Below, one piece after another: positions 1 through 40,504 of a stretch of 40,504 nucleotides of DNA; the first letter of the stretch is position 1; each line of letters opens with the position of its first letter. Source of the DNA: Fidelibacterota bacterium (lineage in GTDB: Bacteria > Fidelibacterota > UBA2242); assembly GCA_049975265.1 (NCBI GenBank), contig JBNGDF010000010.1, positions 44,980 to 85,483 on the forward strand, given 5' to 3'. Both the position numbers and the translations under genes were made by a program. The notes under the pieces were generated by a model. That model searched no databases. It was given only the letters and a program-made list of their open reading frames with translations, and was not told the origin of the DNA.

Positions 1-73
1 TCAATGTCTTCTCAACGAAGCGTGTCCTGCGGAGTGACGATTGATCGACACAGAGTAATTCGCAGTTAAAATT

Positions 74-265
74 CTATTTAACCAATACCAACTTTGCTGT
101 TGTAGGCGGTTGCCCGGTTTCTGTCTCCAAACTTACCAGATAGATTCCCGAAGGCGCCAGAAGTCCGTGCTGATTTCGCCCGTTCCAGATATATTCATAG
201 GAACCGGCTGCCTGAAAATCCCGGACCAGTCTTGTCACTTCCCGACCGGACAGGTCATAAATGGT
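74..265 (-). pseudogene. Orphan C-terminal FlgD-Ig/T9SS type-A sorting-like domain (5'-truncated gene remnant)
   Basis: Manual translation: TIYDLSGREVTRLVRDFQAAGSYEYIWNGRNQHGLLAPSGIYLVSLETETGQPPTTAKLVLVK-stop, with the typical IYDxxG..V, WNG, SGIY and KLVLVK motifs. In-frame TGA-TAA lies immediately upstream; no canonical start codon. Absent from the ORF track. Confidence 0.75.
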
Positions 266-275
266 TTATCAATGC

Positions 276-290
276 AACCTTCGGGAGGCT
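276..290. repeat. Degenerate copy of the AACCTTC-N-GAAGGTT palindrome
   Basis: AACCTTCGGGAGGCT, 13/15 match to the copies at 32349, 32402, 34285 and 34337. Confidence 0.5.
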
Positions 291-299
291 ACGGCGAAA

Positions 300-1550
300 T
301 TACGGCTCGAAAATCGGCTTTAGGTAATCATGCCAATAGCTTTGCCAGTTGTATTGGCTGAAAACCCGTTTGAAAAGTTGATCACTATGAGACAGATTCT
401 CTTTAAGGAATTTTTCCAGGCGGACGGCGTTATAATCGGGACTTTCGTCTAATGGCAGATAAAGTACCGCGTCCTCGGCAATTTCACGAAATACCGGGAT
501 TTTTGAAACCGCGATCGGCGTCCGGGCGGCGCCTGCTTCGAGAATTGGCATGCCGAATCCTTCGTCCAGACTTAGATAAAGTACCAGATGAGCTATGAAG
601 TAGAGATCACGAACAACATCCCGGTTTTTGTATTGCGGGATATTAAGCTCTTCAAAAATTTCATCGAGAAACAACACCTGATCGGCAACGTCATAATCTG
701 CTACCAGTTTTTTAAGCTCTTTGGAATAGGGTGACAGCTCATGGTTTGTTTTTTCGGATTGTCCGGTGATAATACCCCGAATATCGGGGAAAACCTCCTT
801 GAGTTTAGCGATGATCTGGATACTCCGCGCTAGATTTTTACGGGGCAGTTGACGGGACGGCATTAAAATAAACGGATAGTGGTGATGCAGGGACAGCTGC
901 GCAATGATACGGGTAGTCTCCTCATGAAAATTCAGGAATTCTTTATATTTGAGTATATTTGGAACGACGGCAATTTTTTTTCGGGGAAGTCCAAGCAATT
1001 CAGCCATTTGACGGCGACGATGTTCGGAAATTGTAATGTAATGAACGTGCGGCAGTGTTGACTTCAGCAGCAGCCAGGGACGCCGGTTGTATAGCATATC
1101 TTTATGATCGTCCATTAACCAGGCTAAATCGTGAGTCCAGATGAAAAAGCGTTTATGATGATGCTTTTCAATAAAATTCCAGAAAGCTTCGGACGCCGTG
1201 AGATTGAACGGCATTGTCATCATATTGTGAATGATGACAGTATCAATGTTGCCGATCCTGGTCTCGATTTGTTTTTCCAGATTGTGCAGTCGGTATTCGT
1301 AATCCTCAGGGAGCGACCCAAAATTCAGGATTCGCTGGATTTTTTGGATATGCGGATTGTAGGGACTAAAATCGGGCAGGGCACTCGTCTGAATATTGGT
1401 ACCCTCGAATTTACCCTCGCCCGTCAACAGAGTTACCAAATAGCCCTGGTCTGCGAAGGCTTCTGCCTGGGGACCGATGATATTTTCCACTCCCCCGATA
1501 ACCGGCGGCAAGGTATAGTGAGCAATAACGATCTGTTTTAATAACTTCAT
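300..1550 (-). CDS. Glycosyltransferase family 4 (GT-B fold)
   Basis: 416 aa; N-terminal PPVIGGVE, HNMM and THD motifs, SRxxPRKN, and the EGFGMPILEA (E-x7-E) signature. Confidence 0.9.
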   Translation of the reverse strand: MKLLKQIVIAHYTLPPVIGGVENIIGPQAEAFADQGYLVTLLTGEGKFEGTNIQTSALPDFSPYNPHIQKIQRILNFGSLPEDYEYRLHNLEKQIETRIGNIDTVIIHNMMTMPFNLTASEAFWNFIEKHHHKRFFIWTHDLAWLMDDHKDMLYNRRPWLLLKSTLPHVHYITISEHRRRQMAELLGLPRKKIAVVPNILKYKEFLNFHEETTRIIAQLSLHHHYPFILMPSRQLPRKNLARSIQIIAKLKEVFPDIRGIITGQSEKTNHELSPYSKELKKLVADYDVADQVLFLDEIFEELNIPQYKNRDVVRDLYFIAHLVLYLSLDEGFGMPILEAGAARTPIAVSKIPVFREIAEDAVLYLPLDESPDYNAVRLEKFLKENLSHSDQLFKRVFSQYNWQSYWHDYLKPIFEP

Positions 1551-1725
1551 TCAGTTCACCAAGCAACTTTCGTAATATAGGAGAAATTTTTTGGAACGGA
1601 AATAGTAATTCCTCGCAGCACAGACAACGAATAGACCTGATTCTTCATCCAACGGTTAATTTTCGACACTATTTCAGATACTGCAACTTTTTTGTATATT
1701 TCAATGAGAACCAAATACAGACATT

Positions 1726-3171
1726 ATGAAAAAAACACACCTATCAATATTACTGTTATCGGTCGTCCTGGCAAGCACCTGCAGCCGACCCAGATACCCC
1801 ACCACCCGGTCGGAGGAGGCGCTGGAATTTTACAAAACCGCCGAGAAATACCGCCAGCAACTCTATTACCGCAAGGCGCTGGATAATTACTTGACGGCTT
1901 TTTCAACGGACAGCGGTTTTGCTATGGCTGCCATGAAAGCAGCCCAGATGTATTCCCTGTTTGGTCATTCCGACAGTGCCCAATTTTATCTGAAGGCTGC
2001 CCGGCAATTATCCAACCGGGTTTCCAATCTCGAACGCCTGACGATCGAATATTACTGGTCGGATTTCAATTCGGAGGAGACCCGCCGAACTCTCCTGGCG
2101 GATTCGCTGGTCATCCTTTACCCGCATCACTTCGATGTCCGAGTCATCAATGCCGATGAAAAATGGAGACGATTCCGTTATACCGAGGCACGCAAAGCCT
2201 ATCAGACGCTCTTGCGCGATTACCCGAATTACATTATCGCATACAATCATATCGGCTATCTGTACGCCTATGAAGGTTATTTCAAAGAGGCGGTCGCCTA
2301 TCTGGAAAAGTACAAACAGCGTGCTGCAAATCAGTTGAATCCATACGACAGCCTGGCGGAAATCTATATCGCCGTCGGTCGCTACCATGAAGCCATCCGG
2401 ATGCTGGAATATATTATCCAAAACCAGCACGATGAGCTGGAAAAAAACGAATATATCGGCACCACGATCTACTACCGGATAGCGGTCGCCTACACCCGAC
2501 TCGGTCAATATCAAAAAGCCCTGGACTATCTCGATACTGCGGAAAAATATTTCGCCTCAAACTTCGCCGTGAATCGCCTGTACCGCCAGCGGATCAGCAT
2601 TTATCGTGAGTTGGAACAGCCGGACAAGGTGGGAAAAACTCTGATGGAATTGAAACAGCGTCTGCCGGGTGAAAAATTCCCCCTTCAGACCGCCTTGTGG
2701 CACATTATGAACCATGAAATTGACAAGGTTCTGGAGATTCTCGAACATTATCAATCCATCGAAAAATCGGACGAGCAACTGAAGCGCGCCTACCTGGTGG
2801 AACACGCAATTATTGAAGGCGAATTAAATTTCAAGACCGGTCTTTACTCGGAAGCTGCCGAAAAATTCAAACTCGCCGCCGATACATACAACGATTTTCT
2901 CAATTCAGCGCCTCTCCGGATCAGAGAATGTATTGCCATTGGTAAAGCCGGCGACTACTCCGCCGCACTGAGATGTCTGCACAAACAATCCCGAATCAAT
3001 CCAAACTACCCGCAGACCCTGGTTGCAATCGCCGAATTCTATCAGAAATCCGGGAAAAAGACCGAAGCCCGAGCATATCTGCATCATTTTTTAAATTTAT
3101 GGGAAAATGCCGATCCCGCTACGCCGCTGATGCAACAGGCTAACGCAATTCTTGAAGAGTTGAATCGCTAG
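1726..3171 (+). CDS. Tetratricopeptide-repeat protein, probable lipoprotein
   Basis: 481 aa; MKK plus hydrophobic stretch ending LAST-C; repeated TPR patterns (AYNHIGYLY, PYDSLAEIY..GRYHEA, LGQYQKALDY). Confidence 0.85.
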   Translation: MKKTHLSILLLSVVLASTCSRPRYPTTRSEEALEFYKTAEKYRQQLYYRKALDNYLTAFSTDSGFAMAAMKAAQMYSLFGHSDSAQFYLKAARQLSNRVSNLERLTIEYYWSDFNSEETRRTLLADSLVILYPHHFDVRVINADEKWRRFRYTEARKAYQTLLRDYPNYIIAYNHIGYLYAYEGYFKEAVAYLEKYKQRAANQLNPYDSLAEIYIAVGRYHEAIRMLEYIIQNQHDELEKNEYIGTTIYYRIAVAYTRLGQYQKALDYLDTAEKYFASNFAVNRLYRQRISIYRELEQPDKVGKTLMELKQRLPGEKFPLQTALWHIMNHEIDKVLEILEHYQSIEKSDEQLKRAYLVEHAIIEGELNFKTGLYSEAAEKFKLAADTYNDFLNSAPLRIRECIAIGKAGDYSAALRCLHKQSRINPNYPQTLVAIAEFYQKSGKKTEARAYLHHFLNLWENADPATPLMQQANAILEELNR

Positions 3172-3823
3172 GCGATTCGGGCAACTGCAGGGATATCTCA
3201 CTCACGATTATACCGCTGCTATCATACTGGACAATATGCTGAACCGAATTGGCATAATTAAATTCAAAGTCGGTCAACTCAATCACCTTGTCATCGTGAC
3301 TGCGAATCCAGATTTCCATTGTGAGGTCATTTCGGTCGTTATAGCGCAATTCCAAGCGCCCGACATCTTCTCCACTGGCGGATTTGACCTGGTACTTCAC
3401 CGGATTTTGCAGCGAATCGAACCAACATACCGTATAATAGTCTTTCTGGGTGGGTAACCAGTCGCGACCATACATTTTTTCCAGCAATTGCGCCTGAATC
3501 TTGTCCGGCTGATAGGCTATTCTTGAGACAAGGACCGAGTCGGCTGTCAGTGAATCCCGAACCACCAGGTTACCGGAATGATCGTAATAGTATCGTGTCA
3601 CCGCTGCGAGGCGACCGTCGGTCATTATAAAATCGAGCTGTTTTATCCGCTGCCCTTCTATCGTTGCCCGGTAAAAAGCCTGTCCGACAACTTCAACAGG
3701 ACTCACATCCAGCTGCCGAATGAAATCAGCGTAACTCCGATAGTAGCGGAAAACGGTCTGAGCATTCAGTGTACTCAATATCAGATATATTATTACTGAA
3801 ATACTCAACCAGGATTGCTTCAT
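3140..3823 (-). CDS. Hypothetical secreted protein
   Basis: 227 aa; signal peptide ending LNA-Q; Tyr-rich beta-strand repeats (YYYDHSGN, YNDRND, YDSSG); its 3' end overlaps the TPR gene by 32 bp. Confidence 0.7.
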   Translation of the reverse strand: MKQSWLSISVIIYLILSTLNAQTVFRYYRSYADFIRQLDVSPVEVVGQAFYRATIEGQRIKQLDFIMTDGRLAAVTRYYYDHSGNLVVRDSLTADSVLVSRIAYQPDKIQAQLLEKMYGRDWLPTQKDYYTVCWFDSLQNPVKYQVKSASGEDVGRLELRYNDRNDLTMEIWIRSHDDKVIELTDFEFNYANSVQHIVQYDSSGIIVSEISLQLPESPSDSTLQELR

Positions 3824-3959
3824 AGTCTATTTTAACCCGAAATCCCATATCTTTCAAGAGAACATTTATTTTTCACTGTAATTTCCCGATTGCTTGTAAT
3901 TTCGGATTTCCTTATTTTTCAAACGCATGGGTTGAAACGGGTCAATGGTTTGAACATCA

Positions 3960-6900
3960 ATGAATCGATTTAAAATCAAATCCTGTCTGGTGGGAGCGGT
4001 GCTATCGGTTGCTCTCCTTGCAATCGTGCCTCTTTTCGGACTAAACCAGCGGATCGAATTCGAAAATATTAAGCTGTATAAAGGGCAACAGCAAATTGAT
4101 GTTCACGATATCGTTCAGGATTCTGTCGGCTACATCTGGTTTGCCTCCACCAAAGGTCTCTTCCGCTATGACGGCTACCAATTCAAACGGTTTACCCATG
4201 ATGATCAAGACAGCACCAGCGTTCCGGCTGACAACATCTTTAAGTTGGCTATTGATCCCCAAGGGACACTCTGGATAGTCAGCTTAAATGTACTCAGTCG
4301 GTATAATCCCGTCAATGAATCCTTTGTCCATTATCCGATCAAGACTGAAAATATCAGAGGCTTTTTCTCTATTACAGCGGATCGGAAACATGTCTGGTTA
4401 GGCGGGTATCAGGGGGATTTGTACCGCTTCCATAAACAGTCCCGGCAGTACGACTGCATACAACTGGTTGATCGCCAGCGGTATCCGGGGATAACAATAA
4501 TTATTCGAAATCTGGCTGTAGCCGATTCCCTGTTATGGATCACCTCTAATGTAGGTGTCTATACTCTTCACCTCAATACACTGCAGATTCGCCCATTCCA
4601 TCAATATTTCCCGGAAATGGAACCAGGCTTTAATTCCCGTGTTCTGTTAATTAACAAAAACCGCGACATATTTTTTGGAGTCAATCAACTGATTCTTTAC
4701 CAAATAACAAATCACGAGTTGAACCACTACTGCTTTCTGGATCACTCCCGTTCTGATAAAGATCCTGAAGATTTATTTTGTGAATGTATTAACTCCATCG
4801 ACGAAGATAATCAGGGCAATCTATGGATGGCGGCCCCCTCAGAGGGTCTGATTTTTTTCAATATGAAAACAAAGCAGTTCAAAACATCCCGGTTGCACCC
4901 CCACATTTTATCCGGATTGCCATATTTAAACTATACTGTGGTTTTTGTTGATCGCTCGGGAACCATCTGGATCAACCATGCCGGTGAGGGTCTCTATCGG
5001 AGTAAAATCAATCCTTTTCGTATCCGGAATTATCAAACAATTGTCAATCCCCAGGACTCATGTACAAATGATTATATCACTAATATCGCGGAATTGTCGG
5101 ACGGTCGCCTGGTCTTTACATTACATAAAAACGGTGTGATGATTTTTAATCCATTTTATGAAACCTTTGAGTTTATTAAAAATTTCTACAAAGACAGCCA
5201 CTCTCAATACAATAATGATTTTAAAAAACTTCTTGTTGACAGGCACGATCATATCTGGTTAATTGCTGCAACCGGTCTGATCGAGTACGATATTGAAAAT
5301 AAAAAGTTTTCTTTTTATCAAGATAACCTGTTTTCCAAACCGCAACCACATGGTAAGTGGTTGATTAGCTCTCTTCAAGTCAAAGATGATTCCACTCTAT
5401 GGGTCGGTTGTATAGACGGCACCCTCTGTGAATTTAACACCGTCAGAAAAAAAGTCGTCGGCACCTATCGATCTGATTATCCGGTATCTGATCAAATGGG
5501 CATCAACGCCAAAGCCATCCTCTGTATTGAAAAGGATCAGGACGGCATCCTCTGGCTGGGAACACCAGTGGAGGGAATTTTCCTCTTTGCGCCAGAGAAA
5601 AAGAAATTCGTCCGGCGTTATCCCTTTCAATTGATCGATAACCGTGTAGCCCCCATCCTTGATATCATGAAAGGACGAGATGGAAAGATGTGGCTGGCTG
5701 CACTTCGTAACGGATTGGCTTATTATGATAACCAAATCGGTGATTTTTTTCTTTTTAAAGACCAGGAAGGGATGTTGTCTAACATCATCTGTACCGTTCT
5801 TGAGGACAGTCTGGGAAATATATGGGTGTGTAATCAGCAAGGTGTTTGCCTGTTTGACAAAGTTAATGGAATTTTTACCCCCTTCTGCGAAACGGAAAAT
5901 CTTCTGTTCCATCTCATCCAAAAAAATGATGCTCAACAGATTGTGACAAAATTCAACCCGAATACGCAACAGCTGGATACGATTTACTGCCAGCCCTACC
6001 AGAATTCCCGGACAACTGCACATCTGTCCCGAAACGGTCTGCTTTACTTCGGAGGACCAAACGGATTCTCCGTCGTTGATCCCCGCTCTTTAACGGATAT
6101 CAGTGCCCAAAATCTCAGTCTGACCGCCTTTAAAATTTTTAACAAAACGATTCGTTTCGACCAACCCATTTATGAAGTCAGAGATATCCAGTTAACGTAC
6201 AAGGATTACATTTTCAGGTTCGAATTTATGCTTTCGGATTTCACCAATGTCGCCAACAATCACTTCGCCTTTTGGCTGCAGGGATTCGAAAAGGACTGGA
6301 TTCACGTGGGAAACGTCAACAGCCGCGAATATTACAATATTCCTCCCGGTCGCTATACCTTTCTGGCGAAAGCCCGCAACAGCAGCGGAATCTGGACACC
6401 GGAGCCTGTGGCGATCCATCTAACCATTACACCGCCGTTCTGGAAAACCCCGTGGTTCTATCTTATTGTATTCGCCTCTCTGACAGCCGCCGTCGGCACC
6501 GGTATCCATCTTCGTTTCCGCTATCTGCAAAATCAACGCAAACTACTGGAGAGCCAGGTGCAGCAGCGTACCAGGGAATTATCCAAAACCAATCAGCAAC
6601 TCTTAAAGGAGATTCAACACCGTCAAAAAGTCGAAGCGGAACTGCGCAAAAGCGAGGAGGAATACCGTGACCTGTTTGAAAACGCCTACGACGTTATCTG
6701 GATATCCGATATGGCAGGCAATATCCAGGCGGTCAACTCCTACTTCCAAAAATTAATGGGCTATTCCAGAGATGAGATTCTCGGCACCAATCTGCTGGAT
6801 TATGTTAGCCCGGAACACCGCTTTCGGGCGATTCGGTACTACCTGATCTTCTGCCGGGACCATCTGATGGAGTGTGAACTGAATTTTAAAACAAAAAACA

Positions 6901-7718
6901 ACGGCGTTCGCATCCTGTGGCTGAAAAGCCGCGGCATCTACGAAAACGGACAGATTGTCGGCGTTCACGTTATCGGTCGGGATTCCACAGCCCTGAAAAA
7001 AGCCCAGCACGAACTGCAAAGAGCAGAACAGGCGAAGCGCGACAGTATTAAACAGCTGATCCTGAAAATCGCCCATGAGATTAAGAATCCCCTCAGCAGT
7101 ATCAGTAGTTCGGCACAACTGGTGGCATCTTCAAAAGATTATCACTACAGTGAAAAAATTCAGCGCCATATGAACATTATTAATAAAAATGTATTCTTCT
7201 GCAATCAGGTCATCCGTGATCTCTATCTGTTTACTCACCAGAAGGATTATATGTTTAAACCCTTCAGCATTAAAGAAATGATGAAAGCCCTGCAGGAATA
7301 TGCCGAGAGTAAAATCGAAAGCGGCTCGCAAATTACCGTCAAAACTTACACCGCGGAATCGTTAGAGGATTTGATCGGCGATAAATTTCGCCTGGAGCAA
7401 GCCTTTATTAACATCATCAATAACGCCATTGAAGCGATGTCGGGCGAAGGCATCCTGAGCATCAGCGCCCTGGTTATTGAAAACCAAACCTGTATCGAAA
7501 TTTCCGACACCGGCTGCGGAATTCCCGAAGAAGCCCAGATGGAGATTTACAAGCCCTTTTACACCTCGAAATCCGACGGCTTCGGACTGGGATTGTCGAT
7601 TGTAAAGGATATTGTTGATGCTCACGATGGATTTATTGAGGTACTCAGCAAGCCCAACGCAGGCACAACGTTCAGAATCCGGTTTAAACAGCGTTTCGCC
7701 GCCGTATCACTTAATTAA
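3960..7718 (+). CDS. Sensor histidine kinase (periplasmic beta-propeller + Y_Y_Y, TM, PAS, HisKA, HATPase)
   Basis: 1252 aa; QDSVGYIWF/DxxGxLW propeller repeats, LQGFEKDW..PPGRYTF, PPFWKTPWF then TM, PAS (YRDLFENA), H-box AHEIKNPL, N box INNAIEA, G boxes DTGCG and GFGLGL. Confidence 0.93.
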   Translation: MNRFKIKSCLVGAVLSVALLAIVPLFGLNQRIEFENIKLYKGQQQIDVHDIVQDSVGYIWFASTKGLFRYDGYQFKRFTHDDQDSTSVPADNIFKLAIDPQGTLWIVSLNVLSRYNPVNESFVHYPIKTENIRGFFSITADRKHVWLGGYQGDLYRFHKQSRQYDCIQLVDRQRYPGITIIIRNLAVADSLLWITSNVGVYTLHLNTLQIRPFHQYFPEMEPGFNSRVLLINKNRDIFFGVNQLILYQITNHELNHYCFLDHSRSDKDPEDLFCECINSIDEDNQGNLWMAAPSEGLIFFNMKTKQFKTSRLHPHILSGLPYLNYTVVFVDRSGTIWINHAGEGLYRSKINPFRIRNYQTIVNPQDSCTNDYITNIAELSDGRLVFTLHKNGVMIFNPFYETFEFIKNFYKDSHSQYNNDFKKLLVDRHDHIWLIAATGLIEYDIENKKFSFYQDNLFSKPQPHGKWLISSLQVKDDSTLWVGCIDGTLCEFNTVRKKVVGTYRSDYPVSDQMGINAKAILCIEKDQDGILWLGTPVEGIFLFAPEKKKFVRRYPFQLIDNRVAPILDIMKGRDGKMWLAALRNGLAYYDNQIGDFFLFKDQEGMLSNIICTVLEDSLGNIWVCNQQGVCLFDKVNGIFTPFCETENLLFHLIQKNDAQQIVTKFNPNTQQLDTIYCQPYQNSRTTAHLSRNGLLYFGGPNGFSVVDPRSLTDISAQNLSLTAFKIFNKTIRFDQPIYEVRDIQLTYKDYIFRFEFMLSDFTNVANNHFAFWLQGFEKDWIHVGNVNSREYYNIPPGRYTFLAKARNSSGIWTPEPVAIHLTITPPFWKTPWFYLIVFASLTAAVGTGIHLRFRYLQNQRKLLESQVQQRTRELSKTNQQLLKEIQHRQKVEAELRKSEEEYRDLFENAYDVIWISDMAGNIQAVNSYFQKLMGYSRDEILGTNLLDYVSPEHRFRAIRYYLIFCRDHLMECELNFKTKNNGVRILWLKSRGIYENGQIVGVHVIGRDSTALKKAQHELQRAEQAKRDSIKQLILKIAHEIKNPLSSISSSAQLVASSKDYHYSEKIQRHMNIINKNVFFCNQVIRDLYLFTHQKDYMFKPFSIKEMMKALQEYAESKIESGSQITVKTYTAESLEDLIGDKFRLEQAFINIINNAIEAMSGEGILSISALVIENQTCIEISDTGCGIPEEAQMEIYKPFYTSKSDGFGLGLSIVKDIVDAHDGFIEVLSKPNAGTTFRIRFKQRFAAVSLN

Positions 7719-7729
7719 GGGAGTTGCTT

Positions 7730-9118
7730 GTGGACTACACAATCTTAGTCGTTGACGATAACCAGGATACCCGGGAAAATATCCGGGAGCTGCTGGATGA
7801 AAACGGTTATCACACGCTCGGCGCACCAGATGGAAAAGTAGCGCTAAAAACAATCAGCGAAAGCCATCCTGACGGAATTATTCTCGATATGAATCTTCCT
7901 GAAATAAGCGGTTGGGAGCTGATTCAGGAAATCAGAGATCAAATCGCCAATGGTTTACTGGTCATCATCATCACCGCCTACGGCGATGTTCAGAACGCAG
8001 TGGATGCTATCAAGGTCGGCGTCTACGATTATTTTGAGAAACCGTTCAACAACGACAAACTCTTGCTCAGTTTGAGGAACGGTCTGGAAAAATTTGAGAT
8101 TCAGAAAGAACTTAACACCCTGAAGGCAAAGGCTTACTCCGGAACCGTCTCTGCGGAAGATTTCGGGACAAGTCAGGTGATAAAAAACCTCCTGGGAGAT
8201 GCCGAAAAGGTCGCCCAGACAAATTTTTCTGTCCTGATTGAGGGACCCACCGGCAGCGGAAAAAATCTGCTGGCCCGCTATATCCATCAGCACAGCCGCC
8301 GGAAAAGCGCTCCTTTTATTAATGTCGATTGTGGCACCATATCGGGCACTCTGATCGAGAGTGAACTGTTTGGTCATATCAAGGGCTCCTTCACCAGCGC
8401 TTTCAGCACCAAAGAGGGCAAGTTCGTAGCCGCCCATAAGGGCACTCTCGTGCTGGACGAGATCGGCAACATTCCGCCGGAACAGCAGGTAAAATTTCTG
8501 CGTGCCGTTGAGGAAAAAAAGATTTCACCCATAGGGTCTAACCGAGAATTTGCTGTGGACTTCCGTCTTATTGTTGCCACTCTTGAAAATCTGGAAAAAC
8601 TGATCGCGGCAGGCAAATTCCGCCAGGATTTATACTACCGCATCGCCGAATATTCCATCAAGATGCCGGCTCTTGCCGACCGCCCGAACGACATCCCTCA
8701 CCTTGCCCGGCGCTTCATCTGCGTCTCCAATCACAATCTTAACAAACAGGTCGCTGACGAACTGGATGATCCCGTCATCGATAAACTACTCTCGCACAAC
8801 TGGCCGGGGAATGTCCGTGAACTCCAACATGTCATCAGTACAGCAGTATTGCTGGCTAAAAAAAGAATCTCCCCTACCGATATTATCTTTCGCAATCCGA
8901 ATGACCGGATTACCGAATCTCCCGATTCTCCAAGTATTCCTTATCGGAAAGTAGATTCTCTGAAGAATGATATGATGATCAATATTGAAAATATTGAACG
9001 GCAATATCTTATGAAAGCCCTGGAGCTGGCTGATTATAATAAATCAAAAGCGGCGGATATTTTCGGAATCGCCCGGAAAAATTTCTATCAGAAATTAGCC
9101 AAATACAATCTAGGCTGA
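7730..9118 (+). CDS. NtrC-family response regulator (REC-AAA+-Fis HTH)
   Basis: ILVVDD and ILDMNLP receiver; Walker A GPTGSGK, ESELFGH, LDEIG, FRQDLYYR, WPGNVREL; C-terminal HTH. GTG start at 7730 chosen from the AAGGGAG SD (the track starts at TTG 7724). Confidence 0.93.
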   Translation: MDYTILVVDDNQDTRENIRELLDENGYHTLGAPDGKVALKTISESHPDGIILDMNLPEISGWELIQEIRDQIANGLLVIIITAYGDVQNAVDAIKVGVYDYFEKPFNNDKLLLSLRNGLEKFEIQKELNTLKAKAYSGTVSAEDFGTSQVIKNLLGDAEKVAQTNFSVLIEGPTGSGKNLLARYIHQHSRRKSAPFINVDCGTISGTLIESELFGHIKGSFTSAFSTKEGKFVAAHKGTLVLDEIGNIPPEQQVKFLRAVEEKKISPIGSNREFAVDFRLIVATLENLEKLIAAGKFRQDLYYRIAEYSIKMPALADRPNDIPHLARRFICVSNHNLNKQVADELDDPVIDKLLSHNWPGNVRELQHVISTAVLLAKKRISPTDIIFRNPNDRITESPDSPSIPYRKVDSLKNDMMINIENIERQYLMKALELADYNKSKAADIFGIARKNFYQKLAKYNLG

Positions 9119-9131
9119 GACGCCACCAACA

Positions 9132-9668
9132 CTATTCTTTCGGTGTGTCCCAGATTTCACGACCAAAAAAATCCCAGGGCAGACGTTTCTCATCACACTC
9201 CGTTGCGTCAGGACTGAACTTGCGGTCAACGAAATAGATGATGCGCGCCAACTGCGCCGAGGCATTTTTACAACCATGGGCAATGCCGGGTGGTATCAGC
9301 ACCAGCCGCGAAATACAATCACCCATGATCAATTTCATCATCACTCCCGAAGTAGGCGAACCGTGACGTTGATCCACTAAAACCAGCACCAGTTTATCTG
9401 TCGGTGGTACGTACCAAACATCGGTCTGAAACTCATGAATGTGGAAAGCTTTGATCCCACCGGGTTCCAGCTCACTGAAGTTGATCTGCGCCAGAGTGAA
9501 TGTCGCCACTCCATCCAGTTTTCCGTTCGTCAGACGGGCGAGTTCAGTCAAAGCGCCGGTCTCATCATTGAAGCGCCGTAAGGGCAGGATTTTAACTCCG
9601 TCTATGATCGGTTTAGATGAATAGTCCTGGACCAAAAGGGAACTCTGGGCGTCATCGTTTAATTTCAT
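9132..9668 (-). CDS. dTDP-4-dehydrorhamnose 3,5-epimerase-like (RmlC cupin)
   Basis: IDGV, DETG..TE, AFHIH..QTD, DQR..SPT, IPPGIAHG motifs; ATG at 9668 preceded by AAGGA. Confidence 0.85.
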   Translation of the reverse strand: MKLNDDAQSSLLVQDYSSKPIIDGVKILPLRRFNDETGALTELARLTNGKLDGVATFTLAQINFSELEPGGIKAFHIHEFQTDVWYVPPTDKLVLVLVDQRHGSPTSGVMMKLIMGDCISRLVLIPPGIAHGCKNASAQLARIIYFVDRKFSPDATECDEKRLPWDFFGREIWDTPKE

Positions 9669-9751
9669 GGATCGTTCCTTATTTTTTCCGATAGATAACT
9701 TAATTCCATTCAAATAAAAACACAACAGATGGGTAATGTTTCCACCACAAC

Positions 9752-9780
9752 TTGACATTCCTCGCTAATGCTGCTAAATT
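9752..9780 (+). promoter_or_regulatory. Sigma70-type promoter of the nuo-like operon
   Basis: TTGACA (9752-9757), 17 bp spacer, extended TG, TAAATT (9775-9780). Confidence 0.7.
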
Positions 9781-9805
9781 TTTCCTTTAAAAATTGAAAG
9801 TCATT

Positions 9806-10066
9806 ATGAAGAATCCTCATACGGAAGCAACCAGGTCAGGGAGTATTCCCGCCCGACACGATGGATATCATCTGTTCTGGATAATATTCCAAGCCTACTG
9901 CCTGATTACCATTCTGATTCTGTTCCTGAGCGGCTATACCGTTGTTGCCGGCTCTTCTCCTCTGAAAATCCCGTTTATCATCTATGCGCTTGTCAATTCG
10001 GTGATCTACTACCGCCTTTTTTTTAGAAATCCAATCCTACGAAAACAAATTTCAAAAACCAACTAG
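9806..10066 (+). CDS. Small membrane protein, possibly a truncated, diverged NuoA-like subunit
   Basis: About 86 aa with two hydrophobic helices; first gene of the nuo-like operon; only weak resemblance to NuoA TM2-3 and no FDVE motif. Confidence 0.45.
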   Translation: MKNPHTEATRSGSIPARHDGYHLFWIIFQAYCLITILILFLSGYTVVAGSSPLKIPFIIYALVNSVIYYRLFFRNPILRKQISKTN

Positions 10067-10082
10067 CCCAAATGGTTCCGAT

Positions 10083-11186
10083 TTGATCCACCGATACCCC
10101 CTGAAAATCAACGTTCGCCTTGCGGATCAGAAGACCTTCCTCCCAATCACTCTCCGGTGTTCCGGCAACCGCATTGTGGATATCGATTGTCATTTTGCCG
10201 ATCGGCTCCGCAATATACAATTGGTCACCGATTGCGATCCCGAACAGGCTCTGTTTCCTTACCCCCATCGCTCCATAAAACTGGAATTGCTGGATCTGTA
10301 TCTGGCACAGTGTCGCCTGATAGAATCCCATTTTCAATGGACCGTGCCCGCCTACGCTGGTTTGATTCGGTCGCTGCTTATGGAGTTGCACCGTTTACTG
10401 AATCACTATCACTTTTTCCTGGCGCTCGCCATGGCTACCGAATTCCCAAAACTTATCAGAAACGCTCTTTCCGGTCGTACAGCCGTTTATCGTCTGCTCC
10501 GGGAGATTCAGTCGCATGCGGTGACCAATGATTTTTTTATTCTCGGCGGGATTGCCCGCGATCTCCCCACCGGTTTTCTGGAAAAGGTTCTGCAGACGGT
10601 GACAGCAATGCAAATTCGCTTGAAGCCCATTGAAAACCAACTACGAAAAAGGACAATATTTTCCAACCAGTTGGAAAAAATCGGTATCATCTCCCGTGAA
10701 GAAACCACAATGTGGCAATTATCCGGACCGAACCGGCAGGCATGCGATCCACTTTTATCCGCGGGGCTACCAGCCTCCAACGCTGCAAATAGTCAAAAAA
10801 AAATCCGACTAATTCTCCATTCAAAGGGCGTTCCCGGTGATGCCTGGCACCGTACCTGGGTTCGTCTTCAGGAGATACGGCAATCGCTGTACACGACTCA
10901 CAACCTGGTACAGGAAATCTTCAAAACCGAAATCGCTTTATCGACGCCCTTTCATATCGGTCGACAGCACATCGATATTACCACCGATTTCAGCAGCGCT
11001 GAGGGAACAGTAAAATGCCATATTACCCGAAACCCCGGCGAAAAGTCCTTTGCGGGAAGCTATCAATATCCCGCTGTGAATATTATCAGCCATCTTGGTC
11101 TGTTACTACGGGGACAGAGAATCTCCGACGCGGGAATAATTATAAGCAGCCTGAATCTTAATCCAATCAAACACCACATCGAATAA
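10083..11186 (+). CDS. Diverged NuoD-like (complex I 49 kDa family) protein
   Basis: ELHRLLNH, GGIARDLP, IGIISREE..LSGPN, GDAWHR..VRLQEIRQS and ISDAGIIISSLN match the NuoD scaffold. No HPSTHG or DRLDY motifs, and no CxxC pairs, so not a [NiFe] large subunit. Confidence 0.8.
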   Translation: MIHRYPLKINVRLADQKTFLPITLRCSGNRIVDIDCHFADRLRNIQLVTDCDPEQALFPYPHRSIKLELLDLYLAQCRLIESHFQWTVPAYAGLIRSLLMELHRLLNHYHFFLALAMATEFPKLIRNALSGRTAVYRLLREIQSHAVTNDFFILGGIARDLPTGFLEKVLQTVTAMQIRLKPIENQLRKRTIFSNQLEKIGIISREETTMWQLSGPNRQACDPLLSAGLPASNAANSQKKIRLILHSKGVPGDAWHRTWVRLQEIRQSLYTTHNLVQEIFKTEIALSTPFHIGRQHIDITTDFSSAEGTVKCHITRNPGEKSFAGSYQYPAVNIISHLGLLLRGQRISDAGIIISSLNLNPIKHHIE

Positions 11187-12220
11187 TGCGACTATTTTTC
11201 ACGGACAATTACAATTTCATATGCGGTGGTGGAACGATAGCCATCCTGGACAGCACTTTAAAAACTTTTTCCGGACATATCGCCAGCCTGGTATTCATCC
11301 TTTTACCCGTGCTGTGGATCATAACTGCACTACTCTCCCGTACAAACATACATACGGAGAGCCCGGACGGCAAATCATTTTTATCGCACTATAAGCAATT
11401 CTGGTTGGTAACCCGTAATCATATCCGAAATCTTTTCAGAATCGGGCAAAGCCATTTTCCACTCTTCAATTTACTCTTAGGCAGCGTCGCTTTACTAAAC
11501 TTTTGCTTACTGATGTTGTTTCCGTTGAATGTACGTCCACCCGGGCTTCGATCGGATTACGGAGCCCCCATTATCATTGCAACGTTGCTGCTGAATGTCA
11601 TCGTTTATGCCACCCGCCTTTTTTATATACCGGAAGATCGTGCCGATACCACCCTGCGCCTCAACCGCCAGTTGAGCACCGTAATTATTATGATTACCAC
11701 GAGTCTGCTGTCCGTCTGTCTGGTAAACCGGACTTTCGACCTGGAGATGATCCTGTCGAAACAACAAAACCTGTTTGTCGGGATTCTGCCCGCCTGGAAT
11801 GTTCTGCGCCATCCCATGCTATTTGGCAACGCTCTGTTTATCTTCGGTGGTTTTATTGTTATGCTTCAGATACTGAATCAGACGGTACTACATGCTCCTA
11901 ATAAAACCGATTCGCTTCACCCCTATAGCCGTTCATCGATCGGAGATACTTACATCCAGTTATGGTCCCATAGTCTCATGCTCCTGATTACGTTCAGCTA
12001 CATCTACTTTTTCTGGGGTGGTCAGTTTTTGCTACCGGGGATTGGCGGAATCTGGATCGGTCTGCTGATTAAAATCAGCCTTCTACTGTTTTTATCAAAT
12101 TGGTTCTACCGTGCGATTCCGCAACTGATCGAAGAACAGCTCATCCGGATCAGCTATACGATTATTATCCCCGTTCAGGTGATTGCACTGGTAATAACGG
12201 TTCTGTTAAATAATCCATAA
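11186..12220 (+). CDS. Diverged NuoH-like membrane subunit
   Basis: 344 aa, about 8 TM; TFDLEMILSKQ..PAWN..P, YFFWGG, LIKI..WFYRAIPQL..EQL echo NuoH; coupled to nuoD-like by a TAATG overlap. Confidence 0.7.
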   Translation: MRLFFTDNYNFICGGGTIAILDSTLKTFSGHIASLVFILLPVLWIITALLSRTNIHTESPDGKSFLSHYKQFWLVTRNHIRNLFRIGQSHFPLFNLLLGSVALLNFCLLMLFPLNVRPPGLRSDYGAPIIIATLLLNVIVYATRLFYIPEDRADTTLRLNRQLSTVIIMITTSLLSVCLVNRTFDLEMILSKQQNLFVGILPAWNVLRHPMLFGNALFIFGGFIVMLQILNQTVLHAPNKTDSLHPYSRSSIGDTYIQLWSHSLMLLITFSYIYFFWGGQFLLPGIGGIWIGLLIKISLLLFLSNWFYRAIPQLIEEQLIRISYTIIIPVQVIALVITVLLNNP

Positions 12221-12234
12221 GGAGTGATTCTGCT

Positions 12235-12693
12235 GTGACTGCCTTCACCATTATCTTCCCATTACTAATGCTCGCACTGGGCACGGCATGGCTGTTCACA
12301 AAACGGAATCCAATGAAAAATCTCCTTTTTCTTCTCATGATTCTCCTCTTGGTCCCCCAGTTTATCAAAACCTCCGGTGTACTCTGCGCCGCTGTTTTCT
12401 TGTTGGCAGGACTGGTAATGTCACTGCTTCTTATGCAGCTGCTTCCCGGCAAAGCCGATTTCCTGAAATCCCTCAAAAAGATTTCGTGGCCTGTAAAAAT
12501 CTGCTCGATGGTTTTCATCGTTATGACTGGATTGACGGTGATGCTGGTTCGGTCGGAATATCGTCACTTAAAGACGAGCCCGGCGCTACCCGACACAACT
12601 GGTAATTTTCCGGTAACTCTCTGGATTTTTCTCCTGATGGCGACACTTTTTTCGATTCAAATTTTCCTGCTGCTGAAGGACAAGGGAGAATGA
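12235..12693 (+). CDS. Diverged NuoJ-like membrane subunit
   Basis: 152 aa, about 5 TM; FTKRNPMKNLLFL resembles NuoJ (T.RNP..SAL.L); AAGGAG SD; operon position. Confidence 0.65.
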   Translation: MTAFTIIFPLLMLALGTAWLFTKRNPMKNLLFLLMILLLVPQFIKTSGVLCAAVFLLAGLVMSLLLMQLLPGKADFLKSLKKISWPVKICSMVFIVMTGLTVMLVRSEYRHLKTSPALPDTTGNFPVTLWIFLLMATLFSIQIFLLLKDKGE

Positions 12694-12697
12694 TGTA

Positions 12698-12982
12698 ATG
12701 CTTTATACGACAACTTCTATCTTACTGATTGTATGCGGGATACTGGGATTCACCATGCACCGTTTAGCCCTTCTGAAAATTCAGTCCGGTTTTCTGGTGG
12801 TCTCCGGAATACTGATCGCTTTTCCCGGAGCCAATGAACCGGCTGCGAACTCCGCAGATTGGAGCTGTTTTGCCTCAATAATCATAGTTGTTTATTTACT
12901 GATATTTTTGGCGGCGGTAACCAAAATCTATTTTCATAAATCCGCTGACACTCAAAAGAAAGGGAGCGCCAAAGAGTCATGA
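12698..12982 (+). CDS. Diverged NuoK-like membrane subunit
   Basis: 94 aa, 3 TM, G.LG motif in TM1; lies between the J-like and L-like genes. Confidence 0.65.
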   Translation: MLYTTTSILLIVCGILGFTMHRLALLKIQSGFLVVSGILIAFPGANEPAANSADWSCFASIIIVVYLLIFLAAVTKIYFHKSADTQKKGSAKES

Positions 12983-14874
12983 CCGTCACAACACTTATCG
13001 TATTTTTGCTAATGCTGCTTCCCGTTGCGGTGAATAATTTGATGCCAAATCGTCAGAGAGGTTCTATACTACTTGCTGCCGTCCCGGTATATCTGCTTGC
13101 GCTTCTTTTCTTCAGCTGGTTATTCTATCAGCTTCTTGCGACTGCACCTGATTTTGTCAAAGAAATTTCGCTTGGTCGAATGATCCTTGGGTATATGGAT
13201 CTGCCGTTTCAGTTAATCATTAATCGACAGACACTGATCAGCGGTTCAGTCCTCCTGCTGATGTTCATTATTCTGCTGCAAACTGAAATCACGCCTTCAC
13301 ATTCTGCCATCGATCATGTTCATCGCTTCAATTCGCTTTATTTGCTGTTCATTGCGGCGCTGATTTTTCTGACTGCCGACAGCTTCCTGTTGTTGACCTG
13401 TGGAATGATTTTTGTCAGTGTTGTGATAATTTATCGCGATCTTGTATTCGGGAATGAGAACAGGTCAATATCGCTTTTCACCGAATTTGTCATCCTCGAT
13501 TTGCTCTTTTTCAGTGCTGTATTAATTCTCAGCTGGAGAACATCGTGGGGTTCCCTCACGGAAATCAGCTCATCAGGAGAAGTCATTCCCATGTTGCCCG
13601 GATTGTGTTTGGTTGCACCGATTATCCTGAAAATGGTCAGGATTCCCTATTGCACATCTGGTATCAAATCACAAACCTCCACCGGAAGTGGTGTTTTTAT
13701 GGTTGGGTCAGAGGGTACGTTGATGGTTTTCCTGCTCAGATTCTTCCATCTTCTGCACGACAGCTGTTTTACATGGCTGCTGGTAGGTGGACTGTTTCTG
13801 GCTCTTTCCGCCGCCTTATCGTCCATTATGAGTCACCGCTCCGAATCGGCGCTCCAGGCGCTGCAACCGGCACAAATGGGGCTTGTATTAATTGGTTTGG
13901 GACTTCGAAGACCGGTCATCTCTCTGCTTTTTACAATCATTTATATTTTTTCAAATACTCTGTTAATCCTCAGTCACTCGGTCGCGGATAGGGGAGCAGG
14001 CAACCGCGAACAATCGAAATCGTTGTACCGCTTGTTGAGTGTCTTGATTTTTCTCTTCGCTGCCACCGCCGTTGCCGGTCTCCTGCCATGTTCCGGTTTC
14101 ACGATCAGATATTCTATGATGCTTTATTTCGCCGAAATGACACCTCTTGATTCAGCACACCGGGCACTGCTCGTTTTACTGTATTTGGCAATAATGTTGG
14201 TTGCCTTTGCTGCCTTTCGGTATTTTTTTATTACCCTGCAGAGCTGGCGCAATGCCGGTCATTCCCGATCAAACACTCTTTCCGATCAAAAATTATTCGC
14301 TGCCTTACTGATTTTACTGAATCTGTATCCGGTTTTGACTTTTCCCACCTTCAATCCCCTTAAGACGGACAGCTGGATATACCGGTTTGTAACGAAGCCG
14401 GAGACGCTTCCGCCAACTCTTCCGGCGGTTTCTAATCCCATATTCATTGCGATGATTGTTGTTCTGGCAGTAAGTTTTTTTCTGACCCTCATCATTTACC
14501 AGCTCAAACTGATGAATCTGTCCTTTCTATCGATATTTTATACTCCTTTTAAAAAATGCAACCAGGCAACCATCCGATTCTTTCATCATATAGATGAATT
14601 CTCGATAAAATTGATGCGCTTTCTCTCAAAAAGAGTCGGCATCCTTGAAAGCACGACGTTACCGGACACTGCTCAGAAAATTGCCTGCCGAACCCGTTCC
14701 GGATTTTCGAAAATCGTCGATTTTTCTCAAAAATCGCCGAATTGTCTGCGGTTTCATCAATTCAGTACGCGCCTCACCGGCAGTATCGTTCAATTTTGGC
14801 AAAACCATGATATCATTGCGTCGGTGATACTGCTGCTTATCATGGCACTGTTCATAATCATAAGCATTCTTTAA
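12979..14874 (+). CDS. Diverged NuoL-like antiporter-family subunit
   Basis: 631 aa, many TM; RF..LY.LF, LTADSF, QMGL..IGLG, AGLLP.SGF, C-terminal amphipathic region plus final TM; ATGA overlap with the K-like gene. Confidence 0.75.
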   Translation: MTVTTLIVFLLMLLPVAVNNLMPNRQRGSILLAAVPVYLLALLFFSWLFYQLLATAPDFVKEISLGRMILGYMDLPFQLIINRQTLISGSVLLLMFIILLQTEITPSHSAIDHVHRFNSLYLLFIAALIFLTADSFLLLTCGMIFVSVVIIYRDLVFGNENRSISLFTEFVILDLLFFSAVLILSWRTSWGSLTEISSSGEVIPMLPGLCLVAPIILKMVRIPYCTSGIKSQTSTGSGVFMVGSEGTLMVFLLRFFHLLHDSCFTWLLVGGLFLALSAALSSIMSHRSESALQALQPAQMGLVLIGLGLRRPVISLLFTIIYIFSNTLLILSHSVADRGAGNREQSKSLYRLLSVLIFLFAATAVAGLLPCSGFTIRYSMMLYFAEMTPLDSAHRALLVLLYLAIMLVAFAAFRYFFITLQSWRNAGHSRSNTLSDQKLFAALLILLNLYPVLTFPTFNPLKTDSWIYRFVTKPETLPPTLPAVSNPIFIAMIVVLAVSFFLTLIIYQLKLMNLSFLSIFYTPFKKCNQATIRFFHHIDEFSIKLMRFLSKRVGILESTTLPDTAQKIACRTRSGFSKIVDFSQKSPNCLRFHQFSTRLTGSIVQFWQNHDIIASVILLLIMALFIIISIL

Positions 14875-14897
14875 CCAATGGATGAAAGGCAAGATAT

Positions 14898-16385
14898 ATG
14901 GGAAATCACCTGCTTTTGATCACACTCTTTCTCCCGCTCATCGGGGCACTGATTATTCTGTTTATAAAGGAAAAGAAGTCGACGGTAATCCGGTCTGTGG
15001 CGGCAATTGTCTGCGGTTTACAACTCTGGATCGTGGTTCAGTTGCTCACCACCTTCGATAAAACTGCAACCTGGCTGCAATTTGGGGAACATATCCGCTG
15101 GATTGACTTTCTTGATATTAATTTTATCATCGGTATTGACGGAATCAACCTGGTTTTCCTGAATCTCTCGGGCATCATTTTTCTTGCAACGGTATTCATC
15201 AGCCGGCAGATTTCCAACCGGCAGAAATCTTTTTATACCTTGTTGATGATATTAAATATCGGTATTACCGGTGTGTTGATTGCCTTCGATCTATTTTTGT
15301 TTTTGATGTTTTACGGACTGACCCTCTTTTCCATGTTTCTTCTGGTTACCCTGTTCCCTGCACAGGAAAGCGATATCCGTTCCGGGCATTTCGGAATGAA
15401 TGTACTTATCTCCTTTTGCCTGATGATAATCGGAATCCTGATCCTGAACCACCAAAATCCAAATGCCGGATTCAATCTGGTCACATTCATGCGGAGTGCC
15501 ACCGTGCCGGGAAATGTCAGCACCGTCGGATTTTTCATCGTTTTCATCGGTTTTCTGTTCATTACACCGGTCTTCCCCTTTCACTCCTGGCTTGCAGCTA
15601 CTGCCAATAATACCATCATTCCCGTCGCGATTCTGGTTCTGTCAATTTTTTCGCAAATCGGAATTTTTGGGATGCTGCATATAGTATTGCCGCTCTTCGC
15701 TCACCATGCGACACACTATGCAATTCTCTTCAGCATTCTCGGATTGATCGGTATCCTGTACTACGCCGTCTGCGTCTTCAGCTTTTCAAATTTCAAGAAA
15801 ATTACAACTTATGCAGCGGGCTATCTGAACGGCTTCGTCTTTTTGGGATTGGCAGCGCTGCTGGCAACACATCATCTGCCGGATGCAGCTTTCAGCGGTC
15901 TCAATGGAGCGGTTATTCAGACTGTTGCTTCGGCGCTTCTGATAATGACCATGTTACTCATACCAAAGGCTTATCAGCACATCATTACCGCAGCGACAGC
16001 CACTGTCAATCATCAATGGCCGTTAAAGCTCATAATAATCTTGATTCTGTGCGCAGCTATCGGTTTACCGGGATTTCCAATCTTTGTGGGACAATTTCTA
16101 TGCTTAACCGGTTCGTTTCAGGTTCTTTCGACCCGGATCATTTCGATTGTTGCGCTGGCTGGATTGATCATCGTCGGCATCCAATTTTTCAGAATTATCC
16201 GCAGCATCGTCCGGCGGAGCGACGAGTACGATTTCAGTGTCAACACAGCCGAAATAGACAACGAGCGCGTCATTCTGCCCCTGGTTCTCAGCGTACTTTT
16301 TATTTGCGGTATCTTCCCCAACCTGATTCTGAAAATTCTGGATCAAAGCATTCATGTCCTGATCCAATCACTAACAGGCATGTAG
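14898..16385 (+). CDS. NuoM-like antiporter-family subunit
   Basis: 495 aa; FLPLIGA, QF.E...WI, GIDGI, DLFLF, PVFPFHSWL, GLPG..FVG, GIFPN. Confidence 0.85.
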   Translation: MGNHLLLITLFLPLIGALIILFIKEKKSTVIRSVAAIVCGLQLWIVVQLLTTFDKTATWLQFGEHIRWIDFLDINFIIGIDGINLVFLNLSGIIFLATVFISRQISNRQKSFYTLLMILNIGITGVLIAFDLFLFLMFYGLTLFSMFLLVTLFPAQESDIRSGHFGMNVLISFCLMIIGILILNHQNPNAGFNLVTFMRSATVPGNVSTVGFFIVFIGFLFITPVFPFHSWLAATANNTIIPVAILVLSIFSQIGIFGMLHIVLPLFAHHATHYAILFSILGLIGILYYAVCVFSFSNFKKITTYAAGYLNGFVFLGLAALLATHHLPDAAFSGLNGAVIQTVASALLIMTMLLIPKAYQHIITAATATVNHQWPLKLIIILILCAAIGLPGFPIFVGQFLCLTGSFQVLSTRIISIVALAGLIIVGIQFFRIIRSIVRRSDEYDFSVNTAEIDNERVILPLVLSVLFICGIFPNLILKILDQSIHVLIQSLTGM

Positions 16386-16394
16386 CCGAATCAC

Positions 16395-17777
16395 ATGAAT
16401 ATCAGTGCCAGTCTGTTCTATTTTATCCCGGAATTGATCCTTCTGCTCAATATCCTTATCCTGTTTTTCTTCGCAGACATCCGTCAGAAGCGGCTCCTGA
16501 TTTTATTAAAAGCATTTCTGCTTGCCGGTTTTTCAGCCGTAATTATCCTCAATATCGGCTGTCTGGCAGACCTGCCACGGGGTCTTTTTTCCAATCATTT
16601 CGTCCGGGACCCTTTCGCCAGTCTCTTTGGTATCGTTCTGGTTATTCTTTTTTTCGTTTTGAATGCCAACCTCCTCTGTCAGTTTCAAAAGGGTGCTCAT
16701 TTTCGGGAGCTGATGAACCGAACACTCAGCCTGATGGCAGTGCTACTCCTGGTGAAAGCCAATTCACTAACCGCTCTTGTCCTCTGTTTCGGATTAATCT
16801 TCATTTCCCATACCCTTTCCAACGAACCATCGAAAAGTGAAAATTCCGGCAATTTTGCTACCATGCAAATTCATCTGCTTTCCTTTGGAATGCTGCTATT
16901 CGGATTCTGGATAATCCACACCCTGTCCGGTACATTCTATTTTTCCAATATGGATGGCGCTGCAACCTCCCTGTACAAGAATCCGGTAATTGCATGCTAT
17001 CTATTCCTTCTTCTGACCACCGGATTCGGGCTTTACGGTATTCTGATCCCATTTTACGGTTTACATAACCATCGAAATTCCTTCAACGGGATTTGGGATT
17101 CCGGATATTTTCTGCCGCTTTTAGGACTGTTTGCGACACTGATCCGCCTGATGAACATTCTTTTCCCGGAGAATACCTCCCTGGCTACTCCATCCGGAAA
17201 AATCACAGTGTTCGCCGCGGGTTTATCAACCTGTCTGATGCTCGGCGCCAACCTTTATTATTTACAACGAAAAAACAGATCCAATCTTTTCAACGCCGCT
17301 CTGGTGATTCATTATGCCATGACACTGATCGGACTGACACGCCTGAATCCGCACTCTGCGGCAGCTGTCATCTATTTCATGCTCAGTGCAACTCCGATGT
17401 TTGCCGGAATTACATTATTACGACGAGATAATCATCATTCCGGTGCCGACAAATATTTACTTACCATCTTCTATCTCGGACTGCTTGGTCTGCCCGGAAC
17501 TTCAGGATTTGCAGGGCGGTTTCTGCTGATGAAAACACTGCTTGACAGCGGGATATCGATTGGGATCATCATTATCAGTTTTCTGTTTTCAGTACCGCTG
17601 GTTTTCTATTTTTGCCGCGAAATTATCGGTTTGTACACAGCCCCCGAAAAGCCTGCCGAGTTTGCCGGGCGAGACCGGCTGATGCCGATTTTCCTGGCGC
17701 TGGTTACGTTGGCAACCGGCATATTCTGGGAACCTTTTTTTGAAATAATCACTAAAACTATCGTATTTTTTCCATAA
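16395..17777 (+). CDS. Diverged NuoN-like antiporter-family subunit
   Basis: 460 aa; PELIL, F..DPFA, LLFG..I..LSGT, GLPGTSGFAG, FYF.R.I..LY, GIFW.P. Confidence 0.8.
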   Translation: MNISASLFYFIPELILLLNILILFFFADIRQKRLLILLKAFLLAGFSAVIILNIGCLADLPRGLFSNHFVRDPFASLFGIVLVILFFVLNANLLCQFQKGAHFRELMNRTLSLMAVLLLVKANSLTALVLCFGLIFISHTLSNEPSKSENSGNFATMQIHLLSFGMLLFGFWIIHTLSGTFYFSNMDGAATSLYKNPVIACYLFLLLTTGFGLYGILIPFYGLHNHRNSFNGIWDSGYFLPLLGLFATLIRLMNILFPENTSLATPSGKITVFAAGLSTCLMLGANLYYLQRKNRSNLFNAALVIHYAMTLIGLTRLNPHSAAAVIYFMLSATPMFAGITLLRRDNHHSGADKYLLTIFYLGLLGLPGTSGFAGRFLLMKTLLDSGISIGIIIISFLFSVPLVFYFCREIIGLYTAPEKPAEFAGRDRLMPIFLALVTLATGIFWEPFFEIITKTIVFFP

Positions 17778-17789
17778 GGAGCATCCAAC

Positions 17790-18422
17790 ATGACAAACCT
17801 CGAAAAACAGCCACTCTTTTTTGACGTGGATACCCAGATAGATTTTATCGAAACCGCCGGCGCGCTGTACGTTCCCGGCGCCGAAACACTTAAGCCCCGT
17901 TTCAGGCAGCTGGTCCGTTATGCCCGTATAAATCACATTCCCATCTGGGGCAGCGTCGATGCTCACCATCCTGAAGACGCCGAACTGAACCGGAATGATG
18001 GTCCCTTTCCGGACCACTGTATGCAGGGCAGCCCCGGTCAGCCAAAAATCGCCGAAACCATGCCGACCAATCCCACCTGGATCGAAAACAGACCCTACTC
18101 CCCTGCGGAATTGACCGAAATACTCCGACATCCCGATGAAATCTACTTCCTGAAACAGACATTCAATATGTTCGACAATCCGAATCTGGAATCCCTTGTC
18201 AGCGATTTTAATCCCATCGTCGTATTTGGAGTCGCCACCGATTATTGTGTTCTGGCGGCGGTAATGGGGTTTCTGGACCTGGGCAAAACAGTTTATCTGG
18301 TTGCCGATGCCGTAAAAGCCGTAACACCTGAGGACGGTCAAAACGCACTGAAAAAAATGCAGGCAAAGGGCTGCCTCATCGTCACCACTGACGATATCGT
18401 CAACGGTTATCTGGAAAAATAA
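17790..18422 (+). CDS. pncA: Nicotinamidase/isochorismatase-family cysteine hydrolase
   Basis: DVDTQIDF..GAL.VP, D.H, FPDHC, K..F, FGVATDYCV catalytic motifs; AAGGAG SD. Confidence 0.85.
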   Translation: MTNLEKQPLFFDVDTQIDFIETAGALYVPGAETLKPRFRQLVRYARINHIPIWGSVDAHHPEDAELNRNDGPFPDHCMQGSPGQPKIAETMPTNPTWIENRPYSPAELTEILRHPDEIYFLKQTFNMFDNPNLESLVSDFNPIVVFGVATDYCVLAAVMGFLDLGKTVYLVADAVKAVTPEDGQNALKKMQAKGCLIVTTDDIVNGYLEK

Positions 18423-18430
18423 TTAAGCGG

Positions 18431-18448
18431 TTGTGATTAATATCACAC
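18431..18448. promoter_or_regulatory. CRP/FNR- or Rex-like operator palindrome
   Basis: TTGTGA-TTAATA-TCACAC contains a perfect TGTGA-N6-TCACA, in an intergenic region. Confidence 0.45.
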
Positions 18449-18550
18449 AACGAATTGAAATCCGTTTTTGCGACGATTCAGTGACAACAATTTCGCTTTT
18501 TGCTGATCAAAAGCAGTGTTTTTCGAAACATTGAACCGGAGACTCTTATA

Positions 18551-18688
18551 ATGAAGAAAATTCAACGTAAAATCGGCATTGTCTGCTTCTGTATCAGCAT
18601 GATTTTTGGTGTCTATACACTGGAATTCCAGGACTATTCCGGAGCGGATTCCCCGTCAGAAACAACCGTTGCCCGGGACTGCACATAA
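18551..18688 (+). CDS. Possible small secreted/membrane peptide or gene remnant (45 aa)
   Basis: GGAG 9 nt upstream of ATG; MKKIQRK followed by a hydrophobic stretch. Confidence 0.3.
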   Translation: MKKIQRKIGIVCFCISMIFGVYTLEFQDYSGADSPSETTVARDCT

Positions 18689-18888
18689 ATTCAAAGTGCT
18701 ATTCCAGAGGATTACAGAGCAGTATATTAAAATTGAACCACCGGGTTTTACCTGTTCAAAATAACCTTTTACTGAAAACCAACCATCTCATTTTCCCCCA
18801 TATAACGCAAAGCATATCTTATAGCCAAATTCTGATTTTCATTTATTCATTATTCCTCTAAATTTATTCCTTGAACAAAGGAATCCCC

Positions 18889-21858
18889 ATGAACGATCTG
18901 ATTTACTATTACAACAAATTCAAATACGGCGAAGACAGCTTTCACTACCTGATGGCGAACAAGGTAAAGGAAATTCTGCTGATCTCCACCTTCTATGACG
19001 CCTTTATTTTCGAGCAGGACGGACGGCTTTCGGAACAGATTTATGGCGATTACCGCCAACTCAACCTGAGTACCGCCCCGATGATCACCAGTGTACCCAC
19101 AGGGGAAGAGGCACTGCGACAATTAAAAACCAAAAAATTCGATCTGGTCATCTCCATGCTTCATATCGGCAAGACGACGGCTTTTGAAATTGCCAAAAAG
19201 ATCAAAGAATTCGATCCGAATCTGCCGGTATTACTGCTTCTGAATATGCAATCAGACCTGAGCCTGCTTAAAAATTATACTAACATGCTGCAATATTTTG
19301 ACAATATCTTCCTCTGGCGCGGCGATGCCAAAATCTTCCTTGCTATGGTAAAATCCATTGAGGATTGGCGCAATCTGGACTACGATACAAAATACGGTCT
19401 GGTAAAGGTCATTCTGCTTGTCGAGGATTCGATTCCCTTCTATTCAACACTCCTGCCGCTGCTGTATGAGGAAATCGTCAAGCAGACGCAAATCCTGATT
19501 CACGAAGAGCTCAACGACATTAACAAACGCCTCCGTATGCGTGTCCGTCCCAAGGTCATTCTGGCGCACAATTACGAAAAGGCAATGGAAATTTACGAGA
19601 AATATACCGAGTATATTATTGCCGTCATTTCTGATATCAGCTTCGATCGCAACAGTCGCCTTGATCCCGACGCCGGTATCAGGCTGATCTCCAAAGTCAA
19701 GGAAAACATTTACGATATACCCACCATCCTGATGTCCTCGGATTCCAACAACCGTCGGAAAGCAGAAGAGATCGGAGCCATGTTTCTCGATAAAAATTCA
19801 AAACACCTGCTGCGTGATCTGCGCCAGTTTATGCTGAACAATATCGGCTTCGGGGACTTCATATTTCGCGATGAAAATGGCATTGAAATTGATCGCGCCC
19901 GCAGCCTCTATGAATTCGAAGAAAAACTGAAAAATATTCCCGACAATTCGATTCTTTATCACAGCCGCAGGAACCACTTCTCCGCCTGGCTGATGGCGCG
20001 CGGCGAAACCCAGATCGCCAAACGAATCCGCCTGCTGACTGTCCAGGACTTCAAATGCACCGCCAACATGCGCAAACATCTCGAAAATACACTTCACGAA
20101 ATCCGGAAAAACCGTACCAAAGGGAAAATCGTCAACTTCCACCCTGCCAGTCTTTACGAAACCGATGAGATTATCCGTCTCACCGAAGGATCACTGGGTG
20201 GCAAAGGGCGCGGACTGGCGTTTTTGAACTCACTGCTGGTCAGCATGGAATTCGATAAACGCTTTACCGATGTCAACATCTGTCTCCCCAGCACCCAAAT
20301 CATCGGTACCAATGAATTCGACGATTTCCTGCGCAATAACAAGATCAACGAAAAAATCAGCGACGGCTTGAGTGATCGGGAGATCGATGAAATCTTTCAA
20401 GCCGGGAAACTCTCCTACCAACTGGTCGACCATTTACGCATTATGCTGCAACACATCCACTATCCGTTGGCGGTACGCTCTTCCGGTCTGCTGGAGGACT
20501 CCTTTTCGCAACCCTTTGCCGGTATCTATCGGACCTATATGCTCCCCAATAATCACCCGGATCTGAATACCCGACTGAAGCAGCTTACCGACGCAATCAA
20601 ACTCGTTTTTGCCTCGGTCTTCATCAAAAGCGCCCGAACCTACATCGAAAATCTCAATCATCAGATTGAAGAAGAAAAGATGGCTGTCATTATCCAGCAG
20701 GTGGTGGGTTCTCAGTTCGGCGATTACTACTATCCACATATTTCCGGCGTAGCCCAGTCGCACAACTATTACCCGCTGGCAAACCTTAAAAATGAAGACG
20801 GGATCGCATCCATTGTTGTCGGGTTGGGGAAATCGGTCATCGAGGGTGGCAAACATTTCCGCTTTTGTCCCAAGTATCCAAAAATCGAATTTTTACAGAA
20901 TAAAAGCCTGCTGGAAGACTCCCAGAAAAAATTTTACGCCATCAACATGCTGAATCGGGAATTTGACCTGATTCAGGGAGAAGAGGCGACCATCGACAAT
21001 ATTGACCTCACCGTCGCCGAAAAGGACGGTGCTCTGCAACATGCAGCCTCTGTGTGGGACAGTGAAAACCAGCGTCTGGTTCCGGGACTGACCAAAGAGG
21101 GTCTGCGGATCATTACCTTCGATAATATCCTGAAGTATGATTATTTCCCGCTCGCTGCCATTATCACAGATATCCTCGATATAGGCGAACGGGCTTTCGG
21201 CATGCCGGTGGAAATCGAATTTGCCGTCAATCTAACCCGCAACCGGGCGGAAAATATTATGCCCTCTTTTTATATTTTGCAAATTCGACCCCTGGCAGTC
21301 AGTTCGGAAGACGTAGACCTTAGCCACGAGCAGTTCGACCCAAATGACCTCCTGATCTACACCGGGCGGAGTATGGGCAACGGTATTGTCACCGGAATCC
21401 GTGATATTATTTACGTCGATCCGCAGAAATTTGACAAACTGGAAACCATCAAAATCAAAGACGAAGTAGAATACCTGAATGATAAAATGAAACAGGCGGG
21501 TAAAGAATATATCCTGATCGGACAGGGGCGCTGGGGTTCTCAGGACCGCTTTCTGGGTATACCGGTTCGGTATGTCAACATCAGCGGAGCTAAAGTGATT
21601 GTCGAAATGGGTACTGAGGGGTTTTCTGTTGATCCTTCTCAGGGCACCCATTTTTTCCACAATATCATCGCCATGCAGACCGGCTATTTTACCATACCCC
21701 ATGATTCAAAACAGGACGTCATCAACTGGAAATGGCTAAAACACCAACCGGTGGTGGAAAAGACCGAACATCTTGTCCATGTCCGCTGCAGCAATTCGCT
21801 GACCATAAAAATGGACGGCAAACACGGCATCGCAGCGGTATTAAAAACCGCAGATTGA
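18889..21858 (+). CDS. Receiver-domain + PEP/pyruvate-binding (PPDK_N) protein
   Basis: Two receiver-like regions (FDLVIS; LLVEDS..VISD), then GSLGGKGRGL, PLAVRSS.LLED..QPFAG.Y, EEKMAV, PVEIEFA, LQIRP; ATG at 18889 after AAGGA. Confidence 0.88.
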   Translation: MNDLIYYYNKFKYGEDSFHYLMANKVKEILLISTFYDAFIFEQDGRLSEQIYGDYRQLNLSTAPMITSVPTGEEALRQLKTKKFDLVISMLHIGKTTAFEIAKKIKEFDPNLPVLLLLNMQSDLSLLKNYTNMLQYFDNIFLWRGDAKIFLAMVKSIEDWRNLDYDTKYGLVKVILLVEDSIPFYSTLLPLLYEEIVKQTQILIHEELNDINKRLRMRVRPKVILAHNYEKAMEIYEKYTEYIIAVISDISFDRNSRLDPDAGIRLISKVKENIYDIPTILMSSDSNNRRKAEEIGAMFLDKNSKHLLRDLRQFMLNNIGFGDFIFRDENGIEIDRARSLYEFEEKLKNIPDNSILYHSRRNHFSAWLMARGETQIAKRIRLLTVQDFKCTANMRKHLENTLHEIRKNRTKGKIVNFHPASLYETDEIIRLTEGSLGGKGRGLAFLNSLLVSMEFDKRFTDVNICLPSTQIIGTNEFDDFLRNNKINEKISDGLSDREIDEIFQAGKLSYQLVDHLRIMLQHIHYPLAVRSSGLLEDSFSQPFAGIYRTYMLPNNHPDLNTRLKQLTDAIKLVFASVFIKSARTYIENLNHQIEEEKMAVIIQQVVGSQFGDYYYPHISGVAQSHNYYPLANLKNEDGIASIVVGLGKSVIEGGKHFRFCPKYPKIEFLQNKSLLEDSQKKFYAINMLNREFDLIQGEEATIDNIDLTVAEKDGALQHAASVWDSENQRLVPGLTKEGLRIITFDNILKYDYFPLAAIITDILDIGERAFGMPVEIEFAVNLTRNRAENIMPSFYILQIRPLAVSSEDVDLSHEQFDPNDLLIYTGRSMGNGIVTGIRDIIYVDPQKFDKLETIKIKDEVEYLNDKMKQAGKEYILIGQGRWGSQDRFLGIPVRYVNISGAKVIVEMGTEGFSVDPSQGTHFFHNIIAMQTGYFTIPHDSKQDVINWKWLKHQPVVEKTEHLVHVRCSNSLTIKMDGKHGIAAVLKTAD

Positions 21859-21991
21859 TCTATTCTCCCAAAAACCCGAACCGAATTTGGGAGCCAGCCG
21901 AAACGAGCTGAAGAAATAAAAATTTACTTTTAAAAATATTCGGACAGCGCCGTAAATTTACGCTTTGAAAAATGATTGCGATGAGGAGTCT

Positions 21992-22345
21992 ATGCGGATA
22001 TATCTTATAACTACCATCATGCTGATGTGCAGCAATGTATTTATGACCTTTGCCTAGTATGGACATCTGAAAAATCTGGCACACCGACCGTGGTTTATCG
22101 CGGCTTTGGTCAGTTGGGGCATTGCCATGTTTGAATATCTTATTCAGGTCCCGGCAAATCGAATCGGATTTCAGGTAATGAGCTTAGAGCAGCTAAAAAT
22201 TCTTCAGGAAGTGATCACCCTGAGTATATTTATTCCTTTTTCGCTCTTTTACATGAAGGAGCGTCTCAGTCTGGATTATATCATCGCAGCGATATGTATT
22301 TTGACCGCCGTTTTCTTTATTTTCATGAGTAAATTATTCCACTGA
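21992..22345 (+). pseudogene. Small DMT-family (DUF486-type) membrane protein interrupted by a nonsense codon
   Basis: GAGGAG SD and ATG at 21992; reads SNVFMTFA*YGHLK..SWGIA.FEY..QVPANRIG..QLKI.QE. TAG at 22055-22057 replaces the conserved Trp of FAWYGHL. Confidence 0.8.
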
Positions 22346-22392
22346 TCGGGATTCGCGCTGCTCTGAAAAAACCTGGAACGTCTCCAACCGCC

Positions 22393-23337
22393 CTATTCAA
22401 AATACCGATAATCCAGATACTCCTCGTACTGTCTCGGACTGATGTACTCTTTATAGACCAAGTCCCGCAAAATTCGGCGCCGCTTCTTCTCGTGCTGGGG
22501 CGAAATGTACTGATTTTGAAATATGGTAAAATGATAGCGCCGCGGTGAGGGCAGCATCAGTGCCATAAACGCCGCCTCAGCGGCATTCATCTCTGCCGGA
22601 TTCTTCGAATAATAGTATTGCGCCGCTGCATTTACCCCATAGATATCCGGTCCGAACTCCGCCACATTCAGATACAGCTCCAGTATTTCATTTTTTGAAA
22701 AGTATTTTTCCATCCGCCGGGTAGCGACGATCTCTTTCAATTTCCGGATCAGGCGTTTGGAATCCCCTACATAAAGATTCTTTACCACCTGCTGCGAGAT
22801 GGTACTGGCGCCGAAAACCAGTTTTTTCTGTTTGATATTTTCACCCAGAGCATTGATCATCATATCGTAATTAATGCCTTTATGGTCGAAAAATTCGCCA
22901 TCCTCTGCCATGACAACCGTGTATAACAGCTCCCGACTGACATCCCGCAACCCTACCCAACTATGCTGAATCGTCTTATCTTCAAGGCGTGCCTGTACAT
23001 AATCGGTTCCGGCACTCTTCAGATCCGTGTAATCCATATTTTTAAAATCGGGTATTGACTGAAAGAAACCGATCAAAAAGGCAACCAGTAAAATCAGCAG
23101 AGCCCAGGCAATAATTCCGGAAATGACGAACAGCCTGTTAAAAAACAGATACGGCTTTTTGATTACATTCAGGAGCCGATCTCCTACAGCGTGAAAAAAC
23201 GGTCTGGGTTGACGAAATTTTTCTATTGTCCTTGCCGGCGATGGACGACTTTGGTCCCTAGCAACGACAGCGGGATCATTCGGAATAATGTGATGATTGG
23301 TCGCCGTAGTCGCTGAACTGTCTTTCTTTTTTGTCAT
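22393..23337 (-). CDS. mtgA: Monofunctional peptidoglycan transglycosylase (GT51)
   Basis: AED..F..H.G, GASTISQQ..KNL, RK.KE, SK.EILE.YLN, YGV.AAA..YY; one TM; no transpeptidase domain. Confidence 0.85.
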   Translation of the reverse strand: MTKKKDSSATTATNHHIIPNDPAVVARDQSRPSPARTIEKFRQPRPFFHAVGDRLLNVIKKPYLFFNRLFVISGIIAWALLILLVAFLIGFFQSIPDFKNMDYTDLKSAGTDYVQARLEDKTIQHSWVGLRDVSRELLYTVVMAEDGEFFDHKGINYDMMINALGENIKQKKLVFGASTISQQVVKNLYVGDSKRLIRKLKEIVATRRMEKYFSKNEILELYLNVAEFGPDIYGVNAAAQYYYSKNPAEMNAAEAAFMALMLPSPRRYHFTIFQNQYISPQHEKKRRRILRDLVYKEYISPRQYEEYLDYRYFE

Positions 23338-23397
23338 TATCCTGTCTTATACCTGCCGGGTTTATTGTATCGAATTCCGGTAAAAATTGCAAGGGAT

Positions 23398-23430
23398 AAA
23401 AAAAGGGATTGCCGGTAGACAATCCCTTTT
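23398..23430 (-). terminator. Intrinsic terminator of gdhA
   Basis: AAAAGGGATTG-N8-CAATCCCTTTT hairpin followed by T7 on the minus strand, about 20 bp after the gdhA stop. Confidence 0.85.
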
Positions 23431-23451
23431 ATTTGCGCAATTTTACTCGTG

Positions 23452-24795
23452 TCAGACACAACCCTGATCGATCATGGAATCGGCGACTTTGATGAATCCA
23501 CCGATATTAGCGCCCTTGACATAATTGACATAGTCGCCGTCCTGACCATATTTAACACAGGTCGCATGAATATTCTTCATGATGCTCTGCAGTTTTTGAT
23601 CGACTTCCTCACGGCTCCAGTTAAACCGCATGCTGTTCTGGCTCATTTCCAGACCGGATACAGCGACACCGCCGGCATTGGCGGCTTTTCCTGGTGCATA
23701 GAGCATACGGTGTTTCACAAACAGAGTAATCGCGGCGGGGGTACAGGGCATATTGGCGCCTTCGCAAACGCAGATACAGCCGTTGTCGACCAGGTTTTCG
23801 GCATCCGCTTCATTCAGTTCGTTCTGAGTCGCACAGGGCAACGCAATATCGACTTTTACCTCCCAGGGACGCCGTCCGGCGACAAATTTGGCGCTCTTGA
23901 ATTTATCCGCAAAGGGTGCGACAACGTCATTGTTGGTAGCACGCAGTTCCAGCATGTAGCGGATTTTCTCATCGTTAAGTCCCTCTTCATCATAGATATA
24001 CCCGTCGGGACCAGAGAGGGTAACAACCTTTGCACCGAGTTCCGTGGCTTTCTGGGCGGCGCCCCAGGCGACATTCCCGAATCCCGAAATGGCAACCCGT
24101 TTGCCCTTAAAGGATTCACTCCGGGTTTTCAGCATTTCCTGAGCAAAATAGACATTGCCGAAGCCGGTTGCTTCCGGTCGAATGAGACTACCGCCCCAGC
24201 TCAACCCCTTACCGGTCAGAACCCCGGTATATTCGTTTTTCAGCCGCTTATACTGACCAAACAGGAAACCGATTTCACGGGCACCCACGCCAATATCACC
24301 GGCGGGAATATCAACATTGGCACCGATATGCCGGTACAGCTCGGTCATAAAGGATTGACAGAAGCTCATGATCTCATTCTCGGATTTGCCCTTCGGATTG
24401 AAATCCGAACCCCCCTTACCGCCCCCCATAGGCAGGGTTGTCAGACTATTTTTAAAAATCTGTTCAAACCCAAGAAACTTCAAAATGCTGAGATTTACCG
24501 ACGGGTGAAAACGTAAACCACCTTTATAGGGACCGATGGCGGAATTGAACTCAATGCGATAGCCACGATTCACCTGGATATTGCCGCGATCGTCCCGCCA
24601 GGGCACCCGAAAAATGATGGTCCGCTCCGGCTCGATAATCCGCTCTAATATCTTATGGTGTTGGTATACCGGATTCTCCTGGACAAAATCCCACAAAAAC
24701 TCAACCACTTCATGCACAGCCTGGTGAAACTCGGTCTCACCGGGATTCCTGGCAATCACCATCTGCATAAATTCTTCGACGGATGCATAATTCAT
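23452..24795 (-). CDS. gdhA: Glutamate dehydrogenase (NADP-specific GdhA type)
   Basis: GPYKGGLRFH, GGGKGGSDF, PAGDIGVG, RPEATG, SGFGNVA, PCATQNE, EGANMP, GKAANAGGV. Confidence 0.97.
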   Translation of the reverse strand: MNYASVEEFMQMVIARNPGETEFHQAVHEVVEFLWDFVQENPVYQHHKILERIIEPERTIIFRVPWRDDRGNIQVNRGYRIEFNSAIGPYKGGLRFHPSVNLSILKFLGFEQIFKNSLTTLPMGGGKGGSDFNPKGKSENEIMSFCQSFMTELYRHIGANVDIPAGDIGVGAREIGFLFGQYKRLKNEYTGVLTGKGLSWGGSLIRPEATGFGNVYFAQEMLKTRSESFKGKRVAISGFGNVAWGAAQKATELGAKVVTLSGPDGYIYDEEGLNDEKIRYMLELRATNNDVVAPFADKFKSAKFVAGRRPWEVKVDIALPCATQNELNEADAENLVDNGCICVCEGANMPCTPAAITLFVKHRMLYAPGKAANAGGVAVSGLEMSQNSMRFNWSREEVDQKLQSIMKNIHATCVKYGQDGDYVNYVKGANIGGFIKVADSMIDQGCV

Positions 24796-25311
24796 GTGAC
24801 CTCTCCTTTTTTTTGCTATTCTCCCCTATGCTCTATGGTTACATAATCGATAACTTTTCTTAATATCAATTTGTAGGCAAATTATTTGCAAATTACATAC
24901 CACCACCCCTGGTTTATGTCATCCATTGGGTAAAATATCGTGGTTTGCTCCGCAATCTCCTAGCTCGGTATCGCTTTACTCCTGCCTTTTGAAAACTCCC
25001 GGGTTATACCGGAGTCCGCAAAAATATCCCCAAATCGAATTCGATCCGCGACATTTCCTGCTTAATTCTGAACGATAAAAATTTCCCAATTATTGCATTC
25101 AACATTAAACCCGTTTGCCAATAATGAGAAAGGCAGTCTGCTGAAAAACCACTGTCCGTATCACTAATATTCTCCTCCGAATTCTTCTCACTACTCAGAA
25201 TAATCGAATATTCACCGCATTTTATACCCGAATAATTTCCATTTACCAATGTTTTTTTATAATTTTCGCCATGTTTTTTCGATGCCGTGTGTAATGCAGT
25301 AAGGAGAACGG

Positions 25312-25767
25312 ATGCCGGAACCCACTTCCTTTTTAACCCATTTGGAGAAAGACAGAAGCAATCTAATCAAAGCCCTGCAATTGACCCAGGAAGCCGAGGG
25401 CTATATTTCCGATGAAGCGGTACGGATTATTTCCGACTATTTTGCGCTTCCGCCAGTGGATGTCGAAGGCGTTCTGAGTTTTTATGCTCAATTCAAGCGT
25501 ACCAAGCCGGGGAAATATATCATTTCCGTCTGTGACGGTACCGCCTGTCATATCAAAGGCTCCAGTCTGGTCGCCAACTGGATCACCGATTTTCTGGGCA
25601 TCAAAAGTGGCGAAACCGATAAGGACGGTCTTTTCTCCCTGGAAACCGTCGCCTGTCTCGGCTGTTGCAGTCTGGCGCCGGTCATCAGCATTAACGGTAA
25701 GGTTTTCGGGAATCTGGACCGAAAAAAACTGTTAAAAGTCCTTAAAAAATATAAACAGACGGGATAA
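25312..25767 (+). CDS. NuoE/HydC-like [2Fe-2S] subunit (StnA-like)
   Basis: C-DGTA-C..CLGCC motif; AAGGAG SD. Confidence 0.92.
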   Translation: MPEPTSFLTHLEKDRSNLIKALQLTQEAEGYISDEAVRIISDYFALPPVDVEGVLSFYAQFKRTKPGKYIISVCDGTACHIKGSSLVANWITDFLGIKSGETDKDGLFSLETVACLGCCSLAPVISINGKVFGNLDRKKLLKVLKKYKQTG

Positions 25768-25768
25768 C

Positions 25769-27481
25769 ATGATAAAACGGATCAAAATCGGTACCGGGAG
25801 TTGCGGACTAGCCGCCGGCGCAGGCGAGGTATATGACTTCTTCAGAGAAAATATTCGGGATATAGACGTTATCGGCGTGGGCTGTATCGGGCACTGTTAT
25901 GCCGAACCGCTGGTGGAGGTGGAAACGGATCAGGGATCCGTTTTTTATGAAAAGGTCGAACCAACCCAGGTTTTTATTGATAAAATACGCAATCTCGATG
26001 AGCAATCGCGGTTGAAATTTCGTCCGGAACGCCGGGAACGGGAGCGGCTCAAAGTCACCCGGCTCGCCGGACGGATCGATCCCACCTCTATTGACGAATA
26101 CCTCAAAAACGGTGGTTACAGCGCCCTCACGAAAGCCATGACCATACCGCCCGAGCAAGTCGTCGAGGAAGTAAAACGATCGGGATTACGCGGACGCGGT
26201 GGAGCCGGCTTTCCTACCGGTCTGAAATGGAGCTTTCTCCAAAAAAGCAGGAATTCGGACAAGGTATTGATCTGCAACGCCGATGAAGGTGATCCGGGTG
26301 CCTTTATGGATCGTTCAATGATGGAATCGGTGCCCCATCAGGTCCTGGAAGGGATGCTGATCGCAGCCTATGCGACCGGAGCCACCCTCATTTTTATCTA
26401 TTGCCGGGCGGAGTATCCCTTAGCCATCAAACATCTTAAAACCGCCATTGATCAGATTATAAAACATGGTTTAAATCAGATAGGCGACCGAAAACTGACG
26501 ATTCAAATTAAAGAGGGTGCCGGTGCGTTTGTCTGCGGTGAAGAGACCGCCATGATCCACTCTCTGGAAGGCAGCCGGGGAACACCGCGATTCCGTCCGC
26601 CTTACCCCACCGATTCCGGCTTCAAAGGTCTGCCGACCATGATCAATAACGTCGAAACCTTCGCAAATATCCCGATCATTATCAATGAAGGCGGCGCCGA
26701 ATTCGCTAAAATCGGTACAGAAAAAAGCAAGGGAACCAAACTTTTCGCTCTCGCCGGCGATCTGAAATACCCAGGACTGGTGGAGGTTCCCATGGGAATC
26801 ACACTGGGCGAGATTGTCTACGACATCGGCGGCGCGGAAAAGGGGAGCGTCAAAGCCGTCCAGATCGGCGGTCCCAGCGGCGGCTGCATCCCGGCGGAAC
26901 ATTTCGATGTCAGAATCGACTACGACTCACTAAAATCGCTGGGCGCCATTATGGGCTCCGGCGGTCTGATCTTCATCGGTCAGAATCGCTGTATGGTGGA
27001 AACCGCCCGCTATTTCCTCGATTTTACGACCCGGGAAAGTTGCGGAAAATGCACCTTCTGCCGCATCGGGACTAAGCGTATGCTGGAGACCTTGGAGCGA
27101 ATTACCCACGGCAAAGGGGTGCCGGAAGATATTGAATTTCTTGAGGATCTTGGAAAAAAAATAATCAAGGGCTCGCTTTGTGGTCTGGGTCAATCGGCAC
27201 CCAACCCGGTATTGACAACCTTACGCTACTACCGCCATGAATATGAACGGCATGTTATCGACAAACGGTGTGATGCGCTGGTCTGCAACGATCTGGTCCG
27301 GGTCTTTATCAACAAATCCAACTGTATCGAATGCGGACTCTGTATCAAAAACTGCCCCGTCAATGCCATTTCCGACAATTATGTCATTGATGATACCATC
27401 TGTACCCGATGCAACAGCTGTATTGAAGTCTGTCCCAAAAACACCATTTCACGAATAGCGGGAGGAAATGCCGGTGTCTGA
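25769..27481 (+). CDS. NuoF/HydB-like FMN/NADH subunit with C-terminal 2[4Fe-4S] (StnB-like)
   Basis: GLRGRGGAGFPTG, NADEGDPGAFMDR, GAGAFVCGEET, GGPSGG, ESCGKCTFCR, two CxxCxxCxxxCP motifs. Confidence 0.93.
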   Translation: MIKRIKIGTGSCGLAAGAGEVYDFFRENIRDIDVIGVGCIGHCYAEPLVEVETDQGSVFYEKVEPTQVFIDKIRNLDEQSRLKFRPERRERERLKVTRLAGRIDPTSIDEYLKNGGYSALTKAMTIPPEQVVEEVKRSGLRGRGGAGFPTGLKWSFLQKSRNSDKVLICNADEGDPGAFMDRSMMESVPHQVLEGMLIAAYATGATLIFIYCRAEYPLAIKHLKTAIDQIIKHGLNQIGDRKLTIQIKEGAGAFVCGEETAMIHSLEGSRGTPRFRPPYPTDSGFKGLPTMINNVETFANIPIIINEGGAEFAKIGTEKSKGTKLFALAGDLKYPGLVEVPMGITLGEIVYDIGGAEKGSVKAVQIGGPSGGCIPAEHFDVRIDYDSLKSLGAIMGSGGLIFIGQNRCMVETARYFLDFTTRESCGKCTFCRIGTKRMLETLERITHGKGVPEDIEFLEDLGKKIIKGSLCGLGQSAPNPVLTTLRYYRHEYERHVIDKRCDALVCNDLVRVFINKSNCIECGLCIKNCPVNAISDNYVIDDTICTRCNSCIEVCPKNTISRIAGGNAGV

Positions 27482-29510
27482 TATCAGGATTACTATTGAT
27501 CATAAAATCTGTAACGCCAAAAGCGGTCAAACCATTCTGGAAGTTGCCCGGGAAAACAATATTTTCATCCCGACACTCTGCTACAACGAAAACATCACCC
27601 ACAACACCGCCTGCTTTGTCTGCGTGGTTAAAGATACCGGGACAGGGCGGTTCTTACCCAGCTGTGCCGCTCTGGCGGTGGACGGCATGGTCGTCGAATC
27701 GAACTCTGATGAGGTTCGCGATATGCGCAGGACGGCACTGAATTTATTGCTTTCGGAACACATTGGCGATTGCGAAGCCCCCTGTACGATGGCTTGCCCG
27801 GCACATGCCAATGTGGAGGAATACGTTCGCGCCGGTCGCAATAGAGACCTGCTGGGAGCACTGAAAATCATCAAGCAGCGTATACCGCTGCCTCTCTCCA
27901 TTGGTCGTGTCTGTCCCCGGTTTTGTGAAAAGGACTGCCGCCGCAATATTATCGATAAACCGGTGGCGATTAATGATGTCAAACGTCTCGCCGCCGATTT
28001 ATATTACGAAAGCTACATGGAAGATGTACCAGAACTGAACGGCAAGAAGGTCGCCATCATCGGCGCCGGACCGGGTGGTTTGGGTGCCGCCTATTTTCTG
28101 CGACTGAATGGCATCGCCGCCGACATTTACGATCAAATGCCCGAAGCCGGCGGTATGCTGCGCTATGGTATTCCCGAATACCGCCTACCGAAAAGCATTC
28201 TCGATAAAGAGATCGCCCACTTTGGAAAAATGGGCGGCATTGCTTTCTTCTTAAACCGGAAACTCGGTGCCGATCTTTCTCTCAAAGAGCTGAATCGTCA
28301 ATACGACGCCATCGTCATTGCCATCGGGTCCTGGCAACCGGCGCCCATGCGGGCGGAGGGCGAAGAACTGGCTGAGGGCGGCATTCGCTGGCTGGAAAAA
28401 ATTGCCCGCAATGGTTGGTGTGGTGAAAATCCCGGTAAAACCATTGTCATCGGCGGCGGCAATACCGCCATGGACTGCGCGCGGACAGCGGTACGCCTGG
28501 GAAAAGGTCAAAACGAGGTTTATTGCTACTACCGCCGCACTGAAAAGGAGATGCCCGCTGAGCAGATCGAGATCGACGAAGCCCGGAAAGAGGGCGTCAT
28601 TTTTGAGTTTTTAACCGCACCGGTTCGGCTTGCAGAGAAAAACGGGAAGAAAGTCCTGACCTGCATGCGCATGAAACTGGGTGAACCGGACGCTTCCGGT
28701 CGGCGCAGACCAATTCCCATCGAAGGTTCTGAATTCGATGTGGAAGCCGATACAGTCATTGCCGCTATCGGTCAAAAAACCGTTGCACCTGAATTTTTAT
28801 CAATAAACCGCTGGGGCGATATTGATGTGAACAAAGATAACAACCAGATGGCGGATAAAATCTTCAGCGCTGGTGACTGTGTCACCGGTCCGGCGACCGT
28901 GGTGGAGGCGGTGGCAGCCGCACGCCGCGCCGCTCTCGGCATTGTGGCATATCTGAAAGGTGAAAAATACAAAGAGCCATACACCATCAACGTCAGCCGT
29001 GGTCACTGGCAGTCATTGCGGAAAGAAGATCTCGTTTTCCTCAGAAACGTACGCCAGTCGGACCGCCAGCCGCTGCACCTCATCTCCCTGGAAGAAAGGA
29101 AAACAACCTTTAATGAGGTCTCCCGAACCTTCACTGTTGATGAAGTCGCCGCCGAAGGTGAACGCTGTCTGGAGTGCTCCTGCACCGCCAAACACGATTG
29201 CAAACTGAAAGAGTATTCCGAAATCTACGGTGCTCATCCCGAAGGCGTCGCTGGTGAAAAATTGCGCTATAATTTCGACACCCGGCATCCGTCAATCATT
29301 CTTGACCGTAATAAATGCATCAAATGCGGCATCTGCATCAAGGTCTGTAAGGAGGTTGTCAATCTCTCGCTATTGGGATTTAAACAGCGGGGATTTCATA
29401 CTTATCTCGACACAGCGTACGATGAACCTCTACCCACCACCTGCGCCGGATGCGGACAATGTATCGACGCCTGTCCCGTCGGTGCTCTCGATTGGAAAGA
29501 AAAGAGCTGA
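27468..29510 (+). CDS. NuoG-N/GltD fusion Fe-S flavoprotein (short StnC-like)
   Basis: IPTLC..CFVC..C [2Fe-2S]; DCEAPC..ACP, GRVCPRFCE.DC; FAD GAGPGG; NADPH GGGNTAMD..YRR; C-terminal CIKCGIC and CAGCGQC; no H-cluster or Mo domain. Confidence 0.88.
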   Translation: MPVSDIRITIDHKICNAKSGQTILEVARENNIFIPTLCYNENITHNTACFVCVVKDTGTGRFLPSCAALAVDGMVVESNSDEVRDMRRTALNLLLSEHIGDCEAPCTMACPAHANVEEYVRAGRNRDLLGALKIIKQRIPLPLSIGRVCPRFCEKDCRRNIIDKPVAINDVKRLAADLYYESYMEDVPELNGKKVAIIGAGPGGLGAAYFLRLNGIAADIYDQMPEAGGMLRYGIPEYRLPKSILDKEIAHFGKMGGIAFFLNRKLGADLSLKELNRQYDAIVIAIGSWQPAPMRAEGEELAEGGIRWLEKIARNGWCGENPGKTIVIGGGNTAMDCARTAVRLGKGQNEVYCYYRRTEKEMPAEQIEIDEARKEGVIFEFLTAPVRLAEKNGKKVLTCMRMKLGEPDASGRRRPIPIEGSEFDVEADTVIAAIGQKTVAPEFLSINRWGDIDVNKDNNQMADKIFSAGDCVTGPATVVEAVAAARRAALGIVAYLKGEKYKEPYTINVSRGHWQSLRKEDLVFLRNVRQSDRQPLHLISLEERKTTFNEVSRTFTVDEVAAEGERCLECSCTAKHDCKLKEYSEIYGAHPEGVAGEKLRYNFDTRHPSIILDRNKCIKCGICIKVCKEVVNLSLLGFKQRGFHTYLDTAYDEPLPTTCAGCGQCIDACPVGALDWKEKS

Positions 29511-29518
29511 ACGATTCT

Positions 29519-29953
29519 TTATTCATGCCCCGACCGCCCGCGATTCGCTACAATGTAGATACCAAATCCGATCAAAACGAGTGGCAACAAATACTGCCAT
29601 GAAAATCTGACAATATTCCGGAAGATATGGTCCAGATAGAACCAGTCCCGAAGCAGGAGAATGGCTCCGAGAATTACCAGAAACAGTCCGATCACAATCT
29701 GTGGTTTGTGGTCCCTTTTTTCCGGTACCCGACCGGATTCTTCAGTAAACAGATCCGCCGTATTCTCGTCACTCTCTTCAGGAATGATAATCCAGGCAAC
29801 TATGTACGCCAAAAATCCGACACCGCCCATGAAAAACAGAATCCCCCAGATCAGCCGGATAAAAACCGGATCGAATTCCAGATAATCCCCGATTCCGCCG
29901 CAAACACCTCCAATAATACGATTGGTATGACTACGATACAACTTCTTCATCAT
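29519..29953 (-). CDS. PspC-domain membrane protein
   Basis: KKLYRS..R.IGGVCGG...Y..DP..IRL, AYIVAWIIIPE, plus a C-terminal TM pair. Confidence 0.9.
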   Translation of the reverse strand: MMKKLYRSHTNRIIGGVCGGIGDYLEFDPVFIRLIWGILFFMGGVGFLAYIVAWIIIPEESDENTADLFTEESGRVPEKRDHKPQIVIGLFLVILGAILLLRDWFYLDHIFRNIVRFSWQYLLPLVLIGFGIYIVANRGRSGHE

Positions 29954-30665
29954 GTTCTCCGACTTTTTGAATGGTTTTTCTTAATTGTTTTGACATCTGA
30001 TCGACCCGCCGGATCGGTTCAGCAAGCCGATAATTGAAACAGAGACTCAGCACAAGCCGTGCGGCATCCGCCACCGTGCACTTATGTCCCGGCGATACAA
30101 ACAGCGGTCGGCAGTTGCGTCTGCTGCGCAAAACGGTTCCCACCTCCCGATTTTCAATATAAAGCGGCGAAGAGGCGCCCTTATTCATTCCGGGTTCCCG
30201 GTAATCGCCGACCAGTCTGGATTTTGCGCAACCGATACTCGGTTTGTCAAAAAGTAACCCAAGGTGCGCCGCCAGCCCCAGTCTCCGGGGATGGGCAATG
30301 CCGACACCATCGACAAGCATCACATCAAAATCCAGATCGATGCGCTCAAAAAGCGGTAAGAGCATCGGAATTTCCCGGAAACTCAGATAGCCTGGTATAT
30401 AGGGAAATGCCACCGCCCCACTCACAGTTTCAATCAGCAGATCTTGGAGCGCTACCGGATTTTTCCGGTTGTCATACTGAATCTGAAAAACGCCCAGCAC
30501 CGCATAACCCATACGGTCCCAGCGGGTATAGGAAACATCCACCGCCGCAACGGTTTCTGGTATGTGTTCCAACGGTGTCAACTGCACCCGTTCTCGGAGT
30601 CTGTTCTGAATCTCCCTTGCTCCGGCAATCGAAATATCCCAGGCGTGTTCAAAAACCGCCTTCAT
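29931..30665 (-). CDS. nfi: Endonuclease V (deoxyinosine 3' endonuclease)
   Basis: AVDVSY, PYIPGYLSFRE, DG.GIAHPRRLGLA, IGCAKS, VSPGH; ATG at 30665 overlaps the upstream stop (ATGA). Confidence 0.93.
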   Translation of the reverse strand: MKAVFEHAWDISIAGAREIQNRLRERVQLTPLEHIPETVAAVDVSYTRWDRMGYAVLGVFQIQYDNRKNPVALQDLLIETVSGAVAFPYIPGYLSFREIPMLLPLFERIDLDFDVMLVDGVGIAHPRRLGLAAHLGLLFDKPSIGCAKSRLVGDYREPGMNKGASSPLYIENREVGTVLRSRRNCRPLFVSPGHKCTVADAARLVLSLCFNYRLAEPIRRVDQMSKQLRKTIQKVGEHDEEVVS

Positions 30666-31429
30666 TCCTGCCTGAAACCACACTGTTGCAAGATCAGATT
30701 GATAAAATTCTGGAGCACTTTGGCGCTGGACTTGATCTGTTTGTTTCGTTTCAAAATAATATCGGGACGCATAATGTTCAGCGGATTGTGAAAATGTTCT
30801 CTTTTCAGAATCTCGTAATTTTTACGAATATAATACTCCATCACCGGCTTGGTATATTCGGGATGAAACTGCGTCGTATAGATAAATCCCTCGTAGCTGC
30901 AGGCTTGATACGCCGTCTGTTCATTCCAGGCGAGCGAAGCAACCTTTTCCGCAGTGGAACTGACGATATCGTAGTGGGAGGAATAGACCTCGATTTTGGC
31001 ATGATTCAGCCCCTGAAACAGCGGATCCGCCAGACCCGCCAGCGTCAAACGAATCCTGGAAATGCCGATTTCGGGACCCAGCGGATTGCGGATCACCTCG
31101 CCGCCCAGCAGAAGCTGGATAATCTGATGCCCGAAACAGATGCCGAAAGTCATGATTTTATGATCAATAATCTCATCCAGCAAACGCTCAACACCCTTCA
31201 GGTATGGATACGGTTCCGTCAATGTATCATGAGCACCGGTGAGGATGATTCCCTGATATTTTGCAATTTCCTGCGGAATCACATGCTCGATTTTCAGAGA
31301 CTTCCATTTCACCGGCTGATGGGGCAGAGCAGCGACAATCCAGCGTTCGAAATTGCCATGCTGAGCACTCAATTCGCGGTAGGTATTGCCCATTCTGATT
31401 ATTAATACTGCCGGTTTGCTAATCACCAT
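30662..31429 (-). CDS. Class I glutamine amidotransferase (GMP-synthase-like, stand-alone)
   Basis: GIILTG, FGICFGHQ nucleophile elbow, QFHPE. Confidence 0.9.
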   Translation of the reverse strand: MVISKPAVLIIRMGNTYRELSAQHGNFERWIVAALPHQPVKWKSLKIEHVIPQEIAKYQGIILTGAHDTLTEPYPYLKGVERLLDEIIDHKIMTFGICFGHQIIQLLLGGEVIRNPLGPEIGISRIRLTLAGLADPLFQGLNHAKIEVYSSHYDIVSSTAEKVASLAWNEQTAYQACSYEGFIYTTQFHPEYTKPVMEYYIRKNYEILKREHFHNPLNIMRPDIILKRNKQIKSSAKVLQNFINLILQQCGFRQE

Positions 31430-31581
31430 CCGCTTCCAACCCGTTGTTCATTGAAAAGATAGGCATAAGTGGCATACAATATCAACCATTATCAATATCG
31501 CCCTGCGTTCTGCCGTCTGTGATTTTTTTTGGTATATGCATCTGGCAGATATTGTTAAAACTCCCTATATTATTCATTGCA

Positions 31582-32328
31582 ATGCAGACTTTGAAAAAAG
31601 CAGCGGTTTTCGGTACCTGGACAGCACTCCTCTTTTTAAGTCCGCTGATCGCGCAGGCTCCGTCTGTAGGAGAAATTGATTCCGTGGCGGAAAAGATTCA
31701 GTGGTTCGGGCAATCCGCGATTAAAATCACGACAGATCAGACGACGCTTTACATTGATCCCTTCCGCATCACGGAGCGGGACCGGGCGGACATTATTTTC
31801 ATTACGCATGACCACAAAGATCACTTCGATCCGTCCAGTCTTTCCAAACTACTGACACCAAAAACGATCGTCGTGGCGCCCCGGTCATGCCGCACCAATA
31901 TCGAAAAACTGGATGTCGCTGATATTCGCTGTCTGAGTCCCTGGGATTCGGTCACCATAGCAGGTATTCATGTGCAAGCCGTGCCCGCTTACAACGTCGT
32001 AAAAAGCAATTTTCATCCAAAAAGCAGATACTACCTGGGCTACATCCTGACCATTGACGGAGTCAGGGTCTATCACGCCGGTGATACGGAGCGCATTCCC
32101 GAAATGCAGCAATTTGAATGCGATATTGCCCTGTTGCCGCTGGGGCAAAAATATACCATGAACAGCGTTTACGAAGCCGCCAATGCCGCTCTGGATGTAA
32201 AAGCGAAAATTGCCATTCCGATTCACTACGGTCTCTTCGAAGGAAAAATCTCCGACGCCGATGCATTTCAAAATATCTTACAGGACAGTGTCAGGGTTAT
32301 CATCAAGCCCTTTGATTTTACGCAGTGA
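31582..32328 (+). CDS. Secreted MBL-fold metallo-hydrolase
   Basis: YIDP, THDHKDH, VPAYN..H, YHAGDT, AIPIHY; signal peptide from ATG 31582 (track start 31444 is probably too long). Confidence 0.88.
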   Translation: MQTLKKAAVFGTWTALLFLSPLIAQAPSVGEIDSVAEKIQWFGQSAIKITTDQTTLYIDPFRITERDRADIIFITHDHKDHFDPSSLSKLLTPKTIVVAPRSCRTNIEKLDVADIRCLSPWDSVTIAGIHVQAVPAYNVVKSNFHPKSRYYLGYILTIDGVRVYHAGDTERIPEMQQFECDIALLPLGQKYTMNSVYEAANAALDVKAKIAIPIHYGLFEGKISDADAFQNILQDSVRVIIKPFDFTQ

Positions 32329-32346
32329 CAGCAAATCAATGACACC

Positions 32347-32416
32347 AAAACCTTCGGAAGGTTTTTAATAAAACCCCATTCCTATTGAAAATTACTCGTG
32401 AAACCTTCCGAAGGTT
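32347..32416. repeat. REP-like palindrome doublet (left of the blaI cassette)
   Basis: AAAACCTTC-G-GAAGGTTTT and AACCTTC-C-GAAGGTT, centres at 32356 and 32409. Confidence 0.85.
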
Positions 32417-32441
32417 GACTAAGTAATTTTCAAATTTTTAC

Positions 32442-32470
32442 TTGACATCTACTACTATACTCCTTACATT
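32442..32470 (+). promoter_or_regulatory. Sigma70 promoter of the blaI-like operon
   Basis: TTGACA (32442-32447), 17 bp, TACATT (32465-32470). Confidence 0.75.
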
Positions 32471-32485
32471 ACTACAGTTGTAGTA
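32470..32485. promoter_or_regulatory. BlaI/MecI/CopY operator
   Basis: TACTACA-GT-TGTAGTA palindrome containing the family consensus TACA-NN-TGTA, over the predicted +1 of the cognate repressor gene. Confidence 0.85.
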
Positions 32486-32512
32486 GGATAACGACATCAA
32501 TCGGAGTAGAAA

Positions 32513-32896
32513 ATGCCCAAAGTCAAAACCCTCACGCAACTCGAATGGGAAATCATGAAGCGGGTCTGGAAAAACGGCAAGACCACCGTCAGAGAAGTTC
32601 ACGAAGCCCTCTCTGCCGGTCAATCCAAAGCCTATACTACGATCCAGACCTACATGGAACGTCTCGTTGATAAAAAGTACCTTTCGAAAGAAAAAATCGG
32701 GCTGGTCAATTTCTATACCGCCCGGGTCAAAGAAAGTGATACCCTGAAGCGCGAAACCACCCACTTCGTGAAGCGGGCTTTCGATGGGTCGGTGTCAAAA
32801 CTGGCGGCATTTCTTTTTGATACCCAGGATTTTAATGAACATGACCTGGAAGAAATCAAGCGCTTAATCGAATCCAGGGAGCAGAAAAATGACTGA
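32513..32896 (+). CDS. BlaI/MecI/CopY family transcriptional repressor
   Basis: LT.LEWEIM..VW, TVREV, AYTTIQT...RL..K, FDGS...L. Confidence 0.93.
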   Translation: MPKVKTLTQLEWEIMKRVWKNGKTTVREVHEALSAGQSKAYTTIQTYMERLVDKKYLSKEKIGLVNFYTARVKESDTLKRETTHFVKRAFDGSVSKLAAFLFDTQDFNEHDLEEIKRLIESREQKND

Positions 32897-34250
32897 CACT
32901 ATCCTAAAACTCAACCTGATCGGCGAATACTGGCTTACCATCATCACACAGCAGTCATTGCAACTGGTAATCTTATTTCTGCTCCTTTGCAGTATCAATT
33001 TCCTGTTCCGGAAAAAATCCGCTGTTTTTCTCTACTCCATCTGGTCACTTTTCCTGTTTAAAGCGATCCTGCTTCCGGTTATCAGACTGCCCTTTTTGCG
33101 TCAGCCTGTGGTTCCGGCTATTCCGATGAATGCTTTCCGATTCGAGACCGTCGCCGCGCTTGGCGCTCCGTCAGCAAATTCATCAGTTTCTATTACAATG
33201 TCGGCTATACTATTCTTACTCTGGCTAGCTGGTATTTTAACGATACTATTAATCTATTTTCGCAACGAACGCCTGTTTTATTCCTCTTTGAATCATTCAG
33301 CAACGTTTAAGACGCCCGCGAATTTTAAACAATTACTACAACAAAACGGCATCTGCAAAGCGGTTACTCTATGCATCTCCCCCAATGTCCCGGCTCCTTT
33401 CACCAGGGGCTTCCGCAACCCGATTATCTACCTGCCTAAATCGGCAGAAAACTGGAACGATCAACAACTCAATCACGTCCTGTGCCACGAATTAGCCCAC
33501 ATTCAGCGCAATGACATTCTCGAAATTACCTTCCAGAATATCATCAATATTCTCTACTTTTTCCACCCTTTAGTCTGGATCGCCAATCACCAGATCAACT
33601 TCCAGCGGGAAAAAATCTGCGACGATGCGGCGATTCAGTTGCTGGATGAAAACCCAACCCGCTACGGTCGGACATTGATGGAAAACCTGGAGAGTTTTCT
33701 GGTTCATCGCCGCTTACCGCTGATCGCCAACGGACTTTTCTTCTCAAAGAAAACCATAATACGGCGATTTGAATATCTCTTAAACAATGGAAAGGAGATT
33801 AATATGAAACTGGGTTTCGCTCAAAAATTTTTCATTCTTACGATCGGAATATTTCTCATTATAACTGCCTGTGTCAATAAAACTGAACAGAATCCGACAT
33901 CTTCACCGGAGTTTTCAGAGCAAATGGTATCATCACCCGCGGTAAAATTTGTTCCTTACGATTCGCCCCCTGAACCCATCGGCGGATTTAAAGTAATTCA
34001 GCAGAACGTGGTTTATCCACAAGCCGATCAGGATGCCGGTCATGAAGGCACGGTCGTTGTCCAAGCCTTTATCAATAAAGAGGGAATTGTTACGGACACA
34101 ACCGCGATACTAGCGTCACCGGGCTACAAGGGACTTGAAAAAGCGGCGCTTGATGCCATTAAGAAGACAAAATTCAAACCGGCTATGCGAGAAGATCAAC
34201 CGGTCGGCGTCTATATTTCCGTTCCAGTTATGTTTAAACTCGACAGCTAA
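32889..34250 (+). CDS. BlaR1-like M56 metallopeptidase fused to a TonB C-terminal domain
   Basis: P.T.G..NPIIYLP, HELAH..R.D, FFHPLVW, RE..CD; C-terminal YP..A..G.EGTV.V..I..G..AL.A..KFKPA..V.F.L. Confidence 0.92.
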   Translation: MTDTILKLNLIGEYWLTIITQQSLQLVILFLLLCSINFLFRKKSAVFLYSIWSLFLFKAILLPVIRLPFLRQPVVPAIPMNAFRFETVAALGAPSANSSVSITMSAILFLLWLAGILTILLIYFRNERLFYSSLNHSATFKTPANFKQLLQQNGICKAVTLCISPNVPAPFTRGFRNPIIYLPKSAENWNDQQLNHVLCHELAHIQRNDILEITFQNIINILYFFHPLVWIANHQINFQREKICDDAAIQLLDENPTRYGRTLMENLESFLVHRRLPLIANGLFFSKKTIIRRFEYLLNNGKEINMKLGFAQKFFILTIGIFLIITACVNKTEQNPTSSPEFSEQMVSSPAVKFVPYDSPPEPIGGFKVIQQNVVYPQADQDAGHEGTVVVQAFINKEGIVTDTTAILASPGYKGLEKAALDAIKKTKFKPAMREDQPVGVYISVPVMFKLDS

Positions 34251-34283
34251 AAAACATAGTAATTCTCCGAAATTCCTCTCGAT

Positions 34284-34352
34284 AAACCTTCAGAAGGTTT
34301 CATGAGGAATTTTTGACTGGAGTGGCGGTTTTTAGAAACCTTCTGAAGGTTT
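34284..34352. repeat. REP-like palindrome doublet (right of the blaI cassette), between convergent genes
   Basis: AAACCTTC-A-GAAGGTTT and AAACCTTC-T-GAAGGTTT, centres at 34292 and 34344; the spacer is a reverse-complement homologue of the spacer in 32347-32416. Confidence 0.85.
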
Positions 34353-34361
34353 ATTATACTC

Positions 34362-37300
34362 TTAGCTGTATTCCTGCCAGCTGCGGATTTCCAGGCGCTC
34401 GTGAGTACCATGCATGATAGACTCAATAAAGCGCATGGCGATCTGGCGGTTGGTAATCAGCATGACATTGTAATCCACCGCCGCCCGCCGGATCAGGTAA
34501 CCATTGGTTAGTTCCTCATTCTGATAATTCTTGGGAATGTTGATGACCAGATCGATTTTTCCGTTGCTGATATATTCCACACAGTTAGGAGACGTTTTAT
34601 CCAGCGGCCAGTGGAGTGTTTGGACCGGTATTTGATTGATTTTCAGAAATCCCGCTGTACCTTCGGTGGCATAGAGCTGAATGCCGGAGCGACTGAGAAA
34701 CCGCACCCCTTCCAGCAGTTCGGCTTTCGAAGCGATTGGTCCGGTGGAGAGCAATACGCTCTTGAACGGCAATTTATAACCAACAGATAGGAGCGCTTTT
34801 AAAAACGCTTCATCGAAATTTTCACCAATGCAGGCGACTTCGCCGGTAGACGCCATCTCCACACCCAGTGTCGGATCGGCGCCCTGCAGTCGCATAAAGG
34901 AAAACTGCGGCGCTTTCACACCCACATAATCCAGTTCGAAAGATGAACTCGACCACTTCTGCACCGGCACCCGCATGATGACCCGCGTCGCCATATCAAT
35001 AAAATTTTTCTTTAGCACTTTGGAAATAAAGGGAAAACTCCGCGACGCCCGCAGGTTGCATTCGATCACCTTGACCTGGTTGTTTTTAGCAATAAACTGA
35101 ATGTTGAAGGGTCCGTTAATATTGAGCGCTTTGGCGATTTTTTTGGAAATCGAGCGGACCTGCCGAATTGTTTCCAGATAGGTCCTTTGCGGCGGAAATA
35201 CCAGGGTTGCATCCCCGGAATGCACGCCGGCATTTTCCACATGTTCGGAAATGGCATAGGCGATGATTTCACCGTTCTGGGCGACGGCATCCACCTCGAT
35301 CTCTTTGGCATTCTCCAGGAATTTACTGATGACGGTGGGATACTCCGGCGACAGAGTCACGGCTTTTTTCAGATAGGTCTCCAGCTCTTCGTCATTGGAG
35401 GCTACCGCCATGGCAGCACCGCTCAGCACATAGGATGGGCGAATCAGCACCGGATACTGATGTTCCCGGGCGAACTGCCGGGCTTCCTCTATGGAAGTCA
35501 ACTCTTTCCAGAGCGGCTGATCGATATCCAATCGATCCAGCAGATCGGAAAAATGCCGGCGATTTTCCGCCCGGTCGATACTTTCCGGCGAGGTTCCCAG
35601 AATCCGGATACCCTGTTTGTGTAGTTTCAAAGCCAGGTTGTTGGGAATCTGCCCGCCGACGGACACGATCACGCCGATGGGATTGAACATGCGGTAGATT
35701 TCGGTGACCGACTCAAGACTGATTTCATCAAAAATAAGATAATCTACCTCATCGTAATCGGTGCTGACGGTTTCGGGATTGTAATTCACCATCACCGTGG
35801 CGTAACCCAGTTTGCGCAGGGTCTTGCCGGTATTGACACAGCTCCAGTCAAATTCCACCGAACTGCCGATACGGTAGGCGCCTGAGCCCAGAATAAACAC
35901 CGTATTGGGATCGAACTGCTTCAGATCGTGCCGGTCGGCGTGATAGGTCAGATAGAGATAGTTGGTCTTCGCCGGATATTCCGCCGCCATGGTGTCAATT
36001 TGACGAATCCTGGGAAAGATTTGATATTCCTCCCGCAATTTGCGAATATCAGCCGGGTTCTGTCGGGTGACTATCGCAATTTGTTCATCGGAAAAACCGG
36101 CTTGTTTGGCGGTTTTAAGTAAATCGGCGGGAATTTGCTGTCCGGTCTGCGCCAGCTGCTCTTCGATGTAGACAATATTTTGAATTTTATAAATAAACCA
36201 GCGGTCAATGTGGGTTAATTCATAAATTTTCGTTATGGAAAAGCCCTGTTTGATGGCTTCGGCAATGGCAAAAATCCGTTCGTCTGTCGGCTCCTGCAGC
36301 GCTTTTTCCAGATTGTCAAAAGCAGGGCGCTTGTTCGCCACCAAACCTTTGGCGCCGCTTTCCAGCATACGCAGACCTTTTTGGAGCGCTTCTTCGAAGT
36401 TCCGTCCGATCGCCATGATCTCGCCCACCGATTTCATGCCGGAACCGATCAGCTTGGAGACCCGCCGGAATTTTTTCAAATCCCATTTGGGAATTTTCAC
36501 CACACAATAGTCGAGCGCCGGCTCGAAAAAGGCAGAAGTAATTTGCGTGATGGAATTTTTCAATTCGTGCAGTCCGAATCCCAGTGCCAGCTTGGCGGCG
36601 ATGAAGGCGATCGGGTAGCCGGTGGCTTTCGATGCCAGCGCCGAGCTCCGTGAGAGCCGGGCATTGACTTCGATGACACGATAATCATCGGATTCCGGGT
36701 GATAGGCGTACTGGATATTGCATTCGCCGACGATGCCGAGATGACGAATCGTCTTGATGGCAAGGGTGCGCATCTTGTGGCAGTCGTGGTTGGATAGTGT
36801 CTGGCTGGGCGCCACGACAATACTCTCGCCGGTGTGAATACCCATCGGATCGAAATTTTCCATGTTGCAAATGGAGATACAATTGCTGTAGCGATCGCAC
36901 ATGACCTCGTATTCAATCTCTTTCCAGCCCAACAGATACTCTTCGATCAGCACCTGGTTGGTATAGGTCAATGCTTTGCCTACTTTCTGCGCCAACTCCT
37001 CTTCATTGTTGCAGATTCCGGAGCCCAGTCCGCCAAGCGCGAAGGCGATTCGGACCATGACCGGATAGCCGATATTGGCGGCAATATCAATCGCTTCGGT
37101 GACCGTTTCTGCCGTGGCGCTGCGGGCGGTTTTAACACCGATTTCATTGAGTTTATCAATAAACAGATGACGGTCTTCGGTTCCCAAAATCGTCTCAATC
37201 GGGGTACCCAGCACGCGCACATTATATTTCCGGAAAACCCCGCGCCGGTTCAGTTCCAGTCCCGTATTCAGGGCGGTCTGCCCGCCGAAGCTCAGCAAAA

Positions 37301-37550
37301 TCCCGTCGGGTTTCGTCTTGGCAATGATTCTTTCAACGAATTCGGCATTGACCGGTAAAAAGTAGACCTCATCCGCCAGGTCTTCCGACGTCTGGATTGT
37401 GGCGATATTGGGATTGACCAGAATCGTGTAAATGCCCTCTTCCTTCAGCGCTTTGATCGCCTGACTGCCGGAATAATCGAATTCCCCGGCTTCGCCGATT
37501 TTCAGAGCGGCGCTACCGAGAATGATGACTTTTTTAATTGATTGATCCAT
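34362..37550 (-). CDS. carB: Carbamoyl-phosphate synthase large subunit
   Basis: GEFDYSGSQA, NPNIATIQT, GIHTGES, EVNARLSRSSALASKATG, NPETVSTDYD, RPSYVLSG, MGS domain. Confidence 0.98.
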   Translation of the reverse strand: MDQSIKKVIILGSAALKIGEAGEFDYSGSQAIKALKEEGIYTILVNPNIATIQTSEDLADEVYFLPVNAEFVERIIAKTKPDGILLSFGGQTALNTGLELNRRGVFRKYNVRVLGTPIETILGTEDRHLFIDKLNEIGVKTARSATAETVTEAIDIAANIGYPVMVRIAFALGGLGSGICNNEEELAQKVGKALTYTNQVLIEEYLLGWKEIEYEVMCDRYSNCISICNMENFDPMGIHTGESIVVAPSQTLSNHDCHKMRTLAIKTIRHLGIVGECNIQYAYHPESDDYRVIEVNARLSRSSALASKATGYPIAFIAAKLALGFGLHELKNSITQITSAFFEPALDYCVVKIPKWDLKKFRRVSKLIGSGMKSVGEIMAIGRNFEEALQKGLRMLESGAKGLVANKRPAFDNLEKALQEPTDERIFAIAEAIKQGFSITKIYELTHIDRWFIYKIQNIVYIEEQLAQTGQQIPADLLKTAKQAGFSDEQIAIVTRQNPADIRKLREEYQIFPRIRQIDTMAAEYPAKTNYLYLTYHADRHDLKQFDPNTVFILGSGAYRIGSSVEFDWSCVNTGKTLRKLGYATVMVNYNPETVSTDYDEVDYLIFDEISLESVTEIYRMFNPIGVIVSVGGQIPNNLALKLHKQGIRILGTSPESIDRAENRRHFSDLLDRLDIDQPLWKELTSIEEARQFAREHQYPVLIRPSYVLSGAAMAVASNDEELETYLKKAVTLSPEYPTVISKFLENAKEIEVDAVAQNGEIIAYAISEHVENAGVHSGDATLVFPPQRTYLETIRQVRSISKKIAKALNINGPFNIQFIAKNNQVKVIECNLRASRSFPFISKVLKKNFIDMATRVIMRVPVQKWSSSSFELDYVGVKAPQFSFMRLQGADPTLGVEMASTGEVACIGENFDEAFLKALLSVGYKLPFKSVLLSTGPIASKAELLEGVRFLSRSGIQLYATEGTAGFLKINQIPVQTLHWPLDKTSPNCVEYISNGKIDLVINIPKNYQNEELTNGYLIRRAAVDYNVMLITNRQIAMRFIESIMHGTHERLEIRSWQEYS

Positions 37551-37574
37551 TCATAAATCCAATGTTAATGATCA

Positions 37575-37648
37575 GGTTAATTAATTAACCACTGAGAACG
37601 CCGAAACAAATTATTATGTCAACTCTGTGCTCTCTGTGCCTCTGTGGC
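37575..37648. repeat. Degenerate ACCAC.GAG...CTCTGTG-type intergenic repeat with an adjacent perfect 16 bp palindrome
   Basis: GGTTAATTAATTAACC, then CCACTGAG..(CTCTGTG)x3..GC between carA and carB. Confidence 0.55.
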
Positions 37649-37655
37649 AATATTA

Positions 37656-38714
37656 TCACAGCATTTCAATAAACTTATCAAAAATGAAATCGGCATCCTC
37701 CGGACCGGAAGAGGCTTCCGGGTGAAACTGGACACTCAGAAAGCGCCCGGATTCGTGAATAATGCCTTCATTCGTTTTGTCATTGAGATTACGAAACCAG
37801 GGTGACCAGTCATCGGGCAGGGTTTCGTCATTCACCGCATAGCCGTGATTTTGGGACGTAATCATACCGTTATTCGTGCCCACTTCACAGACCGGCTGAT
37901 TTTGTCCGTGGTGTCCGTATTTTAGTTTGTAGGTATCGGCACCCACTGCCAATGCCAGCATCTGGTTTCCGAGACAGATGCCAAAGGTCGGAATATTATT
38001 AGCAAGGGCATATTTGGCGCTTGCTACCGGCTGGCGACACTCTTTCGGATTGCCGGGACCATTGGAGATCAGCAGACCGTCGAAGTCATGGCGACTGATA
38101 TTCGTATCCCAGGGCAGCCGCAACACCTCGACACCCCGACGAAGCAAATGCCGGATAATGCTGAGTTTACAGCCGCAGTCCAGCAACGCCACCCGCTTTT
38201 TACCCTTGCCCATGGTCGTCACTTCAGCGGGGCTGACCTTCTGAACGACGTTTTCATGATTCGGGTCGTAAAAGTCAATATCCCGGTCCATGATAATTTT
38301 CCCCAGCATGCTGCCTTTATCCCGCAGGGTCTGGGTCAGATGACGGGTGTCAATGCCGGTCAGCGCGGGAACATTCGCCGCTTTCAGCCAATCGGAGAGG
38401 CTCCGTTCCGCCTGCCAATGACTGTATTTGACGGAATATTCCGAAACAATCAGACCAGAAACCTGCACCCGGTGTGATTCAAAAAAGCCGTCCTCCACGG
38501 CAAAGTTATTTTTTGGCACACCGTAATTTCCGATCAGAGGGTAAGTGAAAACCAGGATTTGTCCGTAATAGGAAGGGTCGGTCAGGCTTTCCGGATAGCC
38601 CACCATACCGGTGTTAAAGACCACCTCACCGGCAGCAGAAACGTCCGCACCGAAGGACTGCCCCGAAAATTCAGTCCCATCTTCCAAAACGAGTTTGGGT
38701 TGTATCTTTGCCAT
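37656..38714 (-). CDS. carA: Carbamoyl-phosphate synthase small subunit
   Basis: GEVVFNTGMVGY..TDPSY.GQI, SNGPG, GICLG, SQNHG, QFHPE. Confidence 0.98.
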   Translation of the reverse strand: MAKIQPKLVLEDGTEFSGQSFGADVSAAGEVVFNTGMVGYPESLTDPSYYGQILVFTYPLIGNYGVPKNNFAVEDGFFESHRVQVSGLIVSEYSVKYSHWQAERSLSDWLKAANVPALTGIDTRHLTQTLRDKGSMLGKIIMDRDIDFYDPNHENVVQKVSPAEVTTMGKGKKRVALLDCGCKLSIIRHLLRRGVEVLRLPWDTNISRHDFDGLLISNGPGNPKECRQPVASAKYALANNIPTFGICLGNQMLALAVGADTYKLKYGHHGQNQPVCEVGTNNGMITSQNHGYAVNDETLPDDWSPWFRNLNDKTNEGIIHESGRFLSVQFHPEASSGPEDADFIFDKFIEML

Positions 38715-38878
38715 TTTTGGTCACCATTTCAATGATTGTTTGGATTATCGTAAATGTTGGGATTTAATTTAAGATTATTTCGGATAATTGCGAATTAAAA
38801 ATTCGGTATTACCGATCTAAATCCGGCTGCCCGACTCGTCTTTTTCATGGGGGCTGGAGCAATTATCAGGGCGTGGCG

Positions 38879-40075
38879 CTAATCAGGAATTACCCAGATG
38901 TTATCTTTCGAGACCACTTCCTGATCATCGAGAAATACCCGCCGACCGGCGCCGCCTTTTCTGAAATCCACCACTATATCCACATGCTGAGAGGATTTGT
39001 TCAGGATACCGGCATCAGTGAATGCCTGCAGTTTCTCCTTCGCCGTCGTGGAATCCGGATCGTCACCATAACAATCGGGGTAACTTTCACCGATGGCGAT
39101 ATGCATTGTACCGCCCACTTTTTCTACAAACAGCGGATGTTTCAGAGCGACGGTCAACCCCTGGTTCATACCGAATGCCACCTCGCCGATCCGGTGGGAA
39201 CCGTCGTCGGTTTCGATGATGCTTTTCAGGGTATCGTAACCCTGCTCGGCGGAATAATCCACGATCCGCCCTTTTTCCAGTTTCAGATAAATGCCCTGAA
39301 TGGTGACACCGTTGTAATAGACCGGCAGATCAACAAAGATTTCGCCTTCAGGGGAATTGGCGTCCGGGCTGGTATAGACCTCTCCGTCAGGGAAATTGCG
39401 CTCGCCGAAACATTTGACCGGAAAACGATCGGTAATATCCATAGTCAGAGTCAATAATCTGCCGGTCTGCGGATGCCCGGTTTCTATGCGCACGGTGTGA
39501 CTCTTTCCCATCAGCTCTGCCAGCGGTGTCTCGTTTGCTTCCAGCAATTGCGGATCGGTCAGCGAGGTCCCGACAACGATTTTGGTGTATTCCTCCAGGC
39601 TCATCCCCTCCATTTCGGCAAATGCCGGGGTCGGAAACAGGGTCAGCACCCAGGGTTTACTCAGCCGAATCTGCTTAAAGGGCTGATCGGCTTTCATCAG
39701 CGCCTGCGCCGGCATCTCCGGCAGATTGGCAAAGAGCTCCGGCGCTTCCGAACCGAGAATCTCGATATATTTCGTCATTGCCTCATAGCGCTCGCGGTGC
39801 CAGTCGGGAACGCGGTTGATCTGCTCGATTGTTCCATATTTTACGATCGAAGCGCCCCAGACCTGCCCCCGGTTATTATCCGGCGGAACCATGCAGATAT
39901 CGGCGATGGCGCCGGCGGCGAAGATTTTATCCTGCAACACTGACATCAGTTGCCAGGTAATGTGTTCACCCTTGACCATGACGACATCTTCCGGGAAAAT
40001 ACCGCCCAATGAGTGATTTAATAAATAATCCGCCCAGGTTTCAAGTTCATGTTTACCGATAATGTTCGAATTCAT
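38879..40075 (-). CDS. M29 (AmpS/AmpT-type) aminopeptidase
   Basis: NFPDGEVYTSP, TD.G..RIGE.AFG, EK..GT.HIAIG.SY, N.S..HVD. Confidence 0.9.
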   Translation of the reverse strand: MNSNIIGKHELETWADYLLNHSLGGIFPEDVVMVKGEHITWQLMSVLQDKIFAAGAIADICMVPPDNNRGQVWGASIVKYGTIEQINRVPDWHRERYEAMTKYIEILGSEAPELFANLPEMPAQALMKADQPFKQIRLSKPWVLTLFPTPAFAEMEGMSLEEYTKIVVGTSLTDPQLLEANETPLAELMGKSHTVRIETGHPQTGRLLTLTMDITDRFPVKCFGERNFPDGEVYTSPDANSPEGEIFVDLPVYYNGVTIQGIYLKLEKGRIVDYSAEQGYDTLKSIIETDDGSHRIGEVAFGMNQGLTVALKHPLFVEKVGGTMHIAIGESYPDCYGDDPDSTTAKEKLQAFTDAGILNKSSQHVDIVVDFRKGGAGRRVFLDDQEVVSKDNIWVIPD

Positions 40076-40160
40076 TTTTACTCCCTTCTGTCCGCCGTAA
40101 AATACAAACCGGCAGCGGTGATGTCAACATAACCGGGAATAAATCCAAACGGGATTGACC

Positions 40161-40504
40161 AACCTTCCGAAGGTCGTTTGAATCATCCTGCACCGGTCTG
40201 AATGGCTCCGTGAGACCTTCGGAAGGTTGAATGCTGACCGCGCACCCCAATGCAACTCCGAGCGTAACAACGAGGATAGATAAACCTTCCGAAGGTCATT
40301 TGAATTACTCTACCCTGGTCTGGATTGTTCTGTCAGACCTTCGGAAGGTTGAATGATGACCGCACCCCAATGCAACTCCGAGCGTAACAACGAGAATAGA
40401 TAAACCTTCCGAAGGTCGTTTGAATTACTCTGCACCGGTCCGAATGGCTCCGTCAGACCTTCGGAAGGTTGAATGATGACCGCACCCCAATGCAACTCCG
40501 AGCG
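40161..40504. repeat. Tandem array (about 120 bp unit, nearly 3 copies, runs off the window) of REP-like doublets, BIME/REPIN-like
   Basis: Palindrome centres at 40168, 40221, 40290, 40343, 40410 and 40463, alternating C/G; each pair forms a perfect 15 bp inverted repeat AACCTTCCGAAGGTC..GACCTTCGGAAGGTT; the linkers are also repeated. Confidence 0.92.

Follow-up and report, generated by a model that had tools for sequence, protein, structure and literature searches.

Membrane subunits of the complex I type are used in several described systems. Mrp antiporters, which have no D or H subunit and carry MrpE/F/G, employ L-, M-, N-, K- and J-type subunits without cofactors. Deactive complex I makes similar cofactor-free use of such subunits, and the bovine enzyme in this state, once disconnected from the redox domain, is described as exchanging Na+/H+ (PMC3464577). 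The antiporter-like fold is defined by the pairing of a TM5 Glu with a TM7 Lys and by sites in TM12 (PMC10212512), and NuoD quinone binding is assigned to His38/Tyr87 (PMC4758237). Moparthi & Hagerhall (2011, PMC3144371) present the 11-subunit form (NuoA-D and H-N) as the engine of energy coupling in complex I. In group 4 [NiFe] hydrogenases and the Mbh, Mbx and Ehr complexes, a single operon encodes D-, H- and antiporter-like subunits, and B- and I-type Fe-S subunits are kept, and Ehr and Mbx have lost the ancestral catalytic ligands.

The operon described here has the gene order, folds and promoter type of the 11-subunit complex I, its direct ancestor, but it has no NuoB, NuoC or NuoI, and none was found in its genome (95% complete), it has lost most quinone-site and proton-relay residues, including the central axis of L/M/N and the E-channel glutamates of H, A and K, and it evolves about tenfold faster. 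Like Ehr and Mbx it is devoid of the ancestral catalytic ligands; unlike the group 4 complexes it has no B/I Fe-S subunits and no NiFe CxxC motifs, and its D and M subunits do not branch with those families. It differs from Mrp in containing D and H, in not being an MrpA-G set and in its broken charged axis. The original observation that this combination matches no known complex is upheld, since HMM searches placed the ORFs in Nuo families, mostly below cut-off, and no description of such a B/C/I-less complex was found in the literature searched. What appears to be new, judging from the sequences, is a complex I-derived operon without B/C/I/E/F/G that is kept under purifying selection and is likely functional.

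Architecture, ancestry and distribution of the operon

In the window, the whole 40,504-nucleotide stretch of DNA that was analysed, positions 9794 to 17777 hold the eight co-directional, uninterrupted ORFs that had been noted, and the junctions claimed to be at most 23 bp measure 16, -1, 14, 4, -4, 23 and 9 bp. The ORFs are homologues of NuoA, D, H, J, K, L, M and N arranged in nuo order (Table 1; the degenerate subunits are marked with a prime). Pfam/NCBIfam recognised D, H, M and N, mostly under cut-off, and K weakly, and gave no match to A, J or L; in profile-profile comparisons of degenerate-only with canonical-only alignments, all eight best matched the same-named subunit, with probabilities of 91-100%. 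In AlphaFold models, L' resembles NuoL/ND5, transverse helix included, and D' (pLDDT 86) resembles NuoD/49 kDa, with TM scores of about 0.7-0.75 to 49-kDa subunits. M' is the best conserved subunit. A', which probably starts at the ATG at 9806, is predicted to have two TM helices where canonical NuoA has three; TM helix 1 is lost, as is the Q-site loop. Of the Shine-Dalgarno sites proposed earlier, those before J, K and L are visible, but no clear one precedes A, D, H or N. A NuoE/NuoF-like pair sits 7.5 kb downstream.

Table 1. Features of the operon and its immediate surroundings (window coordinates)
Feature	Position	Strand	Basis or remark
RmlC-like cupin gene	9132..9758	-	Profile match; divergent conserved neighbour, outside complex
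Sigma70-type promoter motif	9752..9780	+	Motif match; -35 TTGACA, 17 bp, TG, -10 TAAATT
NuoA-like (A')	9794..10066	+	hhalign 90.9% to canonical NuoA
NuoD-like (D'), soluble	10083..11186	+	Pfam PF00346 1e-21; predicted structure
NuoH-like (H')	11186..12220	+	Pfam/NCBIfam; profile-profile comparison
NuoJ-like (J')	12235..12693	+	hhalign 98.0%
NuoK-like (K')	12698..12982	+	hhalign 98.6%
NuoL-like (L')	12979..14874	+	Profile-profile comparison; AlphaFold model
NuoM-like (M')	14898..16385	+	Alignments to solved NuoM/NdhD
NuoN-like (N')	16395..17777	+	Pfam/NCBIfam; profile-profile comparison
Nicotinamidase/isochorismatase-family gene	17790..18422	+	12 bp after N'; not a subunit

The operon descends vertically from the ordinary 11-subunit complex I of its phylum (Marinisomatota/Neomarinimicrobiota), of which seven kin in other classes carry A-B-C-D-H-I-J-K-L-M-N. 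The 26 M' sequences form one clade (SH-aLRT 100) within a clade that includes the phylum's 11-subunit NuoM (98), and their path length of about 2.4 changes per site, against about 0.25, corresponds to a roughly tenfold acceleration. D' is set apart from Mbh/Mbx/Ehr and joins next to the phylum's NuoD in a quick tree with several long branches. A search of related genomes found the same B/C/I-less operon, in parts, in 30/42 genomes of the class. In one genus (g11) D'-H' stand alone, inside contigs, in 3/3 genomes, and orthologues of M', L', N' and K' were searched for elsewhere in these genomes and not found. The operon was cleanly deleted in G013, where the flanking genes lie 198 bp apart, and was not found in G007, in 8/9 genomes of family f3 or in 2/2 of f4. 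Residue loss is graded from genus g3 to the window's genus; H' has lost TM helix 1 in G002, and crown-group A' is short of one TM helix. Regarding the context of an intermediate NuoD (P0011), only canonical-type loci, with at most 53% identity, were returned; atlas searches gave NuoD/NuoH-type or unnamed clusters only, and a single-protein scan of genome contigs gave no match.

Missing subunits and altered residues

The earlier statement that there is no space for nuoB and nuoC or for nuoI, and no remnant of them, proved correct at the operon, and no matching orthologue was found elsewhere in its own genome (95% complete). When all 35,236 six-frame segments of this genome were searched with profiles and without filtering, there were no further B, C or I candidates, barring a soluble-hydrogenase small subunit and short ferredoxin-type matches. 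Orthologues of nuoB and nuoI were likewise not found among the 42 genomes of the class. In this genome and, for B and I, in the class, genes of these types belong only to group-4 clusters, which we take, from gene content, to be Mbh-, Mbx/Mbs- and Ehr-like; in the class, the B matches neighbour a different D or fall at the end of a contig, and the I matches are of the 600-aa fusion type only. As a control, canonical-type nuoD loci with enough flanking sequence had B upstream in 61/62 cases and I downstream in 49/50. The H-J spacers of g3 (419 and 574 bp) and the upstream gaps, searched for nuoI/nuoB remnants, gave no match.

The residues required for catalysis are truly lost and not masked by misalignment, as indicated by alignments and residue tallies. 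The helical core of D' is kept, whereas quinone-site and NuoB-interface residues are gone, together with the RxEK, RxDY and terminal DR motifs; the window's D' retains 3/14 canonical key residues, and D' copies keep 0-5 of the 15 residues invariant in the seven canonical kin. If the Thermus NuoD numbers map onto the D' motifs as we assume, the quinone-site Tyr and the DR pair are kept in 0/28 each and the His in 3/28 (g11 only, in a poorly aligned region). Among the conserved D' columns, 26/27 are canonical fold residues, so that no new active site is evident.

The membrane subunits show corresponding changes. In L', the TM5 Glu is kept in 0/19 and the exit-path His334, His338 and Lys342 in 0/21 each, the histidines being replaced by aromatic or aliphatic residues and Lys342 by Asn in 16/21, whereas K/R persists at TM7 (20/21) and TM12 (21/21); the window's L' keeps TM6 Asp174, TM7 Lys218 and TM12 Arg377 and has lost the TM5 Glu and the exit-path His/Lys. 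M' keeps the TM5 Glu and TM7 Lys in 0/26 each, the TM12 Glu in 3/26, and both the TM8 Lys and His241 in 24/26; a TM5 Gly (25/26) and a new Asn (24/26) are fixed class-wide, and the window's M' has Gly140 at the TM5 Glu, Ile222 at the TM7 Lys, Gln253 at the TM8 Lys and Gln399 at the TM12 Glu. N' retains the TM5 Glu in 5/23 and K/R at TM12 in 23/23, the TM7 and TM8 Lys being lost in most copies; in the window, TM12 Arg375 and His306 are kept and the TM5 Glu, TM7 Lys and TM8 Lys are lost. Glu36 and Glu72 of K' are kept in 3/21 and 2/21, and the window's K' lacks both; H' has Glu157 and Glu241 in 0/27 each, with Lys/Arg at Glu241 in 24/27, and in the window its E-channel and acidic-loop glutamates are lost; the conserved TM3 Tyr (Tyr59) of J' is kept in 0/22. 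Nearly all central-axis glutamates are thus gone and Lys/Arg remain, and a continuous polar path is kept in no subunit. The kept positives, often with Lys<->Arg swaps, are more in keeping with a fixed charge than with a proton relay.

Redox-driven pumping is very unlikely. A working redox pump might borrow B-, C- and I-type subunits from Mbh-/Mbx-like complexes or use unlinked nuoB/nuoI, and two B/C/D/I-like sets in the genome (contigs C4 and C20), as well as the NuoE/NuoF-like pair, could be cited for it; but each set belongs to a complete cluster of its own, D and H included, the six-frame search left no additional candidate, D' has lost the motifs listed above, and the pumping residues are gone regardless. 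This explanation is already largely refuted and hardly credible, unlinked or borrowed nuoB/C/I having been searched for in the genome and class and not found. It has also to be considered that the complex, freed of the redox arm, may work as a Na+/H+ antiporter in the manner of Mrp or of deactive complex I, for which the bovine enzyme is a precedent; the window's genome encodes Rnf and Nqr-like genes, which suggests that a sodium cycle is probably used. Such an activity is very improbable, since the defining TM5/TM7/TM12 sites are broken in L', M' and N', the operon is without MrpB/E/F/G genes, and intact Mrp-type modules are found in other clusters of the genome.

Selection on the coding sequences and promoter motif

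Pooled dN/dS values, obtained from independent congeneric pairs, are 0.35 for A, 0.19 for D, 0.17 for H, 0.20 for J, 0.26 for K, 0.26 for L, 0.15 for M and 0.23 for N, with upper 95% limits all <=0.48; the pairs G024/G027 and G000/G002 were excluded because of saturation, and so were pairs with a genome in common. Every subunit is thus well under 1. D' and H' of g11 gave 0.11 and 0.06 in one pair (pairs with dS near 1). The flanking genes have dN/dS of 0.09 and 0.14, and dS is saturated among canonical kin, so that these provide no reliable baseline. Selection is more relaxed than on the flanking genes, and the operon continues to erode. The 28 D' loci and the 16 operons lying whole on a single contig showed neither stops nor frameshifts, and no broken orthologue was seen in sister genomes; two apparent breaks in g6 copies (G011, G020) were dismissed, both being intact ORFs. 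The strong divergence without frameshift or stop noted originally is therefore borne out.

The near-consensus promoter that had been proposed is, as a match alone, within chance (19 promoter-type sites observed versus 15.9 +/- 4.6 in shuffles; 8 exact copies of the motif genome-wide); it becomes significant solely through conservation, since both hexamers and the 17-bp spacing are identical at 26/28 D'-bearing loci, also in genera where the upstream neighbours differ, and the motif is absent where the operon is deleted.

These data bear on whether the operon could be an entrenched vestige in very slow decay, with selection acting mainly against misfolded membrane protein and pieces being lost lineage by lineage. 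The tenfold acceleration, a dN/dS exceeding that of the RmlC-like neighbour two- to threefold, the graded residue loss and the whole or partial losses in G013, g11, f3 and f4 are in agreement with such decay. A useless 8-kb operon would nevertheless be expected to lose its promoter or be deleted, and here the promoter motif is identical at most loci although the proteins are down to about 20% identical, and the reading frames are unbroken; none of the marks of a decaying pseudogene (dN/dS near 1, stops or frameshifts, an eroded promoter) is seen. We regard the vestige as distinctly unlikely. Of the earlier idea of selection for a new non-redox role, purifying selection is supported by dN/dS and the promoter motif, while a role as scaffold, channel or sensor may be proposed.

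Possible roles of the remaining complex

The operon very probably encodes a complex with neither redox activity nor coupled pumping that is still functional. Intact genes, loss of cofactors and residues, and purifying selection suggest that it is likely still built as a sealed non-redox assembly, and a structural or regulatory membrane scaffold centred on NuoD'-NuoH' is our preferred reading, with a probability of about 0.45. The class appears to be anaerobic and to rely on Rnf, Mbh and a V-type ATPase. In its ancestor, the Fe-S/quinone arm would have become useless and then been deleted, after which the proton wire may have been closed as hydrophobic or small side chains took the place of the lateral Glu-Lys switches, Lys/Arg at helix breaks presumably being retained for folding. 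The remnant would be a cytoplasmic D' domain anchored on H', for which the membrane arm may represent an inherited assembly context. Quinone loss as the trigger is no more than suggestive: MqnA and MenB were over cut-off in 0/42 class genomes. As a cause it was set aside on mixed results, since neither gene was seen in 4/7 kin carrying the canonical operon either, MenG/UbiE is present in 14/42 class genomes, and Nqr-like genes occur in the window's genome; a UbiA search was not discriminating (60/61).

Against a scaffold, the flanking genes are under stronger selection, some kin do without the operon, erosion continues (H' of G002, crown-group A', the TM8 Lys of the window's M'), and there is no co-distributed partner. 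A functional link to the RmlC-like neighbour was rejected, as this gene occurs in 35/42 class genomes, operon-less ones included. Alternatively, the membrane arm could now act as a passive channel or transporter without coupling. Its interior, which has lost the carboxylates but kept Lys/Arg/His, would be net positive, suiting an anion or anionic lipid over H+ or Na+; M' is the most constrained subunit and mostly keeps its TM8 Lys and His241, and the fixed new states (TM5 Gly and new Asn in M, Lys342->Asn in L, Glu241->Lys/Arg in H) can mark a new function. Transport is unlikely, however, because no subunit offers a continuous polar path, the window's M' lacks the TM8 Lys, and D'-H' of g11, without antiporter-like subunits, means that it cannot explain the whole operon.

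It may tentatively be proposed, somewhat short of even odds, that complex I has here been turned into a cofactor-free, carboxylate-free and positively lined complex with a new job, whose minimal working unit is NuoD plus NuoH. If true, complex I would carry a further function outside respiration, one that persists after electron transfer and proton pumping are gone. An eight-gene form, and a two-gene form in one genus, has been kept class-wide although it has neither Fe-S subunits nor a quinone site, and no unbroken proton wire. If this form assembles, it would constitute a natural null case for coupling and open a direct route to the non-respiratory roles of complex I. The graded series of canonical kin, intermediate NuoD, g3, crown genera, D-H only and clean deletion offers a view of the steps by which a large machine comes apart or acquires another use. 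Complex I respiration would be wrongly attributed to these bacteria by annotation pipelines that label the genes NADH dehydrogenase. The nicotinamidase/isochorismatase-family gene may be co-transcribed with the operon; it does not follow N' in g4, g6, g7, g11 or G030, and does so in some other kin.

Identity and origin of the eight subunits

The operon consists, as originally predicted, of eight uninterrupted ORFs, borne out by an ORF check of the window; they are written here A′, D′, H′, J′, K′, L′, M′ and N′ for degenerate copies of the respective Nuo subunits, and their junctions from A′ to N′ measure 16, -1, 14, 4, -4, 23 and 9 bp. Library HMMs recovered only part of the expected assignments: D′ matched PF00346 (1e-21) and M′ TIGR01972 (9e-69, below the cut-off), matches to H′ and N′ were weak, that to K′ was marginal, and none was obtained for A′, J′ or L′. 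By profile-profile comparison, the same-named canonical subunit was the best match for 8/8 degenerate-only profiles (probability 91-100%), with off-diagonal matches restricted to L, M and N among themselves. The predicted model of D′ (pLDDT 86, residues 226-242 being its single low-confidence loop) matches 49-kDa/NuoD chains, and that of L′, which retains the long transverse helix and the last TM helix, matches NuoL/ND5.

The M′ copies, 26 in all, make up a single clade (SH-aLRT 100) in a 53-row tree, inside a larger one (SH-aLRT 98) that also includes the seven NuoM of the phylum; the path length to the M′ of the window is about 2.4 changes per site versus about 0.25 for one of the canonical kin. 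These kin are seven genomes from other classes of the phylum with the operon A-B-C-D-H-I-J-K-L-M-N. In a 61-row quick tree with long branches, 28 D′ and two database proteins split from the rest (support 100), their nearest neighbours being the intermediate protein P0011 and the 11-subunit NuoD of the phylum, with Mbh, Mbx and Ehr distant. P0011, which branches at an intermediate position between D′ and canonical NuoD, retains RxEK and the terminal DR but not the quinone His and Tyr, and possibly represents an early stage of D′ degeneration. When 1.84 billion representatives were searched with a profile, the family's own members ranked first, followed by NuoD of canonical or otherwise divergent type; judged from protein sequences alone, the search gave no evidence of the D′ clade outside the class (42 genomes related to that of the window). 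Only 2-8 of 15 key residues are found in P0022, P0023, P0025, P0047, P0058 and P0064, and likewise in P0102, P0108, P0118, P0123 and P0147; these database proteins are not close to D′ and may have degenerated independently or belong to other families of group 4. Locus L281 encodes a NuoD in which each of the four motifs tested is present, and no other nuo gene was detected on the same strand within about 8 kb each side. In family f5 (L060/L061, L062/L063, L070) two complex I operons lie close together, one of 11 subunits and the other with E/F/G, an extra antiporter-like gene and a B-sized gene located after nuoN.

Missing subunits and lost residues

No nuoB/C/I set matching the operon was found elsewhere in the genome (2.86 Mb, 95.3% complete). 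The only other B/C/D sets lie in two self-contained clusters on contigs C4 and C20, whose gene content resembles that of Mbx and Mbh; the B-like matches also included the small subunit of a soluble hydrogenase. When 35,236 six-frame segments were searched without filtering, using profiles built from NuoB, C and I of the phylum itself, nothing further emerged, short ferredoxin-type matches aside. Across the 42 class genomes the best NuoB-like score was 4.5e-46, B-like matches adjoin another D-type gene or sit near contig ends, and the 10 NuoI-like matches at E<=1e-8 are all long fusion-type genes. At control canonical-type nuoD loci with enough flank, B lay upstream in 61/62 and I downstream in 49/50; none of the class loci had B, C or I at the nuo positions. 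No nuoI remnant was detected in the spacers of L051, L052 and L178. The window also carries, in divergent arrangement with glutamate dehydrogenase, NuoE-like and NuoF-like genes and a gene for a GltD-like Fe-S flavoprotein of 680 aa; together they look like a soluble NAD(P)H-linked module and not the missing nuoEFG.

Fifteen NuoD residues do not vary among the seven canonical kin, and D′ keeps 0-5 of them, its conserved positions being the core of the fold; the quinone-binding His and Tyr of Thermus NuoD are among the fifteen (PMC4758237). The proton relay comprises GluTM5/LysTM7 pairs, E-channel glutamates and sites in TM8 and TM12 (PMC10212512, PMC9271201), and its acidic residues are nearly all lost: the TM5 Glu is kept in 0/19 L′, 0/26 M′ (Gly 25, Ala 1) and 5/23 N′, the TM12 acidic residue of M′ in 3/26, the K′ glutamates in 3/21 and 2/21, the A′ acidic site in 0/23 and two H′ sites in 0/27. 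The TM6 Asp of L′ persists in 15/20. The TM7 Lys of M′ is hydrophobic in 26/26, and His334, His338 and Lys342 of L′ are kept in 0/21. Basic residues are retained, with Lys/Arg swaps common, at TM7 (20/21) and TM12 (21/21) of L′, TM12 of N′ (23/23) and TM8 of M′ (24/26). Canonical residues are most numerous in genus g3 and fewest in the genus of the window. On established knowledge taken with these results, any electron transfer would have to proceed without Fe-S subunits and any coupled pumping without the proton relay. The residues contradict both Na+/H+ antiport, a very improbable reading, and the use of borrowed Fe-S subunits, which is less probable still.

The operon is a descendant of 11-subunit complex I (PMC3144371) and not a functional member, and it belongs neither to the group 4 enzymes nor to Mrp. 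In keeping with the original remark that the combination matches no known system, searches of full-text literature, a coverage mostly outside subscription journals, turned up no account of a nuo operon that lacks B, C and I and has been stripped of these residues, and the string nuoADHJKLMN had no match among the papers listed. A 2025 HMM survey places 2171 species in an unanalysed 'incomplete' class, which may contain such operons (10.1101/2025.03.13.643058), and PMC8359207 describes a Marinimicrobia MAG with nuoA-N but does not analyse the residues. The operon is a real, conserved and apparently undescribed variant.

Distribution, promoter and selection

Related genomes share the B/C/I-less synteny, the whole A-D-H-J-K-L-M-N run lying on one contig in 16. 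D′ was found in 28/42 class genomes; another two have M′, which brings the total to 30 (family f1 28/30, f2 1/1, f3 1/9, f4 0/2). UBA2242, which may be the class concerned, has been linked to fermentative genes (PMC8630151). Genus g11 (G022, G016 and G026, 89-96% complete; loci L053, L197 and L198) has D′-H′ only, flanked by unrelated genes and preceded by the same promoter motif as full operons; A′ and J′-N′ are absent from these loci, and no M′, L′, N′ or K′ orthologues were found in the three genomes. In genome G015 M′ and N′ matches are absent as well, but its contig stops within J, which shows how a gap in the assembly can pass for gene loss. In G013 the flanking genes stand 198 bp apart, the whole operon and promoter motif having been cleanly deleted. 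In G002, H′ is shortened in frame by about 63 residues at its N terminus, TM1 among them, which points to erosion still under way. M′ is present in G027 as a near-identical pair on separate contigs (L074, L181), through duplication or strain mixing.

Coordinates of features in the window and in related loci
Feature	Sequence	Coordinates	Remark
Promoter motif	window	9752-9780	
Operon	window	9794-17777	+ strand
Response-regulator + PPDK_N fusion	window	18871-21858	995 aa; highly conserved, 96% to G002
NuoE-like, NuoF-like, GltD-like genes	window	25312-29510	
Metallo-beta-lactamase-fold gene, then BlaI-like repressor, BlaR1 M56-TonB C-terminal fusion	window	31444-34250	
Spacer at former nuoI position, g3	L051	8240-8658	419 bp
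Spacer at former nuoI position, g3	L052	10395-10968	574 bp
M′-N′ spacer, G021	L178	2811-3390	580 bp
Operon deletion, G013	L185	1355-2740	
Shortened H′, G002	L038	6107-6952	

The near-consensus promoter claimed for the operon is not above chance within the window, but its motif is conserved in 26/28 D′ loci, with hexamers and spacing identical and spacer bases also conserved; one remaining locus has a one-base variant and the other lacks the motif. It occurs 8 times genome-wide, similar sites precede canonical nuoA in 4/7 kin, and it is absent in 11/11 loci where the RmlC-like gene, the divergent cupin neighbour, has no operon following. Pooling of up to six independent pairs of congeneric genomes, with bootstrapping of codons, gave dN/dS values of 0.35 (0.26-0.48) for A, 0.19 for D, 0.17 for H, 0.20 for J, 0.26 for K, 0.26 for L, 0.15 for M and 0.23 for N, while two flanking genes had 0.09 and 0.14; the predicted selection is therefore purifying, all pooled values being 0.15-0.35, but relaxed. 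Outliers among the pairwise Nei-Gojobori values were A (1.06, one short pair) and an L fragment (0.65, one pair); the strongest constraint was measured in g11 (D 0.11, H 0.06). Slow entrenched decay would account for the evolutionary rate and the losses, but it leaves the promoter conservation unexplained and is unlikely.

Putative function and setting

From selection and promoter conservation it follows that the operon has a function of some kind. The favoured putative role and assembly, to which we give a probability of roughly 45%, would be that of a sealed scaffold or regulator with D′-H′ at its centre. It is favoured because a continuous polar path is missing from every subunit, the interchange of Lys and Arg suggests charges fixed for structural reasons, no new catalytic cluster is seen in D′, and D′-H′ can persist when the rest is gone. 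An anion or anionic lipid might instead be transported passively, which would account for the strong class-wide fixed changes in M′; this reading is doubtful though more credible than decay.

No haem-copper oxidase match was found in the window's genome, which encodes a V-type ATPase K subunit, two Rnf-like clusters and one Nqr-like cluster. MqnA and MenB exceeded the cut-off in 0/42 class genomes; one or the other has an intact match in 10/19 other genomes of the phylum, both are absent in four kin with the canonical operon, and MenG/UbiE occurs in 14/42 class genomes, the window's not among them. Given this mixed distribution, loss of quinone respiration would be just a plausible trigger. 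Among the other genes of the window, the response-regulator/PPDK_N fusion also lies near the nicotinamidase-like gene (downstream of N′) and glutamate dehydrogenase genes in several kin.

Follow-up and report, generated by a model that had tools for sequence, protein, structure and literature searches.

The system closest to the locus described here is the 11-subunit complex I (NuoABCDHIJKLMN), known in Marinimicrobia as the 'non-canonical NDH' (PMC6143742; see also PMC3144371 for this type of complex). In the canonical copy of genome G148 its genes are arranged in the order A-B-C-D-H-I-J-K-L-M-N. DabAB/DAB2 and cyanobacterial NDH-1MS, which recruit a carbonic-anhydrase-like partner, provide a precedent for NuoL-like subunits with a new job, and pseudoenzymes, paralogues that are catalytically dead but persist as scaffolds or regulators, provide one for the loss of catalytic residues while fold and selection are kept. 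The Mrp Na+/H+ antiporter is likewise a redox-free assembly of homologous subunits, and according to PMC13073174 it keeps the TM5 Glu and TM7 Lys; DabAB/DAB2 is a carbon-uptake complex (PMC13144422).

Here we describe an operon descended from complex I that has lost its redox side and its acidic axis; our search of the literature found no description of such a degenerate complex I. Judging from the sequence, the remnant may well be a membrane scaffold that neither carries out redox chemistry nor pumps; NuoH would anchor NuoD in it, and a cytoplasmic partner is predicted to bind NuoD's helical body.

Organization and ancestry of the operon

Positions 9794 to 17777 of the window, the whole 40,504-nucleotide stretch analysed, hold an operon of nuoA, D, H, J, K, L, M and N homologues on the forward strand of genome G000, a member of the Neomarinimicrobiota (G-numbers label genomes, g-numbers genera, and G000 is the window's own genome). 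The nuoB, nuoC and nuoI genes have been cleanly deleted, and the open reading frame list places none of them between the remaining genes. The NuoA-like protein (9794-10066, probable start ATG at 9806) is truncated to two membrane helices and has lost E51, D79 and E81; it has no Pfam match and was assigned by position and by alignment with relatives and canonical NuoA. It is followed by the NuoD-like gene (10083-11186, 367 aa; PF00346, 1e-21) and the NuoH-like gene (11186-12220, 344 aa; PF00146 at 3.4e-5, below the cut-off), whose start adjoins the D stop. The NuoJ-like gene (12235-12693, 152 aa), which begins 14 bp after H, has no family match and was assigned by position and alignment; its Y59 is lost. 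The NuoK-like gene (12698-12982, 94 aa) was identified by alignment, and its G023 orthologue still matches NuoK models, above the cut-off for two of them. The NuoL-like gene (12979-14874, 631 aa), identified by alignment and a structure model, retains the C-terminal helices, and the NuoM-like (14898-16385, 495 aa; TIGR01972, 8.9e-69) and NuoN-like (16395-17777, 460 aa; TIGR01770, 1.5e-7) genes complete the set. The span given in the first-pass annotation, 11186 to 17777, covers nuoH to nuoN; the promoter and the genes for the NuoA-like and NuoD-like proteins (9751-11186) fall outside it.

A sigma-70-type consensus promoter lies at 9751-9780 on the forward strand (TTGACA at 9752-9757, 17 bp, TAAATT at 9775-9780); the pattern has a single match in the window against 0 expected from 100 shuffles. 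Among the genomes for which the operon start was fetched it is present at 26 of 28 loci, with a one-base variant in G026 and none in G025, and in G013 operon and promoter have been deleted together. We rejected a link to the divergent rmlC-like gene, which is present in 35 of 42 genomes including operon-less ones, and an obligatory link to the downstream nicotinamidase-like gene, which is absent from that position in g4, g6, g7, g11 and G025 and is still kept in G013 after the operon's deletion.

The degenerate proteins form a monophyletic clade (support 1.0) that is sister, in both trees, to the phylum's native 11-subunit complex I, its direct ancestor. These are long-branched FastTree trees with weak internal nodes and a genus order that conflicts with the family labels; rows without some subunits were kept with gaps, and only the monophyly and the nesting of genus g11 are used from them. 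Homology, gene order and the fold of the membrane subunits, including the shared L and M folds, are those of complex I, whereas the Fe-S subunits and NuoC (B, C and I), the NuoD quinone site, the TM5 Glu-TM7 Lys pair and the E-channel acids of A, H and K are missing, A is truncated and the operon can be reduced to D and H. A structure model of the M-like protein (pLDDT 87.7) has a TM-score of 0.87 to E. coli NuoM (3rko) and of 0.79-0.84 to MrpA/D, and the L-like model (pLDDT 75.6), with its long C-terminal helices, best matches ND5/NuoL.

The other systems are less close. Mrp differs in ancestry, the operon's best family matches being Nuo, and the operon includes D and H, contains no MrpB, E, F or G genes and also lacks the conserved Glu and Lys of MrpA/MrpD. 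Mbh and Mbs (Mbx) share NuoD- and NuoH-like subunits with the operon, which in contrast has no Fe-S subunits and three antiporter-like subunits in Nuo order; of the traits of group 4 [NiFe] hydrogenases, neither the Ni-binding CxxC in the window's D-like protein nor a small subunit gene in the operon was found. Unlike DabAB and NDH-1MS, the operon has no gene for a carbonic-anhydrase-like partner and has lost most of its axis. Unlike pseudoenzymes, what has been modified is an entire eight-subunit membrane machine, and we found no active complex I paralogue in the genomes that carry the operon.

Charged residues and respiratory context

Each subunit was aligned with its E. coli K-12 counterpart and with canonical copies from the same phylum (E. 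coli residue first in what follows). In the matching columns, the three to five canonical control rows per subunit carry every checked residue; this confirms the register, and we reject misalignment. In the NuoM-like protein seven of seven checked axis residues are replaced (E144 by G140, K234 by I222, H248 by A236, K265 by Q253, H322 by L310, H348 by S345, E407 by Q399). The NuoN-like protein has G133 for E133, Y214 for K217, L242 for K247 and R375 for K395 and keeps H305 (H306), and the NuoL-like protein has I144 for E144, F240 for H254, F318 for H334, Y322 for H338, N326 for K342 and R377 for K399 and keeps K229 (K218) and D178 (D174). NuoK has F32 for E36 and no Glu at E72. None of 11 checked NuoH residues is kept (E36, R37, R46, D63, E71, E157, R209, D213, E216, E218, E241), removing the acidic TM5-6 loop and the charged cavity residues, with Ser in the E241 column; K274 persists (K296). 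Every central-axis Glu of the window is thus gone, yet TM12 of L and N carries Arg.

These alignments bear out the losses that the first-pass annotation had proposed by eye in M (E144, K234, K265, E407), N (E133, K217, and Lys to Arg at K395), K (both Glu) and H (the charged motifs). Its account of L stands for E144, the His/Lys relay and the retention of K229, but K229 is not the sole survivor, since D178 and the TM12 Arg are also kept; similarly, the 'systematic loss' of the charged axis describes the acids and His relays, whereas basic residues are largely kept. The Pro/Gly motifs are retained as it held (P224, P227, W231, G389, P391, G392, F396, G471 and P474 are invariant in 18 M-like proteins), and together with the residue losses the M and L models support its view that the fold would be conserved with the pumping chemistry removed.

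The window's copy ranks among the two most eroded of the clade, and its relatives reveal a graded loss. The TM5 Glu is found in 0 of 17 L, 0 of 20 M and 4 of 19 N proteins, M-E144 has become Gly in 19 of 20, and K-E36 survives in only 3 of 20; genus g3 retains it along with all NuoN axis residues. The bases are more durable: TM12 Lys/Arg is kept in all 17 L and all 19 N proteins, L-K229 as Lys/Arg in 16 of 17, and M-K265 in 18 of 20 (lost in the window and G002), and H-E241 has become Lys or Arg in 24 of 27. That unpaired buried bases are kept at very low overall identity speaks against a scaffold and fits transport equally. The alignment of relatives contains no new conserved polar pore residues beyond these retained or gained Lys/Arg.

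The loss of acids with retention of bases, the status of M as the most constrained subunit and the intact NuoN axis with K-E36 in g3 could be explained if L, M and N had been repurposed as a secondary transporter or channel that is uncoupled and probably carries an anion, relying on the buried Lys/Arg that remain (L-K229, L-TM12, M-K265, N-TM12) and on the base gained at NuoH E241. We consider this unlikely, as genus g11 dropped A, J, K, L, M and N and kept D and H, the window and G002 lack M-K265, the window has Ser at H-E241, further conserved polar pore residues are missing, and G000 carries intact ion translocators of the Mbx, Mbh and fused Mrp-like types.

NuoB, NuoC and NuoI are absent from all full loci, and G000 has no orphan copy assignable to the operon; its other NuoB/NuoC homologues lie in Mbx-type or Mbh-type operons or in one further locus on C24. 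A working redox-driven pump would have to borrow such Mbx-/Mbh-type NuoB/C/I-like subunits or take electrons from a NuoEF-like complex (window 25312-29510), all of which exist in G000, and PMC13073174 reports that pumping persists in the E. coli NuoN variants E133A and K217A. However, the same paper reports that NuoN K247A by itself lowers activity roughly tenfold, the charges of the central axis are essential (PMC9802314), and here all TM5 Glu, M-K234, N-K247, K-E36/E72, A-D79/E81 and the NuoD quinone site and GYLHR are lost together, so that by sequence this reading is close to refuted and appears highly improbable.

Neither COX1 nor cytochrome bd was detected in any of the 42 genomes of the order, and no terminal oxidase was found. 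A MenA-like prenyltransferase occurs in 31 of the 42 and in all five canonical complex I holders; G013 and G028 have it without the operon, and G010 and G019 have the operon without a MenA-like match. Neither MqnA/D nor MenB scored over the cut-off in 37 order members, but MqnA/D are also missing in all five canonical holders, and G037 has neither; quinone loss is not established as the cause of degeneration.

Distribution, constraint and the D-H pair

Parts of the degenerate operon occur in 30 of the 42 genomes of the order, spanning most of a single family of uncultured bacteria, and the intact orthologues in many relatives lead us to reject single-genome decay or misassembly. The operon is nonetheless dispensable, a point against the scaffold, as it is absent from 12 of the 42, some of them near-complete; across two other families it is missing from 10 of 11 genomes. 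Reading frames are open in all full operons examined despite 13-20% identity between some orthologues, and L is present in every one although it lies at the distal end, which also weighs against the scaffold. Pooled dN/dS for three genome pairs is 0.225, 0.224 and 0.226, two to five times that of intact Mbh-type genes in the same pairs (0.046, 0.045 and 0.103). With open frames, dN/dS well below 1 and a kept promoter, the operon is under purifying selection and is not a pseudogene cluster; the promoter argument is weakened by the possibility that genes further downstream depend on it too in some genomes. The term 'multi-subunit pseudo-pump' used in the first-pass annotation is apt as a descriptor in that the redox side (B, C, I and the D quinone site) is gone under such selection, although removal of the charged axis is not complete. 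In the eight-gene operons NuoM is the most constrained subunit (dN/dS 0.07-0.20; column identity 48%, against 39% for D and 33% for H), an observation that runs counter to a scaffold centred on D and H.

The elevated dN/dS, branch lengths two to six times the canonical ones, the stepwise erosion (A loses TM1, and H loses it in G002), the clean deletion in G013 and the absence from nearly all genomes of two other families would also be expected of a slowly decaying, functionless relic, in which selection does no more than purge mutations that leave membrane proteins misfolded or unassembled, up to the point where the operon is lost in one piece. There seems to be little chance of this given the open frames at such low identity, a promoter that is invariant where one mutation would silence it, and the ordinary constraint on D and H in genus g11.

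In g11, which is nested within the degenerate clade, nuoD and nuoH stand alone in three of three genomes with dN/dS of 0.06-0.18, similar to neighbouring genes (0.04-0.17), and no degenerate M or L was found elsewhere in these genomes. The longest-kept part of the complex is therefore D and H and not the antiporter-like subunits, a point that the first reading missed. The g11 pair may have specialised separately, a point against the scaffold.

In complex I, D and H line the quinone cavity; the NuoD His pair in QHPSTHG and a Tyr form the quinone site, and GYLHR and EIDR also have roles. The NuoD-like protein matches canonical G148 NuoD with a profile probability of 100 over 351 columns and has lost the His pair, GYLHR, the Tyr and the C-terminal EIDR motif, and it has no CxxC. 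Among relatives the first His is found in 0 of 27 and the second in 3 of 27; the window has L and K. Over the first 80 residues of D, identity to canonical NuoD averages 12%, against 27-31% for the helical body; because the body evolves slower in canonical copies too, its retention makes only a weak case for a binding surface.

The minimal D-H pair, the replacement of charged cavity residues by neutral ones plus one gained base, and the distribution of the MenA-like gene might point to a redox-free pocket, a carrier or sensor for a prenylated lipid or quinone-like molecule whose anionic head group the E241 Lys/Arg would hold. E241 is also Lys/Arg in 13 of 126 more distant NuoH-like matches, which came from a profile that favours K/R there. 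We regard such a pocket as rather improbable: NuoH is least conserved at the entrance to the cavity (TM1 and the amphipathic helix), with TM1 deleted in G002, the quinone-facing sheet is the most diverged part of D, and the MenA-like gene and the operon do not keep company in G010, G013, G019 and G028. A broader possibility, somewhat less doubtful and likewise drawn from residue patterns, is a redox-free machine with a D-H core, its axis switched from titratable acids to fixed positive charges, that would bind anions or lipid head groups, transport, or sense membrane state, with E241 having become Lys/Arg independently in NuoH paralogues of other phyla. A metagenome scan with one outside NuoH-like protein (P0025) returned a single locus, 27% identical, a plasmid search only ordinary NuoD, and an Atlas search generic NuoH-like clusters with recognition below threshold.

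A possible scaffold role and its implications

The scaffold could have arisen when the lineage stopped respiring, whereupon the electron wire would be deleted and the titratable residues drift away; a further role of the D-H pair, whether structural or regulatory, would have kept the operon expressed. The remaining subunits (A, J, K, N, M and L) probably persist as entrenched structural support because H would be stable and folded only inside the membrane arm, a dependency that g11 would have escaped. The Lys/Arg retained at helix breaks would be structural, because Lys-to-Arg is the usual substitution and Arg relays protons poorly. We infer the absence of transport from the residue losses. 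In line with the scaffold reading, PMC13073174 reports that deletion of NuoN in E. coli leads to the loss of most membrane subunits.

The coupling residues of complex I are regarded as invariant, and in this case an entire lineage has retained the architecture while shedding the chemistry. The graded series begins with a genus whose NuoN axis is intact, passes through the window and ends in a two-gene D and H unit. It distinguishes the residues that folding and assembly require from those that coupling requires, a distinction beyond the reach of single mutants, and the g11 D-H pair offers a small, testable object for non-pumping roles of complex I subunits. For these genomes, the annotation 'NADH-quinone oxidoreductase' overstates respiratory capacity.

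Gene content and residues of the window operon

The operon begins with a consensus promoter at 9751-9780, followed by a NuoA-like gene that is truncated (9794-10066), a gene for a NuoD-like protein (10083-11186) and, at 11186-17777, six ORFs homologous to NuoH, J, K, L, M and N. The first-pass annotation placed the unit at 11186-17777, an extent that is too small since the promoter and the NuoA-like and NuoD-like genes precede these ORFs. The canonical order in the phylum, seen in the 11-subunit complex I of the related genome G148, is A-B-C-D-H-I-J-K-L-M-N; B, C and I are missing from the window operon, with no residual spacing at their places. An RmlC-like cupin gene (9132-9758, reverse strand) diverges from the operon and a nicotinamidase-like gene (17790-18422, forward strand) lies 12 bp 3′ of nuoN; these are syntenic in many relatives, yet are retained where the operon is deleted.

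Alignment with E. coli K-12 (whose numbering we use) and with the phylum's own canonical copies shows that every replacement named in the first-pass annotation is real, with all canonical control rows retaining the original residues. The M-like subunit has E144G, K234I, K265Q and E407Q, the N-like subunit E133G, K217Y and K395R, and the L-like subunit E144I, H334F, H338Y, K342N and K399R; the K-like subunit lacks both E36 and E72, and the H-like subunit retains none of 11 charged cavity and loop residues. Further replacements are N-like K247L, L-like H254F and all three M-like histidines checked. The proposed loss of the charged axis is nonetheless incomplete, as L-D178, L-K229, N-H305 and H-K274 are retained in the window; TM12 of both L and N also retains an Arg. 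The suggestion that the fold is conserved holds in AlphaFold models of the M-like (pLDDT 87.7, TM 0.87 to E. coli NuoM) and L-like (pLDDT 75.6, top matches ND5/NuoL) subunits. The D-like proteins, 27 in all, do not conserve the His pair or the Tyr of the NuoD quinone site, nor GYLHR or the EIDR motif at the C terminus, and mean identity to canonical NuoD is 12% over the first 80 residues, with 27-31% in the helical body.

The joint loss of electron wire, quinone site and ion pairs makes it very unlikely that the complex pumps by a redox-driven mechanism. Published studies report that central-axis charges are essential in Paracoccus complex I (PMC9802314) and that in E. coli activity is almost eliminated by N-K247A and K395A but not by E133A or K217A (PMC13073174); residue roles are also covered in PMC9271201.

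Distribution, descent and constraint

The degenerate operon is real and conserved, and would encode a complex I-derived pseudo-enzyme assembly. In the family, an uncultured lineage, 26 of 30 genomes carry the D-like gene (E < 1e-60), as does G025; some operon part is present in 30 of the 42 order genomes, counting G006 and G018 (M-like) and G026, and all eight genes share one contig in 16. The operon was not found in G007, G013 or, in two further families, 10 of the 11 genomes, all of these being incomplete assemblies; in G013 the rmlC-like and nicotinamidase-like flanks adjoin, both operon and promoter being deleted. Strong H-like matches in a 201-genome phylum sample are confined to this order, and a search of 1.84 billion representatives gave 24 clusters at 1e-40 or better, the next being at 1e-31. 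Trees of D+H+L+M+N and of D+H both unite the degenerate copies with support of 1.0 and place the phylum's native 11-subunit complex I as their sister group. Root-to-tip length is 1.0 in genus g3 and 2.2-3.75 in other degenerate copies, versus 0.45-0.6 in native complex I. Loss is graded: in g3 the NuoN axis is still complete and K-E36, M-H348 and M-E407 remain, but B, C, I, L-E144, M-E144 and M-K234 are already missing.

As read from the aligned copies, acidic residues disappear and basic ones persist. TM12 has K/R in L (17/17, Arg in 10) and N (19/19, Arg in 13), and L-TM7 in 16/17, with D178 in 12/17; M-K265 is retained in 18/20 and H-K274 in 26/27, while M-E144 is Gly in 19/20 and H-E241 is K/R in 24/27. 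Among 126 distant NuoH-like matches the E241 column is K/R in 13 and Glu in 98, the search profile favouring K/R. Those 13 (P0025, P0028, P0035, P0042, P0066, P0069, P0070, P0092, P0099, P0110, P0113, P0131 and P0141) also have eroded charged motifs and are possible candidates for independent degenerate complexes. Seven canonical-looking NuoH proteins (P0029, P0046, P0060, P0062, P0076, P0129, P0137) carry a long N-terminal extension with a PDZ-like domain, which in most of them scores below the Pfam cut-off or close to it. In G002 an in-frame deletion has removed the first membrane helix of the NuoH-like protein (L033:4407-5252), with the nuoD stop overlap persisting, and H-J gaps occur at the expected nuoI place in G008 (L038:10394-10969, ∼570 bp, containing a short repeated sequence) and G023 (L039:5239-5659, ∼420 bp).

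In three genome pairs, Nei-Gojobori dN/dS pooled across all eight genes comes to 0.225, 0.224 and 0.226, with 0.046 (2 genes), 0.045 (8) and 0.103 (13) for Mbh-type controls in matching pairs; individual genes span 0.07 to 0.47 (saturated pairs yielded no value). Constraint is relaxed, yet far from neutral. The exact promoter pattern is found in 26 of 28 genomes with the operon start retrieved, the exceptions being G026 (a one-base variant, judged by eye) and G025 (none).

Host metabolism and neighbouring systems

The genome holding the window, G000, has no second complex I membrane arm; it has Mbx-type and Mbh-type operons and a fused double antiporter, types being assigned from gene content. 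A 1038-aa protein at G000:C50:52-3168 (L004, L006) contains a pair of complete Proton_antipo_M domains, and no other Mrp gene adjoins it; similar 1052-aa frames occur in G013 and G031. In the Mbx/Mbs-type operon (G000:C4:47918-58716) the NuoI-like subunit is lengthened to 633 aa and a Rex-like regulator gene lies ahead. NuoE-like, NuoF-like and 680-aa NuoG/GltD-like flavoprotein genes at window 25312-29510 (forward strand) are transcribed away from a glutamate dehydrogenase gene on the reverse strand (23452-24795), and their products resemble Stn/Nso-type electron-bifurcating transhydrogenases, which are soluble.

Neither COX1 nor cytochrome bd was found in any of 42 order genomes, and MqnA/D and MenB gave no match above cut-off in 37 members, G000 included; MqnA/D is likewise missing in all five canonical complex I holders. 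A MenA-like gene is present in 31 of 42. The G000 MenA-like prenyltransferase (G000:C9:67953-69326) has ∼150 additional N-terminal residues and lies near a second UbiA-family gene and a geranylgeranyl-reductase-like gene.

A possible scaffold, and the reduced form in genus g11

By membership tests the window assembly belongs to neither complex I, Mrp nor the group 4 hydrogenases, and it is apparently new to the literature: no description of such a complex was found in a search of mostly open-access full texts, with PMC4758237 and PMC8235220 among those consulted, so an earlier mention may exist. The portion of PMC6143742 covered distinguishes canonical NDH in Marinimicrobia from a non-canonical form, the latter missing from basal clades, and does not use the word 'degenerate'; the portions of PMC8630151 and PMC7382037 covered do not mention Nuo.

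We favour, at roughly even odds, a reading in which the operon encodes a non-pumping scaffold, where NuoH would anchor NuoD in the membrane, NuoD would bind a putative partner, and the remaining arm would be retained because H needs those subunits to assemble, by analogy with the loss of most membrane subunits in E. coli ΔNuoN (PMC13073174). Assembly, expression and the absence of transport are what we infer for this complex. Counting against a scaffold, M is the most constrained subunit, the distal L is never lost by itself, lone buried basic residues persist and no partner was identified; rivals are retained for these reasons. A repurposed transporter is unlikely but the strongest of them; a pocket binding lipid or quinone and a relic without function are each improbable, and a still-working pump is scarcely credible.

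In genus g11 (three of three genomes) the identical promoter type precedes D-like and H-like genes alone, and degenerate M and L profiles gave only Mbh/Mbx-level matches at 89-96% completeness. The pair is nested within the degenerate clade, with dN/dS of 0.06-0.18, comparable to neighbouring genes. Retention of D and H alone implies that, in g11 at least, the selected role does not require any antiporter-like subunit.
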